DNA from: Spirochaetia bacterium
GTDB taxonomy: Bacteria > Spirochaetota > Spirochaetia > DSM-2461
DNA: 64,000 nt
NCBI GenBank assembly: GCA_963668315.1
Contig: OY764216.1
Span: forward strand, 3,264,001 to 3,328,000
Direction: 5' to 3'
Part shown: piece after piece, positions 1 to 64,000 of the stretch
Numbering within the stretch: the first letter of the stretch is position 1
Layout of the letters: every line of letters begins with the position of its first letter
Program-made: the position numbers and the translations under genes
Notes under the pieces: generated by a model
Told to the model about the DNA's origin: nothing
Databases searched by the model: none
What the model saw: only the letters and a program-made list of their open reading frames with translations

Positions 1-96
1 ATGAGGTTTTTAGAGATGTAATAAACATAAAAAACGGGCTATAATGAATTATCGGGTAAACGTTTACCCAAGACCGGATCGATTGGGGAGATTTTT

Positions 97-819
97 TTGA
101 ATAGAATTGCTGTTATTTCGGATATTCACGGTAACATTCCGGCCTTGAATGCGGTTCTTGATGATATCGATGGCAGGGGTATTGAAAGCATTATCTGTCT
201 GGGGGATCTGGCGGGCAAGGGACCCTCGTCTTCCCTGGCCGTTGATATAATCAGAGAACGGTGTAAATATGTAATCAAGGGTAACTGGGACTTCTTCCTT
301 TCGGAGAAGGAATCGGATATGCTTAAATGGCATCAGACGCAACTGGGAGAAGAGCGGCTTGAGTATCTGAAAGAGCTGCCCGTGTATCATGAATTTTTCA
401 TGAGCGGCAGATTAGTCCGCCTATGCCATGCCTCGCCGAACGATCTTTTCCACAGGACCTATATTCGAACCGACTGGGGGGAGCGGCTCAGGCTGTTTGA
501 ACCGACGGGAACATCGGATCGGGTGGCCGATGTCATAGGCTACGGCGATATTCACGGAGCCTATATTGAAAATTTTGAAGGGAAAATGATCTTTAATGCG
601 GGCAGTGTGGGAAATCCGCTGGATATCACCCAGTCATCCTATGCCATCATGGAAGGGGTTTGCGACGGTAAAGAGAGTGCTTCCCTGTCCGTATCCCTTG
701 TCCGAATCCCCTATGACATAGAAGAAGCCGTAAGACATGCTTTCCAATCGGATATGCCCGAAAGGGAAGAGTACATAAAAGAGCTTCAGACGGGAATATA
801 CCGCGGCCGACGGGTGTAG
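97..819 (+). CDS. Calcineurin-like metallophosphoesterase
   Basis: Motifs SDIHGN, LGDLAG, GNWD, HASP, NAGSVG. Confidence 0.9.
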   Translation: MNRIAVISDIHGNIPALNAVLDDIDGRGIESIICLGDLAGKGPSSSLAVDIIRERCKYVIKGNWDFFLSEKESDMLKWHQTQLGEERLEYLKELPVYHEFFMSGRLVRLCHASPNDLFHRTYIRTDWGERLRLFEPTGTSDRVADVIGYGDIHGAYIENFEGKMIFNAGSVGNPLDITQSSYAIMEGVCDGKESASLSVSLVRIPYDIEEAVRHAFQSDMPEREEYIKELQTGIYRGRRV

Positions 820-825
820 AAAAGC

Positions 826-1143
826 CTAGCCGCACATGCTGCAGCTGGAGCATTTTGCGGGTGAGCAGGATGATTCTTCTTCCTCTTCTTCCAGATTCCC
901 GTCATCCATGAGCATGTGCCACCACATACGAAGCTCATCAAGCATATCGGCCTGGCTTTCATGGGGCGATTCCGTTTTTAAGTGATGAATGGATTCATCA
1001 AAATCGGCAAACCGGAAATGGTATCCCATCTCCCGAATCGCGCCCATTATTTCCGAAGATGTATCGTACTTATACAGGGATTTTCTGATCTCCTGGTTTT
1101 TTACAATTTCCTTGATAAAATCAATTGCCTCTTGCTGTGCCAT
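826..1143 (-). CDS. Nif11-like small protein with acidic linker and Cys/Ser-rich C-terminal tail
   Basis: N-terminus MAQQEAIDFIKEIVKNQEIRKSL...GYHF resembles the Nif11 leader family; tail EEEEEESSCSPAKCSSCSMCG; AAGGAG RBS upstream. Confidence 0.6.
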   Translation of the reverse strand: MAQQEAIDFIKEIVKNQEIRKSLYKYDTSSEIMGAIREMGYHFRFADFDESIHHLKTESPHESQADMLDELRMWWHMLMDDGNLEEEEEESSCSPAKCSSCSMCG

Positions 1144-1165
1144 GTGAATCTCCTTCCTTATCTTG

Positions 1166-1183
1166 AAGCAAAAATAATGCCAA
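1166..1183 (-). promoter_or_regulatory. sigma-54 (-24/-12) promoter
   Basis: Minus strand reads TTGGCATTATTTTTGCTT = GG-N10-GC in TGGCA/TTGC context, ~22 bp upstream of the 1143 ATG. Confidence 0.7.
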
Positions 1184-1375
1184 TATGCGGAATATTTACT
1201 AAGTGTTTATTGAAAAGAGAAATAGGAGAAAAAATAAAGGGCAGGATTCGCTTGGTTTTACACAAAAAAGTAGAAACGTAAATCCGGTATTACGAAAAAG
1301 TGAAATCCACTTTATCCCCGAACTGCTGGCAATTCCTCCTGTCCTCCCTTAAAATTTAAGTAGAGAGGTGCAGCT

Positions 1376-2200
1376 ATGGCTCTTAAGCTGATAGTCACTG
1401 TCAAACAGGTACCCGATACCGCCGATATAACCGGGCAGGCCATGAAAGAAGACGGTACGGTCAACCGGGAAGCCCTGCCGGCGATTCTCAATCCCGAAGA
1501 TCTTAATGCCCTGGAAGAGGCCTTGAAACTGAAAGAGCTCCACGGAGGGGAAATTACCGTCCTGTCCATGGGGCCCCCTTCCGCCTCGGAAGCTTTGAAG
1601 GAGTGTCTGAGCCGGGGAGCGGACCGGGCCGTATTGCTTTCGGACAGAAAATTTGCCGGAGGCGATACCCTCGCCACGTCACTGACCCTGGCCCTGGCCA
1701 TAGGACGGCTGGGAGACTGGGACATCATTTTCTGCGGCCGTCAGGCTATCGACGGCGACACAGCTCAGGTCGGCCCCCAGCTGGCCGAAAAACTGGGCCT
1801 CAACCAGGTTACCTATGTCTCGGAAGTAACGAAATGGGATCCCTCGGAAAAAAGGCTGTATCTGGAGCGTACAACGGAGTACGGAATCGAAAAAATGCGC
1901 GTCCCTCTGCCCCTGCTTATCACCGTTACGGCTGCGGCCAATACCCCCCGTCCCCCCCATGCAAAACTGGTCCTGGCCCTGAAGGAGAGGGAGTTCTCCC
2001 CCCGGGATAAGGAGATGCGCCTCTGGACCTATGAAGATATCGCCGAAGGGGAAACTCTGGGTATGGCCGGTTCTCCCACCATGGTAAAGGCAATCGAAAA
2101 TGTCGTTCTGACGGTGGGGAAATCGAGGATGATTGAACCGTCGGAAGCTTCTGTCAGGGGTCTGGTTGACGAGTTAAGGGAAGACCATATTATAGGGTAG
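1376..2200 (+). CDS. etfB: Electron transfer flavoprotein beta subunit
   Basis: VKQVPDT start, GRQAIDGDTAQVGP motif. Confidence 0.93.
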   Translation: MALKLIVTVKQVPDTADITGQAMKEDGTVNREALPAILNPEDLNALEEALKLKELHGGEITVLSMGPPSASEALKECLSRGADRAVLLSDRKFAGGDTLATSLTLALAIGRLGDWDIIFCGRQAIDGDTAQVGPQLAEKLGLNQVTYVSEVTKWDPSEKRLYLERTTEYGIEKMRVPLPLLITVTAAANTPRPPHAKLVLALKEREFSPRDKEMRLWTYEDIAEGETLGMAGSPTMVKAIENVVLTVGKSRMIEPSEASVRGLVDELREDHIIG

Positions 2201-2204
2201 TGTA

Positions 2205-3227
2205 ATGAAAGCAGGTATTCTGGTATTTCTGGAACATAACAGCGGCCGTTTTTCTTCTTCCGTAAGGGAGCTGCTCAGTGAAGCGTCACGCCTGGCACGG
2301 CGTCTGGACGTGCCTGTCTCGGCGGCATGCATCGGGTACGGAATCGGGGAATCCCTGGAAAATCTGGGACAGTGGGGCTGCGATCAGGTTTTTGCCGTCG
2401 AAGATGAGCGTCTTGCCTTTTATACTCCCTTGCCCTTCGTCAGGGCTATGATCCACCTCATCGGCAAATACGATCCCGTGATTGTTCTTTACGGGGCCTC
2501 CTCCATGGGGCGCTCTCTGGCTCCCCGGATCGCATCCGCCCTCAGGGTGGGGCTGACGGCGGACTGCACCGCCCTGGCTATCGGAGACTATACATCCAAA
2601 GGCAGCACCTATGGGAATATTCTTATGCAGATAAGACCGGCCTTCGGCGGAAATATCATGGCGACCATCGTGACGCCCCGCAGCAAGCCCAGCATGGCGA
2701 CGGTCAGGCCGGGGGTTATGAAGGTCTGTGAACCGCTCGCGGGGAAGAAAGCCGCAGTCATAAGGGAAAGGGTGGAGTTTCGGGGGGAAGATTTTGTGAC
2801 GGAGATTCTGGAATTCATTAAAAGGGAAAAGGAGGTTAACCTGGAAGAGGCCCATGTCATCGTTTCCGCCGGCATGGGGGCGGGAAATCCTGAGTCCCTT
2901 GCCCTTGTAAAAGAGCTCTGCCGTGTCCTGGGGGGCGCCCTGGGGGCAAGCCGCGCCATAGTGGACGGGGGATTTCTCTCCAAGGATCATCAGGTAGGCC
3001 AGACGGGGACAACGGTAAGGCCCAATCTTTACGTGGCCTGCGGAATATCGGGACAGATACAGCATCGGGCGGGAATGATGGAGTCAAAACGCATTGTAGC
3101 CATCAACACGGATCCGGAGGCTCCTATCTTTAAAATCGCCCATTACGGTATCGTGGGTGATCTGAATAAGATCATCCCCATGCTGATTCGGGCCTATCAG
3201 GAACAGGCAAGGGGGAGGGCGGAATGA
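2205..3227 (+). CDS. etfA: Electron transfer flavoprotein alpha subunit
   Basis: GLTADCT, RPAFGGN, QVGQTGTTVRP, GISGQIQH motifs. Confidence 0.93.
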   Translation: MKAGILVFLEHNSGRFSSSVRELLSEASRLARRLDVPVSAACIGYGIGESLENLGQWGCDQVFAVEDERLAFYTPLPFVRAMIHLIGKYDPVIVLYGASSMGRSLAPRIASALRVGLTADCTALAIGDYTSKGSTYGNILMQIRPAFGGNIMATIVTPRSKPSMATVRPGVMKVCEPLAGKKAAVIRERVEFRGEDFVTEILEFIKREKEVNLEEAHVIVSAGMGAGNPESLALVKELCRVLGGALGASRAIVDGGFLSKDHQVGQTGTTVRPNLYVACGISGQIQHRAGMMESKRIVAINTDPEAPIFKIAHYGIVGDLNKIIPMLIRAYQEQARGRAE

Positions 3228-4933
3228 CCAATTTCTATCTGGACAACGGGGATATCCTTTTTCATTTACTGACGGTGGATCTGCCCGCTGTGGTTGAGTT
3301 GAAGGAGGAAGCATTTAAAGACAGGGGGCAGTACCCCGAAGCTCCCCGGAATTTCGAGGATGCCCTGGATGACTATAAAAAAGTACTGACTCTTATCGGA
3401 AAGATAGCCGGTGAGGAGATTGCCCCCCGGGCGGAAGAGGTGGATAAAACCGGTCCCGTCTGCCGGGACGGGCGGGTCGACCTGGCCGGTGAAACCCGCG
3501 AAATGCTCAAGGATTTGAAGCAGGCCGATCTTATGGGATTTACTCTGCCCCGCTCCTTCGGCGGGTTGAATTTCCCCAAGACCATCTACTGCGCGGCCAT
3601 CGAGATTGTCTCCCGGGCGGATGCATCCCTGATGACACTGTTCGGCCTCCAGGAAATCTCCGAGACTATTTACCGGTTCGGAACTCCCGAGCAGAGGGAG
3701 AAGTACCTTTCCCATTTCGCGTCGGGAGAGTATTCCGGGGCCATGGCTCTTACCGAGCCCGATGCGGGGTCCGATCTGTCGGCCGCCCGGCTGACAGCTG
3801 AGGAGATAGACGGACGATGGTATCTGAGCGGGGTGAAGCATTTCATAACCAACGGCTGCGCCGATATTATTCTGGTCATGGCCCGCAGCGAGCCGGATAT
3901 CCCCGATGCCCGGGGGCTCTCCCTCTTCATTTATGAGAAGGAGAAACACCTGAAAATACGGAGAATCGAGAGCAAAGTGGGTATCCACGGATCTCCCACC
4001 TGTGAGCTGCAGTTTGACAAAGCGCCGGCCTATCTGCTGGGACAGAGGAAACGGGGCCTGATAAAATATACCTTTTCCCTTATGAACGGCGCCCGTCTGG
4101 CCGTTTCCGCCCAGGCAGTGGGAATTATGGAGGCCGCCTATCATGAGGCGCGCCATTATGCCTCCCAGAGAATGCAGTTCGGCAGGGAAATCGAGAACTT
4201 CCCTCCCATCTACGAAATGCTTACCCGCATGAGAACCATCATCGAAGCCTCCCGGACGCTGCTGTACGAAACGGCCGTGATGGTGGATAAAAAGGAGGGG
4301 ATGGAAGAACTTATGGAAAAGGACCCTTCAAGGAAGAAGGATCTCAGGACGGATCTCAAAAAAATGGACCGCTATGTGCAGCTTTTTACTCCTCTGCTCA
4401 AATGCTTTGTCACCGAATGGGGCAATCGCCTCTGCTACGATGCCCTGCAGATTCACGGGGGAGCCGGATATACCACGGACTTTCCCATTGAAAGAATCAC
4501 CCGGGATATGCGCATCACCAGTATCTATGAGGGAACGACCCAGATGCAGGTGCTGGCGGCCATAGGCAGTATTATGAAAGGTACGCCCCTGGAGTGGATA
4601 GAGGATCTCCTGGCGGATCATGATAGTCCGGCCCCATCGGATTTGACGGAACGGGCGGGGGAGTATCTGGAGATTATGAAATCATCCATCCGGATTGTCG
4701 CCGAGAAGGCCGATGAAGAGTTCAGGGATTATCATGCCCGGAGAATCGTGGATATGACCGCCGATACGATTCTCAGTTTCCTTTTGATAAAACAGGGAGA
4801 AAAGGACGGGAGGAAGAAACTACTCGCCCGGCAGTTCATGGACGATGGGGAAGGCAGAATCCTGGCCGCTTACCGCAAGATATCCCGTGAGGAGGACGTG
4901 GTTCTTTCTGACCGCCCTTCGATCATCGGGTAA
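3224..4933 (+). CDS. Acyl-CoA dehydrogenase
   Basis: ALTEPDAGSD, KHFITNG, QIHGGAG, IYEGTTQMQ; 4-bp overlap with etfA. Confidence 0.92.
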   Translation: MTNFYLDNGDILFHLLTVDLPAVVELKEEAFKDRGQYPEAPRNFEDALDDYKKVLTLIGKIAGEEIAPRAEEVDKTGPVCRDGRVDLAGETREMLKDLKQADLMGFTLPRSFGGLNFPKTIYCAAIEIVSRADASLMTLFGLQEISETIYRFGTPEQREKYLSHFASGEYSGAMALTEPDAGSDLSAARLTAEEIDGRWYLSGVKHFITNGCADIILVMARSEPDIPDARGLSLFIYEKEKHLKIRRIESKVGIHGSPTCELQFDKAPAYLLGQRKRGLIKYTFSLMNGARLAVSAQAVGIMEAAYHEARHYASQRMQFGREIENFPPIYEMLTRMRTIIEASRTLLYETAVMVDKKEGMEELMEKDPSRKKDLRTDLKKMDRYVQLFTPLLKCFVTEWGNRLCYDALQIHGGAGYTTDFPIERITRDMRITSIYEGTTQMQVLAAIGSIMKGTPLEWIEDLLADHDSPAPSDLTERAGEYLEIMKSSIRIVAEKADEEFRDYHARRIVDMTADTILSFLLIKQGEKDGRKKLLARQFMDDGEGRILAAYRKISREEDVVLSDRPSIIG

Positions 4934-6242
4934 AAAGAAAGGATACGCCCAATCCGCCACCGGCGCATCCGCAGGCGAGAGCCTTGAGCCGCGACTTATC
5001 TTCGTCGAAGGCGGATAGAATATTGCAGACCAGCCGTATATTGGTAGCCCCCAGGGGATGGGTATAAGCCAGGGAACCGCCGTAGATATTGGTTTTATCC
5101 TGATCCCAGGTGTATCCCAGATTCTCCCGGCTCTCCTTGTAAACCGAGAGCGCCTGGGAGGCAAAGGCCTCGTGAATTTCCCATATATCAATCTCTCCCG
5201 CGCTTTCCGCCAGGGGAGGAGGTGATAGTATCCTCGCCGTGGAATAGGCCGGCGCGATGCCCATGATGACCGGATCCACTCCCGCTTTGGCCCAGTCGGC
5301 TATTCGCAGGCGGATGGGAAGAGCCAGCTCGCAGGCTCTTTTTTCCGTGGTAAGAATCATGGCTCCCGCTCCGTCGCCGGGAATGGAGGAGGTATACATG
5401 GTCACGGTCGGCTCAATATTTGTAATTCCCAGACGGTTCATCTGTTCCTTATGTTTTTCCAGGAGTTTCGATGCCGGCAGAAAAGGGGAATCCTCGGCAA
5501 AAACCAGATCGGCCCGGCTGAAGGAATCATCCCGCCGGAGCATCCTTTTTCTGTTCAGGGGATAACTGTCGGACGGGAGGCCATCCAGGGGAAGAATATA
5601 GGTGTCCAGAATCCCCGATTCCACAGCCTTGACGGCCCGTTCGAGATTCCGCCGGGTATACTCCTCCTGCTCTTCCCTGCCGATTTGGTAGCGGTTGGCC
5701 ATAATCTCCCCGATTTCGATCATGGAAAGATCGTTATTGGTATCGGTCAGGGCTTCCGTCAGGCAATGGATGAAATCGTTCTCGCCGATAAAGCCTTCCG
5801 GATCTTCTTTTAGGGCACGGGCGATCTCTTCCCCGGATTCAAAACCGGCACCGCGGGATTCCAGGCGGTAGCCGTACCGGCTCATCATTTCCACGCCCCC
5901 GATGAGAAAGAGATCACCGTGGCCCTGAAGTATCTCTCCCATCGCCGCCGATAGGGACATGAAGGAAGAGTTGCAGTTGGCCTGGAGGGTATAGTCGATG
6001 GACGCCGGGGGAATGCCTGCCTTCTGGGAGGCCATACGGGAGATATTGGTCCAGCGCGAATCCTGCAGGACCGTTCCTGTTATCACACCGCTGACCCGTT
6101 CGGGACTGAGCTGATTTCTTTTGAGCAGTTCCCTGAACAGGGGAGAAAGGAGGTCATCGGCGGCGATATCCTTCAGTTTATTTCCCTGGCAGAACGGCGT
6201 CCTGAGGGCGTCGACGATAACAAAGCTATTTTCGTTTTTCAT
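4923..6242 (-). CDS. Thiolase (HEAF type, FadI/trifunctional-enzyme-like)
   Basis: RTPF, catalytic Cys in ANCNSS, EIHEAFASQ, THPLGAT, CAGGGLG. Confidence 0.85.
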   Translation of the reverse strand: MKNENSFVIVDALRTPFCQGNKLKDIAADDLLSPLFRELLKRNQLSPERVSGVITGTVLQDSRWTNISRMASQKAGIPPASIDYTLQANCNSSFMSLSAAMGEILQGHGDLFLIGGVEMMSRYGYRLESRGAGFESGEEIARALKEDPEGFIGENDFIHCLTEALTDTNNDLSMIEIGEIMANRYQIGREEQEEYTRRNLERAVKAVESGILDTYILPLDGLPSDSYPLNRKRMLRRDDSFSRADLVFAEDSPFLPASKLLEKHKEQMNRLGITNIEPTVTMYTSSIPGDGAGAMILTTEKRACELALPIRLRIADWAKAGVDPVIMGIAPAYSTARILSPPPLAESAGEIDIWEIHEAFASQALSVYKESRENLGYTWDQDKTNIYGGSLAYTHPLGATNIRLVCNILSAFDEDKSRLKALACGCAGGGLGVSFLFTR

Positions 6243-6251
6243 AGGTTTCTC

Positions 6252-7481
6252 CTAAGAACATCTCTCCACGGCCAGGGCGATTCCGTTCCCCCCTCCCATG
6301 CAGATAGCCACGAGCCCCAGGGAGAGATCTTCCCTTTCCAGCCTGTGGAGAAGGGTCGTGATAAGCCTAGTCCCGGCTGCCCCTATGGGATGTCCGAGGG
6401 AGAGGCAGTCCCCCTGGATATTCACTTTTTTCATATCCGCTTTCAGGTCTTCTTCATAGAAGAGCATCTGCGAGCCGAAGGCGGGATTCAGTTCCAGGAC
6501 ATCAAAATCGTCGAGGACCATCCGGGTTTTTTCAAGGAGTTTCCGAACGGCGAGGACTGGGGCCAGAAGGAAATCCTCTTCCCGAACCCCCACCCGGGCG
6601 TAATCGAGTATTCGGGCCATAGGGGGGAGATCCCTTTTCGCCGCCTCTTCATAGGAGGAGAGCAGCACGAAGGCGGCGCCGTTAGCCAGGGGGGGGGAAT
6701 TATGGGCCGACAGATAGATTCCCCCGGGGGAGAATCCCGTTCCCCGCCTCCTTTTCAGTTTTTCCAGGCTGACATGATGGGGGAGTTCATCCTGACGGGC
6801 CCAGCCGTCGGAAAGGACCAGTTCCTTATCGAAAAGGCCCTCCTCACGGGCGGCGAGAGCCCTTTCATGACTCTCCCGGGCAAAACTGTCTATTCTTGCC
6901 TTTGTCTCATCGGGATTGAGCCCTCTCTCCCGGACCCATCTGGCCGTTGTCTCTTCGCCGTGGACGATGGTATGGGTGTCATGGATGGCGCACCAGAGAG
7001 AGTCGTATAACGCCGACTGCCTGAGTTTGGGTTCCGCCTCTCCCAGGGGCATCTCCTGCATGCCGATGATCTCCTCCCGGGAAAGGAGGTAGGGGGCCGC
7101 TGAGGGTGCTTCGATTCCCCCCGCTGCGACAAGGGAATAGCATTCGGTCAGAATGGACTGGCGGGCCAGAAGAACCGCCTCCAGACTGGAACCGCAGAGC
7201 TGATTGATGATAAAGGCCGAGGAGGGAGGCGGCAGACCGAGGGAATGGAAAACCTGTCTCGGAAGACTCTGTCCCGTACCAGCCCCGAGGGCCTGGCCGA
7301 TTATTATCTGCTCAAGGGGGCAGTCCTCTAGGGAGAGAGAAGGGAGGGAACTGATGAGGCCCTTCAGGACGGGAGCTCCCAGCTGAACTGGTTTCAATGA
7401 CGCCAGGGAGCCCGAGAGGCTTCCCAGAGGGGAACGCTTTGCTCCCAGAAAAACCACATCGGAGGAACGGTACCGGGACAT
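6252..7481 (-). CDS. Thiolase (acetyl-CoA C-acyltransferase family), NPAF variant
   Basis: KRSPLG, NQLCGSS, ELNPAF, GHPIGAAG, CMGGGNG. Confidence 0.88.
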   Translation of the reverse strand: MSRYRSSDVVFLGAKRSPLGSLSGSLASLKPVQLGAPVLKGLISSLPSLSLEDCPLEQIIIGQALGAGTGQSLPRQVFHSLGLPPPSSAFIINQLCGSSLEAVLLARQSILTECYSLVAAGGIEAPSAAPYLLSREEIIGMQEMPLGEAEPKLRQSALYDSLWCAIHDTHTIVHGEETTARWVRERGLNPDETKARIDSFARESHERALAAREEGLFDKELVLSDGWARQDELPHHVSLEKLKRRRGTGFSPGGIYLSAHNSPPLANGAAFVLLSSYEEAAKRDLPPMARILDYARVGVREEDFLLAPVLAVRKLLEKTRMVLDDFDVLELNPAFGSQMLFYEEDLKADMKKVNIQGDCLSLGHPIGAAGTRLITTLLHRLEREDLSLGLVAICMGGGNGIALAVERCS

Positions 7482-7489
7482 GGAAGTTT

Positions 7490-7735
7490 CTAGCCGTTCT
7501 TAATGATGTAATCTATCGCATCCTGGGCGCTTAGAATCTTGACCGCTTCATCGATGGGAATCTTTATTCCGTAGCGATCCTCCATTTCCATAATCAGTTC
7601 CGATGCTTCAATGGAACTGATCCCGTATTCCAGGCGTAGTTTTTTGTTCAGATCGAGTTCGTCCGGATCAAGACCCACATAGTCTGCAGCCACCTCTCTG
7701 ATGTCATCGGTCACTTCATTTACATCTAAAGCCAT
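7490..7735 (-). CDS. Acyl carrier protein (atypical GISSIE motif)
   Basis: 81 aa acidic helical protein; ELIMEMEDRYGIKIP and DAIDYI are ACP hallmarks; AGGAGG RBS. Confidence 0.85.
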   Translation of the reverse strand: MALDVNEVTDDIREVAADYVGLDPDELDLNKKLRLEYGISSIEASELIMEMEDRYGIKIPIDEAVKILSAQDAIDYIIKNG

Positions 7736-7747
7736 GATTTCCTCCTT

Positions 7748-7827
7748 TGGCTAATCCAGGTACTGGCTAATCCAACGTTATTATATAATGGCTAACACGC
7801 AACCAGGCTAAGCCGCATACATGCTAA
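7748..7827. repeat. Five GGCTAA/TGCTAA direct repeats in the intergenic region upstream of the ACP
   Basis: Copies at 7749, 7765, 7790, 7806, 7822; first two are identical 11-mers TGGCTAATCCA. Confidence 0.6.
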
Positions 7828-7839
7828 CCTGGTGTATCC

Positions 7840-9048
7840 TTAGTCCTCCTGCTTCCGGCCATCCTCTTCCAGAAAATTCCTTATATCACGGGGAGGATCA
7901 AGCAGAGCCCCGCTAATCGAATATCTCCGGGGTTCCGGGTTATTCCGCCCGAGCAGTTCCAGCCGACTAATGACCGAGTCCCGGCCTTTCGAACGAAGAA
8001 GGCTGAAGGGACCCTCTGTCCATCGAGTCCCCAGTTCCATCGCTCGGTCGATCGCCAGGAAATCGGGTGTCAGTCTCTCTTCGACGACACGACAGGCTTC
8101 ATTGATGATTACCGCCATCAGATCATCGGAACAAAATACGGGAGAAGGAGTGTCCTCTATTTTTTGTCCTCTCCCGTCCAGCCGCGGGTTATAATCGGGA
8201 TCAATCGCGGTATTGGCGTAATAATAAATCCCCCGGCCGGATTTTCTTCCAAAAAAGCCCTTGCGGGCGTACTCCCTCAACAGGGGGGCCGGTTCGTAGC
8301 GCCTGTCTTCATCGAACCCGTGATAAAGTCTCTCCGCTGCGGCATGGGTCGTATCAATTCCGATAAGATCGACAAGATTGAAGGGGCCCATGGGAAGAAT
8401 TCCCGAGGCGGCGACCGAAGAATCGATATCAAGTGCTCTCTGTATTAAGTCATCCCCCGAAAGACCTTCGAGCCTGTGGAAAGCTTCATTGACCACGGGT
8501 ATGAGAATGCGGTTGACGATAAACCCGGGAGAATCCCTGCAGAGAACGGCCTCTTTTTTCAGTTCTCCGATGAACTTCATTACCCTTAGCAGATTCTGCT
8601 CATCCAGCGCAGGATGGGTAATGACTTCGACAAGGCGCATAAGAAAGGCGGGATTGAAAAAATGGAGTCCTACCACTCTTTCCGGAACGGCTGAGGCATG
8701 GGCAAGGGATACCACGCTCAGGGAAGATGTATTGCTGGCAAGGATCGTACGGGACGGAGCCAGGCGGCCCATCTGAGAGAAAATCTCAGATTTTATCTCC
8801 AGATTTTCCACCGCCGCCTCTATGGCCAGATCGGCATCCTGAAGGGCTCCTGCGAGAGATTCCGATCCGCTTACCAAATCGGGATTCTGGCTTCTTCGGG
8901 CGCCCTTTTTTATCTGTTCAATAGTATCTGACAGTTTCCCGGCATCCGTATCAAACAGGATGACGGGATATCCCTGCTTGAAAATGGCCTTGGCAATTCC
9001 CATGCCCATGATGCCGGCACCGATAACGGATATCCTGTGTATTTCCAT
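7840..9048 (-). CDS. 3-hydroxyacyl-CoA dehydrogenase (duplicated C-terminal domain)
   Basis: GAGIMG Rossmann motif, ASNTSS, HFFNP, PGFIVNR, PMGPF. Confidence 0.92.
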   Translation of the reverse strand: MEIHRISVIGAGIMGMGIAKAIFKQGYPVILFDTDAGKLSDTIEQIKKGARRSQNPDLVSGSESLAGALQDADLAIEAAVENLEIKSEIFSQMGRLAPSRTILASNTSSLSVVSLAHASAVPERVVGLHFFNPAFLMRLVEVITHPALDEQNLLRVMKFIGELKKEAVLCRDSPGFIVNRILIPVVNEAFHRLEGLSGDDLIQRALDIDSSVAASGILPMGPFNLVDLIGIDTTHAAAERLYHGFDEDRRYEPAPLLREYARKGFFGRKSGRGIYYYANTAIDPDYNPRLDGRGQKIEDTPSPVFCSDDLMAVIINEACRVVEERLTPDFLAIDRAMELGTRWTEGPFSLLRSKGRDSVISRLELLGRNNPEPRRYSISGALLDPPRDIRNFLEEDGRKQED

Positions 9049-9057
9049 CCTGTCCTC

Positions 9058-10026
9058 CTAGGTTCCGGAAAAAAGGGGAAGCCTCTCCTCCCTAAGCGCC
9101 CCAATTCCTTCCCGGCAGTCCTCCGTGCGGAAAAGGAGGAGGAAAAGGGCCTTCTCCATAGCCAGCCCGAAGGGGTAGTCTCCCATATCGGTATGGCGGT
9201 AGAGAAAGTCCACCGCCTCCCTGGCCATCGGCGCCGGGCCGCCTTCCAAGGGATTCCGAGGGGGACGGAACGAATCATGGAACAGTGCGGCTAAAGCCTC
9301 GGGATCCTTTTCAAAGGCCTCCGATCTGACAGGGGGATTTTTTTTTCTTTTCCAGTCCGTCCGCAAGCGGTTGAATGCCTCTCTGAGCAGATCCGGCGGT
9401 TCGCACAGGGCATCGACCAGTCCCAGGTCCAAGGCGTCTTTCGGGCCGATTTCGGCAAATCCCCTCTGAATTATATCGCGTGCCTTATCCTCGCCGATGA
9501 GTTTTCTGAGGTTCTGTGTTCCTCCCATGGCCGGAATAATACCCAGCGTGACTTCGGGAAGTCCCATCATGACATTCTCCCGGGTGGAGCTGAGGCGGTA
9601 GTCACAGGCCATGGCTGTTTCAAGTCCGCCGCCCAGAGTCAGGCCGTTAAGGGCCGCACAAACCGGCTTGGGAAAGTTCTGAATCTGTATGACTAAGGCC
9701 TGAGCCCTTTCGATAAAATCCCGGCAGGCCTTCTCATCAATTTCCAGGAGCAGCTCGATCTTCGCTCCCCGGGAAAAAGCCACACGGTGGGCGCTTGTAA
9801 GGATAACACCGCCCAATGAAGAATCAACGGCCGCTTCGGTCAGAATAAGGTTCAATTCGTTGAACATCCTCTCATCAAGGTGGTTTCCCGAGATGCGATG
9901 CTGTTTTTTGTCATCCTTGAACTTATGCAAGGCAATAAGGAGAATGTTCTCCTGACGATAGATGTCGAGATCCCTGAATGCCGTTTCCTTAAGGGTATAA
10001 CCGGCTTGTTCAAAGGGGGATATCAT
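9058..10026 (-). CDS. Enoyl-CoA hydratase/isomerase (crotonase)
   Basis: GGGLETAMACD and GLPEVTLGIIP with both catalytic Glu. Confidence 0.9.
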   Translation of the reverse strand: MISPFEQAGYTLKETAFRDLDIYRQENILLIALHKFKDDKKQHRISGNHLDERMFNELNLILTEAAVDSSLGGVILTSAHRVAFSRGAKIELLLEIDEKACRDFIERAQALVIQIQNFPKPVCAALNGLTLGGGLETAMACDYRLSSTRENVMMGLPEVTLGIIPAMGGTQNLRKLIGEDKARDIIQRGFAEIGPKDALDLGLVDALCEPPDLLREAFNRLRTDWKRKKNPPVRSEAFEKDPEALAALFHDSFRPPRNPLEGGPAPMAREAVDFLYRHTDMGDYPFGLAMEKALFLLLFRTEDCREGIGALREERLPLFSGT

Positions 10027-11996
10027 GAAAGGCCTCCTTTTTCCTTCCCCTTTTCATGGTAGTTCTTATAGAGGGAGCGAATCAGTTTTCCGTCCCTTTT
10101 CATGACCTGATTCCGTTTGACTTTAAACGTATGGGTCAGGGTTTCGTCCTCCGTGGAAAAGGGAAGGGTAAAGGCGAAGTTGACGATGGTTTCAATCTCT
10201 TTGAAGCCGTTTTTCACAGAGATTTTTTCATCGATGATCTTTTTGAAAGCACTGTGGATTTCGGGATTGCTGCTTAAGGAGGGGATATTGTCTTTATCAA
10301 AGCGGATGTTTTTCTCAAGGCACAATTGCTTAAGCCTATCCTCTTCGGGGACTATCAGGGCGGTAAGGGTTTCCTGATCCTGGCCGCATATCATCACCTG
10401 ATCTATGGCTTCCGACTCAAGGAGTACCGCCTCCAGCGGTACCGGTTCCAGGTTTTCCCCTCCGATCAGAACGATCGTGTCTTTGATTCTTCCTATGATG
10501 CTCAGGTCTCCCGTTTTCCTGCGGATCACCAGATCGCCCGTGTTGAACCATTTCTTTCCCTGTGAATCGGTTTCCATGACCCTGTCGGTCTCTTCCTTGT
10601 TGTTATAGTAGCCCTCCATGACCTGGGGACCGCTCACCCAGAGTGTCCCCATTGAGCTGTCTTCAACGGTAAGTCCCGTCTCATCGCGGATTTGAATCTC
10701 CGTTTCCGGGACGGGAATTCCTACGGTATAGGGGATTCTGTTGTCAAAGGTACGGCAGCAGAGCACGGGAGAAGTTTCGGTCAGGCCGTACCCCTCGAGG
10801 AGGGTGACTCCGATGGTTTCGAAAAAATCGTCTATATAAACGGGGAGGGAACCGCCTCCCGATACTCCCGCCTTGAAGGAAGAGCCCAGTTTGGCCCTGA
10901 CCTTGCTGTAGATGAGCTTGTCCGCAGCAAAATGGAGGAGATGGTCGAGAAAGGAGGCCCGGGGTTCCTCCGGCGTTTCATCTATGGAAAGGCACAGGCG
11001 GTTTTGCTTAAAACGTTTCGCCCTTGTTACATTAAGGCTGTGTCTGTACAGTTTATTGAAAAGCTCCTCTTTTCCTTTCTGCCTTAACATCCGCTTGACG
11101 CCGCTGTAGACGCTGATCCAGATGCGGGGGACACTGACGAGATAGGTGGGATTTACCAGTAGAAGATCTTTGAGAATGGTAAGCTTATCGGTGTACCAGA
11201 GAGACGCACCGACGCTCAGAACCATGTACTCCAGTGTTCGTTCGAAGACATGCCAGATGGGGAGGATGGAGAGGAAACGGTCGGAGGAGTCCACATGAAG
11301 AAGGGTGGGAATATGGCGGACATTATGCATGATATTCCCGTGTTTCAAAGGGATTCCCTTGGGAATTCCCGTGGTGCCCGAGGTATACATGAGTGTCGCC
11401 CGGTCTTCCTCTTTCGTATTTCGTCTTCTTTTCTGAAACTCGTCCGAACGATTGGAGCCCTTGCCCAGGGTCAGGAGGTAATCATAGGAAAAGAGTCCTT
11501 TCTCCGGATCGATCTCCTCGAAATTCCGGTCAAGAACCACGAAGGTTTTCGTATATTCCAGTTCCCGGGAAACGGCGTGCATGCGATGCAGGACCTGGGC
11601 ATTTTCCAGAAAGGCCATTTCGCATCGGGAGTGATTCAAAATGAAGATCAACTCCCTGTCCGTGGAGGAAACGCCCCGGGGAATATCGTATCCGCCGTTT
11701 CCCAGGAGGGCCATATCGACTGTGAGCCACCGGCGGCTGTTTTCCGCAATGAGGGCGGCCCCCTGTCCCGGTTGGAAGCCCAGCTCGATAAGAGCGCAAC
11801 CCAGCGTGACTATCTCTTCTTCAACTTCTCCGTAGGTGAGGGAATGAAATGACGCCGATTCGGTAATTTTGCCGTTCGGCAGGGTTATTGTTTCCGATTG
11901 CCTGAGCCCTAATGCGGGTTTCGTCGAGTAATGATTCACGGTATGCATCCACATTTCATTAATGGAGCTGAGGCGGTGTTCCTTACTCTCTTTCAT
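10023..11996 (-). CDS. Long-chain fatty acid-CoA ligase (AMP-binding)
   Basis: YTSGTTGIPKG, EGYGLTETSP, TGD, GRIKD; start moved to the ATG at 11996, which has a GAGG RBS. Confidence 0.92.
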   Translation of the reverse strand: MKESKEHRLSSINEMWMHTVNHYSTKPALGLRQSETITLPNGKITESASFHSLTYGEVEEEIVTLGCALIELGFQPGQGAALIAENSRRWLTVDMALLGNGGYDIPRGVSSTDRELIFILNHSRCEMAFLENAQVLHRMHAVSRELEYTKTFVVLDRNFEEIDPEKGLFSYDYLLTLGKGSNRSDEFQKRRRNTKEEDRATLMYTSGTTGIPKGIPLKHGNIMHNVRHIPTLLHVDSSDRFLSILPIWHVFERTLEYMVLSVGASLWYTDKLTILKDLLLVNPTYLVSVPRIWISVYSGVKRMLRQKGKEELFNKLYRHSLNVTRAKRFKQNRLCLSIDETPEEPRASFLDHLLHFAADKLIYSKVRAKLGSSFKAGVSGGGSLPVYIDDFFETIGVTLLEGYGLTETSPVLCCRTFDNRIPYTVGIPVPETEIQIRDETGLTVEDSSMGTLWVSGPQVMEGYYNNKEETDRVMETDSQGKKWFNTGDLVIRRKTGDLSIIGRIKDTIVLIGGENLEPVPLEAVLLESEAIDQVMICGQDQETLTALIVPEEDRLKQLCLEKNIRFDKDNIPSLSSNPEIHSAFKKIIDEKISVKNGFKEIETIVNFAFTLPFSTEDETLTHTFKVKRNQVMKRDGKLIRSLYKNYHEKGKEKGGLS

Positions 11997-12118
11997 GCTA
12001 ACTACCTCACTATTAATTTTAAGGGTACCGAAGCCCGATAGCAAATAGAAAGGCGGTTTATCTTGGATAATTTATGAACGGTCTGCTTCCGGAAGCCGCA
12101 GACTTCACTGGGAAAATA

Positions 12119-12167
12119 AGGATAGCCTCCCTTCCTGTCTGATAGTGAGCGGGGAGGAGGCTATCCT
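12119..12167 (-). terminator. Stem-loop downstream of the GH3 gene, probable terminator
   Basis: Inverted repeat AGGATAGCCTCC ... GGAGGCTATCCT. Confidence 0.55.
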
Positions 12168-12177
12168 TTCAACAGCT

Positions 12178-14211
12178 TCAGCTGAGATCTTTTTTATTTG
12201 TCAGGAATACCGATTCGGTCAGGCGGATGTCCCGGGAGGATGAGCCCAGACGGATCTCGAACTCTCCCGTTTCCCAGTGCCAGTCTCTGAACACGGTACT
12301 GTAGTAGGAGAAAGCCCTCTCATTCAGCATGAAGGTGACTTCCTTCTCCTCTCCCTTCTTCAGAAAGATCTTTTCAAATCCCTTCAGTTCCTGGAAAGGA
12401 CGGCTGACGCGGGATTCCCAATCCCTCACGTAGAGCTGAACGATCTCCTTTCCCGGCTGGCTTCCCCCGTTCCTGATACGGCAGCTTACTTCCACGGGGA
12501 AGGGAGAGTCTCCCGTATTCGGTTTTACCTTGAGGGCGGAATAGGTGAATTCCGTATAGGAAAGGCCGTGACCGAAGGGGAAGAGAACATCCTTGTTTTT
12601 CGAATCATAATGGCGGTAACCCACGAAAAGTCCCTCATCATAGGGAGCGGTAAAGCCGTTACCCGGATAAGAGGAATAGGCCGGAGTGTCTTCCAGGCGG
12701 AGGGGGAAGGTCTCGGCGGTTTTGCCCGACGGGTTGACCAGGCCGGTCAGAACTTCCGCCGCCGCCCGGCCGCTGCCTTCACCGGCGTACCAGGCAAAGA
12801 GTACCGATTTTACACCGCCGATCCAGGAACTCATATCCACGGCGGAACCGGACTGGAGAACGACGGCCGTATGGCTATTAATCCCCGCGGTTTGCTCGAT
12901 GAGCCGCTCCATGGAAAGGGGCAGTCTGATGCTTTCCCGGTCCCGGGCTTCCGTTTCGGAAGACACGTTGTCTCCCGCAAAGATTATGACCGAATCGGCC
13001 TGACGCGCCGCCGCCATGACAAGGTTGAGCTTGTCAATCTGTATCATGCCCCTTTCGTAAACGTATCCGGGGATATACTCTATCTCGCCTTCCGGTTCGA
13101 TTATATCCTTAAGAACTTCGAGGGAGCTTTCGATCTTTCCGTAATTGACTTCGGAGCTGCCTCCTCCCTGAATGCGGGGTTTTTCGGCGTTTGTACCGAC
13201 GACAAGAATTTTCTGTTTCCTTCCCGGTTTCAGGGGCAGTAGGCTGTCCTCGTTTTTCAGAAGGGTCATCGCTTCCCGTGAGGAGGCCAGTATGATTTCA
13301 CGGTGGGCCGCTTCGTCGGTGGATACGGCACGGCGGGAACGGCTGTCGGCCGCTTTCAGGATAAATGTCAGAAGGCGGGCCACGGCGTCATCCAGCTCCT
13401 CTTCGGTCAGACTGCCCTTTTCCAGTGATTCCTTGAGCTGGGGCAGGTAGTCATCGGTATAGGGCATAGCCAGTTCCAGCGACGCTTTCAGGGCCAGGCT
13501 GCGTTCGTGTACGGCCCACCAGTCGGAGATAACGATACCGTCGAATCCCCACTCCTCCCGGAGAATGGTCCTGAGAAGATAACCGTTTTCACTGCAGTAG
13601 ACACCGTTAAGGCGGTTGTAGGCGCACATGACCGTCCAGGGATCCGCCTCCTTCACGGCCTTCTCAAAGGCGGGCAGGTAAATTTCGCGAAGGGTTCTCT
13701 CATCAATTTCGCTGCTGATCTGAAAACGGTCGAATTCCTGACTGTTGGCGGCGAAATGTTTCAGACTGGTCCCCACGTGGGCTGACTGCACTCCCTTTAT
13801 GTACTCCTTACCCAGCTCACCCGCCAGAAAAGGGTCCTCCGAATAGTATTCGAAGTTTCTGCCGCAGAGAGGGGTCCTTTTGATATTGACCCCCGGTCCC
13901 AGCAGTATATCCACTCCGGCGGCGCCGGTAATCTCTCCCAGTGCCCTGGCTCCCTTGGATACGAGCTCCCTGTTCCATGTGGCCGACATGGCACAGGAGG
14001 TGGGGAAACAGAGGGCGGGCAGGGTATCCAGCTCCTTGCCCTCATCGTCCAGGCGGACCTGACGCAGTCCGTGGGGACCGTCGGATACGACAACGGAGGG
14101 AATATCCAGTCTTTTGACGGGAAGGGTCTGCCAGATATTGATTCCCGTGAGCAGGGTCATTTTCTCATCCGGGGTAAGGGCGCTGATTAATTCTGCCATT
14201 CGTTCTTCCAT
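12178..14211 (-). CDS. Glycoside hydrolase family 3 (beta-glucosidase-like) with Fn3-like C-terminus
   Basis: SDGPHGLR, GRNFEYYSEDP, KHFAAN, SDW nucleophile, FPFGHGLSYT. Confidence 0.93.
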   Translation of the reverse strand: MEERMAELISALTPDEKMTLLTGINIWQTLPVKRLDIPSVVVSDGPHGLRQVRLDDEGKELDTLPALCFPTSCAMSATWNRELVSKGARALGEITGAAGVDILLGPGVNIKRTPLCGRNFEYYSEDPFLAGELGKEYIKGVQSAHVGTSLKHFAANSQEFDRFQISSEIDERTLREIYLPAFEKAVKEADPWTVMCAYNRLNGVYCSENGYLLRTILREEWGFDGIVISDWWAVHERSLALKASLELAMPYTDDYLPQLKESLEKGSLTEEELDDAVARLLTFILKAADSRSRRAVSTDEAAHREIILASSREAMTLLKNEDSLLPLKPGRKQKILVVGTNAEKPRIQGGGSSEVNYGKIESSLEVLKDIIEPEGEIEYIPGYVYERGMIQIDKLNLVMAAARQADSVIIFAGDNVSSETEARDRESIRLPLSMERLIEQTAGINSHTAVVLQSGSAVDMSSWIGGVKSVLFAWYAGEGSGRAAAEVLTGLVNPSGKTAETFPLRLEDTPAYSSYPGNGFTAPYDEGLFVGYRHYDSKNKDVLFPFGHGLSYTEFTYSALKVKPNTGDSPFPVEVSCRIRNGGSQPGKEIVQLYVRDWESRVSRPFQELKGFEKIFLKKGEEKEVTFMLNERAFSYYSTVFRDWHWETGEFEIRLGSSSRDIRLTESVFLTNKKDLS

Positions 14212-14334
14212 TTTTTTTGCACTCCCGTTTTTCTATAATTCTGACCATGAAATCTACAGGAAGTCTCAATATTTGACTGGCCATATTTTTTTCTAGGACT
14301 GGTCATTTTTTGCACTTTTTGATATTTTTCCCCC

Positions 14335-15171
14335 ATGGAACCCTTTCATGAACAGAGACTTTACGACACGGATCTTCCCGTCTACGCCCAGAAGGTTGAA
14401 GATAACAATTATCTGGCCCATTGGCACAGGGACGGAGAGCTGGCCTATGTCCTCAGCGGTAAAATCCGCCTGGGCGCCGACAGGGAGAGCCGTGTGCTTG
14501 AAGCCGGGGGGCTGGCCCTTTTCCCCAGCGACAGGATTCATCATTACGACAGCGGAAGCCTCTCTTCGGAAATCATTATCATTGTTTTCAAGCCATCCGC
14601 CATAGGGCCGGACCATGGCTGGCCCGGAAAGGGGATTCTGAATCAGAGTCTTTTTTCCCGGGAGGAACTGGATTCTTTTCGGACCGGCCTCAGCGGTCAG
14701 CTGAGAGATCTATTCATGAAAATATGGGAGGAACAGGAGAATGGGGAGAAGGGTACCGACCTCATTATCAAAGCCTCCCTACTGGAACTGACAGGTCTTT
14801 TCTACCGTTATCTTCCGGACGGGGAAATCCCGGGGAAGGGTATGAGCAAAGGAGTCCGCCATATCAGGAAAGCCCTGGATTATCTGGAGACGCATTTCGA
14901 TCAGAGTGTGAATCTGGACAGTATGGCCCGGTCTCTGGAACTGAGCCCCTGTCACCTTTCCCGGCTGTTTCAGCGGTACACGGGAATGGGGTACAGGGAG
15001 TATCTCAACCGCATTCGGGTGGAGAAGGCCCGGGAGAGACTCTCCTCCTGTGAGGACAGCCTCACGTCCATTCTGTATGACTGCGGGTTCAGCAGCGTCC
15101 GCACCTTCAACCGGGTCTATAAAAATCTTCGCGGTGAAGCCCCGAGCCTCAGCAGAAAAAAACTGACCTGA
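14335..15171 (+). CDS. AraC family regulator (cupin + HTH), divergent from GH3
   Basis: HWH cupin N-terminus; CGFSSVRTFNRVYK AraC signature. Confidence 0.92.
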   Translation: MEPFHEQRLYDTDLPVYAQKVEDNNYLAHWHRDGELAYVLSGKIRLGADRESRVLEAGGLALFPSDRIHHYDSGSLSSEIIIIVFKPSAIGPDHGWPGKGILNQSLFSREELDSFRTGLSGQLRDLFMKIWEEQENGEKGTDLIIKASLLELTGLFYRYLPDGEIPGKGMSKGVRHIRKALDYLETHFDQSVNLDSMARSLELSPCHLSRLFQRYTGMGYREYLNRIRVEKARERLSSCEDSLTSILYDCGFSSVRTFNRVYKNLRGEAPSLSRKKLT

Positions 15172-15182
15172 CTGCGGAATCT

Positions 15183-16328
15183 TTACTTTCTGGCTGATCC
15201 CGATCGTTTTTTATCTTCATACATCAGCTCATCCATTCTCTTGATGAAACCGTCGATCCCCCTGTCAAGGGAAGGATCATAGATGGCATAGCCTATGCTG
15301 ATGGACAGGGGATATTCCTCATTCGCCTCGGAAAAATTCCTGAACTCCTGGTGTATCCTGTCGATAATCATTTTTATTTCCACTTCCGAACAGTCGGGGA
15401 AGATCGCCACGAACTCGTCTCCCGCGTATCGGGCAAGAATATCAATATTTCTTATCCCCTTTCTAATCGTTTTCGCCACCTGCACCAGGGCTCTATCCCC
15501 TTCCGTATGGCCATAGGTATCATTTATATATTTAAATTTATTCACATCGGCGAGGAAGGCCGCCAGGGGGGCGCCGCTGCTCCGGGATGAGGCTATCAGG
15601 AGCTCAAGATACTCCTCCATCTTTTTCCTGTTGAATATTCCCGTCAGATGGTCGAATGAGAAGCGCCTTTCCAGAATATTCGTGTACAGAAGCAGCAGGG
15701 ATATGATGAGGGAAGGGATGAAAAGGGGCAGCTTCTGGAAAAAGCTCTGAAGGGTTCCGCAGACGATCAGGGGGCTGGAAAAGATCATCAGGCTTTCGAA
15801 TTCCCACAGGGACATATATTTTCTGTTTCTCATTACCCTGAAGACAGAGTAGAGGATATAACCGAACCCGATGACGATGGGAGCGTAGAGATAGGGGCCG
15901 TTCTGGTAATACCCCTGATCATCGATATGGAAAAAGTATCCCCCCCGGAGGGAAAGGAGTACGAACAGGATACTGACCGAAACGGGCAGGGTGATGAGGG
16001 AAACATTCCTCTTCGTCCGGGCGGTTTTATAGATTACCGCATCTACGTAAAAGAAATAGAGAAGAGGGATAATCTGAATCAAGGTGAATGTGAGGACCGA
16101 ACTTAAGAGGAGAAGCCTTCTTCCCGTCAGATCCGTTCTTCCGTTGGTGATGACGAAAAGAGAGTGGGAAAGGAGAATGGCAATGACCAGTTTGAGGTAA
16201 ATGAGAAATAACCGGTATTCCGTATTATTGTGTTCCTTCTCGCTTTTAATATTGGCATACATGATCAAGGCATACTGGGAACAGAAAAAGTTTATGACCA
16301 ATCTCAGCCACATTTCAGGATTATTCAT
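15183..16328 (-). CDS. Membrane-bound diguanylate cyclase
   Basis: Several hydrophobic segments, then DHLTGIFNR, INDTYGH, RYAGDEF. Confidence 0.88.
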   Translation of the reverse strand: MNNPEMWLRLVINFFCSQYALIMYANIKSEKEHNNTEYRLFLIYLKLVIAILLSHSLFVITNGRTDLTGRRLLLLSSVLTFTLIQIIPLLYFFYVDAVIYKTARTKRNVSLITLPVSVSILFVLLSLRGGYFFHIDDQGYYQNGPYLYAPIVIGFGYILYSVFRVMRNRKYMSLWEFESLMIFSSPLIVCGTLQSFFQKLPLFIPSLIISLLLLYTNILERRFSFDHLTGIFNRKKMEEYLELLIASSRSSGAPLAAFLADVNKFKYINDTYGHTEGDRALVQVAKTIRKGIRNIDILARYAGDEFVAIFPDCSEVEIKMIIDRIHQEFRNFSEANEEYPLSISIGYAIYDPSLDRGIDGFIKRMDELMYEDKKRSGSARK

Positions 16329-16502
16329 AGGAAAATTATAAGCCCCGATCAGGAGAGATGCAAACCAATTGTTCCTGATCCGTTACTTTATGATTCGGGA
16401 AAAAAGCCCATACCCATGACAGAAGGGGGAAAAAGCGATAAAATGTACCTTTACTACGTCATTTATCGGTAGACTGATTATTATCTGCTGAAGGAGATTT
16501 TT

Positions 16503-17888
16503 ATGCATGAAATTATTTGTCCCCACTGTAAGAAAGCTTTCAAAGTGGATGAAGCCGGTTATGCCGATATTCTGAAGCAGGTCCGGGACAGTGAGTTTGA
16601 AAAGCAGCTGCATGAACGGCTTGAACTGGCCGAGAAGGATAAGCTGAATGCGGTGGCCCTTGCAACGGAGAAAGCCGGAAGTGAAATGCAGAAGACCGCC
16701 GCCGTCAAGGACAGGGAAATTCAGGAACTGAAGTCATTACTGGCCGCCGAGGAAACGGCACGGAAACTGGCCGTGTCACAGGCTGTCAGCAGGGCGGAGA
16801 AAGAGCGGGACGAGCTGGCCGGCAGTCTCAGGCAGGAAAAACAGGAAAAAGAGGCGGCAGAGAGACTGGCCGAAGCCCGGCTGGCAAAGGAGCTGCAGGA
16901 AACGGCTTCGAAGAAGGAAGCTGAGATCCTGGAATTGAAAGCAAAGCTCACCTCCTATGAAATAGAGAAGAAACTGGCCGTATCCACGGCTGTCAGTGTG
17001 GTAGAGAAAGAGAGGGATGAGTTGAGGAACGGGCTCAGGCAGGCCGAGCTGGAAAAGCAGATCTCCGAGAAATCCCTGAAAGACAAATACGAAACCCAGA
17101 TAAAAGACAGGGATGACGCCATTGAGCGGCTTCGGGATATGAAAGCACGCCTCTCCACAAAAATGGTGGGAGAGAGCCTTGAACAGCATTGTGAGACCGA
17201 GTTCAACAGAATTCGGGCGACGGCATTTCCGAGGGCCTATTTTGAGAAGGATAACGATGCCAGCAGCGGCAGCAAGGGGGACTACATCTTCCGTGATTTT
17301 GATGACAGCGGAATCGAGATCGTTTCCATCATGTTTGAGATGAAGAATGAAAACGATACCACGGCGACGAAAAAAAAGAACGAAGATTTTCTCAAAGAAC
17401 TTGATAAGGACCGTAATGAGAAAGGCTGCGAGTTCGCCGTTCTCGTCTCTCTGCTGGAAGCGGACAGTGAGTTGTATAATTCCGGCATTGTTGACGTTTT
17501 TCACCGTTATCCGAAGATGTATGTTATCCGGCCTCAATTCTTTATCCCTATTATTACACTGATGCGCAACGCCGCCATGAAGTCCCTGGAGTATAAGACG
17601 GAGCTTGCCCTTGTAAAAGCGCAAAATATTGATGTCACGAATTTTGAAAGCGACCTTGATAGCTTCAAGACCGCCTTTGCCAAGAACTATGACCTGGCTT
17701 CCCGGAAGTTCCAGACGGCGGTCGATGAAATCGACAAATCCATTACCCATCTTCAGAAAACCAAGGAAGCTCTTCTAAGTACGGATAAGAATCTTCGCCT
17801 TGCCAATGATAAGGCCCAGAATGTAACCGTAAAGAAACTGACGCGGCATAATCCCACCATGGCGGCAAAATTTGACGAACTGAGGTGA
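16503..17888 (+). CDS. DUF2130-family coiled-coil protein
   Basis: IICPHC N-terminus, long coiled coil with internal repeat, [27 protein letters not shown]. Confidence 0.8.
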
Positions 17889-17934
17889 AAAACAATTTGA
17901 CAGTGCCTATCTAATTATATATCCTCCATGGCAT

Positions 17935-18870
17935 ATGAATAATGTAAAAATGAAACAGGAAGCTGAGCTGGAATTATTAAGGTCCGTTGTAGCCAATACG
18001 CCGGATCAGATTTATATCGTCTATGCATCGGGCGAGGTGATAGATGTTTACCTGGGAAATGAAAGGCTTTTCAATGCCGGGTATGACCGGATGAAGGGGA
18101 AAAACTACGGGGAGTTCTTTTCTGCCCGGGTTTGCGGGATAACCCAGAGTATCATCGGAAAAGCCCTGGAAACCGGAGAACCACAATTTGTCACCTACTC
18201 AATCAAGCCGTCGGAAATATACATAGAAGGGAATGATCATCCCGATGATGTGTTCTGGTTTGAGGCAAGAGTCATTCCCCTGTTCCTTCCGAGTTTCCCT
18301 GAACCGCTTATTATGTGGAATGCACGGGATATCACAGAAAAAGTGAAGCTAGGGAAGGAGATTAAAATTCTTGTCGATCATGATGAGCTGACGGGAACAT
18401 ACAATAGAAGATTTTTCATGTCCTACCTCGGAGCCTGTTATTCCCGATTCAAGCGGTACAAGGACCAGACAAGCCTTCTCATGCTGGATATTGACAACTT
18501 CAAAGAGTGCAACGATACCTACGGACACGGTGCGGGTGACAGGGTCATTCAGAAAGTCGCTGAAAATTGTGCCGGAAAACTGCGGGAGAGTGATATCTTC
18601 GGCAGGATAGGGGGAGAGGAATTCGCTGCCATTCTGCCCCATACCGATTTGGAGAGCGCCTCAGTTCTCGCCGAAAGACTGCGCAAAGCCGTTGAATCGG
18701 AAGAGTGCCTGGTAAGCGATGAGGATTCCATACGGGTCACCATCAGCATCGGGATTTCCCAATTCCTTGAATCGGACAGTAAGGAAGTCACCCTATTGAG
18801 CCGAGCCGATAAAGCCATGTATGCATCCAAAAGGAACGGCAAGAACAGGGTTACCCTTTTTGAAACCTGA
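17935..18870 (+). CDS. PAS + GGDEF diguanylate cyclase
   Basis: PAS-like region ending RDIT; RESD I-site; RIGGEEF. Confidence 0.9.
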   Translation: MNNVKMKQEAELELLRSVVANTPDQIYIVYASGEVIDVYLGNERLFNAGYDRMKGKNYGEFFSARVCGITQSIIGKALETGEPQFVTYSIKPSEIYIEGNDHPDDVFWFEARVIPLFLPSFPEPLIMWNARDITEKVKLGKEIKILVDHDELTGTYNRRFFMSYLGACYSRFKRYKDQTSLLMLDIDNFKECNDTYGHGAGDRVIQKVAENCAGKLRESDIFGRIGGEEFAAILPHTDLESASVLAERLRKAVESEECLVSDEDSIRVTISIGISQFLESDSKEVTLLSRADKAMYASKRNGKNRVTLFET

Positions 18871-18961
18871 TTTTTTTTATGAAATGCTAAAAGATTTATG
18901 AAATAACGGCTCTGATAAAATCGACTTTGAAACATTGAACTATCTGTGTTAAAATTGAATC

Positions 18962-20539
18962 ATGGTTCTCCAATTTCAATATCTGCAGCTTCTCTACTAT
19001 CTGGCAGGCGGACTGTCCCTCTCTCTGATGGTCTTGACAAAAAAAATGCCTCCCTTCCACGGAAGCCGTATCTGGAGGGCCACCCTGCTTTTCGTCGCCC
19101 TCTGGGCGGTATGCGACGGCCTTTTGAAATTCTTCGCGGACATCACGGCAAAGGAGATACTCCTGAGGTTTTCTTATCTGGGGGTAATGGGTACCACTAT
19201 TTCCTGGTCTTACTTCATACTTGTCTATGGGAATTGCGGCCACCTTATCGGAAAAAAGCTGAAAGTTCTTCTCCTGGTGATTCCGACCATCTCTTTCTTG
19301 GGGGTCATGACATTTTCCCGGCATCCCTGGTTTTATACCTCCTTCAGCATTACCTTTAAGAACGGGTTGTGGGCACTTGAGCGCAGTTACGGCCCCCTTT
19401 TCTGGATATGGGCCCTATATGCCTACCTAATCACCCTGTTCAGCAGCATTTTGCTGATTCGGGCAATGGTGCGTTTTCCCAAGCAATACAAAGCCCAGAT
19501 TTCCCTGCTGCTGACGGCGGCCCTGCTCCCCATGATCCCCAACATTCTCTATCTGGCGGGTATCAGTTTCATGAAACCCTACGACCCATCCTCCTTGTTT
19601 TTTACCATAAGCGCGATGATGATTGGCCTGAGCATTATCCGGTCCCGTTCTTTTGCCGTTGTTCCCGTGGCATACCATTCGGTCTTTCAGAACATGAGAA
19701 GTGGGGTTTTGGTACTGGACCACAGCAGGAAAGTACTTGATCTTAATCCGGAAGCGGAGAAAATCTTCTGTATCAGCCATATAAAAGCCATTGGGCAGGC
19801 ACTGGATCAGCTCTACGAAGGGGCGGGGGAGCTGAATAATCTGGAAGATTTAGCCGAGAAACGGGTAAACGGACGACTGTATGAAATCAGTGCCGCGCCG
19901 CTGTTGTCACCGGGCAGTACGGATATTGGTTTGATCCTCCATTTCCATGATATTACGGTATTAAAGGATACCGAGAACAAGCTTTACGAAGCCTATGAGC
20001 AGCTCAAGGAAATCGCCGGCTCCGATCCTCTTACTGGTCTGCTGAACCGGAGAACCTTCTTTGAGCAGGCGGCCAGGGAATTAACCAGGTCCCTGAGAGA
20101 CGGATCTCCCTTTTCTCTGATGCTGATCGATTTGGATAACTTCAAGGCCGTAAACGACAACAGGGGGCATTTGCAGGGCGATAACGTACTGAAAGTCTGT
20201 GCCGAAAGCCTGGTTGATCTTTCCCGCGGTGGAGATATCATCGGCCGCTACGGCGGTGACGAGTTCATCGTCATGCCCTTTCAAACCGGCGAGCTTCATG
20301 CTTTGGATCTCGCAAAACGTTACGTATCGGCTATCTCCCGGCGAATCAGGGAGGACACCGATATTTCTATGACCCTGAGCATCGGGATCATAATTTACGA
20401 CGGCAGTGACGATACTACCCTGGAGGATTTGATCGACCGGGCCGACAAAGCCATGTATGCCTCAAAAACAGCCGGAAAGAACCGGGTGACTCTGTGGAAC
20501 ACGGAAATGGATACATCTATCAAGGTGGGATGCAGCTGA
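18962..20539 (+). CDS. HisKA_7TM-like + PAS + GGDEF diguanylate cyclase
   Basis: Multi-TM N-terminus with YGPLFW, PAS ending HDIT, RYGGDEF. Confidence 0.88.
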   Translation: MVLQFQYLQLLYYLAGGLSLSLMVLTKKMPPFHGSRIWRATLLFVALWAVCDGLLKFFADITAKEILLRFSYLGVMGTTISWSYFILVYGNCGHLIGKKLKVLLLVIPTISFLGVMTFSRHPWFYTSFSITFKNGLWALERSYGPLFWIWALYAYLITLFSSILLIRAMVRFPKQYKAQISLLLTAALLPMIPNILYLAGISFMKPYDPSSLFFTISAMMIGLSIIRSRSFAVVPVAYHSVFQNMRSGVLVLDHSRKVLDLNPEAEKIFCISHIKAIGQALDQLYEGAGELNNLEDLAEKRVNGRLYEISAAPLLSPGSTDIGLILHFHDITVLKDTENKLYEAYEQLKEIAGSDPLTGLLNRRTFFEQAARELTRSLRDGSPFSLMLIDLDNFKAVNDNRGHLQGDNVLKVCAESLVDLSRGGDIIGRYGGDEFIVMPFQTGELHALDLAKRYVSAISRRIREDTDISMTLSIGIIIYDGSDDTTLEDLIDRADKAMYASKTAGKNRVTLWNTEMDTSIKVGCS

Positions 20540-20638
20540 GTCTGCCGGCTCCTTTTTTAAAGTTTTATCGCTGAATCAGAAAAGGTTAAAGTTCCTGTTT
20601 TCCGGGAAATGATATGGACAGGAGTCTCTATTCTTCTA

Positions 20639-20659
20639 TATATTTACGGTGTAAATATA
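20639..20659. promoter_or_regulatory. Palindromic operator, probably for the adjacent TetR
   Basis: Perfect inverted repeat TATATTTAC-GGT-GTAAATATA just upstream of the RBS of 20673. Confidence 0.65.
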
Positions 20660-20672
20660 ATTAGGAGGAATT

Positions 20673-22130
20673 ATGAACAAATTTATAAGGAGAGACATTC
20701 CCCTTGCCCTTATCGCCTGGGTTTTGTCAGGCTGCTCGGGGGATAACCCGACTGTCATCGTGGTCGGCTCCGGCCTTTCCGGTCACGCGGCGGCTTATAA
20801 TGCCCTGGCGGAAGGGGCCGATGTGAGGTGGATCGAGAAGAATGAGACCCTCGGCGGGTCCGCGGTGATCGCTTCGGGAACTTTCAGCGCTCCGGGCACG
20901 AGGCTTCAGAAAGAGAAGGGGATAGAGGATTCCGTCGAGGACTTCATGGCCGATATGGACAGAATCGGCAAAGGCCGAGCGGATAGGGATATCATGAGGA
21001 CGTACGCTGAAACTTCTACGGAAGTCTGGGAATGGCTCGTTGATAACGGCCTTGAACCCAGCGAGAGAAGCCCCTTCATCGATCCCGTTCATAGTCCTTA
21101 CTCGATTAAAAGGACCTACACCCCGGTGAAGAATTCCGCCTTTGAGTATTGCCGATTATACCAGGACAGGATGAAAAAATATAAAAAGCACCTTACCACC
21201 ATGACTTCCACCGAAGTCGTTTCCCTTATAAGGGAAGTGGGCATCGTTACAGGCGTTACTTGCTCTGACGGAAATGAATACAGGGCGGATAGCGTGATTC
21301 TCTGTACCGGCGGATTCGGGTCCAACCATGATTTCATCGCGGAGCGAATGCCTGAATACAAAGAACTCATGACGGTTTCCATGCCCCAGAGTACGGGAAG
21401 CGGCTTAATCATGGCGGAAGAGATCGGTGCGCAGCTTGTCAATATGGATTATCTGGTGGCCTACTTCGGCGCCATAAGCCAGAAGGATACGAAAGCGGCC
21501 AGCTTCTCGACTCTGACATCGGGCTTCGCCGATAGATGGCATGGAGATATCTGGGTCGGCCGGGATGGTAATCGCTTTATTAATGAGGACGGATTCGACG
21601 AGGATCCCAGGGAAACAGCCATTGATGACCTGCCTGATCAGACTTCCTACATCATCTTCGACCAGGGAATGATTGAGGCTAACGACGGAAAAACGCCCCT
21701 CAGGAATTTCGAGGAGCTGGTCGCGGAAAATTTCGGGGTAAGAAAAGCCGATTCCCTTGAGGAACTGGCTGAAGCTTTCCATATCAACTACGGGAACCTG
21801 GAAAAAACTATCGAGAAAGTTAATCTTGCCGCGGAGACGGGGGTGGATGAGGAATTCGGCCGGGAAATCAATATGCCCCTTAATAAAGCGCCCTACTACT
21901 GCATAGAAGCCAGGGGAACCATCTTCCTCACCCAGGGGGGAGTAAAGGTGAATACCACATCGCAGGCGATTGACCGCGAGGGTAGAGTCATTCCCGGTTT
22001 ATATGCTGCGGGCGAAGTCATCGGTTCCGTGCAGTGGAGCGGAAAGGGATACTCGGGAGGAGCCGGTACTACCGGGGCTCTTGTGTTCGGTACGATAGCG
22101 GGAAAGAATGCCGTCATAAGCCGGAAATAG
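20673..22130 (+). CDS. FAD-dependent oxidoreductase, flavocytochrome c/fumarate-reductase flavoprotein-like, probable lipoprotein
   Basis: LSGC lipobox, VVGSGLSG, LCTGGFG, TQGGV, GLYAAGE. Confidence 0.85.
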   Translation: MNKFIRRDIPLALIAWVLSGCSGDNPTVIVVGSGLSGHAAAYNALAEGADVRWIEKNETLGGSAVIASGTFSAPGTRLQKEKGIEDSVEDFMADMDRIGKGRADRDIMRTYAETSTEVWEWLVDNGLEPSERSPFIDPVHSPYSIKRTYTPVKNSAFEYCRLYQDRMKKYKKHLTTMTSTEVVSLIREVGIVTGVTCSDGNEYRADSVILCTGGFGSNHDFIAERMPEYKELMTVSMPQSTGSGLIMAEEIGAQLVNMDYLVAYFGAISQKDTKAASFSTLTSGFADRWHGDIWVGRDGNRFINEDGFDEDPRETAIDDLPDQTSYIIFDQGMIEANDGKTPLRNFEELVAENFGVRKADSLEELAEAFHINYGNLEKTIEKVNLAAETGVDEEFGREINMPLNKAPYYCIEARGTIFLTQGGVKVNTTSQAIDREGRVIPGLYAAGEVIGSVQWSGKGYSGGAGTTGALVFGTIAGKNAVISRK

Positions 22131-22146
22131 TCCAAATCTTTCAAAT

Positions 22147-22181
22147 AGGGGGGACGGCACAGGTTGTCCCTCTTTTTTTTT
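22147..22181 (+). terminator. Intrinsic terminator
   Basis: GC-rich stem GGGGGAC...GTCCCTC followed by a T-tract. Confidence 0.7.
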
Positions 22182-22197
22182 CATCATAATATGTGCC

Positions 22198-22788
22198 ATG
22201 CCCCGAAAGAAAGTAATCATCGAGCCCCGGCTCATAATTGAAACAGCCTTCGAACTCATAGACAGGGAAGGGTTCACCCGTTTCTCGTCCCGTAATCTCG
22301 CGTCGAAACTGGGAGTCTCCCACATGACGATATACAACTACTTCAGCCGGGAAGAGATTCTGCACGCCGCCATTGATCATGGATTTCAAATCCTCCATAA
22401 CGATATGGACAGCAGAATCCAGGCCCACATCGAGTCCCGTGCCCATGCCGTGGAAATCTATAAGATCGCCGCGGAAAGCATGCTCGTTTTCGCCGGACAG
22501 CACAAGCATATCTACCGCTTTATGTTTGGAAAGGAACTAAAGGGAAATCAGCTTCCCGCAGAGATCAGCAGCAGATATCAAGGCATGGAGAAGATTATGA
22601 AACCTCTGCTCTCCGAAGATATATATTCCGATTTCAGAAAAGACAGCAGCCTTTTCCTGCGGCTGATAAACTCCATAATTCTGACCTATATTGACGGGGG
22701 CTATGAAAAAACGGAGGAATCCTGCCGGGAAGATATTGCAAGGAGTTTTGACAAGCTTCTCGGTTGCTATCTGGACATCTCCCTTTAA
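22198..22788 (+). CDS. TetR family regulator
   Basis: N-terminal HTH AFELIDREG...RNLASKLGVSHMTIYNYF. Confidence 0.9.
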   Translation: MPRKKVIIEPRLIIETAFELIDREGFTRFSSRNLASKLGVSHMTIYNYFSREEILHAAIDHGFQILHNDMDSRIQAHIESRAHAVEIYKIAAESMLVFAGQHKHIYRFMFGKELKGNQLPAEISSRYQGMEKIMKPLLSEDIYSDFRKDSSLFLRLINSIILTYIDGGYEKTEESCREDIARSFDKLLGCYLDISL

Positions 22789-22888
22789 TCTTCCCTTGCA
22801 GAGATTCGGAAGCGGCTGGGTTTTATATGAAGTCCTCGGACTAATGAACATGTGTATTGGCGTGTGGTTGATTGGCCTGGGCTTTTAC

Positions 22889-23239
22889 TCAGGCTTTTTT
22901 TTTCAGGTGATTCAAAGGAGCCCACCCAAGAAGATCTGGTTCGTTTTCCTTATACCCCCAGATCCAGCCATTCAATTCCTTCAATTGGATGAGAACTTCT
23001 CCTTTTATCAGGTTATGCTCTCTTGCCGTATAGTCCTGAACGGTGATGGCTTTTGATCCATCGACTGCAAGTATCTGTTTCGGAATCCAGCCTTCTTTCC
23101 CTTCTCCTTTACAGAATACCCAGTTTGGCCAATCTCCAGTTGGATCAGATTCCTCAATCAACACAAGGGCTTCTCCCTTTTTAATGGAAATAGGGGAGAG
23201 TGGGGCATCTGTATATTCTTTTATTACAATGTATCTCAT
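22889..23239 (-). CDS. Tandem SH3-domain protein
   Basis: Two SH3-like units: EYT...IKKGE...NW...EGWIP and DYT...LIKGE...GW...GWAP. Confidence 0.75.
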   Translation of the reverse strand: MRYIVIKEYTDAPLSPISIKKGEALVLIEESDPTGDWPNWVFCKGEGKEGWIPKQILAVDGSKAITVQDYTAREHNLIKGEVLIQLKELNGWIWGYKENEPDLLGWAPLNHLKKKA

Positions 23240-23274
23240 GCTTGCTCCTTCGGGAGAATGAATGGGTTATTCTA

Positions 23275-23400
23275 TAAATATCCCCATCAGGACAGAATCA
23301 TAATATATTCCATCTATCTTTAAATCTCTTCTATTTCAAATCCAAATTTCTTATATAAGTCAATCGCTTTTTTATTATCTTCCTTTACCTTTAAGGTTTC
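23275..23400 (-). pseudogene. GNAT acetyltransferase C-terminal remnant
   Basis: Minus strand translates to LKVKEDNKKAIDLYKKFGFEIE, then after a frame change IDGIYYDSVLMGI; no start or N-terminus. Confidence 0.6.
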
Positions 23401-23403
23401 ACT

Positions 23404-24012
23404 CTATGAAAGAGTCATCGTATCCCTTTCAATAGAAAATCGTTTTCCCATTTTTTCTTTCAGATAGGGGAGAGCTGCCTCATAATCATTCTGGTACTTT
23501 CCGAATGTCCCATCCCTGAGGATCTTATACCCTGCTTGTAGATAGATTCCGACGGCATGGTAGCTCCAGGTTTGAGTATGAAGAAAGCTGTCTTTATCGC
23601 CATCCAATTCTATTGAGGTTTTAATTACCTTACTCACAATTGATTTGCCTAATCCCATATTTTGATAATCTGGCTTGATGGAAACCCAATGAATTGAGGG
23701 GACTCTTATTTCATTTCTAGTGTTCCACCATGCCGTTGCGGTTCCTACTTTCTGACCTTCTTCAGTGGTGATAAAAATGCAGCGTTCCGAGAGTTCTTTT
23801 TTATATTTCAAGTATTCCCTGTCAAAATACTTCATTGCTTCGCTTTCTTCTGAGAATTCAAGCACACTGGTTTCTATTTCTGCCCAATGAACTTCATCTC
23901 CAGACTTAAAGGATTCATAGTGAAACCATTTCGGCAATCTTTCTTCGCAGTATTTAGTATTATATTTCCTTATGAGTATTATATTGAAATATGGTATGGA
24001 TTTATCCAACAT
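23404..24012 (-). CDS. GNAT acetyltransferase
   Basis: HWVSIKPDYQNMGLGK, HTQTWS...AVGIYLQAGY; start placed at MLDKSIPY (24012) to avoid a long overlap. Confidence 0.8.
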   Translation of the reverse strand: MLDKSIPYFNIILIRKYNTKYCEERLPKWFHYESFKSGDEVHWAEIETSVLEFSEESEAMKYFDREYLKYKKELSERCIFITTEEGQKVGTATAWWNTRNEIRVPSIHWVSIKPDYQNMGLGKSIVSKVIKTSIELDGDKDSFLHTQTWSYHAVGIYLQAGYKILRDGTFGKYQNDYEAALPYLKEKMGKRFSIERDTMTLS

Positions 24013-24535
24013 TACCCAAAATCCCATATGCATAACAATCATGCCATAACGGATTCCCGTCTTTGTCCGTTCTAAAGAATCCTTTCTGTTTGAAGAAGCC
24101 TTCTCTCTCCATTCCAATTTTCTCCATTACTTTCCATGAAGGAATATTCAGGGGATTGCAGAAAGCTTCAACTTTATGAGCATGCAATTCGTTGAAGGCA
24201 TATTGTATTATTGCTTGAGAAGCCTCTGTGCAATAACCCTGATTATGAAATCGGGGATTGAATATGTAGCCAAGTTCCCAAGTCATAAAAGTTTCTGGAT
24301 CGGAATGATGAAAATAGAGATGTCCAATCATTTTCCTATTGTCTTTCCGAACTACCGCAAGAAAGTCATTGCCGGTAGATCTTTTAGCAATCATAGTTTT
24401 GGCTTCTTCAACAGAAATCGGTTTCCCCGGTTCATAATCATAGATTTCTGAAAGAGACAAATATTCATAGAGGAATTTCCAATCGGCCTCAATGTGATTT
24501 CTAATAATTAATCTATCTGTTTTGAGTTCTATCAA
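24002..24535 (-). CDS. GNAT acetyltransferase (RimJ/RimL type)
   Basis: LKTDRLIIR, ELGYIFNPRFHNQGY, NIPSWKVMEKIGM. Confidence 0.88.
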   Translation of the reverse strand: MIELKTDRLIIRNHIEADWKFLYEYLSLSEIYDYEPGKPISVEEAKTMIAKRSTGNDFLAVVRKDNRKMIGHLYFHHSDPETFMTWELGYIFNPRFHNQGYCTEASQAIIQYAFNELHAHKVEAFCNPLNIPSWKVMEKIGMEREGFFKQKGFFRTDKDGNPLWHDCYAYGILGNVG

Positions 24536-24782
24536 GTGCTACCTCACTTTGACTAGCGGGATCATTCATTGATTATTAAATCATACTATCATTTGATATT
24601 TCTATTGGAAAGTGGAATCTTCTTTTCTACTAATTTATTATCACATAAATAGTATTTAAATTGAACTGCCCCTTGGTATGACGGAGAATATTTTATTTAA
24701 GTCAGACTTCTTAAGTCGATAATTCCACTATTATAATAAAACGGATACTTTATTTTATGTATTTAATCCGAGTGATTATACT

Positions 24783-25117
24783 ATGAGATATCCAGACTGT
24801 ATTTACAACAGACTTTCGGATGCAGGAGAATACTCCGAAAGTGATAAAGAGTCCATCATAATATAGAAACAATGGTACATCTTCTCTGTCGTCTGGGAAT
24901 GCTGCTGGTGGTGGAAGGAACAGATCCGGAAATCCTCTTCCAGATTATGACCAATATTCTCCTCTCATGGCGGAACGAAAAAGAACTCCTTGAAGGTATT
25001 GTCCTGACTGATGGAATCATTGGTATACAGGCAGGAATGAACCCCATAGTTCTGAAATCTCAGCTTCTTTCGTATCTGGGGGCAAAGACCGCTCTGGAAG
25101 CTTTTAGGAACAACTAA
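24783..25117 (+). pseudogene. Degraded gene with MotA cytoplasmic-helix-like segments
   Basis: GMLLVVEGTDPEIL and GIIGIQAGMNP resemble MotA-type motifs; upstream ATG frame (24783) stops early and no TM helices remain. Confidence 0.45.
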
Positions 25118-25174
25118 ACGCATGGGGTAGTGCCATATAACACAGTGTATTCCATCCGTTGAAAATTAAGTGGG

Positions 25175-26155
25175 CTAATTGTAATTTTCCAGACAAAGCT
25201 GCCATTCCTTAAGGATTTCTTCCTTTAACTCAACCGGTTCAATCACTTGTGCTTCTGAACCGTAGGACATAATCCATTTCTTTACATCGTACCAGCCGGA
25301 TGTGGTCATTGTCAGGAGGAGCCTTCCGTCATTCTGGGTTTTTATTTTCTGGTCGGAAGCCCATTTCCTTTCCCGGATATATCGGGCTTGATTCCTTGAG
25401 AAGAGGATTTTGTATTCGCGCGGTTCTTCGAATGTCAGGTTGAAAGCCGTGTCCAGAAGTTCTTGGGGATCAAAACCATTAGGCCGAATAAATGTTTCAT
25501 CCATAATTTCAAGAGTCTTAATCCTCTCAAGGGCCAGAGTTCGTATATCGGTATGTTCGTTAATCTGAGTGAAAAAATAGAAGCCCCCGTCTCTCTGGAA
25601 CAGGTGAAGGGGATGGATATTATAGGTTTTAATCTTGTCATCCCAAAAGGAGTGGTAGATTACCCGGCAGACCTTATGGGAAAGCATGGCGGAGATAAGA
25701 TCTTCCAGTATTTCTTCCTTATCGGAATAATCCTTATTCTGAGTATCACCCATTAGCATGATTTCCGAGAGTGTTCGAAATTGCTGAAGATGATTTCTGT
25801 CTATGGTAAATATTTTATTAAAAGCCCTGTTGATGTATTCGCTGAATTGGGTATTCTTAAAAATTTCAGAACGGCTCCAGAGGAACATGAGAGCTGTTGC
25901 TTCACCTGCATCAAGGTCCAGATAGGGAACTTTTACTCTATTGTCCTGACGTATGTAGTTAAGAGAAAGATAAAATCGTTTCTTTCCCTCCCCATCATTT
26001 TTTTCCTGAAGAGGAAAAATCATTCTGATACCATCAATCTCTCTCTGTGCCGTGCGGTAGGAACATTCATATATATCCATTATTTCCTCATAGGAAGCCC
26101 CATTGTAACGTGCGAGGAGAGTAATAATTTCTAAAAAATCTCGTATTTTTTTCAT
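25175..26155 (-). CDS. HTH-WYL-WCX transcriptional regulator (WYL-1)
   Basis: N-terminal HTH CSYRTAQREID; IHPLHL...GFYF...RTLALERI; WIMSYGSEAQVIEP. Confidence 0.9.
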   Translation of the reverse strand: MKKIRDFLEIITLLARYNGASYEEIMDIYECSYRTAQREIDGIRMIFPLQEKNDGEGKKRFYLSLNYIRQDNRVKVPYLDLDAGEATALMFLWSRSEIFKNTQFSEYINRAFNKIFTIDRNHLQQFRTLSEIMLMGDTQNKDYSDKEEILEDLISAMLSHKVCRVIYHSFWDDKIKTYNIHPLHLFQRDGGFYFFTQINEHTDIRTLALERIKTLEIMDETFIRPNGFDPQELLDTAFNLTFEEPREYKILFSRNQARYIRERKWASDQKIKTQNDGRLLLTMTTSGWYDVKKWIMSYGSEAQVIEPVELKEEILKEWQLCLENYN

Positions 26156-26166
26156 GATTATTTATT

Positions 26167-26187
26167 ATAGGACACTTTTTGTCCTAT
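26167..26187. promoter_or_regulatory. Palindromic operator between WYL-1 and the divergent operon
   Basis: ATAGGACA-CTTTT-TGTCCTAT perfect inverted repeat (GAC-N7-GTC geometry). Confidence 0.7.
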
Positions 26188-26237
26188 GACTATTCTACCT
26201 TGTTGTCAAGGAGATTCATAAATGGGAGGATTATATA

Positions 26238-26681
26238 ATGTCAGATAAGGATATCATGAAAAATGAAGTGAAGAGAATTGCTGAAGCTCTCGGTAAATTT
26301 TTGGATTGTGAGCTTTTAGCAGGTGATGTTTCTGCTTCTGAAAAAATAGACAGTGAGGAATATGTATATTATCCGCTATTTTTGGATAAGAAAGAGGGAG
26401 TAACCGTTTCTATTGATTTCTACTTTAATACAAAAGAACCACACCGGATATCCCGTATCCATTTTTATTCCAGCATTGAATGCCAATCTCCGTGCATATT
26501 ACTTGTTGACAGGGGATATGATGAAGCCCTGGCGAATGATATGAAAATGATGTTGGATGGGATTCAGGGCAAGCCTCCGGTAAATGGTTTTTTTCTTGGG
26601 GAAGAGATTGTTTATGAGATTGACGATTCCATTAGAAAGACAGCGGAAGCTATCTGTGATGCTTTAGGTTATATGGACTAA
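26238..26681 (+). CDS. Hypothetical protein (147 aa)
   Basis: GGAGG RBS, clean ORF, no recognised motif. Confidence 0.65.
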   Translation: MSDKDIMKNEVKRIAEALGKFLDCELLAGDVSASEKIDSEEYVYYPLFLDKKEGVTVSIDFYFNTKEPHRISRIHFYSSIECQSPCILLVDRGYDEALANDMKMMLDGIQGKPPVNGFFLGEEIVYEIDDSIRKTAEAICDALGYMD

Positions 26682-26708
26682 TTCTCATAAGGAAAGGGAG
26701 AGCTATCT

Positions 26709-26957
26709 ATGGATGAGCAATTAAGAATAACCGTTCATGAGAAGGAGTTCCTGGTAGATTGTAGTTCTATGACCCCTTATGACGGGTACTGCATCATATT
26801 GGAACCTAAGGAGTGGGCGGAGGAGATTATTTCGATCCCTCATATCTTTTATCTGGCCAGACCCTATATGGCGTTCAGGGATAAGGGAGAGATTAATGCC
26901 AGGGGGATTCAGGCCATCGAGAGGTCTCTGCAAAGATTGATAGGAAAGGATATATGA
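26709..26957 (+). CDS. Hypothetical protein (82 aa), paralog of the N-terminus of 28657..29307
   Basis: GGAG RBS; FLVDCSSMTPYDGYCIILEP vs FILDCSGLESYGGKCVVMKP. Confidence 0.65.
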   Translation: MDEQLRITVHEKEFLVDCSSMTPYDGYCIILEPKEWAEEIISIPHIFYLARPYMAFRDKGEINARGIQAIERSLQRLIGKDI

Positions 26958-28141
26958 AAGATATAGAGAAAATACCCAACTGGATAACTGATAAGGTTGA
27001 GCTGGCCGAATCATGCTGGCCCAGGGCGGGAGGAGACAGGGCAAATCGTTCCCATGTTTCTATTCCCGGGCCGGATAAGGGAGAAATAATAAAAGAGATT
27101 GAACTGCCCATAGAGGAGAACGAGGACTTTTTCAGAGGAGTGTGGGGCTGCGTTGTCACGGATCACAATGACTTAAGGGTGCTTTACCGTGGCGTTTTAA
27201 CTGCGTTGACTATGGAGGGAGATCTCCTGTGGTATGTCAGGTTGAGTGATATTCCCGATATGGTTCCCGGTTACCAATTATGTCCTGTTGCCATAAAGGA
27301 TGGAGGTTGTCTCGTTCCATTAGAGAATGGAATCGTTATCCTGGATAATCAGGGGAAAATGTTTTCCAGATCGATTTTCGAAAAATCTCCATAGCCGATG
27401 ATATTCCCATTATCATTCTTGATGCTGATAATGACTCCGATGATGTTATGCACAACCATCGCTTTATATTGGAGGATACTCCGAATATTACAGAAGGGGG
27501 GGATATTATTGTCTCCGGTTGTTTTTTGGGTAATGTATTGCGGATTAATCAATCGGGAGTAAAAAATCTTGGCAATTTCGGCTATGACATTCCTTCGGTC
27601 GCCATTTATCCCGATAATTCGATGGCAATTTCCGGTTATTACCGTGCCGGTTTCTGCCGGGTAGACCGAGAGGGTAAAAAAGTATGGTCTACTCCTTTAG
27701 CGTATGCCGATTGTCTCCCGACAATCAATCGGAATAATGTAGCCGTCGTTGGCTCTCTTAATGATGGACTTTCTTCTTTTTTTACTGCAGAGGGATCACA
27801 AATCGGCAGCTATCATCGAACGGCTGTTTTCTCTGAGTATTCTCAGGATTTCTGGATTGCCCGGTCTGAGGAATATTGCAAAACTTTCTATTGACGGACA
27901 GGAGATCTGGGGGGGAGAACTCAGTGATGATGTGTCATTCAAAAATTACAAACCTATTGTCGACGGGACCGGTCGTATCTATGTCTTGGATAGTGATCAG
28001 CTTCTTTGTCTTTCTGGAGAAGGTGAGATTGTCTTTTCGCTTGCCTTTACGGAGCAGGAGAAATCCGTGAGAAGTCTCAGTTGTATATCTCCGGGAAGAA
28101 TGGCTCTCATTAATCATGGGAAATTGTTAATTATCGGGTAG
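26954..28141 (+). pseudogene. PQQ-like beta-propeller protein in three frames (two frameshifts)
   Basis: WPRAGGDRANR...GP start; propeller-like repeats (EGDLLW, EGKKVWS, DGQEIWG, PIVDGTGRIYV) spread over ORFs 26954, 27448 and 27749. Confidence 0.6.
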
Positions 28142-28180
28142 TGTTAAGAAGCCGGCAGGCGAACAGGATAAGGGGTATTT

Positions 28181-28516
28181 ATGAATAGGATGAATGAGGA
28201 AACAATAGACAATTTAAGCACTTATTATCATCTTCAATATTTCTTTTTTAACGGTATTGAATTCGTTCTGGATTCCCATAATCGGAAAAATTTTCTTGTT
28301 TATGAGTCATCCGGGGAAGAGAGGGATTTGGGAACAATAACTGCTGATTCCGATGAAGAGCTTCGTGAGAAAACAAGTGCTTTGGTGAAGAAAATGAAAC
28401 ATGACAAGTTTTCAACAGACCGGTGTTGGAGTGAAGAGTGGAGGGATTTATTTGAAGCTGAATCAATGGTTAAATCTGATAATTTATCGAGTCATCATAG
28501 ACAGGGCGGATTCTAG
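28181..28516 (+). CDS. Hypothetical protein (111 aa)
   Basis: ORF with AAGGGG RBS, co-oriented with neighbours. Confidence 0.55.
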   Translation: MNRMNEETIDNLSTYYHLQYFFFNGIEFVLDSHNRKNFLVYESSGEERDLGTITADSDEELREKTSALVKKMKHDKFSTDRCWSEEWRDLFEAESMVKSDNLSSHHRQGGF

Positions 28517-28586
28517 TAGATCACCTTTCCGTATGTATAGTATATAACGAATTAAATCCATATAAACGTATTTCTTTACTCCCTGT

Positions 28587-28605
28587 CGTTGCTGTATCTG
28601 CAACG
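28587..28605. promoter_or_regulatory. Candidate operator CGTTGC-N7-GCAACG
   Basis: Perfect 6-bp inverted repeat with 7-bp spacer upstream of 28657. Confidence 0.45.
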
Positions 28606-28656
28606 TTATGAAATCAGAGTATTTATGTCTGAATGTGATTTCGGCGGGAGGCTATT

Positions 28657-29307
28657 ATGAATGAACGGGTTGAAATATTGGTAAATGGTAAGACTTTTAT
28701 CCTGGATTGCAGCGGGCTGGAATCTTACGGGGGAAAATGCGTCGTTATGAAACCGGAGTGGATGGCGGGAGAGGATATCTGGTTGTTCCAGGATGATGAT
28801 CCGGATAATCCCGAATTGTATTATGTAAAAGGGACAGAAATCACATCGATAGGTTATTCTGCCCTGAACGTTGAACTGGAAAGAAGGCTTCATTTCAGAA
28901 CACATCTTGAAGGCGTTTCAAAGGAGGACTTTCTGGAGGAGCTGATTCTTTCAGCAGGGACTTTCTTTATTGAGGAGTGGAAGAGTACTCTGAAGTCAAA
29001 AACATGTGCCGATAAAATGGAAAAATCCCTTGAGGAGCGGGACTCCGAATTTTCTTCCGGTGAATTGATTTTCTTAAAAAGGGTTGTCCGTGAAGAAAAT
29101 GAAAGGCTGGAAGAGAAGATGGAGGAGCACAGTCTGCGCTTTCACAGAATTATTACTTCACTATTTAAAGAAAATACGGGTTTTACCCTGGAAGAGAAAG
29201 AAGTGAAGGCATTGATTCGTCATTGGAATATATACAGGGAATGGGGGATGGAAGAGCTGGTTTCTGATTATGTTTTTCCTCTAAAGATCAACTATGCGGG
29301 ATATTAA
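28657..29307 (+). CDS. Hypothetical protein (216 aa)
   Basis: GGAGG RBS; N-terminal region similar to ORF 26709. Confidence 0.65.
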   Translation: MNERVEILVNGKTFILDCSGLESYGGKCVVMKPEWMAGEDIWLFQDDDPDNPELYYVKGTEITSIGYSALNVELERRLHFRTHLEGVSKEDFLEELILSAGTFFIEEWKSTLKSKTCADKMEKSLEERDSEFSSGELIFLKRVVREENERLEEKMEEHSLRFHRIITSLFKENTGFTLEEKEVKALIRHWNIYREWGMEELVSDYVFPLKINYAGY

Positions 29308-29328
29308 GGTTAATATCCGTTTTTTTTT
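29296..29328 (+). terminator. Intrinsic terminator
   Basis: GGATATTA-AGGT-TAATATCC stem followed by T9. Confidence 0.65.
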
Positions 29329-29333
29329 AGTTT

Positions 29334-29367
29334 TTTTACATGACAGACTGGGATGAGTCTTGTAAAA
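29334..29367. promoter_or_regulatory. Inverted repeat upstream of WYL-2
   Basis: TTTTACATGAC-N12-GTCTTGTAAAA (10/11 match). Confidence 0.45.
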
Positions 29368-29390
29368 TGGTTAAAAAGAATATTAAAAAA

Positions 29391-30317
29391 ATGGATAGAT
29401 TGGAGCGGATAAAACAGATAGAAGAGATTCTCCTGGCCAATAACAAGGGCTGGACCCGGGCGGAACTGGCAAAGCGGTTCGGCGTGGACCGATCCACTGT
29501 AAAGCGGGATATCGACCGCATCCAGGAGAAGGACCTTTTGCCCCTGAGACTGGAGGGAGAGAAAATCTATCTGAACTGTTCCGCTTCGTTGAGCCATATT
29601 CCCATGGACATGCACGAGATGCTGGCCCTTCATCTGGCCACCCGCCTGCTTGTGAGAAAGAGCAGTTTTGCCTCTGAACATTTTATTTCCCTTCTCAGAA
29701 AGATATCCTCTTCCTTTGCGGATCATTCCGAGTTGATAAGCCGGTATATCGGCGATACAGCCGATGGGTTTGAAGAGCTGAATCGGGGGCGGGTGAACCA
29801 CAGGCGCACGGAGAACCTGGAACTGCTGAACCGGGCCTGGGCTGAGCAGAAGAAGGTGAAAATCCAGTACAAGGTTAAGGATACGGTTAAATCCTATACC
29901 TGCGGAATTTACTGCTTTGAACCCTATGCGGACGGAGTTTCGCTTTATGTGATCGCCCAGTGCGACGGGAAGGAACGGCTGAGCCATTTTAAGCTGGAAC
30001 GGATCCAAAACGTTAAGATAACCCGTGAGGGGTATGAGATACCCGTTGATTTTAATCCCCACCGGTATTTCCGGGATTCCTGGGGCATCTGGGTATCCCA
30101 TGAACAGCCGGTACGGGTGCGGCTTAAGTTTAATGCGGACGCGGCTGAGCGGATACGGGAAAACCGGTGGCATGTGTCCGAGGAAATAGAGGAGCTGGGG
30201 GACGGCGGCCTGGTATGGAGCGCCTGGATCAGCGAACCGAAGGAGATGGTGCCCTGGGTGCGGAGCTGGGGGGATCAGGTCGAGGTGCTGGAAGGTATTA
30301 ATATTAAGGTAGATTGA
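29391..30317 (+). CDS. HTH-WYL-WCX transcriptional regulator (WYL-2), BrxR/CapW-like position
   Basis: ELAKRFGVDRSTVKRDI HTH; PYADGVSLYVIA...FKLERI; WVRSWGDQVEVLE; start uncertain (29340-29391). Confidence 0.9.
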   Translation: MDRLERIKQIEEILLANNKGWTRAELAKRFGVDRSTVKRDIDRIQEKDLLPLRLEGEKIYLNCSASLSHIPMDMHEMLALHLATRLLVRKSSFASEHFISLLRKISSSFADHSELISRYIGDTADGFEELNRGRVNHRRTENLELLNRAWAEQKKVKIQYKVKDTVKSYTCGIYCFEPYADGVSLYVIAQCDGKERLSHFKLERIQNVKITREGYEIPVDFNPHRYFRDSWGIWVSHEQPVRVRLKFNADAAERIRENRWHVSEEIEELGDGGLVWSAWISEPKEMVPWVRSWGDQVEVLEGINIKVD

Positions 30318-31270
30318 CAGTGTTTTTTACAAGTGATTCACAATCGATTTTCAATTATAGAAATTTTATCATGTCTATGGATAAGATCGTTATATTCTCT
30401 CCCTACATAAAAGAGTCAGCCATAAAAACTTTATTAGAGGGTTCTGAAAGTAAGGTAGAGACAATTATTACTACTTGGAAACCTATGGATTTAGCCATAG
30501 GAGTTACTGATCTTAGTATTTATCCCTATTGTAAAAAGTACAATATTCAACTTCTGATAAATAATCGGATCCATTTGAAAAGTATAGTATCAAGAAATTT
30601 TGGAAGTTGTACTATTTCTTCTGCAAATCTAACCAATAAAGGATTAGCATTATCTAATAATTATAATTTTGAACTTGGAACAATTAAGGATAATCTTTCC
30701 ATTGAGGAGAAGTGTTATTTTGATTCGATTATAGATAATTCGATTCTTGTTACAGATGACTATTATATGAGGATTAAAGAACAGGTTGAAAACATACCAG
30801 AAAAGATTCTTGACGTTCCTGAAGAGTTTGTACAACCACCAAAGGAGGAGAGATGTCTATCATCTGAATTGCCATATTTTGATAAACCACAAGATTTATT
30901 TGATGTCATTACTAACAGAGAAAATTACAGTGAAGAAGAAATCCGAAGTGCAATACATGATCTTAGGTTATATAATGTCATTAACGTAAATAATCAACAA
31001 CAGCTAATCACAGTACTGAGGAAAGAATTTAGGAATCATTTCTTTATTAAAGAATTTCTTAAGTTTAATTCTGATGGTAAACGATTTGGAGAATTAACAG
31101 CATGGCTTCATGATAAGATTGAAAACGTCCCTTCCCCAAAACGATATGAAGTGAAAGAATATTTACAGAGAATATATACATATATTGGATATTTACTTGA
31201 GGATGAATTCCAAATAACTATTCCGGGACGTCATTCTCAGGTTTTACAGAGGATAAGTAAATATGAGTGA
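30314..31270 (+). CDS. Phospholipase D-family (HKD) nuclease-like protein
   Basis: FSPYIK, IHLK, SSANLT...NFELG; TTG start overlaps the WYL-2 stop. Confidence 0.75.
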   Translation: MTVFFTSDSQSIFNYRNFIMSMDKIVIFSPYIKESAIKTLLEGSESKVETIITTWKPMDLAIGVTDLSIYPYCKKYNIQLLINNRIHLKSIVSRNFGSCTISSANLTNKGLALSNNYNFELGTIKDNLSIEEKCYFDSIIDNSILVTDDYYMRIKEQVENIPEKILDVPEEFVQPPKEERCLSSELPYFDKPQDLFDVITNRENYSEEEIRSAIHDLRLYNVINVNNQQQLITVLRKEFRNHFFIKEFLKFNSDGKRFGELTAWLHDKIENVPSPKRYEVKEYLQRIYTYIGYLLEDEFQITIPGRHSQVLQRISKYE

Positions 31271-32027
31271 TAATATAGGGCAGTATATAAAGAATATCTC
31301 AGTTGGTATATCTGTTGGGATTAGTACAAGAGAAAGAAGAAATGAAATTTATAAAGGTATTGTTAAAAAGTTACTAACAAAAAGTGAGTTTCATACACAT
31401 GGGATAATGGTTGAATTAGTGGATGGAACGATTGGAAGAGTAAAAGAGATTTATTCTTCTAGCGATAAGAATAACGATAACAATAACCCTGAAAAAAAAA
31501 TACCTGAAGAAGAGCTCAATACAAATGAAAAGTTAAATAGTAATAGAACGCCCCAAATGGATTCAATCTCAATAGAAGAGGATGATACAGGTTATTCGTA
31601 TAGAAATTTATTTTACCCTTATATAAAGAATGCAACGGAAGTTGTTCTTGAAGATGCATATATTCGTATGGAACATCAAATAAAAAACCTTGGTTTCTTT
31701 TGTACTTTGTTTAGTGATCAGGATAATAAAATCAAGTTCCATCTTAAGACTAATTCAGATAATTCATTCAAAGAGCAGGAGCAAAAAAGAAAACTTGAAG
31801 AATTAAGAAAAAACCTTGATGAACTGAATATTCTCTTTACTTATGAATTTGATGAGACACTACATGATCGAATTATTCGGACAAATACTGGATGGAAAAT
31901 TATTCTTGGCCGGGGACTAGATATTTATAAAGATCCAGGTTCGTATTATTCTCCAGCAAATTTTGATCAGACAAAGCGGAAGTGTAAAAAAACAGAAATA
32001 GTATTTATTAGGAATAAAGATGATTGA
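31263..32027 (+). CDS. YwbE/DUF2196-like + MIT_C (PLD-like) fusion protein
   Basis: N-terminal GIVKKLLTKSEFHTHGIMVELVDGTIGRVKEI; C-terminal GYSYRNLF...EDAYIR...LHDRIIRTNTGWKIILGRGLDIY. Confidence 0.7.
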   Translation: MSDNIGQYIKNISVGISVGISTRERRNEIYKGIVKKLLTKSEFHTHGIMVELVDGTIGRVKEIYSSSDKNNDNNNPEKKIPEEELNTNEKLNSNRTPQMDSISIEEDDTGYSYRNLFYPYIKNATEVVLEDAYIRMEHQIKNLGFFCTLFSDQDNKIKFHLKTNSDNSFKEQEQKRKLEELRKNLDELNILFTYEFDETLHDRIIRTNTGWKIILGRGLDIYKDPGSYYSPANFDQTKRKCKKTEIVFIRNKDD

Positions 32028-33633
32028 ATTAGAAAATGTGTTATTCAGAATGGGACTTACAGATTTGGAAGTTTTAGTAAATCCTGTTGTATATGAGCTG
32101 ATCAGTTTATATGAAAAAAACCCCAATAAAAAATCTATTATATCAATGATTCTTAAAACAAATGATATGGGGACTTTCCTAATGAACAAAATCTCTAGGA
32201 ATCTCATTTTTGATTTTCTTACAGATGACGAGATAAATGATCTAATCAGACAGTTAGGTATTTCTTTAAGTGTATCTTCTAGAACAGATTTACAATATAC
32301 AAAATTCTCAAGTAGTAGGATTCAAATCCTAAGTGATTTTTTAGGAATAGAAATCACTTCTTTTATAGAAGAAATTACAGTAAATGAATGTATTCAAAAA
32401 GTTATACCAGAATATTCTCTATTCTTTCATCAAGAAGTTGCGGTGATGAATGTTCTCAATGTTCTAGATAAAAAGAATCGAGTTCTTTTACACATGCCAA
32501 CTGGATCTGGAAAAACTAGAACAAGTATGAATCTTATATCTCAGTTTTTTAGGCGTGTTATCGCAAAAGGTGGAAAACAAATAGTATTGTGGTTAGCTGA
32601 TACTGAGGAATTATGCGATCAAGCTGCTGATGAATTTATAAAGGCTTGGAAGAACTTAGGTTCTTGTCCTTTGAATGTATACCGTTTTTATGGTGATCAT
32701 GAGCAAGATTTTGAAAATATTAATACAGGAATTATCATTTCTGGACTTCAAAAGATGCTGTCCTTTTTATCTTGTAATCAAGAGGTTGTTTATAAATTAG
32801 CTTCTTCAACAAGTCTTGTCTTTTTTGATGAAGCTCATAAAATAATTGCTCCTACATATAAACATCTTGTAGAGTTATTTACATTGACAGTATCACAAAA
32901 AACGAAATTAATTGGTCTTACTGCAACACCAGGGAGATCAATCGTTGATGAAAGTGAAAATGATAGGTTAGCATCTTTTTTTGATTATTCGAAAGTTACA
33001 TTAAGAGTTGAAGGATATGATAATCCAGTTGAATATCTACAAGATGAGGGATATTTAGCTCAAGTCGAATATCATGAAATACCATATTATTCGGAAAATC
33101 TATCGCTTACACAAAGTGAGATAGATCAGATTTCAAGTGGAAATGATATTAGTATACGAATATTAAAAAAACTTGGGCTTGATGCTGTTAGAAACTTAAA
33201 GGTGCTTAATAAAACATTAGATGAAGTTAAGTTAAATAGTCATATTATTATATTTGCTTGTTCTGTTGAAAATGCCATAGCCATAAATTCATTATTACAA
33301 TATAAGGATATAAAAAGCGGGATTGTAATTTCAAAACAGGATAAGACTACACGTCGGCTAACTATTGAGAAGTATAGAACTGGAGAATTGGATGTTATTG
33401 TTAATTATGGTGTATTAACTACAGGTTTTGATGTTCCTAGTACAAATGTGGCGATTATAGCAAGGCCAACAATGTCATTAACTCTTTATAGTCAAATGGT
33501 TGGTCGAGCAATTCGAGGAGAAAAAGCTGGTGGAAATAGTCATAGTAGGATTTATACGGTAGTTGATAATATAATTCCTGGATTTAGAAGTGTTGTTAAG
33601 TCATTTGACCATTGGGATGATGTCTGGAAGTAA
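32020..33633 (+). CDS. SF2 DEAD/DEAH-box helicase (ResIII-like)
   Basis: MPTGSGKT, DEAH, GLTATP, TGFDVP, QMVGRAIR. Confidence 0.9.
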   Translation: MIELENVLFRMGLTDLEVLVNPVVYELISLYEKNPNKKSIISMILKTNDMGTFLMNKISRNLIFDFLTDDEINDLIRQLGISLSVSSRTDLQYTKFSSSRIQILSDFLGIEITSFIEEITVNECIQKVIPEYSLFFHQEVAVMNVLNVLDKKNRVLLHMPTGSGKTRTSMNLISQFFRRVIAKGGKQIVLWLADTEELCDQAADEFIKAWKNLGSCPLNVYRFYGDHEQDFENINTGIIISGLQKMLSFLSCNQEVVYKLASSTSLVFFDEAHKIIAPTYKHLVELFTLTVSQKTKLIGLTATPGRSIVDESENDRLASFFDYSKVTLRVEGYDNPVEYLQDEGYLAQVEYHEIPYYSENLSLTQSEIDQISSGNDISIRILKKLGLDAVRNLKVLNKTLDEVKLNSHIIIFACSVENAIAINSLLQYKDIKSGIVISKQDKTTRRLTIEKYRTGELDVIVNYGVLTTGFDVPSTNVAIIARPTMSLTLYSQMVGRAIRGEKAGGNSHSRIYTVVDNIIPGFRSVVKSFDHWDDVWK

Positions 33634-33648
33634 TAGGAGAGATAATAG

Positions 33649-35451
33649 ATGGATTATAGAATATTTCCTACTGAATTAGTAATAGATTCTATGAAGGATA
33701 GTGGTTACAAAGATGCCGCTCATGCTGTTGCCGAATTGATTGATAATAGCATTCAGGCAGGTGAGGAATTAAGTCAAAAAACTGAAGTTGAGTTGATTTG
33801 TATAGAAAAAGATCAATTTTTATCTGAAAGAAGAACATCGCATATAGAGAAAATTGCTGTCTACGATAATGCTTGTGGAATGACAAAAGATATTCTTTCT
33901 TTTGCTTTGGCTTTTGGTCATGGAACTAGAAAAAATGCTTCATCAGGAATGGGGAAATTCGGAATGGGATTACCTAATGCTTCAATTTCTCAATGTGATA
34001 GAGTTGATGTATGGAGTTGGGTTAATAACGAAATCTACCATACTTATTTGGATATAGATGAAATTATAGAACAGAAAAAAGAGATTGTTCCTGAACCCGT
34101 ATTAAAGGAATTCTTACCTGTGGAATGGGTAAAACGAATTTCTTCTGAAATTCGAGAGTCGGGAACTTTAATTGTTTGGAGTAAACTAGAACGGTTAAAA
34201 TGGAAAAGGCATAAAGCATTTTTTTCAAATACAGAATTTATTATTGGACGAATGTATAGATATTTTATTCGTGATAATAAATGCTCTATTCGATTTGCAG
34301 CATATTCAAAAGATAGCACCGTATTAGCAGAAACATACGTTAAACCAAATGATCCATTATATTTAATGACGAATTCGCAGGCCCCTTTTATTAAAGATAT
34401 TAATTGGGATTGTTCATCAGAGTCTGCCTTTTTTAATATAAATCCGACAGATCAAGAACTTAAAGTTAAATATAAAGGTTCTGAATCGTCAATATTTATC
34501 AGAACTACAAAAGCAAGAAAGGAAATAAGAAGACCTCTTGCTGAGTTAGGTAAAAACCCAGGTGATACTGCATTAGGTAAACAATGTGCTAAAAATCAAG
34601 GAATCTCAATTGTTCGATCAGGGAGAGAATTGGAATTAAATCGAAGTTTTGACATTGCATATGATCCTGTCGAGAGATTTTGGGGAATGGAGATCGAATT
34701 TTCTCCCTGTTTGGACGAAGTCTTTGGAGTAACAAATAATAAACAAGCGGCTACAGCTTTTAAACCTTATGATCGAAAAGAATTAGCAGAAGATGAGGGT
34801 TTGTTGCTATTTGAGTTTGAAGAGTATTTGGAGAATGAAGATGAAGCAAGATTCATTCTTCTGCAGGTGTCAAATGCTATAACAAGTCATTTGAAAGCGA
34901 TAAGAGCTGAATTAAAAAGAGATACAGAAGGTGTAAAAAAGAAGAATCAATCTGAAAATATAGATAGATCGGAACAAATTGCATCCGAATATAAATTGAC
35001 TGATGGTGAAACTGGATATAGTGAAACTCATAGTTTAGAACTCTCCGAAGATGATAAGAGACAAGAAATAATTGATGAATTACATTTTGATGGTTTAGAC
35101 CTTGATGATGAATTAATTGAACAAATTGTTCAGAATTGGCTTGATAAGGAAGGCTATATAATCACATCTGCTCCTATTAGAGCAAGTAGAGTTATATTTG
35201 ATGTCTCTTATCCGGCAGGGAAGCTTAAAGTTACTGTGAATGAGAATCATCCCGCGTTCAAACATTTTATTTCAGAACTAGATGAAGATGAGAGCGGAAA
35301 AGATATATTAAGACTTCTCTTTGCATCATGGGCTCGTTTAGAAGATAAGTATAGACTTCAATCAGATAAAGACGCTGAATTATTTGAGCAGATTAGAATG
35401 GAGTGGGGACAGATTGCAGAGAAGATGATTAGCAAATATATAGATTCTTAA
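33649..35451 (+). CDS. GHKL (MORC/Hsp90-like) ATPase
   Basis: AELIDNSIQA, DNACGM, GKFGMGL, SGTLIVW. Confidence 0.85.
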   Translation: MDYRIFPTELVIDSMKDSGYKDAAHAVAELIDNSIQAGEELSQKTEVELICIEKDQFLSERRTSHIEKIAVYDNACGMTKDILSFALAFGHGTRKNASSGMGKFGMGLPNASISQCDRVDVWSWVNNEIYHTYLDIDEIIEQKKEIVPEPVLKEFLPVEWVKRISSEIRESGTLIVWSKLERLKWKRHKAFFSNTEFIIGRMYRYFIRDNKCSIRFAAYSKDSTVLAETYVKPNDPLYLMTNSQAPFIKDINWDCSSESAFFNINPTDQELKVKYKGSESSIFIRTTKARKEIRRPLAELGKNPGDTALGKQCAKNQGISIVRSGRELELNRSFDIAYDPVERFWGMEIEFSPCLDEVFGVTNNKQAATAFKPYDRKELAEDEGLLLFEFEEYLENEDEARFILLQVSNAITSHLKAIRAELKRDTEGVKKKNQSENIDRSEQIASEYKLTDGETGYSETHSLELSEDDKRQEIIDELHFDGLDLDDELIEQIVQNWLDKEGYIITSAPIRASRVIFDVSYPAGKLKVTVNENHPAFKHFISELDEDESGKDILRLLFASWARLEDKYRLQSDKDAELFEQIRMEWGQIAEKMISKYIDS

Positions 35452-35551
35452 TGATGCTTCTCTATAATTATACCACTTGAATTAAAATTAACCTTTCTAT
35501 TTTCTCAATAGGAGTATATACTATAAAGTATCTCTGGGGAGGGGTAAAACT

Positions 35552-36730
35552 ATGCTTCCAGAAATGGATTCGAGCATATATTTTGATAATAATGCCACAA
35601 CACGACTAATTCCCGAAGTTATAGAAGAGCTTGAAAAAGTCATAGTAACACCCTACGGAAATCCTTCAAGCGCTCATAGTTTCGGAGATTTTAGTCGTAA
35701 AATAATTCAAAATGCTCGAAATAATGTCTCCTTATTATTAGGTTGTAATGATGATCAGATAATGTTTACATCAGGTGCATCAGAAGCGAATCTAACTGTT
35801 CTTCAAAATGTACTGAATCGTAATGATGTCGCAAAATGCATAATTACATCACCTTCTGAGCATTCCTCAATTAAAGAGAACTGTGCCTTTCTATCATTTA
35901 AAGGTTTTCATGTTATTGAGCTAAGTTTAGATTCAAATGGAATAGTGAATATTGATCAACTGAAGAAGATTGTTGAAGAACATGATATCTCATTAGTCAC
36001 GATCGGGTGGGCTAATAATGAAACCGGTGTGATACAACCGATAGAAGAGATTGCTACAATATGTAAAGAAAGCAATATCCCCTTTCATACAGATGCTTCA
36101 CAATTTTTTGGAAGAGGTAAAATTGACGTTTCAAAGTTGAATATAGATTTTTTATCTTTTACAGGTCATAAATTGCATGCTCCACAAGGTATTGGTGCTT
36201 TATATGTTAAAACACCAAAGATGTTTATCCCTTTGCAACGTGGGGGAGAGCAGGAGCATCATATGAGAGCTGGGACTGAGAATGTTTTAGGGATTGCTGG
36301 ATTAGGCAAGGCAATTGAGTTGAGAATTCGTGATTTTGAAGATTCTCAACAGAGACTTCAATATTTAAGGGATTACTTCGAGAAATCAATCGAAAAGCAA
36401 ATTGATGGTATTAGGATAAATGGGAAAAAAACTCTGCGTACTCCAAATACAAGCAATATTCAATTTTGCGGTATTGATGGTAGAGCCTTAGTTGCTCAAT
36501 TAGATATGGCTGATGTGTATTGTTCTCAAACTTCTGCATGCACAAGTATGATTCCTGAGCCTTCAGCAACATTAAGAGCTATGGGACTATCTGTGGATGA
36601 AGCATTTGCATCAATACGGTTTAGTTTTGCTATAGATAATACATTCGAAGAGATAGATAGAGCGGTAGCTATTATTAAAGAAAAAGTGGAAACGATTAGA
36701 AGGTTTTATAACCTCCGGGGAGCAATATGA
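35552..36730 (+). CDS. sspA: Cysteine desulfurase (IscS/DndA/SspA type)
   Basis: YFDNNATT, NNETG, TGHKLHAP (PLP Lys), SACTS (catalytic Cys); coupled to the DUF4007 gene. Confidence 0.85.
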   Translation: MLPEMDSSIYFDNNATTRLIPEVIEELEKVIVTPYGNPSSAHSFGDFSRKIIQNARNNVSLLLGCNDDQIMFTSGASEANLTVLQNVLNRNDVAKCIITSPSEHSSIKENCAFLSFKGFHVIELSLDSNGIVNIDQLKKIVEEHDISLVTIGWANNETGVIQPIEEIATICKESNIPFHTDASQFFGRGKIDVSKLNIDFLSFTGHKLHAPQGIGALYVKTPKMFIPLQRGGEQEHHMRAGTENVLGIAGLGKAIELRIRDFEDSQQRLQYLRDYFEKSIEKQIDGIRINGKKTLRTPNTSNIQFCGIDGRALVAQLDMADVYCSQTSACTSMIPEPSATLRAMGLSVDEAFASIRFSFAIDNTFEEIDRAVAIIKEKVETIRRFYNLRGAI

Positions 36731-37647
36731 GATTTGGTGGTCATCAAACATTCTCAATACGAGATGGTTGGTTGTATAAAGGTCTTGAATTACTAATGGA
36801 TACAACAGAAGCCTGGAAGTTAACGGATGATTTTGCCATGGATTATTTGGGTGTTGGTCGAAATATGGCTAAATCTATCAACCACTGGTTGCTTGCGACA
36901 GGTTTAGCAGAGAAAGCAACTGAGACTAATGAAAAGGGCAAGACTATCATAAAAAAGGACTTAATTCCGACTCCTCTTGCTCAAATAATATGGAATAAAG
37001 ATCCCTATTTTCTTGATTTAAATACATGGTGGTTTCTTCATATTAATCTCATTCATAACGAAAGTGACGCAGCTTCATGGAATTGGTTTTTTAATAATTT
37101 CTCTATGGAGAGATTTCAAAAAGAAAAATGTGTTAAGAGTTTGGAGCGATATGAGAAAATCCATTCATCAAGAGTTCCTTCCATTACGACCCTTGATAGG
37201 GATATTAGTTGTTTATTAAGCAGTTATTCTGTAGATATCCCTTCCATGAAGAAAGATCCGGAAGATGAGATTGATTGTCCTTTCCAAGAATTAGGATTAA
37301 TGAAGTCATTTAGACATTCCGGATTTTTTGAATTAAATAGGAACAGTAAGGATATTTGTCCAGAAGTCTTTTTATATGCATTAACATTATCGAATCCATC
37401 AGATAGTGATATTAAGAAAATTGATATTCCTTTCTTTGATATGATCAATAAGCAAAGTAGTCCTAGTAAGGTTTTTCTTCTTGGGAATGAAGGTGTTTTT
37501 GAGCTTTTATTAGCATTGGAAGCAAAATCTTCAGATATATCGATTCATGGTTTAGCGGGAGAGAGACTAATTCAGTACACCAATAATTCCCCTATTCATT
37601 GGATAAAACGTTATTTTGAACAAGACTCAGAGAGAGAAGCTATATGA
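36727..37647 (+). CDS. sspB: DUF4007 protein (SspB-like)
   Basis: FGGHQTFSIRDGWLYKG, LGVGRNMAKSINHWL, DPYF, DPEDEIDCPFQELGL. Confidence 0.85.
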   Translation: MRFGGHQTFSIRDGWLYKGLELLMDTTEAWKLTDDFAMDYLGVGRNMAKSINHWLLATGLAEKATETNEKGKTIIKKDLIPTPLAQIIWNKDPYFLDLNTWWFLHINLIHNESDAASWNWFFNNFSMERFQKEKCVKSLERYEKIHSSRVPSITTLDRDISCLLSSYSVDIPSMKKDPEDEIDCPFQELGLMKSFRHSGFFELNRNSKDICPEVFLYALTLSNPSDSDIKKIDIPFFDMINKQSSPSKVFLLGNEGVFELLLALEAKSSDISIHGLAGERLIQYTNNSPIHWIKRYFEQDSEREAI

Positions 37648-40600
37648 TTGCAGAAAAAGAAAGTTTAAACATTCAAGATATATTAAGATCTATCAATATT
37701 TTATATGATGCAGAAAACGCACAGCGAATTGCTCATTTTCAACCGACAAGCAAAGCTGTTGTTCTTATAGAGTCATTACTAGGTCTTAGGAAGGACAAAG
37801 CCTTTTTTATATCTGCTCCTTATGGTTCTGGTAAGTCTATTACTAGCACATATTTATTACATAGTATTGAAAACCGAAAAGAGTCATATGATGTTCTAAA
37901 TTCATTACATGATCGCGTTATTAACGTTTCACCGGATGCGGGGACACTATTAAAATCTCGTTTAACACAAGGAAATAAAGGAATTGTGATAGCTCTTCAG
38001 GGTTATCAGGAAAATCTGAATGATGCTATAAAACAAGCGATAATACATAGTCTAGAAAGGCATAAACTAGATTCAAACAAAATCCTAGAAGGATTGAAGT
38101 TCAACAGTCTAAATAATGCTATTCAAAGTATAATAGAGGTTAGATCTAAAGGATTCGATAGTATCTGTATTATTTGGGATGAGTTTGGACGTCATATCGA
38201 GAGTTTGATTGAAGAAGGACAGTCATCTCAGTTAAATCATCTCCAAACCCTTGCTGAGTTTGCTAGCCGTTCGGATGTTCCTTTTACATTGGGACTTCTT
38301 TTGCATCAGAACTTAATGAATTATGCAGGAAAAACTCCTCAGTCAGTTAAACGGGAATGGAAGAAAATAGAAGGACGTTTTGAAACTATCCAATACATTG
38401 ATGATTCTAAGGAAATTTATTCTCTTATTGCTAATGTGATAGAGAATATAAAAGAGGATGATTCAGAAAAATTTATTTCTTTTCCCCAAATTGATGTCTT
38501 CCATCAGAATAAACTTTTCCTTGAATTCTCTAAAGAACAATTATTTGAAATCTTCAAAAAGGCTTTTCCATTATCTCCTGCCGCTCTATTTATATTGCCA
38601 AAATTATCTTCTCGTATTGCCCAGCATGAGAGAACACTCTTTACTTTTCTCAATGCGGTAGATTTTAAGCAGAGAATCCACGTCGGTGTCTTATACGATT
38701 ATTTCTCCGATGCCATGAGTCAAGATACAGCTGTAGGTGGAGTTTACCATCAGTGGTCCGTAACAGAGAGTGCTATTAGTAAGGTTGATGATCCTTTTGA
38801 AATTGAAGTATTGAAAACTCTCAGTTTGTTGAACGTTTCTACGGCAATTGATAAGGGGAGAGTCTCAAAAGATTTATTATCTGAATCATTACAGCAAAAT
38901 GGTTTTGATGATCATGCAATTAGTAGTGTAGTTGATCGTTTACTAGAGAAAAAACTACTTCTTTATAGAAAGAATACTGATTCTATTACAATTTGGCATG
39001 GCACTGAAGTGGATTTATTCAGCCGATTGCGAGATGAGAAGGATCGTTTATCTAGTTCTTTTGATGTAATCGAATATATCGAGACCCATTTTGAGCCAAC
39101 ACACTGGAAACCCGTTGAATATAATAATCAGAATAAGATTCATCGTTATTTTAGAAGCGAGTACATTGGATTTGAAAAATTAAAGATTCTTATTAGCGAA
39201 GGAATTGATAGTCTATTCAAAAATAATTACGACGATGGACGATTGTTTTTTTATATTCCTTCATCAGACGATGAATTAAAGATGGGGAAAAACCTTATTT
39301 TTGAAGAGGGACAGCACAATCAAATCCTATGGGCAATTCCTCATAATAAGTTAGATATATATGATATAGCCCTTGAAGTTGCAAGCTATACAAATATGCT
39401 TGAAGACACATCTTTATTAGAATCTGATCCTTTTATCGAAGATGAAATTAATCAACTATTAGATGATTCAATGGAGTATCTTCAGAAGCTTGTAGATACA
39501 GCAACTAAGCCATCTAAGAAAGGGCCAATTTTTATATACAGTAATGATGCAATTGCGATTTCTTCACCCCGAGAGTTACGTAATTATCTTTCTTATATCA
39601 TGAATGATGTATTTAATCTGACTCCAATTTTAAATAATGAGATGATTGTTAAGCAAAATCTCCGTTCTAATCTTGTTAATGGTAGAAAGAAATTACTCTT
39701 TGCTATTATGGATAATACGGGAGCAAAGGATTTGAATCTTGAAGGATTTACTCCCGATGTTTCTATGTTTAGATCCTTACTCTTAAATTCTGGTTTATAC
39801 AGGCAGGTAGGAACAGGGGAGGGTGTTGATACTTGGGTTTTTGCTAAAACATCAGAAATCAGAGATGAAGGTCTAAAAGCTGTCTGGGAAGAACTACAGA
39901 GATTCTTTACAACACCTGGTGAGAAAAAACAATTTTCTCAATTGCTTGATAATTTAAAAAGACCTCCCTATGGATTAAGAAAAGGCGTTATACCCATTCT
40001 AATTGCCAGTGCCTTAAGAGCCTTTCCGAGTGTCATTTCTATAACACATATGAAAGAAGGATATTTAAGCGATATACTTCCTTCTGATTTGGAGAAAATT
40101 TGCGAGTCTCCAGAAGAGTATCTTTTAGCTGTGGAATCTTTAAATGATACGAGAACTCTTTTATTAACAAAATTATATGAGTTGTTTGCTCCTGAAGGAA
40201 ATATCAGTTCCCGTGAAATGGATTTAATTAGAAAGACATATGACGCTATAGAAATGTGGAAGAGTAACCTTCCTGAAGCCTCTATGACTTCTCGACGAAT
40301 ATCTCAGGATACTAGGATTTTTCAAGAGATTATTCGATCGATAAAAGATCCTCGTAATACTTTCTTTCAAAAGATCCCGAGTAAGTTCAATAGTACTGAT
40401 ATCGATTATCTTTTTTCTGCTGTTAAGAAAAGCAAAGAGGAGTTAGAAGGGATAACTGAAGCTTATTACGACTTAGCAGCAAAAAGTATTCTGAGCACCT
40501 TACAAATGCCTTCTTTGGAAATATCCGGTGTTAGTCATGCTGTAGGGACCTGGGTCACGTATCTACCGGATGAACTCTTCAAACGGTTTAAAGACTCTAT

Positions 40601-40934
40601 TGCTAAAGCCTTATTAGTCCGATTAAGAATGCCCTATGAAGATCATCGATTATTGATAGATTCCGTTGCTGGGTTATTGATCGGAAAACCCGTTAGCAAA
40701 TGGGATGATAGTACATTTACTGTTTTCGAAAGAGAGTTTCAAGAGAACATTCACCGTATAGAAGATTATGTACTGAATCATACTCCCCAGGGGCATAAGG
40801 GTAAGGCACATATGAATCTTGCTAATTTAGCACTAACCAGAATTGATTCCCTTTATAGGAAAGTCTGTGATCTTATCGGAGATGAAGAAGAAGCAAGACG
40901 TCTTATAAATGAGAAGTTAAATGGAGGAATATAA
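37644..40934 (+). CDS. sspC: Large P-loop ATPase (SspC-like)
   Basis: Walker A APYGSGKS, Walker B IIWDEFG, EWKKIEGRF, QHERTLFTFL, PPYGLRKG. Confidence 0.85.
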   Translation: MIAEKESLNIQDILRSINILYDAENAQRIAHFQPTSKAVVLIESLLGLRKDKAFFISAPYGSGKSITSTYLLHSIENRKESYDVLNSLHDRVINVSPDAGTLLKSRLTQGNKGIVIALQGYQENLNDAIKQAIIHSLERHKLDSNKILEGLKFNSLNNAIQSIIEVRSKGFDSICIIWDEFGRHIESLIEEGQSSQLNHLQTLAEFASRSDVPFTLGLLLHQNLMNYAGKTPQSVKREWKKIEGRFETIQYIDDSKEIYSLIANVIENIKEDDSEKFISFPQIDVFHQNKLFLEFSKEQLFEIFKKAFPLSPAALFILPKLSSRIAQHERTLFTFLNAVDFKQRIHVGVLYDYFSDAMSQDTAVGGVYHQWSVTESAISKVDDPFEIEVLKTLSLLNVSTAIDKGRVSKDLLSESLQQNGFDDHAISSVVDRLLEKKLLLYRKNTDSITIWHGTEVDLFSRLRDEKDRLSSSFDVIEYIETHFEPTHWKPVEYNNQNKIHRYFRSEYIGFEKLKILISEGIDSLFKNNYDDGRLFFYIPSSDDELKMGKNLIFEEGQHNQILWAIPHNKLDIYDIALEVASYTNMLEDTSLLESDPFIEDEINQLLDDSMEYLQKLVDTATKPSKKGPIFIYSNDAIAISSPRELRNYLSYIMNDVFNLTPILNNEMIVKQNLRSNLVNGRKKLLFAIMDNTGAKDLNLEGFTPDVSMFRSLLLNSGLYRQVGTGEGVDTWVFAKTSEIRDEGLKAVWEELQRFFTTPGEKKQFSQLLDNLKRPPYGLRKGVIPILIASALRAFPSVISITHMKEGYLSDILPSDLEKICESPEEYLLAVESLNDTRTLLLTKLYELFAPEGNISSREMDLIRKTYDAIEMWKSNLPEASMTSRRISQDTRIFQEIIRSIKDPRNTFFQKIPSKFNSTDIDYLFSAVKKSKEELEGITEAYYDLAAKSILSTLQMPSLEISGVSHAVGTWVTYLPDELFKRFKDSIAKALLVRLRMPYEDHRLLIDSVAGLLIGKPVSKWDDSTFTVFEREFQENIHRIEDYVLNHTPQGHKGKAHMNLANLALTRIDSLYRKVCDLIGDEEEARRLINEKLNGGI

Positions 40935-41746
40935 TGGCAACATTAGAAGAAGCATTAGCTACAGTAGACAATAAAGAATATAGACATATCATTCCTGTTT
41001 CTGGAGGAAAAGATTCTGCAGCGTTAGCCATCTATATGAAACAGAAATATCCCCAGATAAATGCAGAGTATGTTTTTACTGACACAGATTGTGAACTCCC
41101 CGAGACTTATGAATATCTAGAGCGATTACAGGGGTTACTAGGAAAAGAAATACATAGAACCAATGCTCTTGATACATTAAATATAGATAGAAAACCAGGG
41201 CGCAAGGCTTTTGAGATTTATCTGAATGAACTCTATGGTGGATACCTTCCTAGTCCAAGATCTCGTTGGTGTACGGGAGTTCTAAAGATTAAACCTTTTG
41301 AACAGTGGGTAGGGAATACCACAGCTTTTAGTTATATCGGTATACGAGGTGATGAAGACAGAGAAGGTTACGTTCCCAAAAAGCCACCGAAACTTTCAGA
41401 GAAAGCCAATATTATTCCTGTTTACCCCTTTAAAGAAGATGGTATCACGCTGAGTGATGTTAAGGAGATCTTGGAAGAAGCGGGAATTGGATTACCGAAG
41501 TATTACGATTGGAGAAGTCGTTCCGGTTGTTATTTTTGCTTTTATCAGCAAATAGGGGAGTGGCAGGGGTTAAAAGAAAATCATCCTGATCTGTTTGAGA
41601 AAGCAAAATCTTTTGAAAAAACACGTGGTGATAAAAAATTTACTTGGGTAGAAGGACGATCTCTGGTCGAATTAGAAAAAATGAAGGAGCGTTTCGCTGT
41701 AGCCGATATGGATGAGACTGAAGGCTGCGCGATTTGCCATTTGTAA
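40934..41746 (+). CDS. sspD: PAPS-reductase-family protein (SspD-like)
   Basis: PP-loop SGGKDS, RWCT, RSRSGCYFCFYQ, C-terminal CAICHL. Confidence 0.88.
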   Translation: MATLEEALATVDNKEYRHIIPVSGGKDSAALAIYMKQKYPQINAEYVFTDTDCELPETYEYLERLQGLLGKEIHRTNALDTLNIDRKPGRKAFEIYLNELYGGYLPSPRSRWCTGVLKIKPFEQWVGNTTAFSYIGIRGDEDREGYVPKKPPKLSEKANIIPVYPFKEDGITLSDVKEILEEAGIGLPKYYDWRSRSGCYFCFYQQIGEWQGLKENHPDLFEKAKSFEKTRGDKKFTWVEGRSLVELEKMKERFAVADMDETEGCAICHL

Positions 41747-41958
41747 AATTATTAACGAAACGAACTATATAGAATTAGGATGATTATTAGCATGTCTCTC
41801 CAATTGTGATTCCTGGTGATCTGGCAATATAAAAGTTCCCGATTTGTTAATAAACAAGTCATATAAATGCTAAAATATGATTTATTCAAGTCGATATGTA
41901 AAATATTATTTTATCTATTATTATAAATATTTTTCATAATAGAAATGGAGTTAGTTAA

Positions 41959-43496
41959 ATGAGTCAGCCATTTAAGCATAGTGCGGATAGTCTGCTTAGT
42001 TTTTTTTCACAACCTGGTCGCGGCTTCTACGTCCCTTATTATCAAAGAAATTATTCCTGGGATGAGGATAATGCAAGTAAACTTATATCAGACATTATTG
42101 GAGGGGTTAAGAGAGCTCTGAATAAACCCAACAATAGTATTTTTCTTGGTACAGTTATTCTGCATGATGAAAACAATGTGGAGGTGGGAGTGCATACTGA
42201 CACACCTAATCTCTTAACAAAAGTTTCGAATGTTGTTGATGGTCAACAACGGATTTCCTCTTTAGGAATGCTCGCTTGTACTCTTAGTTATATAATTCAG
42301 GATACGGTTCAAGAATTGAATCAATATATATCTTCTGCATCAGAAATTGCTACTTTAGTGCAGGAACTTCAAAATCAAAAGCTAGATCTGTTTGATTTTT
42401 TCTGTGTCGAGATAAAAAAAGGTGGAGCTCAACCAAATCTCAAACCACTAATTATCAGAGCTGGTGATGTGACATCAAATCCTGTATCTGATCAATGGAC
42501 ATTAGCAGGTAGTGGGAATCATTTTTATCGATCAAATACAGCTAGCTTTTTTTCTGAATTTATCAGTGGGAATCCTTTTCTTAGTATAAATAAAGATTCT
42601 AGAGTTGAGTGCGTAGTAAATACTTATATTGATCAAATTAAAAACGAACTTGGATCGGTTGATTCGGTTTTCGCTCGAAGTTTATTAAGTGCTAATAGTA
42701 CTCAAGGTGGGAGTCTCAATAACTTTATGGATTATCCGCCTAATCTTAGTAATATAAATAATCTGCCAAATAATGAGCAAAAAGTATTTTACAGTGGAAT
42801 GATGCTTCTAGCTATTTGTCATTTCTTAAAAAGTGCTTGTCATTTTGTAGTTATTGAATGTCAGGATGAGGGTATAGCATTTGATATGTTTCAATCTTTA
42901 AATGCAACAGGAACCCCTTTGACCGCATTTGAAGTATTCAGGCCAGTTATAGTAAAGAAATATGGAACAGGTTATGCTAGTACTATCAAGGACGAAGTTG
43001 ATCGAATAGAGAGCGTATTTGAAAAAGAAAGTACAGCTAGTGGTAAAGAGGAATTAACTGATAAAGTGATTGCTTCAGCCGCTCTTGCATATGATGGTTC
43101 AATCATAAGTAATAGATTCAGCGAAGAACGTGATTGGCTTATTGATACATTTCAGCCGCTAAGTGGGCAAAATGCTAAAGATTTTGTATGTTGTATTGCT
43201 AGTCAAGCTGAATATCGAGATAATATTATTCGTCCCAGAAAATCCCCAAAAAACTCTCAAAACATCAAACTTGTTAATCACTTGTTAAGTCTCGGTTTGA
43301 ATCCTCAGCAGGCTGATATGTCTGCATTCTGTATTTTTTATCTTCGAGATGCTGGACATAAATTTGCTCATAGCGTTATCAGTGTTTTTTATGCTAAACT
43401 TCTTTCATCTCAAGGGAACACTACTAAGGTAGCCTCTGCAGCTAATGAGTTTTTATCGATCTGTAAAGCAACAGCAGCCTTTTTTACCCTTTGGAT
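41959..43496 (+). pseudogene. sspE: SspE-like effector, 5' part (DUF262/ParB-like NTPase domain), interrupted by insertion
   Basis: VPYYQRNYSW, VVDGQQR, FQSLNATGTPL; frame runs into an IS end at 43497. Confidence 0.85.
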
Positions 43497-43943
43497 TATG
43501 CTGAGCCCACAGGGTAAACCAGTACTTTAAATATTTAAGTTGGAATTCCCGATTCATGATAATATGAAAAGGGAGAAAATCAATGAAGAGAAAATTCGAT
43601 GAAGAGTTCAAAGCGAAAGTAGCACTGGAAGCGTTAAAGGAAGAAAAAACTCTTCAGGAACTGGCTGAGGAATATGAAGTACATCCGAACCAGATCAGTA
43701 TGTGGAAAAAACAGCTTATGGAAAATGCCAGTTCCCTCTTTGTCCGAAAGAATAAAAAAGACAAAGAACTGGAAGAAATGAAGAAAAAAGAGCAGGAACT
43801 TTTCAAGCAGCTGGGTGAAGCTAATTATGTGAACGAATTTCTAAAAAAAAAGTACAAACAACTATACGGGAAGGATTACAAATGATAGAGCCGGATCATA
43901 GGAAATTGTCTGTCCGGAAGCAATGTAAAATTCTCAATGTCAG
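43497..43943 (+). mobile_element. IS3-family element, truncated left copy (IRL + orfA 43583..43885 + start of orfB)
   Basis: Matches 51241..51687 (identical orfA translation); ends abruptly at the IS256 terminus. Confidence 0.9.
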
Positions 43944-45291
43944 GATAGTGTCCAGCCATGTTCGCAACTTTCCTTTCAAGAAGCCATCAAAATTCCCCAT
44001 TAGGCAGCCTGACCTAATTTAATTCTTTGTTCATCAATCGATTTCTCACTGATATACCGTTTTCCCGAAGCCCAGTCTTCTGAGTATTCAATCAGGTAAC
44101 AACAGACTAGTCTAAGGTAGGAGTCAATACTGGGAAAGATTCCCACAACACGAGATCGTCTACGGATTTCCCGATTCAATCGTTCCAGTTGATTGGTAGA
44201 AGCAGTTTTCCGGCTGTCTATTTCTGAGAATTCATAATACTGAAGAGAGTCTTCTAATCCGTCTTCAAGACAAGTCATGGACTTCGGAAATTGTTCTTCA
44301 AATTCCTCTATAATTCGGTATGCATATTCACGGGCCGATTGGGAGTTCGGTTGATTCCAAATCTGCTTAATTCTGCCGGCAACAGCTTCTTTATCCCTGG
44401 CAGGAAGATGGGACAGGATGTTCCTCATAAAATGGATTTTACAGCGTTGCCAGGAGCAACCGATGAGTTCCTTTCTTATGGCGGCTTGAAGTCCCAGATG
44501 GGCATCAGAGACACAGAGCCAGGCATTTTTAAATCCTCTTGCTTTAAGAGACCTGAACAGTTCGGTATAAGTGCTTTCTGATTCTTCCTGCATTGGTTCA
44601 ACAGCAAGGATTTCTTTGAATCCTTGTGAATTAACACCAGATACAACCATCACAGCCATATTTCTCACTCTTCCGTTATACCGGATCTTTTCATAGAGGG
44701 CATCAACCCAGATGACAGGATATTCTGAATCAAGAGATCGATAGCGGAATTCATCTACCTGTTCATCAAGTCCCTTATTGATTTCAGAGACCTGGCTGGC
44801 TGAAATATTTTCAATGCCCAGACTCATAGCCAATTTCTCAATCTTTCTGGTTGAAACACCGTTGATAAATGCTTCCTGGACAACCTGAATCAGAGCTTGC
44901 TCGGATCTCTTCTTTTCTGTTACAAAGAAGGGAATATATCCGCCTTTTCTGAGCTTGGGGACAAGGAGATACAGTGTTCCAAGACGAGTATCAAATCGGC
45001 GTGGTCGATATCCAGAAAAATGGGTGGATCTTCCCGTAGAATGAGACCCCTTTTGAGCTCCTACTTTATTCGCCGCTTCTATTTCCATAAGCTTTTCCAG
45101 TAGCCATTTCAATAAGCTGAAAATGGGATCCGGTTCCGAAATGAATTGGAGTAGCATTTTTTCCAGATTACCATTATCATTTTCCTTAGCCATCGTTTTC
45201 TTCCTCCATGGTTTTAGTTGTGCATTACCATTCTGGAGAATTCGATGGCTTCTTTCAATAATTAAAATTGCGAACTTGATTGTACGCTATC
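43944..45291 (-). mobile_element. IS256-family element
   Basis: Imperfect 24-bp IRs GATAGTGTCCAGCCATGTTCGCAA / TTGCGAACTTGATTGTACGCTATC; flanks not duplicated. Confidence 0.88.
44000..45193 (-). CDS. IS256 (Mutator-type) transposase
   Basis: VPKLR, GVSTRK, WVDALYEK, VSDAHLGL, WQRCKIHF, TNQLERLNREIRRR. Confidence 0.92.
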   Translation of the reverse strand: MAKENDNGNLEKMLLQFISEPDPIFSLLKWLLEKLMEIEAANKVGAQKGSHSTGRSTHFSGYRPRRFDTRLGTLYLLVPKLRKGGYIPFFVTEKKRSEQALIQVVQEAFINGVSTRKIEKLAMSLGIENISASQVSEINKGLDEQVDEFRYRSLDSEYPVIWVDALYEKIRYNGRVRNMAVMVVSGVNSQGFKEILAVEPMQEESESTYTELFRSLKARGFKNAWLCVSDAHLGLQAAIRKELIGCSWQRCKIHFMRNILSHLPARDKEAVAGRIKQIWNQPNSQSAREYAYRIIEEFEEQFPKSMTCLEDGLEDSLQYYEFSEIDSRKTASTNQLERLNREIRRRSRVVGIFPSIDSYLRLVCCYLIEYSEDWASGKRYISEKSIDEQRIKLGQAA

Positions 45292-46056
45292 ACTCCAGAT
45301 CAAATAGTTCAGTTATATAATGATGATAAAGATCATTTCTTACATATTTTAGATAACTTATTTGTCCCTATTTTAGAAGAACTTGAGTATGAAGTCATAA
45401 AACCAATCGCCGAAGGTTCAGAAATAATTCATACTAGAATTATCAATAATTTGATTGAATCAGATTTAGTTTTTTGTGATATGTCTATTTTAAACCCTAA
45501 TGTTTTTTATGAATTAGGGATAAGAACGGCAATTAATAAAAAGGTATGCATTGTAAAGGATGATAAAACCATCAAAATCCCATTTGATACAAGTTTGATA
45601 AATATTTTTACCTATGATTCAATGTTGTCCCACTGGAAAATGGACGAAATCAAGAAGACTTTAAAAGATCATATAATTGCAACAGAAAAGCATACATCAA
45701 ATGCGTTATGGGATATTTTTGGTTCAAAGACACAGAAATTATTAAATTCTGCAGTAGATAATATAAAAAATAAGAATGAAACAGATCCGAATGATCAAAT
45801 AGATCAAGTTAGAGATGGAAAAGAAAATATAGAAGTTGAAATTAAGAAAGAAAAAACAGAAAAAAGAGCTACAGTTTTCCGGGCAAAAGCTCATAAATGT
45901 ACGAGCTGTGGATATAGCTTCTTACTTGATGATAATGACTTTATAATGGCCTCAGCACTTCGAGTTTCAATTTCTGGATTATATAGTCCTATGACTGATA
46001 TTCCTGAATCCAATGTTGTTCGTTGTCCTAAATGTGACAATATTGATGTACTATAA
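45292..46056 (+). pseudogene. Cassette 1: 5'-truncated TIR/nucleoside-deoxyribosyltransferase-like protein with C-terminal Zn ribbon
   Basis: SDLVFCDMSILNPNVFYELGIR and IPFD motifs; CTSC/CPKC; the listed start codon lies inside the IS256 IR. Confidence 0.6.
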
Positions 46057-46058
46057 CC

Positions 46059-46156
46059 GTATAACAATCGCTTGAAGCAGTCAGCCCTATCGTCATGCTT
46101 TTTGCGAGGCAAAAATCACGCCGATGTACGGTCTGCAGCTTAAGCGGGCGTTATGT
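46059..46156 (+). other. attC site 1
   Basis: R'' GTATAAC just after the stop, inner arms CGCTTGAAGCAG / CTGCAGCTTAAGCG, R' GTTATGT. Confidence 0.8.
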
Positions 46157-46215
46157 TTACAAGAGAAAAATTTAAGAATATAATATCGGATAGGATGAAA
46201 TAAGGAGTATCCGAT

Positions 46216-47160
46216 ATGAATGAAAAAATACTAAAGAGCATCATCGGAAAGAAAAAAGAACTCGATAAATATCGTCCCTTAAGTCCATCAATCTCAAGAA
46301 AATTAAAAGAAGAACTAGAACTTGAATGGACATATAATTCCAATGCAATAGAAGGAAATACTTTAACTCTCCAGGAAACACAAATTGTACTGAATTACGG
46401 AATGACAATAGGTGGAAAATCCGTAAATGAGCATCTCGAAGCTATTAATCATAAAAAAGGAATAGAATTAATAGAAGAGATAATACAAAAGAAAAAAGAT
46501 CTAGATGAATCATTAATCAAAGAACTACATTATTTAATATTAAAAGGAATTGATGATAGAGAAGCAGGACATTATCGAACGCAAAATGTAAGGATTATGG
46601 GAGCTTATTTATTTCCGCCTCAGGCCATAAAAGTCGAAAAGAAAATGGAAGAATTGATGTCCTGGTATTATGAAAATAAATTTAAGATGGAAATTCCAAT
46701 TTTAGCTGCCGAAATGCATTATCGATTTGTCTGTATTCATCCTTTTATTGATGGAAATGGAAGAGTTTCCCGATTAATCATGAATATGATATTAATGTCA
46801 AACGGATTTCCGCCTGCCATAATATTAAAAGTGGATAGAAGAAAATATTATCGAGTATTGAATGATGCTAATCAAGGAAAAGAAGATTCATTCATTAATT
46901 TCATAGGAAAATCTATAGAAAGAAGTCTTATCATATATTTGAATAGTGTAAAAGAAAATAAATCAGAAAGAGAAGGATTTATCAATTTACGAGAAGCAGC
47001 CAAATATTGTGATTACTCCCAGGAATATTTATCTCTATTAGCAAGAAAAGGAAGAATCTCGGCCATAAAACTTAATAAAGAATGGGTAACAACTCGAGAA
47101 GCCATTGAAGAATATCAAGAGCAGATGAATAAGAAAAACAATAAGAAAATCCAAAAATAA
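46216..47160 (+). CDS. Cassette 2a: Fic-domain protein with C-terminal HTH
   Basis: SNAIEGN autoinhibitory motif, HPFIDGNGRVSR, C-terminal LREAAKYCDYSQEYLSLLARKG. Confidence 0.9.
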   Translation: MNEKILKSIIGKKKELDKYRPLSPSISRKLKEELELEWTYNSNAIEGNTLTLQETQIVLNYGMTIGGKSVNEHLEAINHKKGIELIEEIIQKKKDLDESLIKELHYLILKGIDDREAGHYRTQNVRIMGAYLFPPQAIKVEKKMEELMSWYYENKFKMEIPILAAEMHYRFVCIHPFIDGNGRVSRLIMNMILMSNGFPPAIILKVDRRKYYRVLNDANQGKEDSFINFIGKSIERSLIIYLNSVKENKSEREGFINLREAAKYCDYSQEYLSLLARKGRISAIKLNKEWVTTREAIEEYQEQMNKKNNKKIQK

Positions 47161-47362
47161 AGAAAAAGAGTAAGAATAGAATAACTTCCGAAATGTCCAT
47201 TGAATATACTATAATGAGCACAGAAATTAATGGAAAATACTTGTTGAAAATATATTAAATAATCTATAAATACTTGTTTGATAATAGTATATAATGTATT
47301 CTCTTGTAGATGTTTAATGAATATATATATCATATATAAGAAATATTTAGGATGTAAACTTA

Positions 47363-48148
47363 TTGAAAATTACTAGATATATAACATACTTTATTATATT
47401 TGTTGTTATAACGATTTGTTTTTACTTATATGACTATCATTATTATAATTCATTAGTACAAACACTGAGTAATCACGTGGAATTTTGGGGTGTAATTACA
47501 AACGTTAATAGTGAAGAATCAGATGGAAGGAACAATAAGGTATTAACAACTATATCTTATGAATATAATGGAAAAAATGATTACATCAGTTTTTCATTTA
47601 ATTCTTTTCTAAGTAGATATCATTTATTATATGTTCCTGATTATAAAACTGGTTATAAATTAGTCATATATGAAAATAATGAAATCAATTTTTCAATTCC
47701 AGAACCATTTATTAAGACAAAAAAAATTGAAATTTTACGGAATTATATTAGTATTGTTTTCTTTCTAATGATAATTTCAATGATCATCACAAGAAGGATA
47801 AACTTAGAAATTGATAAGAAAATTCTTGGAGATAGAATTGAGATATATTATCAAACAAAAGCATTTATAATTAAAAAAATAAAAACTATAGACTTAATTT
47901 ACCTTAAGAATGAATTGTATCAAATAGTTGATTTCTCAAAACTCGAATCAAATAATTTTCTCTGTTATGGAATAAGAAATCTTTCTTTGAAGGTTGAACT
48001 ATATAAAGAAAAAGAAAAATACTTGATTTCAAAATCAGATGCAGATGAAGTTATTCAAGAGTACATTATTATTGATTCAAAAGAAAAATACATTGAGATA
48101 TTAATTAATGTTTTTAAAGGGGACTATGTCTTTAATCGTAAAACATAA
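47363..48148 (+). CDS. Cassette 2b: hypothetical membrane protein (2 TM)
   Basis: Two hydrophobic segments; TTG start; stop codon lies in the attC2 R'' box. Confidence 0.6.
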   Translation: MKITRYITYFIIFVVITICFYLYDYHYYNSLVQTLSNHVEFWGVITNVNSEESDGRNNKVLTTISYEYNGKNDYISFSFNSFLSRYHLLYVPDYKTGYKLVIYENNEINFSIPEPFIKTKKIEILRNYISIVFFLMIISMIITRRINLEIDKKILGDRIEIYYQTKAFIIKKIKTIDLIYLKNELYQIVDFSKLESNNFLCYGIRNLSLKVELYKEKEKYLISKSDADEVIQEYIIIDSKEKYIEILINVFKGDYVFNRKT

Positions 48149-48244
48149 CAAACATTTGAACGTTGACAGCCCTACTGATCACGGTTTCTGCTTACGCACA
48201 AACCGCGCCAGCTTAACGGTCTGCAAGTTAAATGGGCTTTCTAA
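48143..48244 (+). other. attC site 2 (R' mutated to TTTCTAA)
   Basis: R'' ACATAAC, arms CATTTGAAC / GTTAAATG, shared CAGCCCTA...CGGTCTGCA core. Confidence 0.75.
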
Positions 48245-48280
48245 AGAATAAAGGTAAGAGTTAAAATAAAAGGGGGAAAT

Positions 48281-49969
48281 ATGAGTATAATTCATATAAA
48301 TCAAATAAAATCATATCTGGAAAATAATGTTTTTGATAAAATTGATATCACGGATTTAGGTGAAAATCTTTCCCCAGAAGATAAGAAAAAACAATTACTA
48401 ACAAGAAGTTTGTCAGCGTATTGTATACAGTGCCTTGTTGATGAACCAATTGAAAAAATAACAAAATATGTAATTGATGGTTCAATGGATAATGGGATTG
48501 ATTGTATTTTTTATAGTGATACATCAAATATACTATATATTTCTCAAGCCAAATGGCACGATAGTGGTAATAAGACAATAGATAAAGGCGAAATACAAAA
48601 ATTTATTAAAGGAATTAAAGATCTTCTTAATAGTCGGTACGATAAATTTAATGAGAAATTACAGTCTTTTAAGAAAACAATTGATGCGGCACTTCAACAT
48701 CCTAATACAAATATAAAGCTACTAATTTCATATTCTACTACAAATGATTTACCTGAAGAATTGCATGAGGATATTCAAGACTTTTTAATTGAAATGAATG
48801 ATACATCTGAAGTAATAAGCTATGAGGTTTTAAACCAATCTTTTCTACACCGTTCAATTGTTAGGGGAACAGATACATCTCCAATCAATGAAGAACTAAT
48901 ACTAGAAAATTGGGGATATATCTCAGAACCATATGAAGCTTATTATGGAATTATAAATGCTTCTATTCTATCTCGGATATATGAAAAATATGAAAGAAAA
49001 TTATTTGTACCAAATATTAGATCGTTCCTAACTGATAGCGAAATTAATACAAGTATTGAAGAGACTATAAATTCAAATCCAGAATCATTCTTCTATTTTA
49101 ATAATGGCATCACTTTCACGACTGAAAGTATTACAAAGAAATTAACAAGTGGGACAAATCGAAATACAGGTATTTTTGATTGTATAAATCTTTCAATAAT
49201 TAATGGTGCACAAACTGTTGGTTCAATTGCTAGAGCAGGTAAAAAAGATCCTAGAAATCTTGATAATACAAATGTTTTAGTTAAAATCATATCACTAAAG
49301 GATGCTAAGGATGATTTTCAGTCTAAAGTTACAAAAGCTGCAAATACTCAAAATACAGTAGGAAGTAGAGATTTTATTACTCAAGATCCAGAGCAAGAGA
49401 GATTAAAATTAGAATTACAGATTGAAGGAATTTATTATTCATATAAGAGAGGGGACCTTTTTTCAAGCGAAAGCATTGGGTTTGATTTTGAAGAAGCAAT
49501 TTCAACCCTTTCTAATTATAAAGGTGATATAAAATTAGTAACCCAGGCAAAACGAGAATTAGGAGTTCTGTGGAAAGATGTCACGAAGGCTCCTTATAAA
49601 ATTTTATTCAACCCAACGCTATCAAGTATTGAACTCTGGAATATTGTCCAGATACAAAGAAAGATTGATAAATTATTAGAAGAAAAAAGAAATGATGCTG
49701 TTGAAAAGAATGCTTTATTTCTCATCCATGGAAATAAATTTCTGAGTTTCTTAACTATTGAAAATATAATTTCTGAGAATAATATTAAAAAGGAATTTAT
49801 AGATATTGAAACATTAAATGAAAAAATAATGATAAGTCTTGATGATTCGATTTCCCGATTATATATTTCCGTGGAAAAGATTTATCCAGATGATTATTTA
49901 GGAAATTTATTCAAAACAGTTTCAAAGTGTCAAACTTTATATGAAGATATAAATGAGAAAAATCTTTAG
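48281..49969 (+). CDS. Cassette 3: AIPR family protein
   Basis: DGSMDNGID, NIRSFL, FFYFNNGIT, IINGAQT, NTQN. Confidence 0.85.
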   Translation: MSIIHINQIKSYLENNVFDKIDITDLGENLSPEDKKKQLLTRSLSAYCIQCLVDEPIEKITKYVIDGSMDNGIDCIFYSDTSNILYISQAKWHDSGNKTIDKGEIQKFIKGIKDLLNSRYDKFNEKLQSFKKTIDAALQHPNTNIKLLISYSTTNDLPEELHEDIQDFLIEMNDTSEVISYEVLNQSFLHRSIVRGTDTSPINEELILENWGYISEPYEAYYGIINASILSRIYEKYERKLFVPNIRSFLTDSEINTSIEETINSNPESFFYFNNGITFTTESITKKLTSGTNRNTGIFDCINLSIINGAQTVGSIARAGKKDPRNLDNTNVLVKIISLKDAKDDFQSKVTKAANTQNTVGSRDFITQDPEQERLKLELQIEGIYYSYKRGDLFSSESIGFDFEEAISTLSNYKGDIKLVTQAKRELGVLWKDVTKAPYKILFNPTLSSIELWNIVQIQRKIDKLLEEKRNDAVEKNALFLIHGNKFLSFLTIENIISENNIKKEFIDIETLNEKIMISLDDSISRLYISVEKIYPDDYLGNLFKTVSKCQTLYEDINEKNL

Positions 49970-50074
49970 AACAATAAAATGCACCTGACAGCCCTACTGT
50001 CACAAATACTGCTTAACGCTTCGCGGCAGTATTTGCGCCAGCTTCACGGTCTGCAGGTGATTTTGGCGTTAGCC
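49966..50074 (+). other. attC site 3
   Basis: R'' TTAGAAC, arms AAAATGCACCTG / CAGGTGATTTT, inner hairpin CAAATACTGC...GCAGTATTTG, R' GTTAGCC. Confidence 0.82.
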
Positions 50075-50090
50075 ATATTCAAGAAAAGGG

Positions 50091-50119
50091 TTGATGATAC
50101 TATCAAATGATACTATCAT
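50091..50119 (+). promoter_or_regulatory. sigma-70-like promoter overlapped by two TGATA-C-TATCA palindromes
   Basis: TTGATG-N17-TATCAT ending 6 bp before ATG 50126; palindromes at 50095-50105 and 50108-50118. Confidence 0.65.
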
Positions 50120-50125
50120 GATAAA

Positions 50126-51088
50126 ATGAAACCACCATATGATATTACCCCGACAATACTCGAACTCTATGGAAAAATAACTGAAGCATTAGGAATATGC
50201 CAAAGTTTGATGCTTGTAAAACCAGAAGCAAAATTAAGACGACAAAATAGAATCAAGACCATTCAATCATCCCTTTCCATCGAAGGAAATACTCTCAATA
50301 TAGAAAATGTAACGGCAATTTTAAATAATAAAAGAATAATTGGACCAGAAAAAGATATTCTTGAAGTACATAATGCGATTTCCGCCTATGAATTATTAAC
50401 CAATTTGAATAAAAATAAAGAGAATGATTTTTTAAAGGCTCATAAGTTATTGATGGATAAACTAGTAAAAAATCCAGGACAATATAGAAGAGTACAAGTT
50501 GGAATTATGAGAGGCGAAAATGTCACTCACGTCGCGCCTGGACCAGATATGGTTCCTAGTTTAATGAAAGATCTATTTCAATATTTAAAGAATGATAAGG
50601 ATCTTGAGATCATTAAAAGCTGTGTATTTCATTATGAAATGGAATTTATCCATCCATTTGAAGATGGTAACGGAAGAATGGGAAGATTTTGGCAAACAAG
50701 AATATTAATGAGTGTAAATCCAATCTTTGAATTTGTTCCGATTGAAGAATTAATAAAGAATAATCAAAAAGAATATTATGAAGCATTGTCGCAAAGCGAC
50801 AATACAGGAAAATCGACGATATTCATAGAATTTATGTTAAATGTCATAAATCAATCATTACGTGATACAATAAAAGAATCAAAACCACAAAATCCAAAAT
50901 TTAAAAAAAGATCAGCAATTGCTTTATCAAAATTAGATGATTGGTTTGATAGAAAAGAATATATGGAAATGTGTCATGGGATTTCCACGGCAACAGCAAG
51001 TAGAGATTTAAAACAATTATTAGAAGAAAAAAGAATTGAAGAAAGAGGGAAGGGGAGGATGACCCAGTACCGTAGAAGAAATGGCTAA
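50126..51088 (+). CDS. Cassette 4: Fic-domain protein with C-terminal winged HTH
   Basis: SLSIEGN, HPFEDGNGRMGR, GISTATASRDLKQL. Confidence 0.9.
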   Translation: MKPPYDITPTILELYGKITEALGICQSLMLVKPEAKLRRQNRIKTIQSSLSIEGNTLNIENVTAILNNKRIIGPEKDILEVHNAISAYELLTNLNKNKENDFLKAHKLLMDKLVKNPGQYRRVQVGIMRGENVTHVAPGPDMVPSLMKDLFQYLKNDKDLEIIKSCVFHYEMEFIHPFEDGNGRMGRFWQTRILMSVNPIFEFVPIEELIKNNQKEYYEALSQSDNTGKSTIFIEFMLNVINQSLRDTIKESKPQNPKFKKRSAIALSKLDDWFDRKEYMEMCHGISTATASRDLKQLLEEKRIEERGKGRMTQYRRRNG

Positions 51089-51191
51089 CAAGCATTTGAA
51101 ACTGACAAATCTTTTTGTCATGCAAATTGCGTTTCGCAATTTACACGCCAAACCCTGCGGGACAGATTTGCAGCTTAAATGGGCGTTATCT
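51083..51191 (+). other. attC site 4
   Basis: R'' GGCTAAC containing the stop, arms CATTTGAAACTGACAAATCT / AGATTTGCAGCTTAAATG, R' GTTATCT. Confidence 0.82.
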
Positions 51192-51326
51192 ATACAAAAG
51201 GTAACAACCATAGACCAACCCTACAATTAGAGAAGGACATTATGCTGAGCCCACAGGGTAAACCAGTACTTTAAATATTTAAGTTGGAATTCCCGATTCA
51301 TGATAATATGAAAAGGGAGAAAATCA

Positions 51327-51629
51327 ATGAAGAGAAAATTCGATGAAGAGTTCAAAGCGAAAGTAGCACTGGAAGCGTTAAAGGAAGAAAAAACTCTTCA
51401 GGAACTGGCTGAGGAATATGAAGTACATCCGAACCAGATCAGTATGTGGAAAAAACAGCTTATGGAAAATGCCAGTTCCCTCTTTGTCCGAAAGAATAAA
51501 AAAGACAAAGAACTGGAAGAAATGAAGAAAAAAGAGCAGGAACTTTTCAAGCAGCTGGGTGAAGCTAATTATGTGAACGAATTTCTAAAAAAAAAGTACA
51601 AACAACTATACGGGAAGGATTACAAATGA
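51327..51629 (+). CDS. IS3 transposase OrfA
   Basis: [10 protein letters not shown]...[21 protein letters not shown]. Confidence 0.9.
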
Positions 51630-52459
51630 TAGAGCCGGATCATAGGAAATTGTCTGTCCGGAAGCAATGTAAAATTCTCAATGTCAGCAGGACGGCTTAT
51701 TACTATGATCCCAAACCGGAAGATCGGAAAGATATAGAAGAGAAGATTCGCCTTAAAGAACTTTTCATTCAGATCCCATTCTATGGTTATCGAAAAATGG
51801 CTGAGGAATTGAATTCAGAAGGCTATAATACAAGCAGAAAGCGAGTTCGCCGTCTTATGAGAGAATTAGGCTTACGGGCTATTTCTCCCAGAAAATTTAC
51901 CTCTATCCCCAATAAGCAGAATCCCATCTATCCTTATCTTTTAAAGGGAAAAAGAATCCGCTATCCCAATCAGGTTTGGGCCACTGATATCACCTATCTT
52001 AAAATGGATAAGGGATTTGCCTACCTTGTAGCCATAATGGACGTCTGGAGCCGTAAGGTATTAACCTGGAAGATCTCTACTACTTTGGATTCTGAGTTCT
52101 GTATCGCCGCCGTAAAGGAAGCTATGGATAAATATGGAACGCCGGCGATCTTTAATACGGATCAGGGGTGTCAATTTACTTCATATGCTTTTTTGAAACC
52201 GCTCCAGGAAGCGGGAGTCAGAATCAGTATGGATGGTCAGGGAAGCTGGCGTGACAACATCTATGTGGAACGTCTTTGGCGTAGTTTAAAATACGAGGAT
52301 ATCTATCTCCGATCCTATGAGAATGTCCGGGAGTTGAAGAAAGGGATACAGAAATACTTTCGCTTCTACAACGGGAAAAGATTTCATCAGGGGCTTGGTT
52401 ATTTAACTCCTGATGATGTTTATGAGTCCTTCCAGATTGGGAAGGATCAGGCAGCTTGA
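51626..52459 (+). CDS. IS3 transposase OrfB (DDE)
   Basis: [33 protein letters not shown]. Confidence 0.92.
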
Positions 52460-52519
52460 TATCGGAGGATTCCACTTATTAATTTTGAAAAAGTGGTTTG
52501 ACACGAGGGCTCATCATAG

Positions 52520-53320
52520 ATGGGTGGATTGCAAGGACGCTTTCCTGATCAAATATATAGGAAACTATTTCAATCTACATTAAATATATCAGTCTCTAAT
52601 GGAACTACAAACCAAACAGATAACTTTGTAAAGAAAATATTTCGCAATGCACTTCAAGACGAAGGTATTTATGATACTAGAAATACTTCTAATTCATGTA
52701 ATCTATGGGTGAATAAGGCTAAGGCAAATCCATGGTATCTAAAAAAAACAGTTTGTCGATTTGCCTTATTCATTTCATTTAATGATGCAGCACCAGATTT
52801 AACACAAACGAATGAAGGACTTTTTACTAATGGTATGGCTAATTCAGCTAATATGCTCAATTGTCAATCATGGCATTCAAGTGATTTTGAAGTTATTGAG
52901 CATGTAGCAACACGAGATCAACCAAGTGTAACTAAGTTTCCTACTCATTTCGATACTTCTATATATCCAGGAAATACCTCGGTCGTGGATAAAATTGGAA
53001 ATCTCACGTTATTATCTACACCAGTAAACTCTTCTATCTTTTCTGAATGGCCAGATAAGGTCTTTTATTATTGGAGTTTGACTATGCCACAAAATACGGT
53101 AACGGGACCAATCGGTGCTACACTACAGTCCTCATTAGGTATCACAAACCTTCCACCAAGTCTCTCCACTCTTACTGCAGCTTCTAATTATTTACCTCAC
53201 TTGGCTCCTTTAGCTTTTCGGGGAGTAAAAGGGTTGAAATGGGACTCTGCATTTATTGACAGACGTTCTGAGCACTTATGTGAAAGAGTATTTAATGAGA
53301 TGGATAATTGGCTGAAATGA
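52520..53320 (+). pseudogene. sspE: SspE-like effector, 3' part (DUF1524/HNH-like nuclease domain)
   Basis: IEHV...IGNLTLL...N motif; in frame with the 5' part once the insertion is removed. Confidence 0.82.
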
Positions 53321-53430
53321 GATAGCTGTTGAATAATTATTTACGAGAAAGTTAACTTTGACAGATATGGTATTTCCTGTAGAATTACATAATGTGATAA
53401 TCTAAAGAGGTCATTATGAAAATTATAGTA

Positions 53431-55248
53431 CTATTCATTTTGGTGCTTGAAATACCAGACCCTTTGACTGCTTAGTTCTATCTTAATCCGCCAGAATTCC
53501 CCCGGCTTTAAGTCGGGGGAATCATGAATAAAGAATGTCACTTTTCCAGACAATTTATGGATTTTGATTTCATCAACTTCATTTATATCACCATAAAGCA
53601 AACCGGCCACTCCAACATACATTCGTAATACGGGATCAAGCGAATCTAATTCATCACGTTTTAGATATAATGCCTGATCATCTAGCGTTCCAATCCTTTT
53701 ATCTTGATTAATGACTACACAGCGCTCTTCAATTTCTCTTGAATCGCCTATTTTAAATAGTTCTGTTAATGATTCTTGTTGACCCGCTTTATAGGATCCA
53801 AAAAAGGTTTTCATGTCTTTTTGAAGATTTATGCTTAACTGAGTAAAAGGTACTTTCTTTTTAAAATTGGCTAACCCTAAATAGACAATAAGGTCTTCTC
53901 TTCTATTTATATAAGCTTGCTGTAAGCTTTCCTGGCCATAGCGCTCGATAAACCATTCCTGCAATCTTCGACCATTGAGTTTTATGTTATCTTTGAGATC
54001 TCTACCTTCAGGATATTCCTTATCGCTTGGTTCTCTTCCCAGAAAGAGAAGCTGTTCCCAATAAGCTTCCAAAGATTCTTTAAATTGTTGATACAGAAGA
54101 TCCTTTTTAACTGCATCTCTTGCGTCTTTTGATGGATAAATATGAAGGTTAAGTTGGTTCCAATTTACCTTTCTTCTTTGTCTTGTAGAAAGAAAATCCT
54201 GAGCATCCTGTTCATTGGGAAATAAGAAGAAAATCCCTGGTGATACGGCATGGGCGGAATGATTCAGAACTTCTTCAATAAGATCTTGCACTTCTTCATG
54301 TTTAAAGTATTTTTGGAATGTCCCTCGACTTGTGAGGAAGCCATCACGATAGGGACGGATATCTTTCGCTGTAGGAGCCGTATCTGTAACAACCGCAATG
54401 CATAGGATCTTATTCGTTAATGAGAAGGCTTTTTGAATAGCCTCTATGCGTTCTGAGGGATCTTCAATAACATTTAGTACAAACCCTAGATTAACAACAT
54501 CAGATTTAATGAGAGGCGTTTTTGGGGCATAGACCGGATCCCAACCTATTGCCTGGTATCCATTATAATCTAGGGCTCTTACATCATCTCCAAGACCGCA
54601 GCCGTAATCTAAAAATGATTGATTCTTACAGAGTAGATTGTGTTTTAGGAGTAACTGTAAAGGCCTAGAAAAATCTGATCTTGACATAGCTGTTTTATGT
54701 CTATCAATTATTTCTTTCTGTTTTACTTCTTTTTTGGGGGCTGAAAATCCTTCTATTAGAGTATGTCCCTGATATACTAATCCTTTTTCTGCAAGAAGCT
54801 CATCCCAGAATTTTTTGAAACCAATTTTCTTCGATTGAGCATAACAGTCATATTCCTCTAGTTTTTTTGTAAGTTCTAACCATTCTGAATATTCTGATCT
54901 TGACGGTGAAATCATCGTCTCTTTTCGATGGAGTATAGGTGGGTTTTCCTGTTTAGAGTAATCTATCGTTCGGTTTTTTCCTGTACTTAAATCAATGGTA
55001 TAGGATTTCTTTAGTGAAGGGTGAGGATCGCTAAAAAAATCCGGATAATTTAAGAAGGAGACTTTAAACTGGTCAAAGAAGAATTTTATTAGCGTTGTTT
55101 CATTCGGCTGTCCTATAGGTTCAAGAAGTTGAGTAAGAAGGGGAGACTCATTACAAAGGTCGGGCCATAGGATGTATAGGTTTTTACCGACTTTCTTCCC
55201 GAAGGGGAGAGATTTTACTGCAGAGAGATAATCTTCAAAGGAGAGCAT
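53431..55248 (-). CDS. DNA phosphorothioation-associated putative methyltransferase
   Basis: NPPILHRKE, RHKTAMSR...SRP, LDYGCGLGDD, GWDP, NLGFVLNVIEDP, TSRGTFQKYF. Confidence 0.85.
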   Translation of the reverse strand: MLSFEDYLSAVKSLPFGKKVGKNLYILWPDLCNESPLLTQLLEPIGQPNETTLIKFFFDQFKVSFLNYPDFFSDPHPSLKKSYTIDLSTGKNRTIDYSKQENPPILHRKETMISPSRSEYSEWLELTKKLEEYDCYAQSKKIGFKKFWDELLAEKGLVYQGHTLIEGFSAPKKEVKQKEIIDRHKTAMSRSDFSRPLQLLLKHNLLCKNQSFLDYGCGLGDDVRALDYNGYQAIGWDPVYAPKTPLIKSDVVNLGFVLNVIEDPSERIEAIQKAFSLTNKILCIAVVTDTAPTAKDIRPYRDGFLTSRGTFQKYFKHEEVQDLIEEVLNHSAHAVSPGIFFLFPNEQDAQDFLSTRQRRKVNWNQLNLHIYPSKDARDAVKKDLLYQQFKESLEAYWEQLLFLGREPSDKEYPEGRDLKDNIKLNGRRLQEWFIERYGQESLQQAYINRREDLIVYLGLANFKKKVPFTQLSINLQKDMKTFFGSYKAGQQESLTELFKIGDSREIEERCVVINQDKRIGTLDDQALYLKRDELDSLDPVLRMYVGVAGLLYGDINEVDEIKIHKLSGKVTFFIHDSPDLKPGEFWRIKIELSSQRVWYFKHQNE

Positions 55249-55284
55249 GATTAATTTTATATCTTAGTAGTTGATTTGTGAAGA

Positions 55285-55767
55285 TTAATTATTAATAATT
55301 CTTGGAGGCCAATAAATACCTGAAACATTTAAACTACTCCATATCTCTTGTTTATTATCCCCAGAATAAGAAGGAGAAAAATAGTTATCTATATCTTGTA
55401 TAAATATATCAAAATCTTCTTTTTCCTGATTGTTCCATTCATGTAATTTCTCAATTACAATTTCTAATGTATCATTATCCCCAGATATTTTATAAACAAA
55501 ATGGAATTTGTAATCGATCTGTTCATAGAATCTTCCTTCAAGCTCAATGTTTTGAAAAATATTCTTGCCTAATTTAATTTTTGATTCTTGAATGAAAGTT
55601 GACCAAATACTACTAACATAAAAAGATTCCCATGATTTTAAATTGTGATAAAAATCTTCTTCAAAATCAGTGTAATCGTCATATTTTTTTGAAAATTTAG
55701 TTTCTGCAAGATTCATCATGTTTTCAAATATTTCAGATAATGCTATTACAAAATATGGTTTGTTCAA
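55285..55767 (-). CDS. Hypothetical protein (160 aa)
   Basis: AT-rich ORF with GGAG RBS and TTG start, co-oriented with the methyltransferase. Confidence 0.6.
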   Translation of the reverse strand: MNKPYFVIALSEIFENMMNLAETKFSKKYDDYTDFEEDFYHNLKSWESFYVSSIWSTFIQESKIKLGKNIFQNIELEGRFYEQIDYKFHFVYKISGDNDTLEIVIEKLHEWNNQEKEDFDIFIQDIDNYFSPSYSGDNKQEIWSSLNVSGIYWPPRIINN

Positions 55768-55811
55768 AATAATTCTCCAAAAAATAAATATAGATATATA
55801 TAACTAAAATT

Positions 55812-56438
55812 CTATAAAGTCAAAATCTTTTCAAAAACAAGTTGATATATTCCTTGAGGCATATCATTAACAATATGATCATATGTTCCAGTACTACTGT
55901 AATAGTAAAAATATAGAAAAAACCATTCAAAGAAATTTACTCCATTATGGTATAATTGATCTAATCGCTCTATTTGATCGGTTGAACTTATATATTCATG
56001 ACTTTGTATATCCAATAAAGATCTTCCATATTTAGTAAAAGTAATACCTTTTTTTTCATATAGAGAAATAAGGGCGTTTCTTTTTCTTCCATCCTTTAGT
56101 TTCAATATATTTTCATATAATTGATTAAGATCATTAATCGTGTCATTTTTATCATTAAAAAGATAAGTTAAATAAAACGCAGCAGAAAATATAAACATTT
56201 CTATAGGAATATATGTTTTAGGTATGAAGCTTATTTTTAATGCAAGAAGAAATCCACTTCTCGAATTTGGGGCAGAGTTTAATTCTGATTTTAACGCATC
56301 GAATTTCTCAAAGGATGTATAATTTTTCCATCCTTCTGAACTTGTATCGAAAATGGATTTCCATCCTAATCTAGTTATTTCTTTATGCTCCTCTAGAACC
56401 TCTTTTAACTCGTTACTTAATTCGTCGGATTTATTCAT
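55812..56438 (-). CDS. Hypothetical protein (208 aa)
   Basis: AT-rich ORF with AGGA RBS; no recognised motif. Confidence 0.6.
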   Translation of the reverse strand: MNKSDELSNELKEVLEEHKEITRLGWKSIFDTSSEGWKNYTSFEKFDALKSELNSAPNSRSGFLLALKISFIPKTYIPIEMFIFSAAFYLTYLFNDKNDTINDLNQLYENILKLKDGRKRNALISLYEKKGITFTKYGRSLLDIQSHEYISSTDQIERLDQLYHNGVNFFEWFFLYFYYYSSTGTYDHIVNDMPQGIYQLVFEKILTL

Positions 56439-56677
56439 TTATTTTCCTAATTATTTGAATGTTGCACATATAAATTACAGAGAAACAATACCATAAATGA
56501 TGATATGTATAAATCATAATAGTTCTTTTTCTATACTTATCTTCCTCTTTTTTTCATTAATTGATGAATATCGGATTAGTCTTTTTTTGTTCTCTATAAG
56601 AGCGTTCTTTTATCGAACCCCTTAAAATTCCATTTTTACAAATACTCTCGTTATAAACAAGGATATTCTTAAGCCGC

Positions 56678-56702
56678 TGTAATTTCTAACATTATCCTGA
56701 CC
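56678..56702 (+). repeat. Orphan transposon terminal repeat
   Basis: TGTAATTTCTAACATTATCCTGACC, 24/25 identical to the end at 56949. Confidence 0.8.
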
Positions 56703-56948
56703 ACACCCTATGCCCGGAAGATAAAAGAGGCTGATCATGTATTTACGGAAATCCCCTTTATGCTGGAGAGGAAGTATCATGGGCAGATAGATCTGATTCT
56801 TGAAACGGAAGCAGAGCTGCTGATACTGGATTTTAAGAGCGACCTTCTGCGGGAGAGAGCCGATGAAATCAAGGCTCATTACCAGCGGCAGTTAGGTTTG
56901 TATGTCGATGCGCTGGAGGAGCTGGTTGAGAAGCCTGTGAGAGGGTAG
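56703..56948 (+). pseudogene. AddA/RecB-type PD-(D/E)XK nuclease C-terminal fragment (continues at 63020..63073)
   Basis: EIPF...GQIDL...ILDFKSD...YQRQLGLY. Confidence 0.7.
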
Positions 56949-57050
56949 TGTAATTTCTCACATTATCCTGACCAAATCTTTTCACGTCCAGTTAGTCCAT
57001 TTCTCACACCCAAATAAACATCCCCGCCGTCACCAACAGGGATGCTTTTC

Positions 57051-57857
57051 TTAAAGAATCAGTTCTGTAGAAGCCATCCGGACATGCTCCGGAGAGACCG
57101 TGTGCTGCTCGTCCATAACAGCCGCCAGCATGGCCGTTTTTGCAATGAGATTGGCGCGGCGTAATATCCCGCCGGAACTCTGATGTATGGCAAAGACCGT
57201 CTCTGCCGGGAATATATTCTGTTTCAGTCCAGCCAACTCCAGGTGGTGTTTCAGGTATTCCTCCATCACCTCTTTCTTAATTGCTTCCAGATGGTTTCGC
57301 CCCAAGACCCGAGAGGCTAAGGGCCGAGCCGCCGATGTCATCAGATGATCCATGAGCCCCTCCTGGCCGCAGAGAATTACCGGCATAACAGGCCTGGAGT
57401 CATATTCGAATTGGAGAAGCGTATGAAGTTGTGAAAAAACATTGCTCTTGAAGAGATGGGCCTCGTCAATAATAAGAATCGGGGTGACATTGCGGGAGGC
57501 GATTTCACTGATCTGGTCCCGAATCAGTTTGACCATAAAGGCTATCTGATAGGAGGAAAACTCCACTCCGAAAGCCAACAGAAGATGGCGGTAGAGTTCC
57601 ATCAGGCTGTACTGCCCGCCGATCAGGGAGATGATCTGATACTCGCTGGTTCTGAACTGATGGGCCATATATCGCAGAGAGGTCGATTTTCCCGATCCCA
57701 CGTCGCCAGTAATCAGGGAATTGGCTTTCTGTTCCACAGCGAAGGTTACCCGCTGCTTCAGAGGGGCTAAAGCGGGAAGCGGGTAGAGATCCCTGACGGG
57801 AATATCCTGCAGAAAGGGTTCTTTCTTTAATCCGAAAAAATGCCGGATACTTTCCAT
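57051..57857 (-). CDS. ExeA-family AAA ATPase (transposition helper)
   Basis: FGLKKEPF, GDVGSGKS, IIDEAH, LCGQ. Confidence 0.88.
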   Translation of the reverse strand: MESIRHFFGLKKEPFLQDIPVRDLYPLPALAPLKQRVTFAVEQKANSLITGDVGSGKSTSLRYMAHQFRTSEYQIISLIGGQYSLMELYRHLLLAFGVEFSSYQIAFMVKLIRDQISEIASRNVTPILIIDEAHLFKSNVFSQLHTLLQFEYDSRPVMPVILCGQEGLMDHLMTSAARPLASRVLGRNHLEAIKKEVMEEYLKHHLELAGLKQNIFPAETVFAIHQSSGGILRRANLIAKTAMLAAVMDEQHTVSPEHVRMASTELIL

Positions 57858-59122
57858 CAGAACCCCCCTCTTGTTTTCTCAAAGAGAGATCCACTTTTGG
57901 GCGAGACCGATGTTTGTTCCCGGTGGACACGGCTGTTGCTCTGCTGAGTCAACGTCGAGAGAAATCCCCGGGACTCGTTATCCAGGAAGACTTCTATCCG
58001 ATTATAGTTCTCATACCGGAGAGTCACCTGGAGACCGATCAGCCCCAGGGGGGCTTCAAAAAGATGGCCGTCCAGTTTGACCGTTCTGTCATTATTCACT
58101 TTCCTTACGGCTCTCTTTCGAAAATACCGGGGAAGATTATCCGGAGCTTTCCTGAGGTAACCGGCACCCTTGATATACCGGTTGATCGGTTCCTGCCCTG
58201 TACCACCGTGCTTTCTGTTATGATACTGTTCCAGAAAGGCTATGAAACATTCGTTCAGCACCTCCAGGGTAAGTTCCTCCGGAAGTTCCGACAGAAATTG
58301 GGATCGGACCGTACGGAAGAACCGTTCAATCTTCCCTTTTCCCTGGGGACGATAGGGTTTGGCAAAGGAGAGTCCGATTTCCAGGGAAGAACATCCCAGT
58401 TGAAGCTGATGGGCTTTGAAGGAGGGGCCGTTGTCCACATAGATCTTTCGGGGCAGGCCCCGTTTCCGCATCCCCGTCCAGAGACAATCCAGATAGTTAT
58501 CCAGATTCTCCGCCAGATAGAACTGGCCATGGGGTATGAGCCGTGAATGATCATCTATGATGGCAAAGAGATAGCTTTTTCGGAGGCTGCCCTCATGAAA
58601 AACACGGGGGCCATGCATACAGTCCGATTGCCACAGATCATTGGGCATCTGTACCTCGAACTTTCTCATATCCTCCTTCTTCCGGGATGACTTCATCTTA
58701 TATTTCTTCAGTAGCCGGTAAACCGTAGCCAGGGAAACATCCGACTCCGGAGGAAAAGCTCCTTTCATTCGAGCCATTTCCACCAGACGGGGGACGGATA
58801 CTTTGGGATATTCCTGCCTGAGGCGGAAAAGCGTATCGATAGCTTCATTATCCAGGCTTCGGGTACGGCCCCGGTCTCCCCGGTCCTCCGGATAGAGGGC
58901 TTCGATTTTCCGTCCTCCCTCTTCATAACGGCGCAACCAACCGAGTATTGTGGCCTTGCTGATGTAGGTTCTATCCGAAAAGGGGATTTCCCATTCCCGA
59001 CTGACCAATTCCCGCAAGATCCGGGTTTTCTCTCCCCAGTTTTCCTGCACACGACATTCCACCAGGGGGAAAATCACCCCGAAACGGAAGACGGCTATTT
59101 TCTCTTTCTTTTCCTGATCCAT
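57857..59122 (-). CDS. DDE integrase/transposase (rve + Mu-like C-terminus)
   Basis: WQSDCMHG, IIDDHSR, YVDNG, QGKGKIERFF. Confidence 0.9.
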   Translation of the reverse strand: MDQEKKEKIAVFRFGVIFPLVECRVQENWGEKTRILRELVSREWEIPFSDRTYISKATILGWLRRYEEGGRKIEALYPEDRGDRGRTRSLDNEAIDTLFRLRQEYPKVSVPRLVEMARMKGAFPPESDVSLATVYRLLKKYKMKSSRKKEDMRKFEVQMPNDLWQSDCMHGPRVFHEGSLRKSYLFAIIDDHSRLIPHGQFYLAENLDNYLDCLWTGMRKRGLPRKIYVDNGPSFKAHQLQLGCSSLEIGLSFAKPYRPQGKGKIERFFRTVRSQFLSELPEELTLEVLNECFIAFLEQYHNRKHGGTGQEPINRYIKGAGYLRKAPDNLPRYFRKRAVRKVNNDRTVKLDGHLFEAPLGLIGLQVTLRYENYNRIEVFLDNESRGFLSTLTQQSNSRVHREQTSVSPKSGSLFEKTRGGF

Positions 59123-59153
59123 TAACGGCTCCTTACAAAATTCTCACTTAAAT

Positions 59154-59465
59154 CTAAATCCGTAAGGGCCGGGTTGTCACCGCAAAAGGCAGGTAGGGAC
59201 TTTGGGGAAGGTAGGTTATATCATGATAATTCAGACGAAATGTCACTTGTTTTTGATTCATGAGCGCTGAGGAAATCTCCGGCCAGTTCTGAGTCCGCTT
59301 ACTCTGGAACCAATAGGCCTTCATCCAATACTGCTGGCATTGTCGGGATAGGGAGAGGTTATAGGTTTCTCCCCGGAGTTTCTGCTCCAGGCAAGAGTGA
59401 ATCGTCTCCCAGGGATATTGAAAGCCGGGAGAATAGCCCGGTGGTCTGACAGTATGGACGGCACC
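59154..59465 (-). pseudogene. Zn-finger accessory gene of the outer element, 3' part
   Basis: GAVHTVRPPGY...SRQCQQYW matches the paralog 59633..60121. Confidence 0.8.
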
Positions 59466-59632
59466 TGTAGAATCCAACATTAATCTATCAGATTATTCTA
59501 TCAATATTCCACAATAAAATATTTTTATACTTCATTTTCACAAAATAAATTATCGATAAAAAAGGGATAGCCTATTGTTCCTGCAAGAACGGCTATCCCA
59601 ACCCATAAATCATAATTTATTTTCGGACGGAT

Positions 59633-60121
59633 TTGGCTGTCCTTAAAGAGAAACATAAGAATTATGTCTGGAGGAAACCAAGAAGATGTCCTTCCTGCCA
59701 AAGTTTCAGGATCTGGGGGCATGGTTATGTACTGCGTTATTTCGACGAATTTCCGGAAGGACTCTACCTCAAAAGATTCCGCTGTCCCGAGTGCGGAGCG
59801 GTACATACGGCCAGGCCTGTTGCATATTTCCCCAGGTTTCAATCAACCGCTACAGAAATTTATCGAAGCCTTTCTCATAAGTTAGAATCCCATACCTGGT
59901 TCACATCCTTCAGCCGTCAAAGGCAGCAATACTGGTATCGGGGACTGATGAAACAAGCTGCTATTCAGGGACTGAATTTTGATCTCTCCCTTTTCCTTTC
60001 AGACAGCGTTCAGAATCGGTTCTGCTTCCCCTCACATTCGATAAATCATGATGTGAAATCGGTAGCTCTCTGCATGACCTACCTTAGCTTTGCAGTGACA
60101 ACTAATAAAATACCGCCTTAA
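59633..60121 (+). CDS. Zn-finger accessory protein (DUF6431-like); start uncertain
   Basis: CPSC...WGHGY...RFRCPEC. Confidence 0.7.
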   Translation: MAVLKEKHKNYVWRKPRRCPSCQSFRIWGHGYVLRYFDEFPEGLYLKRFRCPECGAVHTARPVAYFPRFQSTATEIYRSLSHKLESHTWFTSFSRQRQQYWYRGLMKQAAIQGLNFDLSLFLSDSVQNRFCFPSHSINHDVKSVALCMTYLSFAVTTNKIPP

Positions 60122-60149
60122 ATGGAAATAAAACGTTTTAGGAGGTTTT

Positions 60150-61439
60150 ATGACCAAAGAAGAACGAGAAAAAGTAGCCGCCTTCCGGTTTTCTGTGATC
60201 TATCCTTTACTGGATCTGAGCAGAGAAGATTGGGGTATGCAAAGGGATGTCCTTGATAAATTGACGGCTAGGGAGTGGAATATCCCTTTTTCCACCCGTA
60301 CCTATATCAGCCGCGCGACTATCCTCAGTTGGCTCAGAAAGTATGAATCCAGCGGTCGGCAAATAGAGAGTCTGCATCCCAAAAGCCGGGGGGACCAGGG
60401 CGGATGCCGCATTATGGACAGGGAAACAGAACTGGCCTTCATTAATCTGAGAAAGGATTTTATGAAGGCATCCGTTCCCGTCTTGATGAGGCTGGCCCGG
60501 CAAAGAAATGTACTTCCTCCCGACTTCAACGCCTCCTCCCAATCCATCTATAGAATTCTGAAAAAACATGGACTGGGTAAGGAGAGGAAGCAGAAGGAAG
60601 ATATGTTGAAGTTCGAAGTGGAGTTTCCCAATGACCTCTGGCAATCGGACTGTATGCACGGTCCTTATGTCATTCATGAGGGCCGCCGTAGAAAATCCTA
60701 TATGTTCGCCATCATCGACGATCATTCCCGTCTTATTCCCCATGCCCAGTTCTATCTACGGGAGAATGTGGACAATTTTATCGACTGTATGAAGAAAGCC
60801 CTGGTTAAGCGTGGCCTTCCCCGTAAACTCTACACGGACAACGGCGCTTATTTCAAATCCCATAAGCTTCAATACGGTTGCGCTTCTCTGGGGATTGTTC
60901 TGACGTATGCGAAGCCCTACCGCCCTCAAGGGAAAGGGAAAATCGAAAGATTTAACAGGACGGTCAGGATGGAGGTTCTTCAAGCCCTTCCGGAAGAACT
61001 GACATTGGAGGAATTGAACGGGCATCTCGCTGCTTTCATTGATGAGAATTATCATATTAGGAAACACTCTTCAATCCGGGAGAAACCTCTGGACCGTTAT
61101 TTGAAATCACTAACCCTTCTTCGATCGGCTCCGGAGAATCTGAATGATTATTTTCGTAAGAGACTGCTCAGAACGGTAACCAATGACAGATCGGTCAGTA
61201 TCGAGGGAAAACTATACCAGGCACCCATCGGTCTGGCAGGGCAGAAGGTCTACCTCTCTTACGATGAATCGGATATGAGCCGGGTAGAAATCTTTATTGC
61301 CGATAAATCCAGAGGATTTCTTAAACCTATGGACGTGCATATCAATAGCCAGGTCAAACGTTCAGAGATTCAAGCTGATCTGAATTCCAATCCCTATAGC
61401 GGCGGACAACTATTCTCGGAGGAAGAAAACGATGATTGA
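60150..61439 (+). CDS. DDE integrase/transposase (rve + Mu-like C-terminus)
   Basis: WQSDCMHG, IIDDHSR, YTDNG, QGKGKIERF. Confidence 0.9.
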   Translation: MTKEEREKVAAFRFSVIYPLLDLSREDWGMQRDVLDKLTAREWNIPFSTRTYISRATILSWLRKYESSGRQIESLHPKSRGDQGGCRIMDRETELAFINLRKDFMKASVPVLMRLARQRNVLPPDFNASSQSIYRILKKHGLGKERKQKEDMLKFEVEFPNDLWQSDCMHGPYVIHEGRRRKSYMFAIIDDHSRLIPHAQFYLRENVDNFIDCMKKALVKRGLPRKLYTDNGAYFKSHKLQYGCASLGIVLTYAKPYRPQGKGKIERFNRTVRMEVLQALPEELTLEELNGHLAAFIDENYHIRKHSSIREKPLDRYLKSLTLLRSAPENLNDYFRKRLLRTVTNDRSVSIEGKLYQAPIGLAGQKVYLSYDESDMSRVEIFIADKSRGFLKPMDVHINSQVKRSEIQADLNSNPYSGGQLFSEEENDD

Positions 61440-62235
61440 TATAAAGCATTTTTACGGATTAACACAGGAGCCCTATTCTCAGAAAATCAAATTGGATGAT
61501 CTCTATATGCTGCCTGGACTACCGCCCCTTTTGGACAGATTTGAATACGCCGTAAAGCTGGGAGCTATCTCTCTCATCACTGGGGAAGTAGGATCCGGGA
61601 AATCCACATCTCTGAGATTGGCGTGTAGTAAGTTCCACCCGGGGAAGTACAAGATTATCTCGCTGGTCGCTACATCGGGCAGTATGATGGAGCTTTTACG
61701 GCAGTTTCTTATGGAGTTTGGGGAGGAGTACCGTTCATTTCAGCTGGCTATCGCGATGAAAAATGTCCGGGATATCATAAAAGACATTGCTTCAAAGAAA
61801 AAAGTCCCCATTCTCGTTATAGATGAAGCCCATCTTCTTAAGTCCAAGGTCTTCAACCAGCTTCATACTCTCTGTCAGTTTGATTTTGATTCAAACCCGA
61901 TTATGCCCATAATTCTCTGCGGGCAGGACGGGCTCATAGACAAACTCATGGCTATTTCCGCCAAACCCCTGGCATCGCGTATCGTGGGGCGCTCCCATTT
62001 GGACAGTCTGAATCTGAAGCATATGAAAGGATACCTGGAACATCATCTTCATCTGGCCGGGATGGAGAAGCCCCTATTCGCAGATGAAGCCATTCTTGCT
62101 ATCCATCAAACATCGGGAGGACTTCTAAGACGGGCTAACACCATCGCCAGGGGAGCTATGATGGCGGCGGCGAAAGAAAAAAGTCAGCTCGTTTCCGCGG
62201 AACATGTTCGCATCGCTCAGACCGAAATCATCTAA
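61432..62235 (+). CDS. ExeA-family AAA ATPase
   Basis: GEVGSGKS, VIDEAH, LCGQ. Confidence 0.88.
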   Translation: MIDIKHFYGLTQEPYSQKIKLDDLYMLPGLPPLLDRFEYAVKLGAISLITGEVGSGKSTSLRLACSKFHPGKYKIISLVATSGSMMELLRQFLMEFGEEYRSFQLAIAMKNVRDIIKDIASKKKVPILVIDEAHLLKSKVFNQLHTLCQFDFDSNPIMPIILCGQDGLIDKLMAISAKPLASRIVGRSHLDSLNLKHMKGYLEHHLHLAGMEKPLFADEAILAIHQTSGGLLRRANTIARGAMMAAAKEKSQLVSAEHVRIAQTEII

Positions 62236-62249
62236 CAGGAGGAAGCCGT

Positions 62250-62555
62250 ATGGATAATGGGAAAACTTTTTTTCGCTTTACTCCTCCTGAAACTTATCTT
62301 TTCATGGAGAAAACCAGGCAGGTAGCCTATATGTTGTGGGGTAGGTGGTGCCATGAGAAATATGAAGAGGTCAGTCGGTTTTTGGATCTGACGTTTAAGG
62401 TCTCGCCGGTGAGAATGGAGGCAGCCTGTGAGAGAGCTCTCTATTATGGAAAGGTCTCTGTACCGGTAATTGAGGAGATACTTGAGAAGGAGTGGGATGA
62501 ACTTTCTCTTGATCCTGATGCGGATTTTGACGGACAGTTAAGTTTGCCGTTCTAA
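62250..62555 (+). CDS. Small protein resembling the IS21 IstA C-terminal helical region
   Basis: RMEAACERALYYG...VIEEILEKEWD; AGGAGG RBS. Confidence 0.55.
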   Translation: MDNGKTFFRFTPPETYLFMEKTRQVAYMLWGRWCHEKYEEVSRFLDLTFKVSPVRMEAACERALYYGKVSVPVIEEILEKEWDELSLDPDADFDGQLSLPF

Positions 62556-62647
62556 GATTTATGGCTTCCCTTTCGGGGAAGCTGTTAAAATAATTTGGAT
62601 TCCAGAATAATCTGGAAGTTTTGGTCAGGATAATGTGTGATTCAACA

Positions 62648-62838
62648 GCACCGCAATCGGGGCAACGGTAGCGCTTTATCCAGAGGGCCAGAGGGAATCC
62701 ATAGAAATATCTTGGGACAAATCCGTGACCCCAGAGGCGTATCCCCTGGCAGGAGGGACATCGTCCCGGCTTCTTCCAGGGAAATTCTTTACCAAAGGCT
62801 TGAAGTTTTTCCAAATTTATCCGAATAATAAGTAACAG
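62648..62838 (-). pseudogene. Zn-finger accessory gene of the outer element, 5' part
   Basis: CPSC...WGHGF...RYRCPDCGA; AGGGAG RBS before a CTG codon at 62838. Confidence 0.75.
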
Positions 62839-63060
62839 ATTTGTCTCCCTTCGCGGGGGGATTTTCAGTAAGGGAGCAAGTGAACATTTGGTCGTGGGCA
62901 CTGCTCCTTTTTTTATGTTCGGATAAAATGAGAAATGTCTGTTATCTGTTGTAAGAAAAAGTTTAACTCAAAGAGAAATATTCATGGATGTCTGAGGCAG
63001 GATAATGTGAGAAATTACAGTAGTGTGTTTATCTGTTTGGAGAAGAGGAGTCAATTCCTG

Positions 63061-64000
63061 CTACTCTTCCATAAGTTCCTTCAGTTCTTCCAGAAGAGGA
63101 TTGCCCGGTTCTTCTTTCATAAACACATTCAAGTGTTCCATGGCTCTTGTTAATGCTACATAAAGCAGATTCCGTGATTGTTTCCGGGCGGTCTCTTCGG
63201 ATAAGCCGGACGTATTAATCGTCAATCGGGGAAGAAAAAGCATGGTAACGGGCAAATCCAGCCCCTTACAGGCATGGATCGTGGAAAGACGAATTCCGGG
63301 AGTCTCATCAAAGGAGAAATTCTTATCACTGATATTGGCCGATTCCCATCCTGCCCCCGTAAGTCTCTCCGCCGTCCGGTCAATCATTTTATTTTCCGGA
63401 ACCAGAATACAGATATTTTCCTTGTCATAGTTCAGCAGGGTAATATAGGCCCGGATCTTATTGATCATTTGCTCATAAAGGTCTTCCGATCTCTCTCCCA
63501 GATACAGTTCAGGATGGGGTCCTTCACGAAAGGCATTGGGGGCAATCTCTCTATCAGGCTTTTCCGCTTCAGAGTTTTTTATCCCTAAGCGCAGTTTTTC
63601 TGCCAGCCTATGGATAGGAAGGGTGTTGCGATAATTATGTTTGAGAATCTTTGTCCGGCCGGATAAGGCCAGCCCGGCCCGGGCATAGGGAGATTGTATC
63701 CCGTAGATAGTCTGGTCCCCATCTCCCGCCATAATCAGACTGATGCGGGCCAGTTGCTTATAGATCCTCAATTCCACAACGGAAAGATCCTGGGATTCAT
63801 CGATAAAAATATAATCGGTTTGAGGTACGGGACAGCTCTCTAGAAGAAGTTTTCGGGATAATCCCTTGGAAACGACGCCTTCATCAAGCATGATATTTTC
63901 CCACTCTTCCTTTATTTCCCAGAGCTCTTCCCGTTCCTTCTGAGTAAGACGTATCTTTAATCCACGTCGGGCTATCATATTCTCTATATACTCTTCCCGG
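63061..64000 (-). CDS. UvrD/SF1 helicase C-terminal part (likely continues beyond window)
   Basis: IFIDESQD, GDGDQTIY, NYRNT, STIHACKGLD, LYVALTRA. Confidence 0.88.
   Translation of the reverse strand, partial: REEYIENMIARRGLKIRLTQKEREELWEIKEEWENIMLDEGVVSKGLSRKLLLESCPVPQTDYIFIDESQDLSVVELRIYKQLARISLIMAGDGDQTIYGIQSPYARAGLALSGRTKILKHNYRNTLPIHRLAEKLRLGIKNSEAEKPDREIAPNAFREGPHPELYLGERSEDLYEQMINKIRAYITLLNYDKENICILVPENKMIDRTAERLTGAGWESANISDKNFSFDETPGIRLSTIHACKGLDLPVTMLFLPRLTINTSGLSEETARKQSRNLLYVALTRAMEHLNVFMKEEPGNPLLEELKELMEE

Follow-up and report, generated by a model that had tools for sequence, protein, structure and literature searches.

The locus lies in a window of 64,000 nucleotides, the whole stretch of DNA that was analysed, which represents a low-GC island rich in further defence genes. 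On the plus strand, a WYL regulator of HTH-WYL-WCX architecture (29340-30317; Pfam) is followed by a single-HKD PLD nuclease with a C-terminal two-HTH region (30314-31270), a YwbE (DUF2196) and MIT_C PLD-like fusion with an HDR motif (31263-32027; Pfam PF09962 and PF16565), a ResIII/RadD-like SF2 helicase or translocase (32020-33633; Pfam ResIII/DEAD/Helicase_C) and a MORC-like GHKL+S5 ATPase with a helical C-terminal region (33649-35451; HATPase_c_3). The nuclease, the helicase and the ATPase are the core members of the module discussed below. The same strand continues with the phosphorothioate (PT) writer genes, namely sspA for a cysteine desulfurase (35552-36730; PADLOC SspA 7e-122), the DUF4007 gene sspB (36727-37647; 3.5e-98; Pfam PF13182), sspC for an ATPase (37644-40934; 2.8e-138) and the PAPS-reductase-like sspD (40934-41746; 4.6e-95). 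PADLOC models, in a 2023 copy, were scanned against 17 window proteins, and the PADLOC and Pfam matches of sspA-D, which form an intact single cluster, span nearly whole profiles. On the minus strand, a methyltransferase-like gene (53431-55248; Methyltransf_23 below the cut-off) has homologues at 16 of 80 genome loci and is a frequent companion of PT loci.

The gene set, the overlaps at 30314/30317, 31263/31270 and 32020/32027 and the gaps of 15 and 100 bp reported in the first-pass annotation were all reproduced. Its WYL gene is present as well, but the start given for it, 29391, is an in-frame inner ATG of a reading frame beginning at 29340. The nuclease probably starts with the GTG at 30320 rather than at position 30314, because the former aligns with the N-termini of homologues. 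Three sequencing runs, each yielding one 71-kb contig and all derived from one sample, which is possibly the source of the assembly, match positions 28000-43524 letter for letter, so the reading frames are not products of sequence errors. A promoter scan returned 34 sites, fewer than the 51 that chance alone would give.

The sspE gene was reported as broken, and this is the case: its 5′ part (41959-43496, plus strand) covers positions 2-512 of the 776-position PADLOC profile and its 3′ part (52520-53320, plus strand) positions 511-776 (4.5e-142). Between the halves lies a composite unit of about 9 kb (43497-52518), outside the module, with inverted repeats of an insertion sequence (IS) at 43497 and 52518 and a 3-bp duplication outside them. 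It consists of a partial IS, a second IS type, cargo made up of an AIPR gene and two Fic genes, and a full IS. The IS ends are 100% identical, and identical IS copies occur elsewhere in the genome. The break is a recent insertion between such ends, and SspE and the three-gene module therefore co-existed at the locus. The broken gene was thus rejected as a sign of replacement, and it loses the value as an argument for the trio that had been placed on it.

Predicted enzymes of the trio

The nuclease model (pLDDT 89.7) matches the PLD domain of SauUSI (Z 16.4), Nuc (14.9) and BfiI (14.3), and its predicted catalytic residues are H87, K89, S103, N105, N118 and E120. The HxK motif is present in all 85 full-length locus homologues, in which S-x-N and N-x-E are also invariant. 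With a single HxK, a downstream S-x-N and Glu, and the PLD fold, the protein has the features of the Nuc/BfiI type. Residues ~179-317 resemble N.BspD6I (Z 7.1), FokI (6.2), SspB (6.1) and BrxA (5.8), although matches of Z 6-7 fall inside the range of common folds. It was also considered whether this HTH tail tracks SspB/SspC more closely than the nuclease domain does, and this failed (rho 0.24-0.26, against 0.35-0.38 for the nuclease domain). The clusters matched in the Atlas are either unnamed or PLDc.

The helicase carries Walker A (K165), DEAH (D270-H273) and motif VI, which are invariant across 37 aligned homologues, behind a family-specific N-terminus of ~130 amino acids. In the PDB it matches RadD (4.9e-37) and SauUSI (3.8e-22), and its best PADLOC match is the helicase part of PbeA (8e-30). 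In a proteobacterial clade of 20 loci, the module is kept with a dead Walker B of the helicase, and translocation is therefore not universal.

The ATPase has the GHKL motif residues E29, N33, D73 and GxxG, and the motifs for ATP binding are intact among 139 homologues, together with an S5 domain. Seven of the eight specified positions of the S5 motif GhXhhpXXRhl agree in 138-139 of the 139; at position 10 an invariant Glu takes the place of a hydrophobic residue, and for this reason the protein is labelled MORC-like. Its model (pLDDT 85.9) is closest to the ATPase of SMCHD1 (Z 20.6), MORC3 (18.3) and MutL (17.7), the first two over residues 1-436, while its sequence gave no match in the PDB. 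No match at 1e-20 was found in a phage collection, and the ATPase was not found in the 40 relatives of the host examined.

Conservation beside phosphorothioate writers

The first-pass annotation described a WYL-led effector of four genes. Comparison of loci indicates that the conserved unit is a set of three: the SF2 helicase, the MORC-like GHKL ATPase and the single-HKD PLD. The tie of these three to PT genes stands, and the membership of YwbE-MIT_C does not, as a purpose-built profile found the fusion at 0 of 166 related loci. The leading role of the WYL gene is likewise not borne out, a WYL gene being found at 2 of 80 loci from genomes and at none of the 80 from metagenomes. The WYL gene is host-like in composition (GC/GC3 0.52/0.64, host GC 0.51), and the genome encodes a 60% paralogue at another site, whereas the genes from PLD through sspE have values of 0.30-0.39/0.18-0.30. 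At the 3′ end of the WYL gene the GC falls from ~0.53 to 0.30 and the WCX match breaks off at position 60 of 76, which suggests that the island joined there. Judged from these features, the WYL gene is a neighbour at the island edge, outside the conserved module. The fusion has the GC of the island and is coupled to its neighbours by overlaps; it is a local insert outside the conserved module and may act as an extra local nuclease. Such fusions also occur in 7 of 150 representatives, and a match to the BrxL C-terminus (3e-41) covers only profile positions 505-696, the HKD-like tail.

The association with the writers was followed at the loci of the ATPase's 80 best relatives among genomes and at a further 80 metagenome loci. 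The sspB/C/D genes are present at 64 of the 80 genome loci and at 41 of the 45 with at least 9.5 kb of flank on each side. For the 16 loci without them, DUF4007 was found elsewhere in 12 of the 15 genomes tested, and in one of the rest the ATPase lies in a locus with PbeA/PbeC and DndD. An sspD match was lacking in three genome bins (L026, L062, L070), although their contigs end less than 0.5 kb from the ATPase. All seven plasmids inspected, out of 13 plasmid matches, carry the trio with DUF4007. In an unselected sample of 900 randomly drawn genomes, 28 with sspB and 872 without, seven of the eight ATPase matches fall within the sspB genomes. All six strong matches are complete trios less than 20 kb from sspB and sspC, i.e., 6/28 sspB-positive and 0/872 sspB-negative genomes (Fisher p ~5e-10, an overstatement, as kin are not independent).

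The adjacency of the trio and ssp extends across 13 phylum-level groups, and in some loci the trio stands beside DndC/DndD or BrxP-like writers. The metagenome loci L094, L095 and L111 also have a cytosine methyltransferase, which could supply the mark there. Across 41 rows, distance correlations reach 0.80 for the helicase and the ATPase and 0.87 for SspB and SspC, and 0.15-0.33 for the trio against Ssp. Because this last correlation is weak, the two modules reassort and yet repeatedly pair again; 14 gene-order patterns occur among the loci. A PD-(D/E)xK-like protein replaces the PLD at 20 of 80 loci, and SspE-like genes are found at 6 of 11 loci without PLD and 3 of 45 with it. In the present locus, the PLD gene has been shifted upstream and has other nearest relatives than the helicase and the ATPase. 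In the reading preferred here, the helicase and the ATPase make up a fixed core, and the nuclease can be exchanged.

A candidate restriction arm and its alternatives

The trio accompanies PT writer genes across many bacterial groups, and is therefore likely an anti-phage weapon. It is considered here a candidate PT-dependent restriction arm that would cut unmarked incoming DNA, a reading given a probability of roughly 0.6. In the proposed mechanism, SspABCD would mark a fraction of host motifs. The GHKL ATPase would dimerise into a DNA clamp that holds the helicase, its tightly co-evolving partner, and the resulting helicase-clamp would travel along the duplex, sampling a long stretch. Such sampling would suit PT, because only about 14% of sites carry the mark (PMC13251355). 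The marks, for which the FokI/SspB-like HTH tail is the most likely reader, would restrain cleavage by the nuclease, and phage or plasmid DNA without marks would be nicked or cut by one active site built from two single-HKD PLD subunits. A wider proposal is more tentative and falls somewhat short of even odds: that the trio is a third, unnamed and widespread Ssp restriction arm, in which a MORC/SMCHD1-like clamp and a translocase scan PT-mark density, license an exchangeable nuclease and plug into Ssp, Dnd and BrxP-type writers. In that case, it would account for the ability of a mark that is partial and confined to one strand to define self.

The basis stated for the restriction-arm reading comprises the intact catalytic motifs, the folds and the near-obligate co-location with PT writers. 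Precedents for it are the predicted MORC/paraMORC R-M operons (PMC2292703) and the PLD-helicase enzyme SauUSI (PMC12707154). Co-location alone fits restriction and PT-mark maintenance alike. Further points against the reading are the expectation on the HTH tail that failed, the Z 6-7 of the HTH match, the dead Walker B of one clade, the cytosine methyltransferase at three metagenome loci, the three bins with no sspD match and, in this locus, the shifted PLD gene with its different nearest relatives.

The co-occurrence of trio and writers is also predicted for a PT-switched or type IV-like nuclease, which would be activated by host PT, as SspE is, or would attack modified phage DNA, as SauUSI does, and would be harmless without PT. 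SauUSI is among the best fold and sequence matches of the nuclease and the helicase, and SspE is described as PT-activated and non-toxic without PT (PMC13251355). This reading is unlikely, as SauUSI is reported to recognise modification by an SRA domain (PMC12707154), for which the window proteins gave no Pfam match, and the lack of orphan strong matches in 872 sspB-negative genomes fits writer-less toxicity slightly better, albeit with small numbers. Strict dependence on the writers would equally be expected if the trio installed, redistributed, removed or repaired PT marks, by nicking at a PT site or close to it, unwinding and resecting, comparable to MutL-UvrD-MutH for mismatches. Such a role would agree with the MutL-like fold of the ATPase and with the union of an SspB-like HTH and a nuclease in one protein. 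It is nonetheless improbable, since the trio occurs in just 6 of the 28 genomes with sspB, SspBCD with IscS is reported to modify DNA without it in published systems (PMC8092258), and the exchange of the nuclease, together with its partial complementarity to SspE-like effectors, is a pattern that would be typical of effectors.

An independent defence cassette, merely sharing islands with ssp, would explain the weak trio-Ssp distance correlation in a window full of defence genes, and has a precedent in DndFGH, largely decoupled from its writer according to Rakesh et al. (PMC10853773). The random sample largely refutes it, however, and adjacency is kept through many gene orders, whereas the true island neighbours are missing from related loci (the fusion from all 166, AIPR from the matches listed), which leaves the cassette highly improbable. 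A four-gene effector including YwbE-MIT_C under WYL control is barely credible, the overlaps from WYL through the helicase and the island GC of the fusion being outweighed by the lack of conservation of either gene with the trio, the GC break and the shortened WCX match.

The restriction-arm reading bears on a gap recognised by Wang et al. (2021, PMC8092258), who reported that 83.9% of 2,678 sspBCD clusters are without sspE and sspFGH and suggested undiscovered restriction partners. Part of this gap may be filled by the trio, a concrete candidate found in about a fifth of the sspB-bearing genomes sampled (6/28). If the reading is true, the three proteins would offer a system in which to study how self DNA is protected by a mark on about 14% of sites, and a bacterial MORC-like ATPase would gain a testable epigenetic role of the kind predicted since 2008. 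Compact trio loci exist in cultured strains, among them plasmid A of Trichormus variabilis ATCC 29413 (AVA_RS27545/27540/27535) and pROLI83 of Roseobacter litoralis, which makes direct testing feasible.

Relation to known systems

The combination had not been recognised as a named system, and the PADLOC check upholds this by excluding SspFGH, PbeABCD, Mza and BREX. The literature searched holds no description of the trio, although supplements of surveys could list the neighbourhood. DndF, DndG and DndH gave no PADLOC match at E 0.01 among the window proteins, the DndFGH models having no positive control. With respect to BREX type 4, no PglZ match occurs in the window, and SspC/SspD outscore BrxC/BrxP by far.

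Mza (MzaB) and VcSduA share with the trio a GHKL ATPase of an anti-phage system, and VcSduA is reported to require both ATPase and nuclease, yet it is a single GHKL-DUF4263 protein (PMC12137116). The window ATPase scores 46.4 bits against MzaB, N-terminally only (cut-off 850), and a further mza match, at 67 bits (cut-off 1050), is confined to the cargo gene for AIPR. SauUSI (PDB 7clg), the top fold match of the window PLD, is likewise a restriction enzyme of PLD nuclease and SF2 helicase, but is described as a single chain in which an SRA domain reads 5mC/5hmC, without a GHKL subunit or a PT writer (PMC12707154).

The prokaryotic MORC/paraMORC operons, predicted as R-M systems by Iyer et al. 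(2008, PMC2292703), encode a GHKL+S5 ATPase next to an SF2 helicase of the Rad25/type III-like kind and a nuclease that in some cases is HKD. Those operons have helicase and nuclease fused and a DNA methylase as partner, and the text of that source draws no link to PAPS, Dnd or PT. In the PT-linked PbeABCD, or CxC-ABC-ATPase, system, PbeA carries an HKD nuclease fused to an SF2 helicase that is related to the one of the trio (PMC10853773), and in locus L057 the ATPase family of the trio occurs within a Pbe and DndD locus. The trio differs by separate nuclease and helicase genes, the GHKL ATPase and the Ssp writer. Its helicase is 22-24% identical to PbeA, with a match limited to PbeA positions ~248-629, and the PLD profile barely matches (E 0.03-0.25). 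The CxC ABC ATPase PbeC and the DndE-like PbeD gave no match in the 17 window proteins, while PbeC was detected in L057 and L096.

SspABCD-SspE uses the same writer, and its split sspE lies inside the locus of the trio, but SspE is described as a single DUF262-HNH GTPase-nuclease (PMC13251355), unrelated to the trio. SspF, SspG and SspH gave no PADLOC match in the window, nor any by blastp or with the trio profiles, and PADLOC does detect them in the related loci L017/L040. SspF is reported to carry a Walker A motif and SspH to be FtsK-like (PMC8092258), without homology to the trio. SspABCD-SspFGH is nevertheless alike in placing a three-gene module beside sspBCD, and the same role, damage to unmarked DNA, is proposed here for the trio.

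The ssp locus and its upstream genes

All the genes and spacings listed in the first-pass annotation are found in the window, on the + strand. The genes sspA, sspB, sspC and sspD (35552-41746) are each matched over almost the whole length of their PADLOC profiles. Located 5′ of them, with Pfam assignments, are a WYL gene (29340-30317; HTH-WYL-WCX), a PLD gene (30314-31270; weak PLDc_2 match), a YwbE-MIT_C gene (31263-32027; DUF2196+MIT_C fusion), an SF2 helicase (32020-33633; ResIII/DEAD/Helicase_C) and a MORC-like GHKL ATPase (33649-35451; HATPase_c_3). The low-GC island begins at the PLD gene, and the ATPase was not found among 40 relatives of the host. The stretch 28000-43524 has zero differences from contigs of three runs of one sample, possibly the assembly's own source.

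The sspE gene is broken, as had been noticed, and its two halves (41959-43496 and 52520-53320) correspond to PADLOC profile positions 2-512 and 511-776. They are separated by a 9-kb unit with an IS inverted repeat at each end (43497 and 52518); a 3-bp duplication lies outside these repeats. Its IS copies, which we take to be IS3-like and IS256-like, are 100% identical to other copies in the same genome, and the second has 13 near-identical full-length matches across the genome. This insertion (43497-52518) is composite and carries an AIPR gene, two Fic genes and a nucleoside-deoxyribosyltransferase-like gene. Elsewhere, in 25175-29307, a series of short ORFs comes after a second WYL gene (- strand); the five scanned show no Pfam family. 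The right end of the island is flanked by two tandem gene pairs (57051-62901, - strand), presumably a transposase and an ExeA/TniB-like ATPase.

The catalytic motifs of PLD, helicase and ATPase are all kept, and the enzymes appear intact, as first proposed. The PLD HxK motif is retained in 85/85 full-length homologues, and S-x-N and N-x-E are invariant. The predicted PLD model has fold matches to the PLD domain of SauUSI (Z 16.4, rmsd 2.1, 146 aligned), to Nuc and to BfiI. Residues 179-317 of the model match N.BspD6I (Z 7.1), FokI (6.2), SspB (6.1) and BrxA (5.8), a predicted likeness to the FokI/SspB-type HTH that is suggestive only. Rakesh et al. (PMC10853773) regard HTH modules of this FokI/SspB/DndG type as components that recognise DNA or discriminate modification. 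The proposal that the HTH tail tracks SspB/SspC more closely than the nuclease domain does was rejected, as the comparison gave the opposite result. In the helicase, Walker A, DEAH and motif VI are intact; its closest solved structures are RadD and SauUSI. The ATPase holds the full set of GHKL motifs. Of the 8 positions that the published MORC S5 motif specifies, it matches 7; its predicted fold resembles SMCHD1 (Z 20.6, rmsd 4.5, 338 aligned), MORC3 and MutL.

Conservation of a three-gene unit

Related loci came from three sources: genomes, where the best 80 of 422 relatives of the ATPase were used; metagenomes, where the best 80 of at least 555 relatives of the helicase were used; and viral contigs, which gave 6 loci. 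The ORFs were labelled with profiles made from those same loci. The loci cover 13 phylum-level groups, and the commonest gene order is helicase, ATPase, PLD. Among the best 80 genome loci, a helicase is matched in 78 (including two, L054 and L057, whose helicases are other ones), PLD in 44 and sspB/C/D in 64; where both flanks reach at least 9.5 kb, ssp genes are present in 41/45 genome loci. Of the 16 genome loci without ssp genes, DUF4007, the SspB family, occurs elsewhere in 12/15 genomes tested. In three bins (L026, L062, L070), whose contigs end <0.5 kb from the ATPase, sspD was not matched. The best 80 metagenome loci, on mostly short contigs, contain the ATPase in 77, PLD in 48 and an ssp gene in 44, with sspBCD in 6/6 loci with full flanks. 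The trio accompanies sspABCD in 3/3 full-length viral-contig matches and DUF4007 in 7/7 plasmids inspected, out of 13 plasmid matches. One locus (L009:3982-11815) has two tandem helicase-ATPase pairs with a single PLD between them, adjoining sspBCD. DndB/DGQHR-like two-gene inserts (clusters U7+U4, U9+U5) recur between sspD and the helicase (L007, L033, L038, L011, L042, L044, L048, L061).

The co-occurrence with ssp genes, proposed as a check, was upheld in an unselected control made up of three phylum samples, each of 300 genomes and without the centre genomes. DUF4007 occurred in 11, 8 and 9 genomes of the respective samples. At E ≤ 1e-40, the ATPase was matched in 4, 2 and 2, and seven of these eight belong to the 28 with DUF4007. 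All six strong ATPase matches are complete helicase-ATPase-PLD trios with sspB and sspC within 20 kb; for the two weak, partial matches, neither helicase nor PLD was found in the 14-20 kb retrieved. Strong matches thus occur in 6/28 DUF4007 genomes vs 0/872 others (Fisher's p ~5e-10, overstated because two of the six trio genomes belong to the same genus). The denominator is not purely Ssp, since DUF4007 also marks BREX type 4 (PMC12839542).

The first-pass annotation had proposed a four-gene, WYL-led effector. Its helicase, ATPase and PLD are borne out as a unit; YwbE-MIT_C and WYL are not. YwbE-MIT_C is found in 0/166 related loci (MIT_C and YwbE profiles from 150 representatives), and WYL in 2/80 genome and 0/80 metagenome loci (blastp). 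The WYL gene is host-like in GC3 (0.64 vs 0.18-0.30) and has a 60% paralogue elsewhere in the genome, and its WCX match stops short, at the composition break. The module therefore comprises three genes; in the window, PLD is displaced upstream and YwbE-MIT_C stands between it and the helicase. The YwbE and MIT_C fusion was seen again in 7/150 representatives, MIT_C is joined to many different N-termini, resembling a mobile effector domain, and a stand-alone YwbE is present elsewhere in the genome.

Exchange of writers and nucleases

Over 40 complete loci and the window, the pairwise distance correlation is 0.80 for helicase and ATPase and 0.45-0.52 when PLD is compared with either of them. Within SspBCD it is 0.58-0.87, and between trio and SspBCD it is 0.15-0.33. 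Therefore, the trio moves between writers, yet repeatedly ends beside one. DndC/DndD and BrxP-like writers are also found beside it: DndC in L094, L104, L127 and L140 (the last with DndD too), and a BrxP-like PAPS reductase with sspB/sspC in L042 and L069. A cytosine methyltransferase-like gene is also present in L094, L095 and L111. In Psychromonas marina (L057:5251-21435), the same ATPase family lies within a PbeA-PbeC locus with DndD, where ssp genes were not found; this locus bridges the Pbe/Dnd systems and the trio module.

The nuclease of the module is exchangeable. In 20 loci, forming a proteobacterial clade with support 100, PLD is replaced by a protein (360 aa; presumably 'Cap4-like') whose N-terminus is PD-(D/E)xK-like, and the helicase is dead, its Walker B decayed from DEAH to mostly DAE (L014-L024, L027, L029, L030, L034, L040, L043, L046, L047, L051; e.g., L017:8343-12849). 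In 13 of these 20, sspFGH adjoins; this version may be accessory to SspFGH. SspE-like genes (assigned by blastp or cluster and not each verified) were counted in 56 loci whose helicase is active and whose flanks are adequate: they occur in 6/11 loci without PLD vs 3/45 with PLD.

Proposed mechanism and comparison with known systems

From intact enzymes beside a phosphorothioate (PT) writer, we infer an SspFGH-like logic, executed by other components, with a probability of roughly 0.6. The ATP-gated clamp and the translocase would sample long DNA stretches, PT marks would hold the nuclease off, and a PLD dimer would cut unmarked DNA. The same intact nuclease and helicase could instead cut in a PT-activated or type IV-like manner, which we consider unlikely; a role of the trio in PT maintenance, also compatible with its place beside writers, is slightly less probable still. 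Mere hitch-hiking, with which the low trio-SspBCD correlation would agree, is improbable given the repeated return to a writer. The four-gene WYL version is highly improbable in view of the neighbourhood counts. Restraint of the nuclease by PT remains the preferred reading, and the module is testable with three genes.

The PT restriction branches named in the EcoSal review are dndFGH/sspFGH, sspE and pbeABCD. Tests of each system's features ruled out that the trio is SspFGH, DndFGH, PbeABCD, BREX type 4 or Mza, and no description of it was found in the openly readable texts searched. The sspBCD clusters without a known partner amount to 83.9% (PMC8092258), and the trio is a candidate partner for some of them. 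Closest to it in working are the operons of MORC/paraMORC, SF2 helicase and nuclease that Iyer et al. predicted, in a text that draws no PT link (PMC2292703). The partner genes of those operons are methylases, whereas the trio stands beside a PT writer.

Follow-up and report, generated by a model that had tools for sequence, protein, structure and literature searches.

How did a run of integron-type cassettes come to lie inside a defence gene, sspE, between what appear to be two copies of one insertion sequence? The locus is of a known kind, an IS-made CALIN in a pseudo-compound structure, found here in a spirochaete. Quite likely, in our judgment, a CALIN piece was relocated as a circle that integrated by homology into an IS3 already resident in sspE, giving a pseudo-composite structure. 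The window analysed is a stretch of 64,000 nucleotides, and coordinates prefixed C1 are those of the chromosome to which it belongs. PADLOC profiles place sspA, B, C, D and sspE within one locus:

35552-36730, + strand: sspA, open frame (PADLOC SspA 7e-122)
36727-37647, + strand: sspB, open frame (PADLOC SspB 3.5e-98)
37644-40934, + strand: sspC, open frame (PADLOC SspC 2.8e-138)
40934-41746, + strand: sspD, open frame (PADLOC SspD 4.6e-95)
41959-43496, + strand: sspE 5' part, codons 1-512, with the GmrSD_N/DUF262 domain (DGQQR) and the first part of the C-terminal domain
52520-53320, + strand: sspE 3' part, codons 513-778, the GmrSD_C/DUF1524 HNH region
53431-55248, - strand: DNA phosphorothioation-associated putative methyltransferase (TIGR04096)

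The sspABCD genes (35552-41746, + strand) are the predicted phosphorothioation module, and their frames are still open despite the break in sspE. All five genes, their order, and the DGQQR and HNH regions resemble the SspABCD-SspE system as set out in the available text of PMC9646914, where the C-terminal domain of Streptomyces SspE spans 332-771 and its DNA-binding region includes R404/R408; here, in contrast, the cut at codon 512/513 separates the DNA-binding region from the HNH. Full-length SspE is absent, the 5' frame running 11 codons into the IS3 to a stop at 43530, and with the cut falling within its C-terminal domain the protein is, from this domain layout, probably inactive. The first-pass annotation had held that removal of the inserted segment rejoins sspE as one 778-aa frame (512 aa + 266 aa). 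The SspE profile PDLC02790 (776 positions) agrees, the 5' half matching positions 2-512 and the 3' half 511-776, and rather than misaligning, the halves adjoin without gap or overlap in 29/29 homologues compared (P0002-P0030, out of 425 matches), at identities of 64-74% (5' half) and 62-76% (3' half). The location of the cassette block, inside sspE within a defence island, was likewise confirmed. As to the comparison with related strains that had been proposed, the 29 homologues are uninterrupted at this codon. No sspE orthologue was found in 60 relatives (the N-terminal half drew only weak GmrSD-type matches in 10 of the 60, best 1.5e-8) and a scan of genome contigs confirmed 0/60 candidate stretches, so that there is no intact-allele strain for comparison. 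A DNA search of three same-genus genomes returned just short cassette or IS pieces, and in none of these searches was a relative with the same sspE or the same cassette array found as an outgroup.

The interruption is framed by the following elements:

43494-43496, + strand: left copy of the GAT target duplication
43497-43943, + strand: IS3-family stub, bases 1-447 of 1,278, with the left inverted repeat, orfA (43583-43885) and the start of orfB
43944-45291, - strand: complete IS256-family element, 1,348 bp, transposase at 44000-45193
51185-51240, + strand: orphan left end of an IS481-like element, 56 bp, 96% to C1:3135521-3135576
51241-52518, + strand: complete IS3-family element, 1,278 bp, orfA 51327-51629, orfB 51626-52459, inverted repeats 26/40
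52519-52521, + strand: right copy of the GAT target duplication

A classical composite transposon (of the Tn5, Tn9 or Tn10 type) is bounded on its outside by the left end and the right end of a single IS and flanked by a target duplication. The outermost IS3 ends and the duplication seen here are of that form; unlike it, the left element is a stub. Of the earlier description, two direct copies of one IS3 bounding 9,022 bp and flanked by GAT, the distance between the GAT copies and the duplication stand, whereas the left copy is only 447 of 1,278 bp. Those 447 bp are identical to the right copy, the remainder of the left copy is absent from the genome by BLAST, and the IS256 that follows directly on the stub was missing from that description. 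The family assignments are by NF033516 (IS3) and NF033543 (IS256), neither element being IS6/IS26. The GAT is accounted for by a lone IS3 insertion; 3/3 other identical IS3 copies carry 3-4 bp duplications of their own. More generally, a GAT outside the outer ends is not diagnostic of a composite transposon, since a lone IS3 yields the same.

The cargo consists of cassettes and attC sites in one orientation:

45292-46056, + strand: 3' part of the last gene of cassette 1, which lacks its 5' end in the block; nucleoside 2-deoxyribosyltransferase-like (weak PF05014 and PADLOC TIR-effector matches)
46058-46158, + strand: attC1, hairpin (bottom-strand fold z -5.8)
46216-48148, + strand: cassette 2, a Fic protein with C-terminal HTH (46216-47160, HPFxDGNGR motif) and a 261-aa protein (47363-48148)
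48142-48246, + strand: attC2, degenerate hairpin (bottom-strand fold z -3.3), the G of the GTT crossover triplet replaced
48281-49969, + strand: cassette 3, an AIPR-family protein (PADLOC AbiU 5e-30)
49965-50076, + strand: attC3, hairpin (bottom-strand fold z -5.7)
50126-51088, + strand: cassette 4, a Fic protein (PADLOC SoFic 3.6e-47, far under the NCBIfam SoFic cut-off)
51082-51193, + strand: attC4, hairpin (bottom-strand fold z -5.3)

With four attC-like hairpins on one strand, the number first counted, the block qualifies as a CALIN, for which at least two are needed. The 261-aa protein of cassette 2 has no family match, and neither pattern nor covariance model finds an attC between it and the Fic gene; the putative defence role of the cargo is one of profile resemblance. 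A hand-written attC pattern recovered 3/4 block sites, and a covariance model built from the four block sites and four sister sites was used instead. Beyond its eight it finds 26 further attC sites; attC4 shares 87-91% identity with attC sites in both the intI-linked array and the donor array described below. No integron integrase match lies within the 64-kb window, in keeping with the report of none in the segment. An intact-looking integron integrase gene does stand elsewhere in the genome, at C1:3134145-3135380, 175 kb from the block, and is the only match above the TIGR02249 cut-off; a scan of genome contigs for IntI gave distant integrases only. A promoter-like site (11/12) lies at 46156-46184, ahead of cassette 2. 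The scan as a whole returned 42 sites versus 42.9 in shuffles and therefore gives no evidence that an IS drives expression of either the cargo or the sspE 3' part.

The origin of the block is recorded in the flanks of its IS256. The left and right flanks of this copy differ from each other, and the right one, ACTCCAGA, reappears directly to the left of an identical IS256 at C1:3350031, 42 kb downstream on the same chromosome. Comparison of the flanks of 14 IS256 copies, half of which (7/14) keep a target duplication of their own while the other 7/14 do not, produced this single cross-match, for which the chance is about 1e-4. Directly left of the downstream element, at C1:3349984-3350030, are the start codon and first codons of the cassette-1 gene. 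A CF-I-I-M-P-type motif falls within the first 45 residues in 86/119 homologues of this gene, and its spacing from motif to HFxH (22) is that of 75/83 measurable homologues. The downstream position is the end of a cluster of 7 attC matches (C1:3339-3349 kb, same strand). Since the missing cassette-1 start is found here, at an IS256 that ends a seven-attC array, this is the donor site. The reading of the cargo as a piece of an integron-type cassette array is upheld. When the block is returned to the donor position, every target duplication matches. At the right edge, the block's 56-bp IS481-like left end is collinear with an IS481-like body that lacks its left end at C1:3356773-3357943, past the donor scar. 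A second such remnant without a left end exists (C1:3162221-3163847), and the right-end donor link is therefore not unique.

These boundaries bear on whether an IS3 composite transposon carried the array, with two complete IS3 copies and part of the array jumping into sspE and IS256 deletions later trimming the left IS3 and emptying the donor. Such a history would fit the direct IS3 ends in outermost position, the 3-bp duplication of the size seen at other copies, and the apparent frequency of IS256 deletions (7/14 copies without their own duplication). It requires, however, a donor IS3 upstream of cassette 1, and IS3 copies are missing both from the donor array and from the DNA upstream of it (3317 to 3350 kb); the donor-side boundary is the IS256 duplication within cassette 1, not an IS3 end. 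It also requires two independent deletions that left exactly complementary pieces at two sites, and we regard it as very improbable. In donor order the block, unlike a classical composite transposon, has a single IS3 left end but lacks a right end, which would leave IS3 transposase unable to move the whole. What survives of the first-pass proposal of IS3 mobilisation is that IS elements moved the block; with an IS256 as its left boundary, IS3 composite transposition is an unlikely origin. The further claim, that a defence effector was replaced by a cassette set, is unsupported, because IS3 breaks sspE whichever order is taken, and the chromosome already carried the cassettes. For the latter reason three whole cassettes most likely changed address, and no genes were gained.

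The route that we favor instead, by circle and homologous integration, would have four steps. A single IS3 would insert into sspE, creating the GAT duplication; the split gene and the duplication are both in place, and that this came first is what we infer. At the array 42 kb downstream, an IS256 would independently enter the last gene of cassette 1 with the flanking duplication noted above, and a separate IS3 would be located just beyond attC4; the flanks are there to be read, and the history is reconstructed from them. The segment IS256 - cassettes - IS3(1-447) would then be released from the donor as a 7,744-bp circle whose only IS3 end is a left one, through recombination between two direct IS256 copies or intramolecular transposition of IS256, leaving one IS256 as the scar that is observed. 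Finally, the circle would enter the sspE IS3 by a single homologous crossover within the shared 447 bp, the stub being the presumed crossover interval, so that the old GAT pair would now enclose stub - IS256 - cassettes - full IS3. The same product could arise if IS3 homology released a 42-kb circle that IS256 homology then reinserted, or from unequal crossovers. No circle intermediate was seen in the mapped contigs.

The last step might alternatively have been a like-end reaction of IS3 transposase at the resident IS3, in the style of IS26 translocatable units, rather than RecA-dependent recombination. In its favor, the product looks as expected if a unit had joined a resident IS and made no new duplication (PMC7986276, available text), and only 447 bp of homology are shared. 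Against this, recA is present in the genome and sufficient, and the same text gives that route for IS6/IS26 and copy-out-paste-in for IS3 and IS256, which leaves targeted integration extremely unlikely. The locus may be likened to the systems in the accessible part of PMC7986276: as in IS6/IS26 pseudo-compound transposons, a direct-repeat IS - cargo - IS arrangement was probably not moved as a unit, and as with IS26 translocatable units, a one-IS circle would join a resident IS with the outer duplication dating from an earlier single insertion. Unlike those units, the locus interleaves IS3 and IS256 families, has host recombination as its likelier driver, and carries integron cassettes.

All of this presupposes that the assembled order is real. 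A mis-join would mean that sspE contains just one IS3 and that all 11 attC stand in one unbroken array downstream, with interleaved IS3 and IS256 repeats misresolved or two strains mixed. The identical repeats are indeed interleaved, the assembled and donor orders have the same k-mer content up to k=450, and the alternative order matches every duplication. Moreover, the runs in which this stretch occurs, which may be the assembly's own sample, comprise 436-1,273 million letters of contigs, far above this genome, and the source is therefore probably a mixed sample. Random joining, on the other hand, would not have kept own duplications at 5/6 identical 3,182-bp elements (without cross-matches), 7/14 IS256 and 3/3 other identical IS3 copies in what is a single 5.62-Mb contig, and the repeat that needs spanning here is just 447 bp; we give a mis-join a small chance. 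Across three contig sets of one sample the cargo stands at about 1x depth (216/87/249, with flanks at 222/71/222 and 253/80/277), and in the assembly it is single copy, the unit not being found at a second location. Mapped contigs end at IS copies and reach just 28-30 bases into the elements, below the 31 bases of the bridging rule. They show presence only. Neither an empty sspE nor a return from the IS256 right end into IS3 at 440-448 is represented by a joint among them; the stub/IS256 junction is not among the 32 pieces listed of 202. Run X11, from a second sample, was too fragmentary (mostly depth <20 outside IS copies). Two candidate joints, 45291-46245 and 45292-51087, are most likely IS256-type ends beside paralogous sequence elsewhere.

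It is doubtful, though conceivable, that the 447-bp direct repeats make the block a live, integrase-independent shuttle that re-releases the 7,744-bp circle. If so, each of the 14 IS256 copies and several of the IS3 copies could serve the circle as a landing site. Integron defence cassettes would travel in whole runs from cassette arrays to defence islands and back, as IS26-like translocatable units made by IS3- and IS256-family elements; both chromosome orders would coexist in the population, and a transposase-assisted targeted step would be possible.

On the relocation reading the event would be biologically a strain-level one, a knock-out of SspE by one IS3 and a changed address for three cassettes. 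It carries a caution for annotation: cargo between two IS copies, even with a flawless target duplication around them, is not necessarily a composite transposon. The case for IS elements splitting integron arrays rests chiefly on statistics of co-location, 38% of CALINs having a neighbouring IS (Cury et al. 2016, PMC4889954, available text). Like the IS-made CALINs of that text, this one has at least two attC and an IS at its border, and intI is found not close by but elsewhere in the genome; unlike them, it lies inside a defence gene, and since donor scar and landing site are both kept, the route and both breakpoints are readable to the base. Among the papers listed from a partial literature collection, none described a cassette array relocated into a defence gene. 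The genome also resembles those whose sedentary chromosomal integrons store defence cassettes (10.1101/2024.07.02.601686), its intI-linked array containing the PADLOC matches Dsr1, PDC-S34 and PDC-S01, whereas the words AIPR and Fic, which name the putative defence cargo here, are absent from the main text of that work. Within the family, intI is present in 24/38 genomes.

The window occupies positions 3264001-3328000 of a single 5.62-Mb contig, OY764216.1 (C1; positions with this prefix count along the contig, bare ones along the window). FlaA, a spirochaete marker, has three matches in the genome and none in 14 control genomes, which indicates a spirochaete. Within a low-GC island sit sspA, sspB, sspC, sspD and a split sspE, with a TIGR04096 methyltransferase gene downstream. 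As the first-pass annotation had proposed, 9,022 bp lie between two copies of GAT (43494-43496 and 52519-52521) and part two pieces of one gene: a single SspE profile of 776 positions is matched at 2-512 by the 5' part and at 511-776 by the 3' part and, when the halves are aligned separately, the projected end of the first abuts the start of the second in 29/29 homologues, the best non-self ones of 425 matches. The 3' part matches structures 7dri and 6jiv. By the boundaries in PMC9646914, which place the C-terminal domain of the Streptomyces protein at 332-771, the break falls inside that domain, between DNA-binding residues and HNH; SspE is therefore probably inactive. Upstream, 25175-35451 carries two WYL regulators, an MIT_C/BrxL-like gene, a DEAD/ResIII helicase and, directly before sspA, a GHKL ATPase; no full known defence system was matched there.

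The segment had been described as bordered by direct copies of one IS3-family element. This stands for the right copy (51241-52518), complete at 1,278 bp, and not for the left, of which 447 bp identical to the right copy are followed by a complete, previously overlooked IS256 of 1,348 bp (43944-45291); bases 448-1278 of the left copy were not found elsewhere in the genome. This IS256 has unlike flanks, and the cassette-1 gene on its right side begins mid-domain. At every end seen genome-wide, the IS3-family element (43497; 51241-52518) has TA at both tips, outside the TG...CA that usually ends IS3-family elements, and an A9G run precedes its orfA/orfB overlap.

Between IS256 and the right IS3 lies the cassette block with its four attC-like sites: R and L boxes are conserved on alignment and folding of the bottom strands gives z scores from -3.3 to -5.8, with attC2 degenerate in lacking the G of its GTT triplet. 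A covariance model built from 8 sites, with 150 of 304 candidates scored, returned 34 matches, 8 of them the training sites.

Matches to the attC covariance model in the genome
C1:3140-3159 kb: 11 sites beside intI, the integron integrase gene
C1:3339-3349 kb: 7 sites in the donor array, the last just before the cassette-1 gene start
Window: 4 sites
C1:4547-4548, 4639-4644, 4865-4872, 5021-5028, 2135 and 2959 kb: 12 sites elsewhere

The suggested search for intI located an open 411-aa frame over the TIGR02249 cut-off at C1:3134145-3135380; intI occurs in 24/38 genomes of the family. The 12 attC matches elsewhere, several clustered, read as further CALINs (attC clusters with no intI nearby). 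The intI-linked array (C1:3136859-3159093) has PADLOC defence-profile matches to Dsr1 (7e-77), PDC-S34 (3e-189) and PDC-S01 (1.5e-99), together with Mrr/IrrE and Schlafen-domain genes, and IS3 and IS256 copies are inserted within its attC sites at C1:3144541 and 3150794.

Of 14 IS256 copies in the genome, seven are each flanked by a duplication of 8-9 bp and the other seven lack one. The sole flank cross-match among them (chance ~1e-4) pairs the right flank of the window copy (ACTCCAGA) with the left flank of an identical copy in the same orientation at C1:3350031, 42 kb downstream, where the donor array ends. The sequence on the left side of that copy supplies a start codon and a CF-I-I-M-P-type motif, which lies within the first 45 residues in 86/119 homologues of the cassette-1 gene; in the rejoined gene the next motif would follow at a spacing of 22, the value also found in 75/83 measurable homologues. 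On its right-hand side the block closes, between attC4 and the right IS3, with 56 bp that correspond to the beginning of an IS481-like element. A whole copy of that element lies beside intI, and a body of it without its left end sits just past the donor scar, in an order consistent with the 56-bp end. Since a further such remnant lies at C1:3162-3164 kb, this second link supports the donor and does not prove it.

In both places where its left end survives (C1:3135521-3136852; window 51185-51240), the IS481-like element begins on, or directly past, a GTT crossover-like site: a putative attI that lies 141 bp from intI in the first case, attC4 in the second. A small hairpin could form within the element's first 21 bases, and the attC sites at C1:3147880 and 3159206 are followed by a second IS481-like type; a preference for integron sites is possible. 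The same 56-bp left end precedes an unrelated gene in a relative, G003.

Two orders of these pieces were compared.

Order A (assembled): sspE5' - IS3(1-447) - IS256 - block - IS3 - sspE3' ... cassette-1 start - IS256 - D
Order B: sspE5' - IS3 - sspE3' ... cassette-1 start - IS256 - block - IS3(1-447) - IS256 - D

Order B pairs up both duplications and leaves the array unbroken at 11 attC sites; a single deletion junction persists, IS3 stub against a reversed IS3 relative. Order A most likely arose from B when recombination at the IS256 pair released a circle of 7,744 bp, which then integrated through a single crossover within the 447 bp that it shares with an IS3 in sspE; the junctions are observed, the steps deduced from them. 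A recA gene was found in the genome. Because such a circle carries just a left IS3 end, the right end and GAT pair would have to derive from an IS3 already in sspE. Composite transposition by IS3, the route into sspE first put forward, requires instead that an IS3 lie upstream of cassette 1 in the donor array, where there is none, as well as two complementary deletions, and is unlikely. The original observation is partly confirmed, with its mechanism revised.

Whether order A is itself real is a classic interleaved-repeat ambiguity, as A and B have all k-mers up to 450 in common. In contigs from three runs of one sample, sspE5', cargo and sspE3' have similar depth, and the cargo is therefore single copy, with no abundant free circle; these contigs, possibly the assembly's own data, break at IS copies, only 28-30 bases into them. 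The internal repeat control favours order A: own 5-bp duplications flank 5/6 identical 3,182-bp elements, with no cross-match, and own duplications also flank 3/3 other identical IS3 copies; repeats well over 447 bp were therefore resolved in this assembly. That order A is an assembly artefact seems improbable. The 3,182-bp element, present at 59466-62648 and five other places (six identical copies, 5-bp duplications), encodes an rve transposase with a Mu-type C-terminus, an AAA ATPase-like partner and a 162-aa leader gene; a relative lies at 57051-59480.

In the cargo are two Fic genes, whose HPFxDGNGR motifs look intact, one AIPR gene, one gene without family match and the broken cassette-1 gene. 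Its PADLOC matches, SoFic and AbiU, are resemblances under NCBIfam equivalog cut-offs, and a promoter scan found sites at chance level. Relocation brings no new genes, and both orders leave sspE broken; the proposal that cassettes had replaced a defence effector is therefore unsupported.

The structure is a CALIN most likely made by IS-mediated rearrangement, an origin proposed for CALINs, 38% of which have a neighbouring IS (PMC4889954). The preprint 10.1101/2025.06.18.660453 remarks on integron loci with IS elements at their borders, which might be moved or wrongly assembled. In structure the locus resembles the IS26 family's pseudo-compound transposons and translocatable units (PMC7986276), but its elements belong to other IS families. 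A literature search of partial coverage gave no example of a cassette array that had moved into a defence gene.

At the end of the intI-linked array, C1:3160514-3163847 contains 407 bp from the start of cassette 2 (at 95% identity), then an IS256-type element, then the tail of the IS481-like element. The two ends of the cargo show the same order, as though a homologous block once stood there and was deleted. After the donor scar, C1:3358232-3430568 has two pairs of genes of great length (2,700-3,470 aa), together with paired tyrosine recombinases and a gene cluster resembling those for pili or type II secretion.
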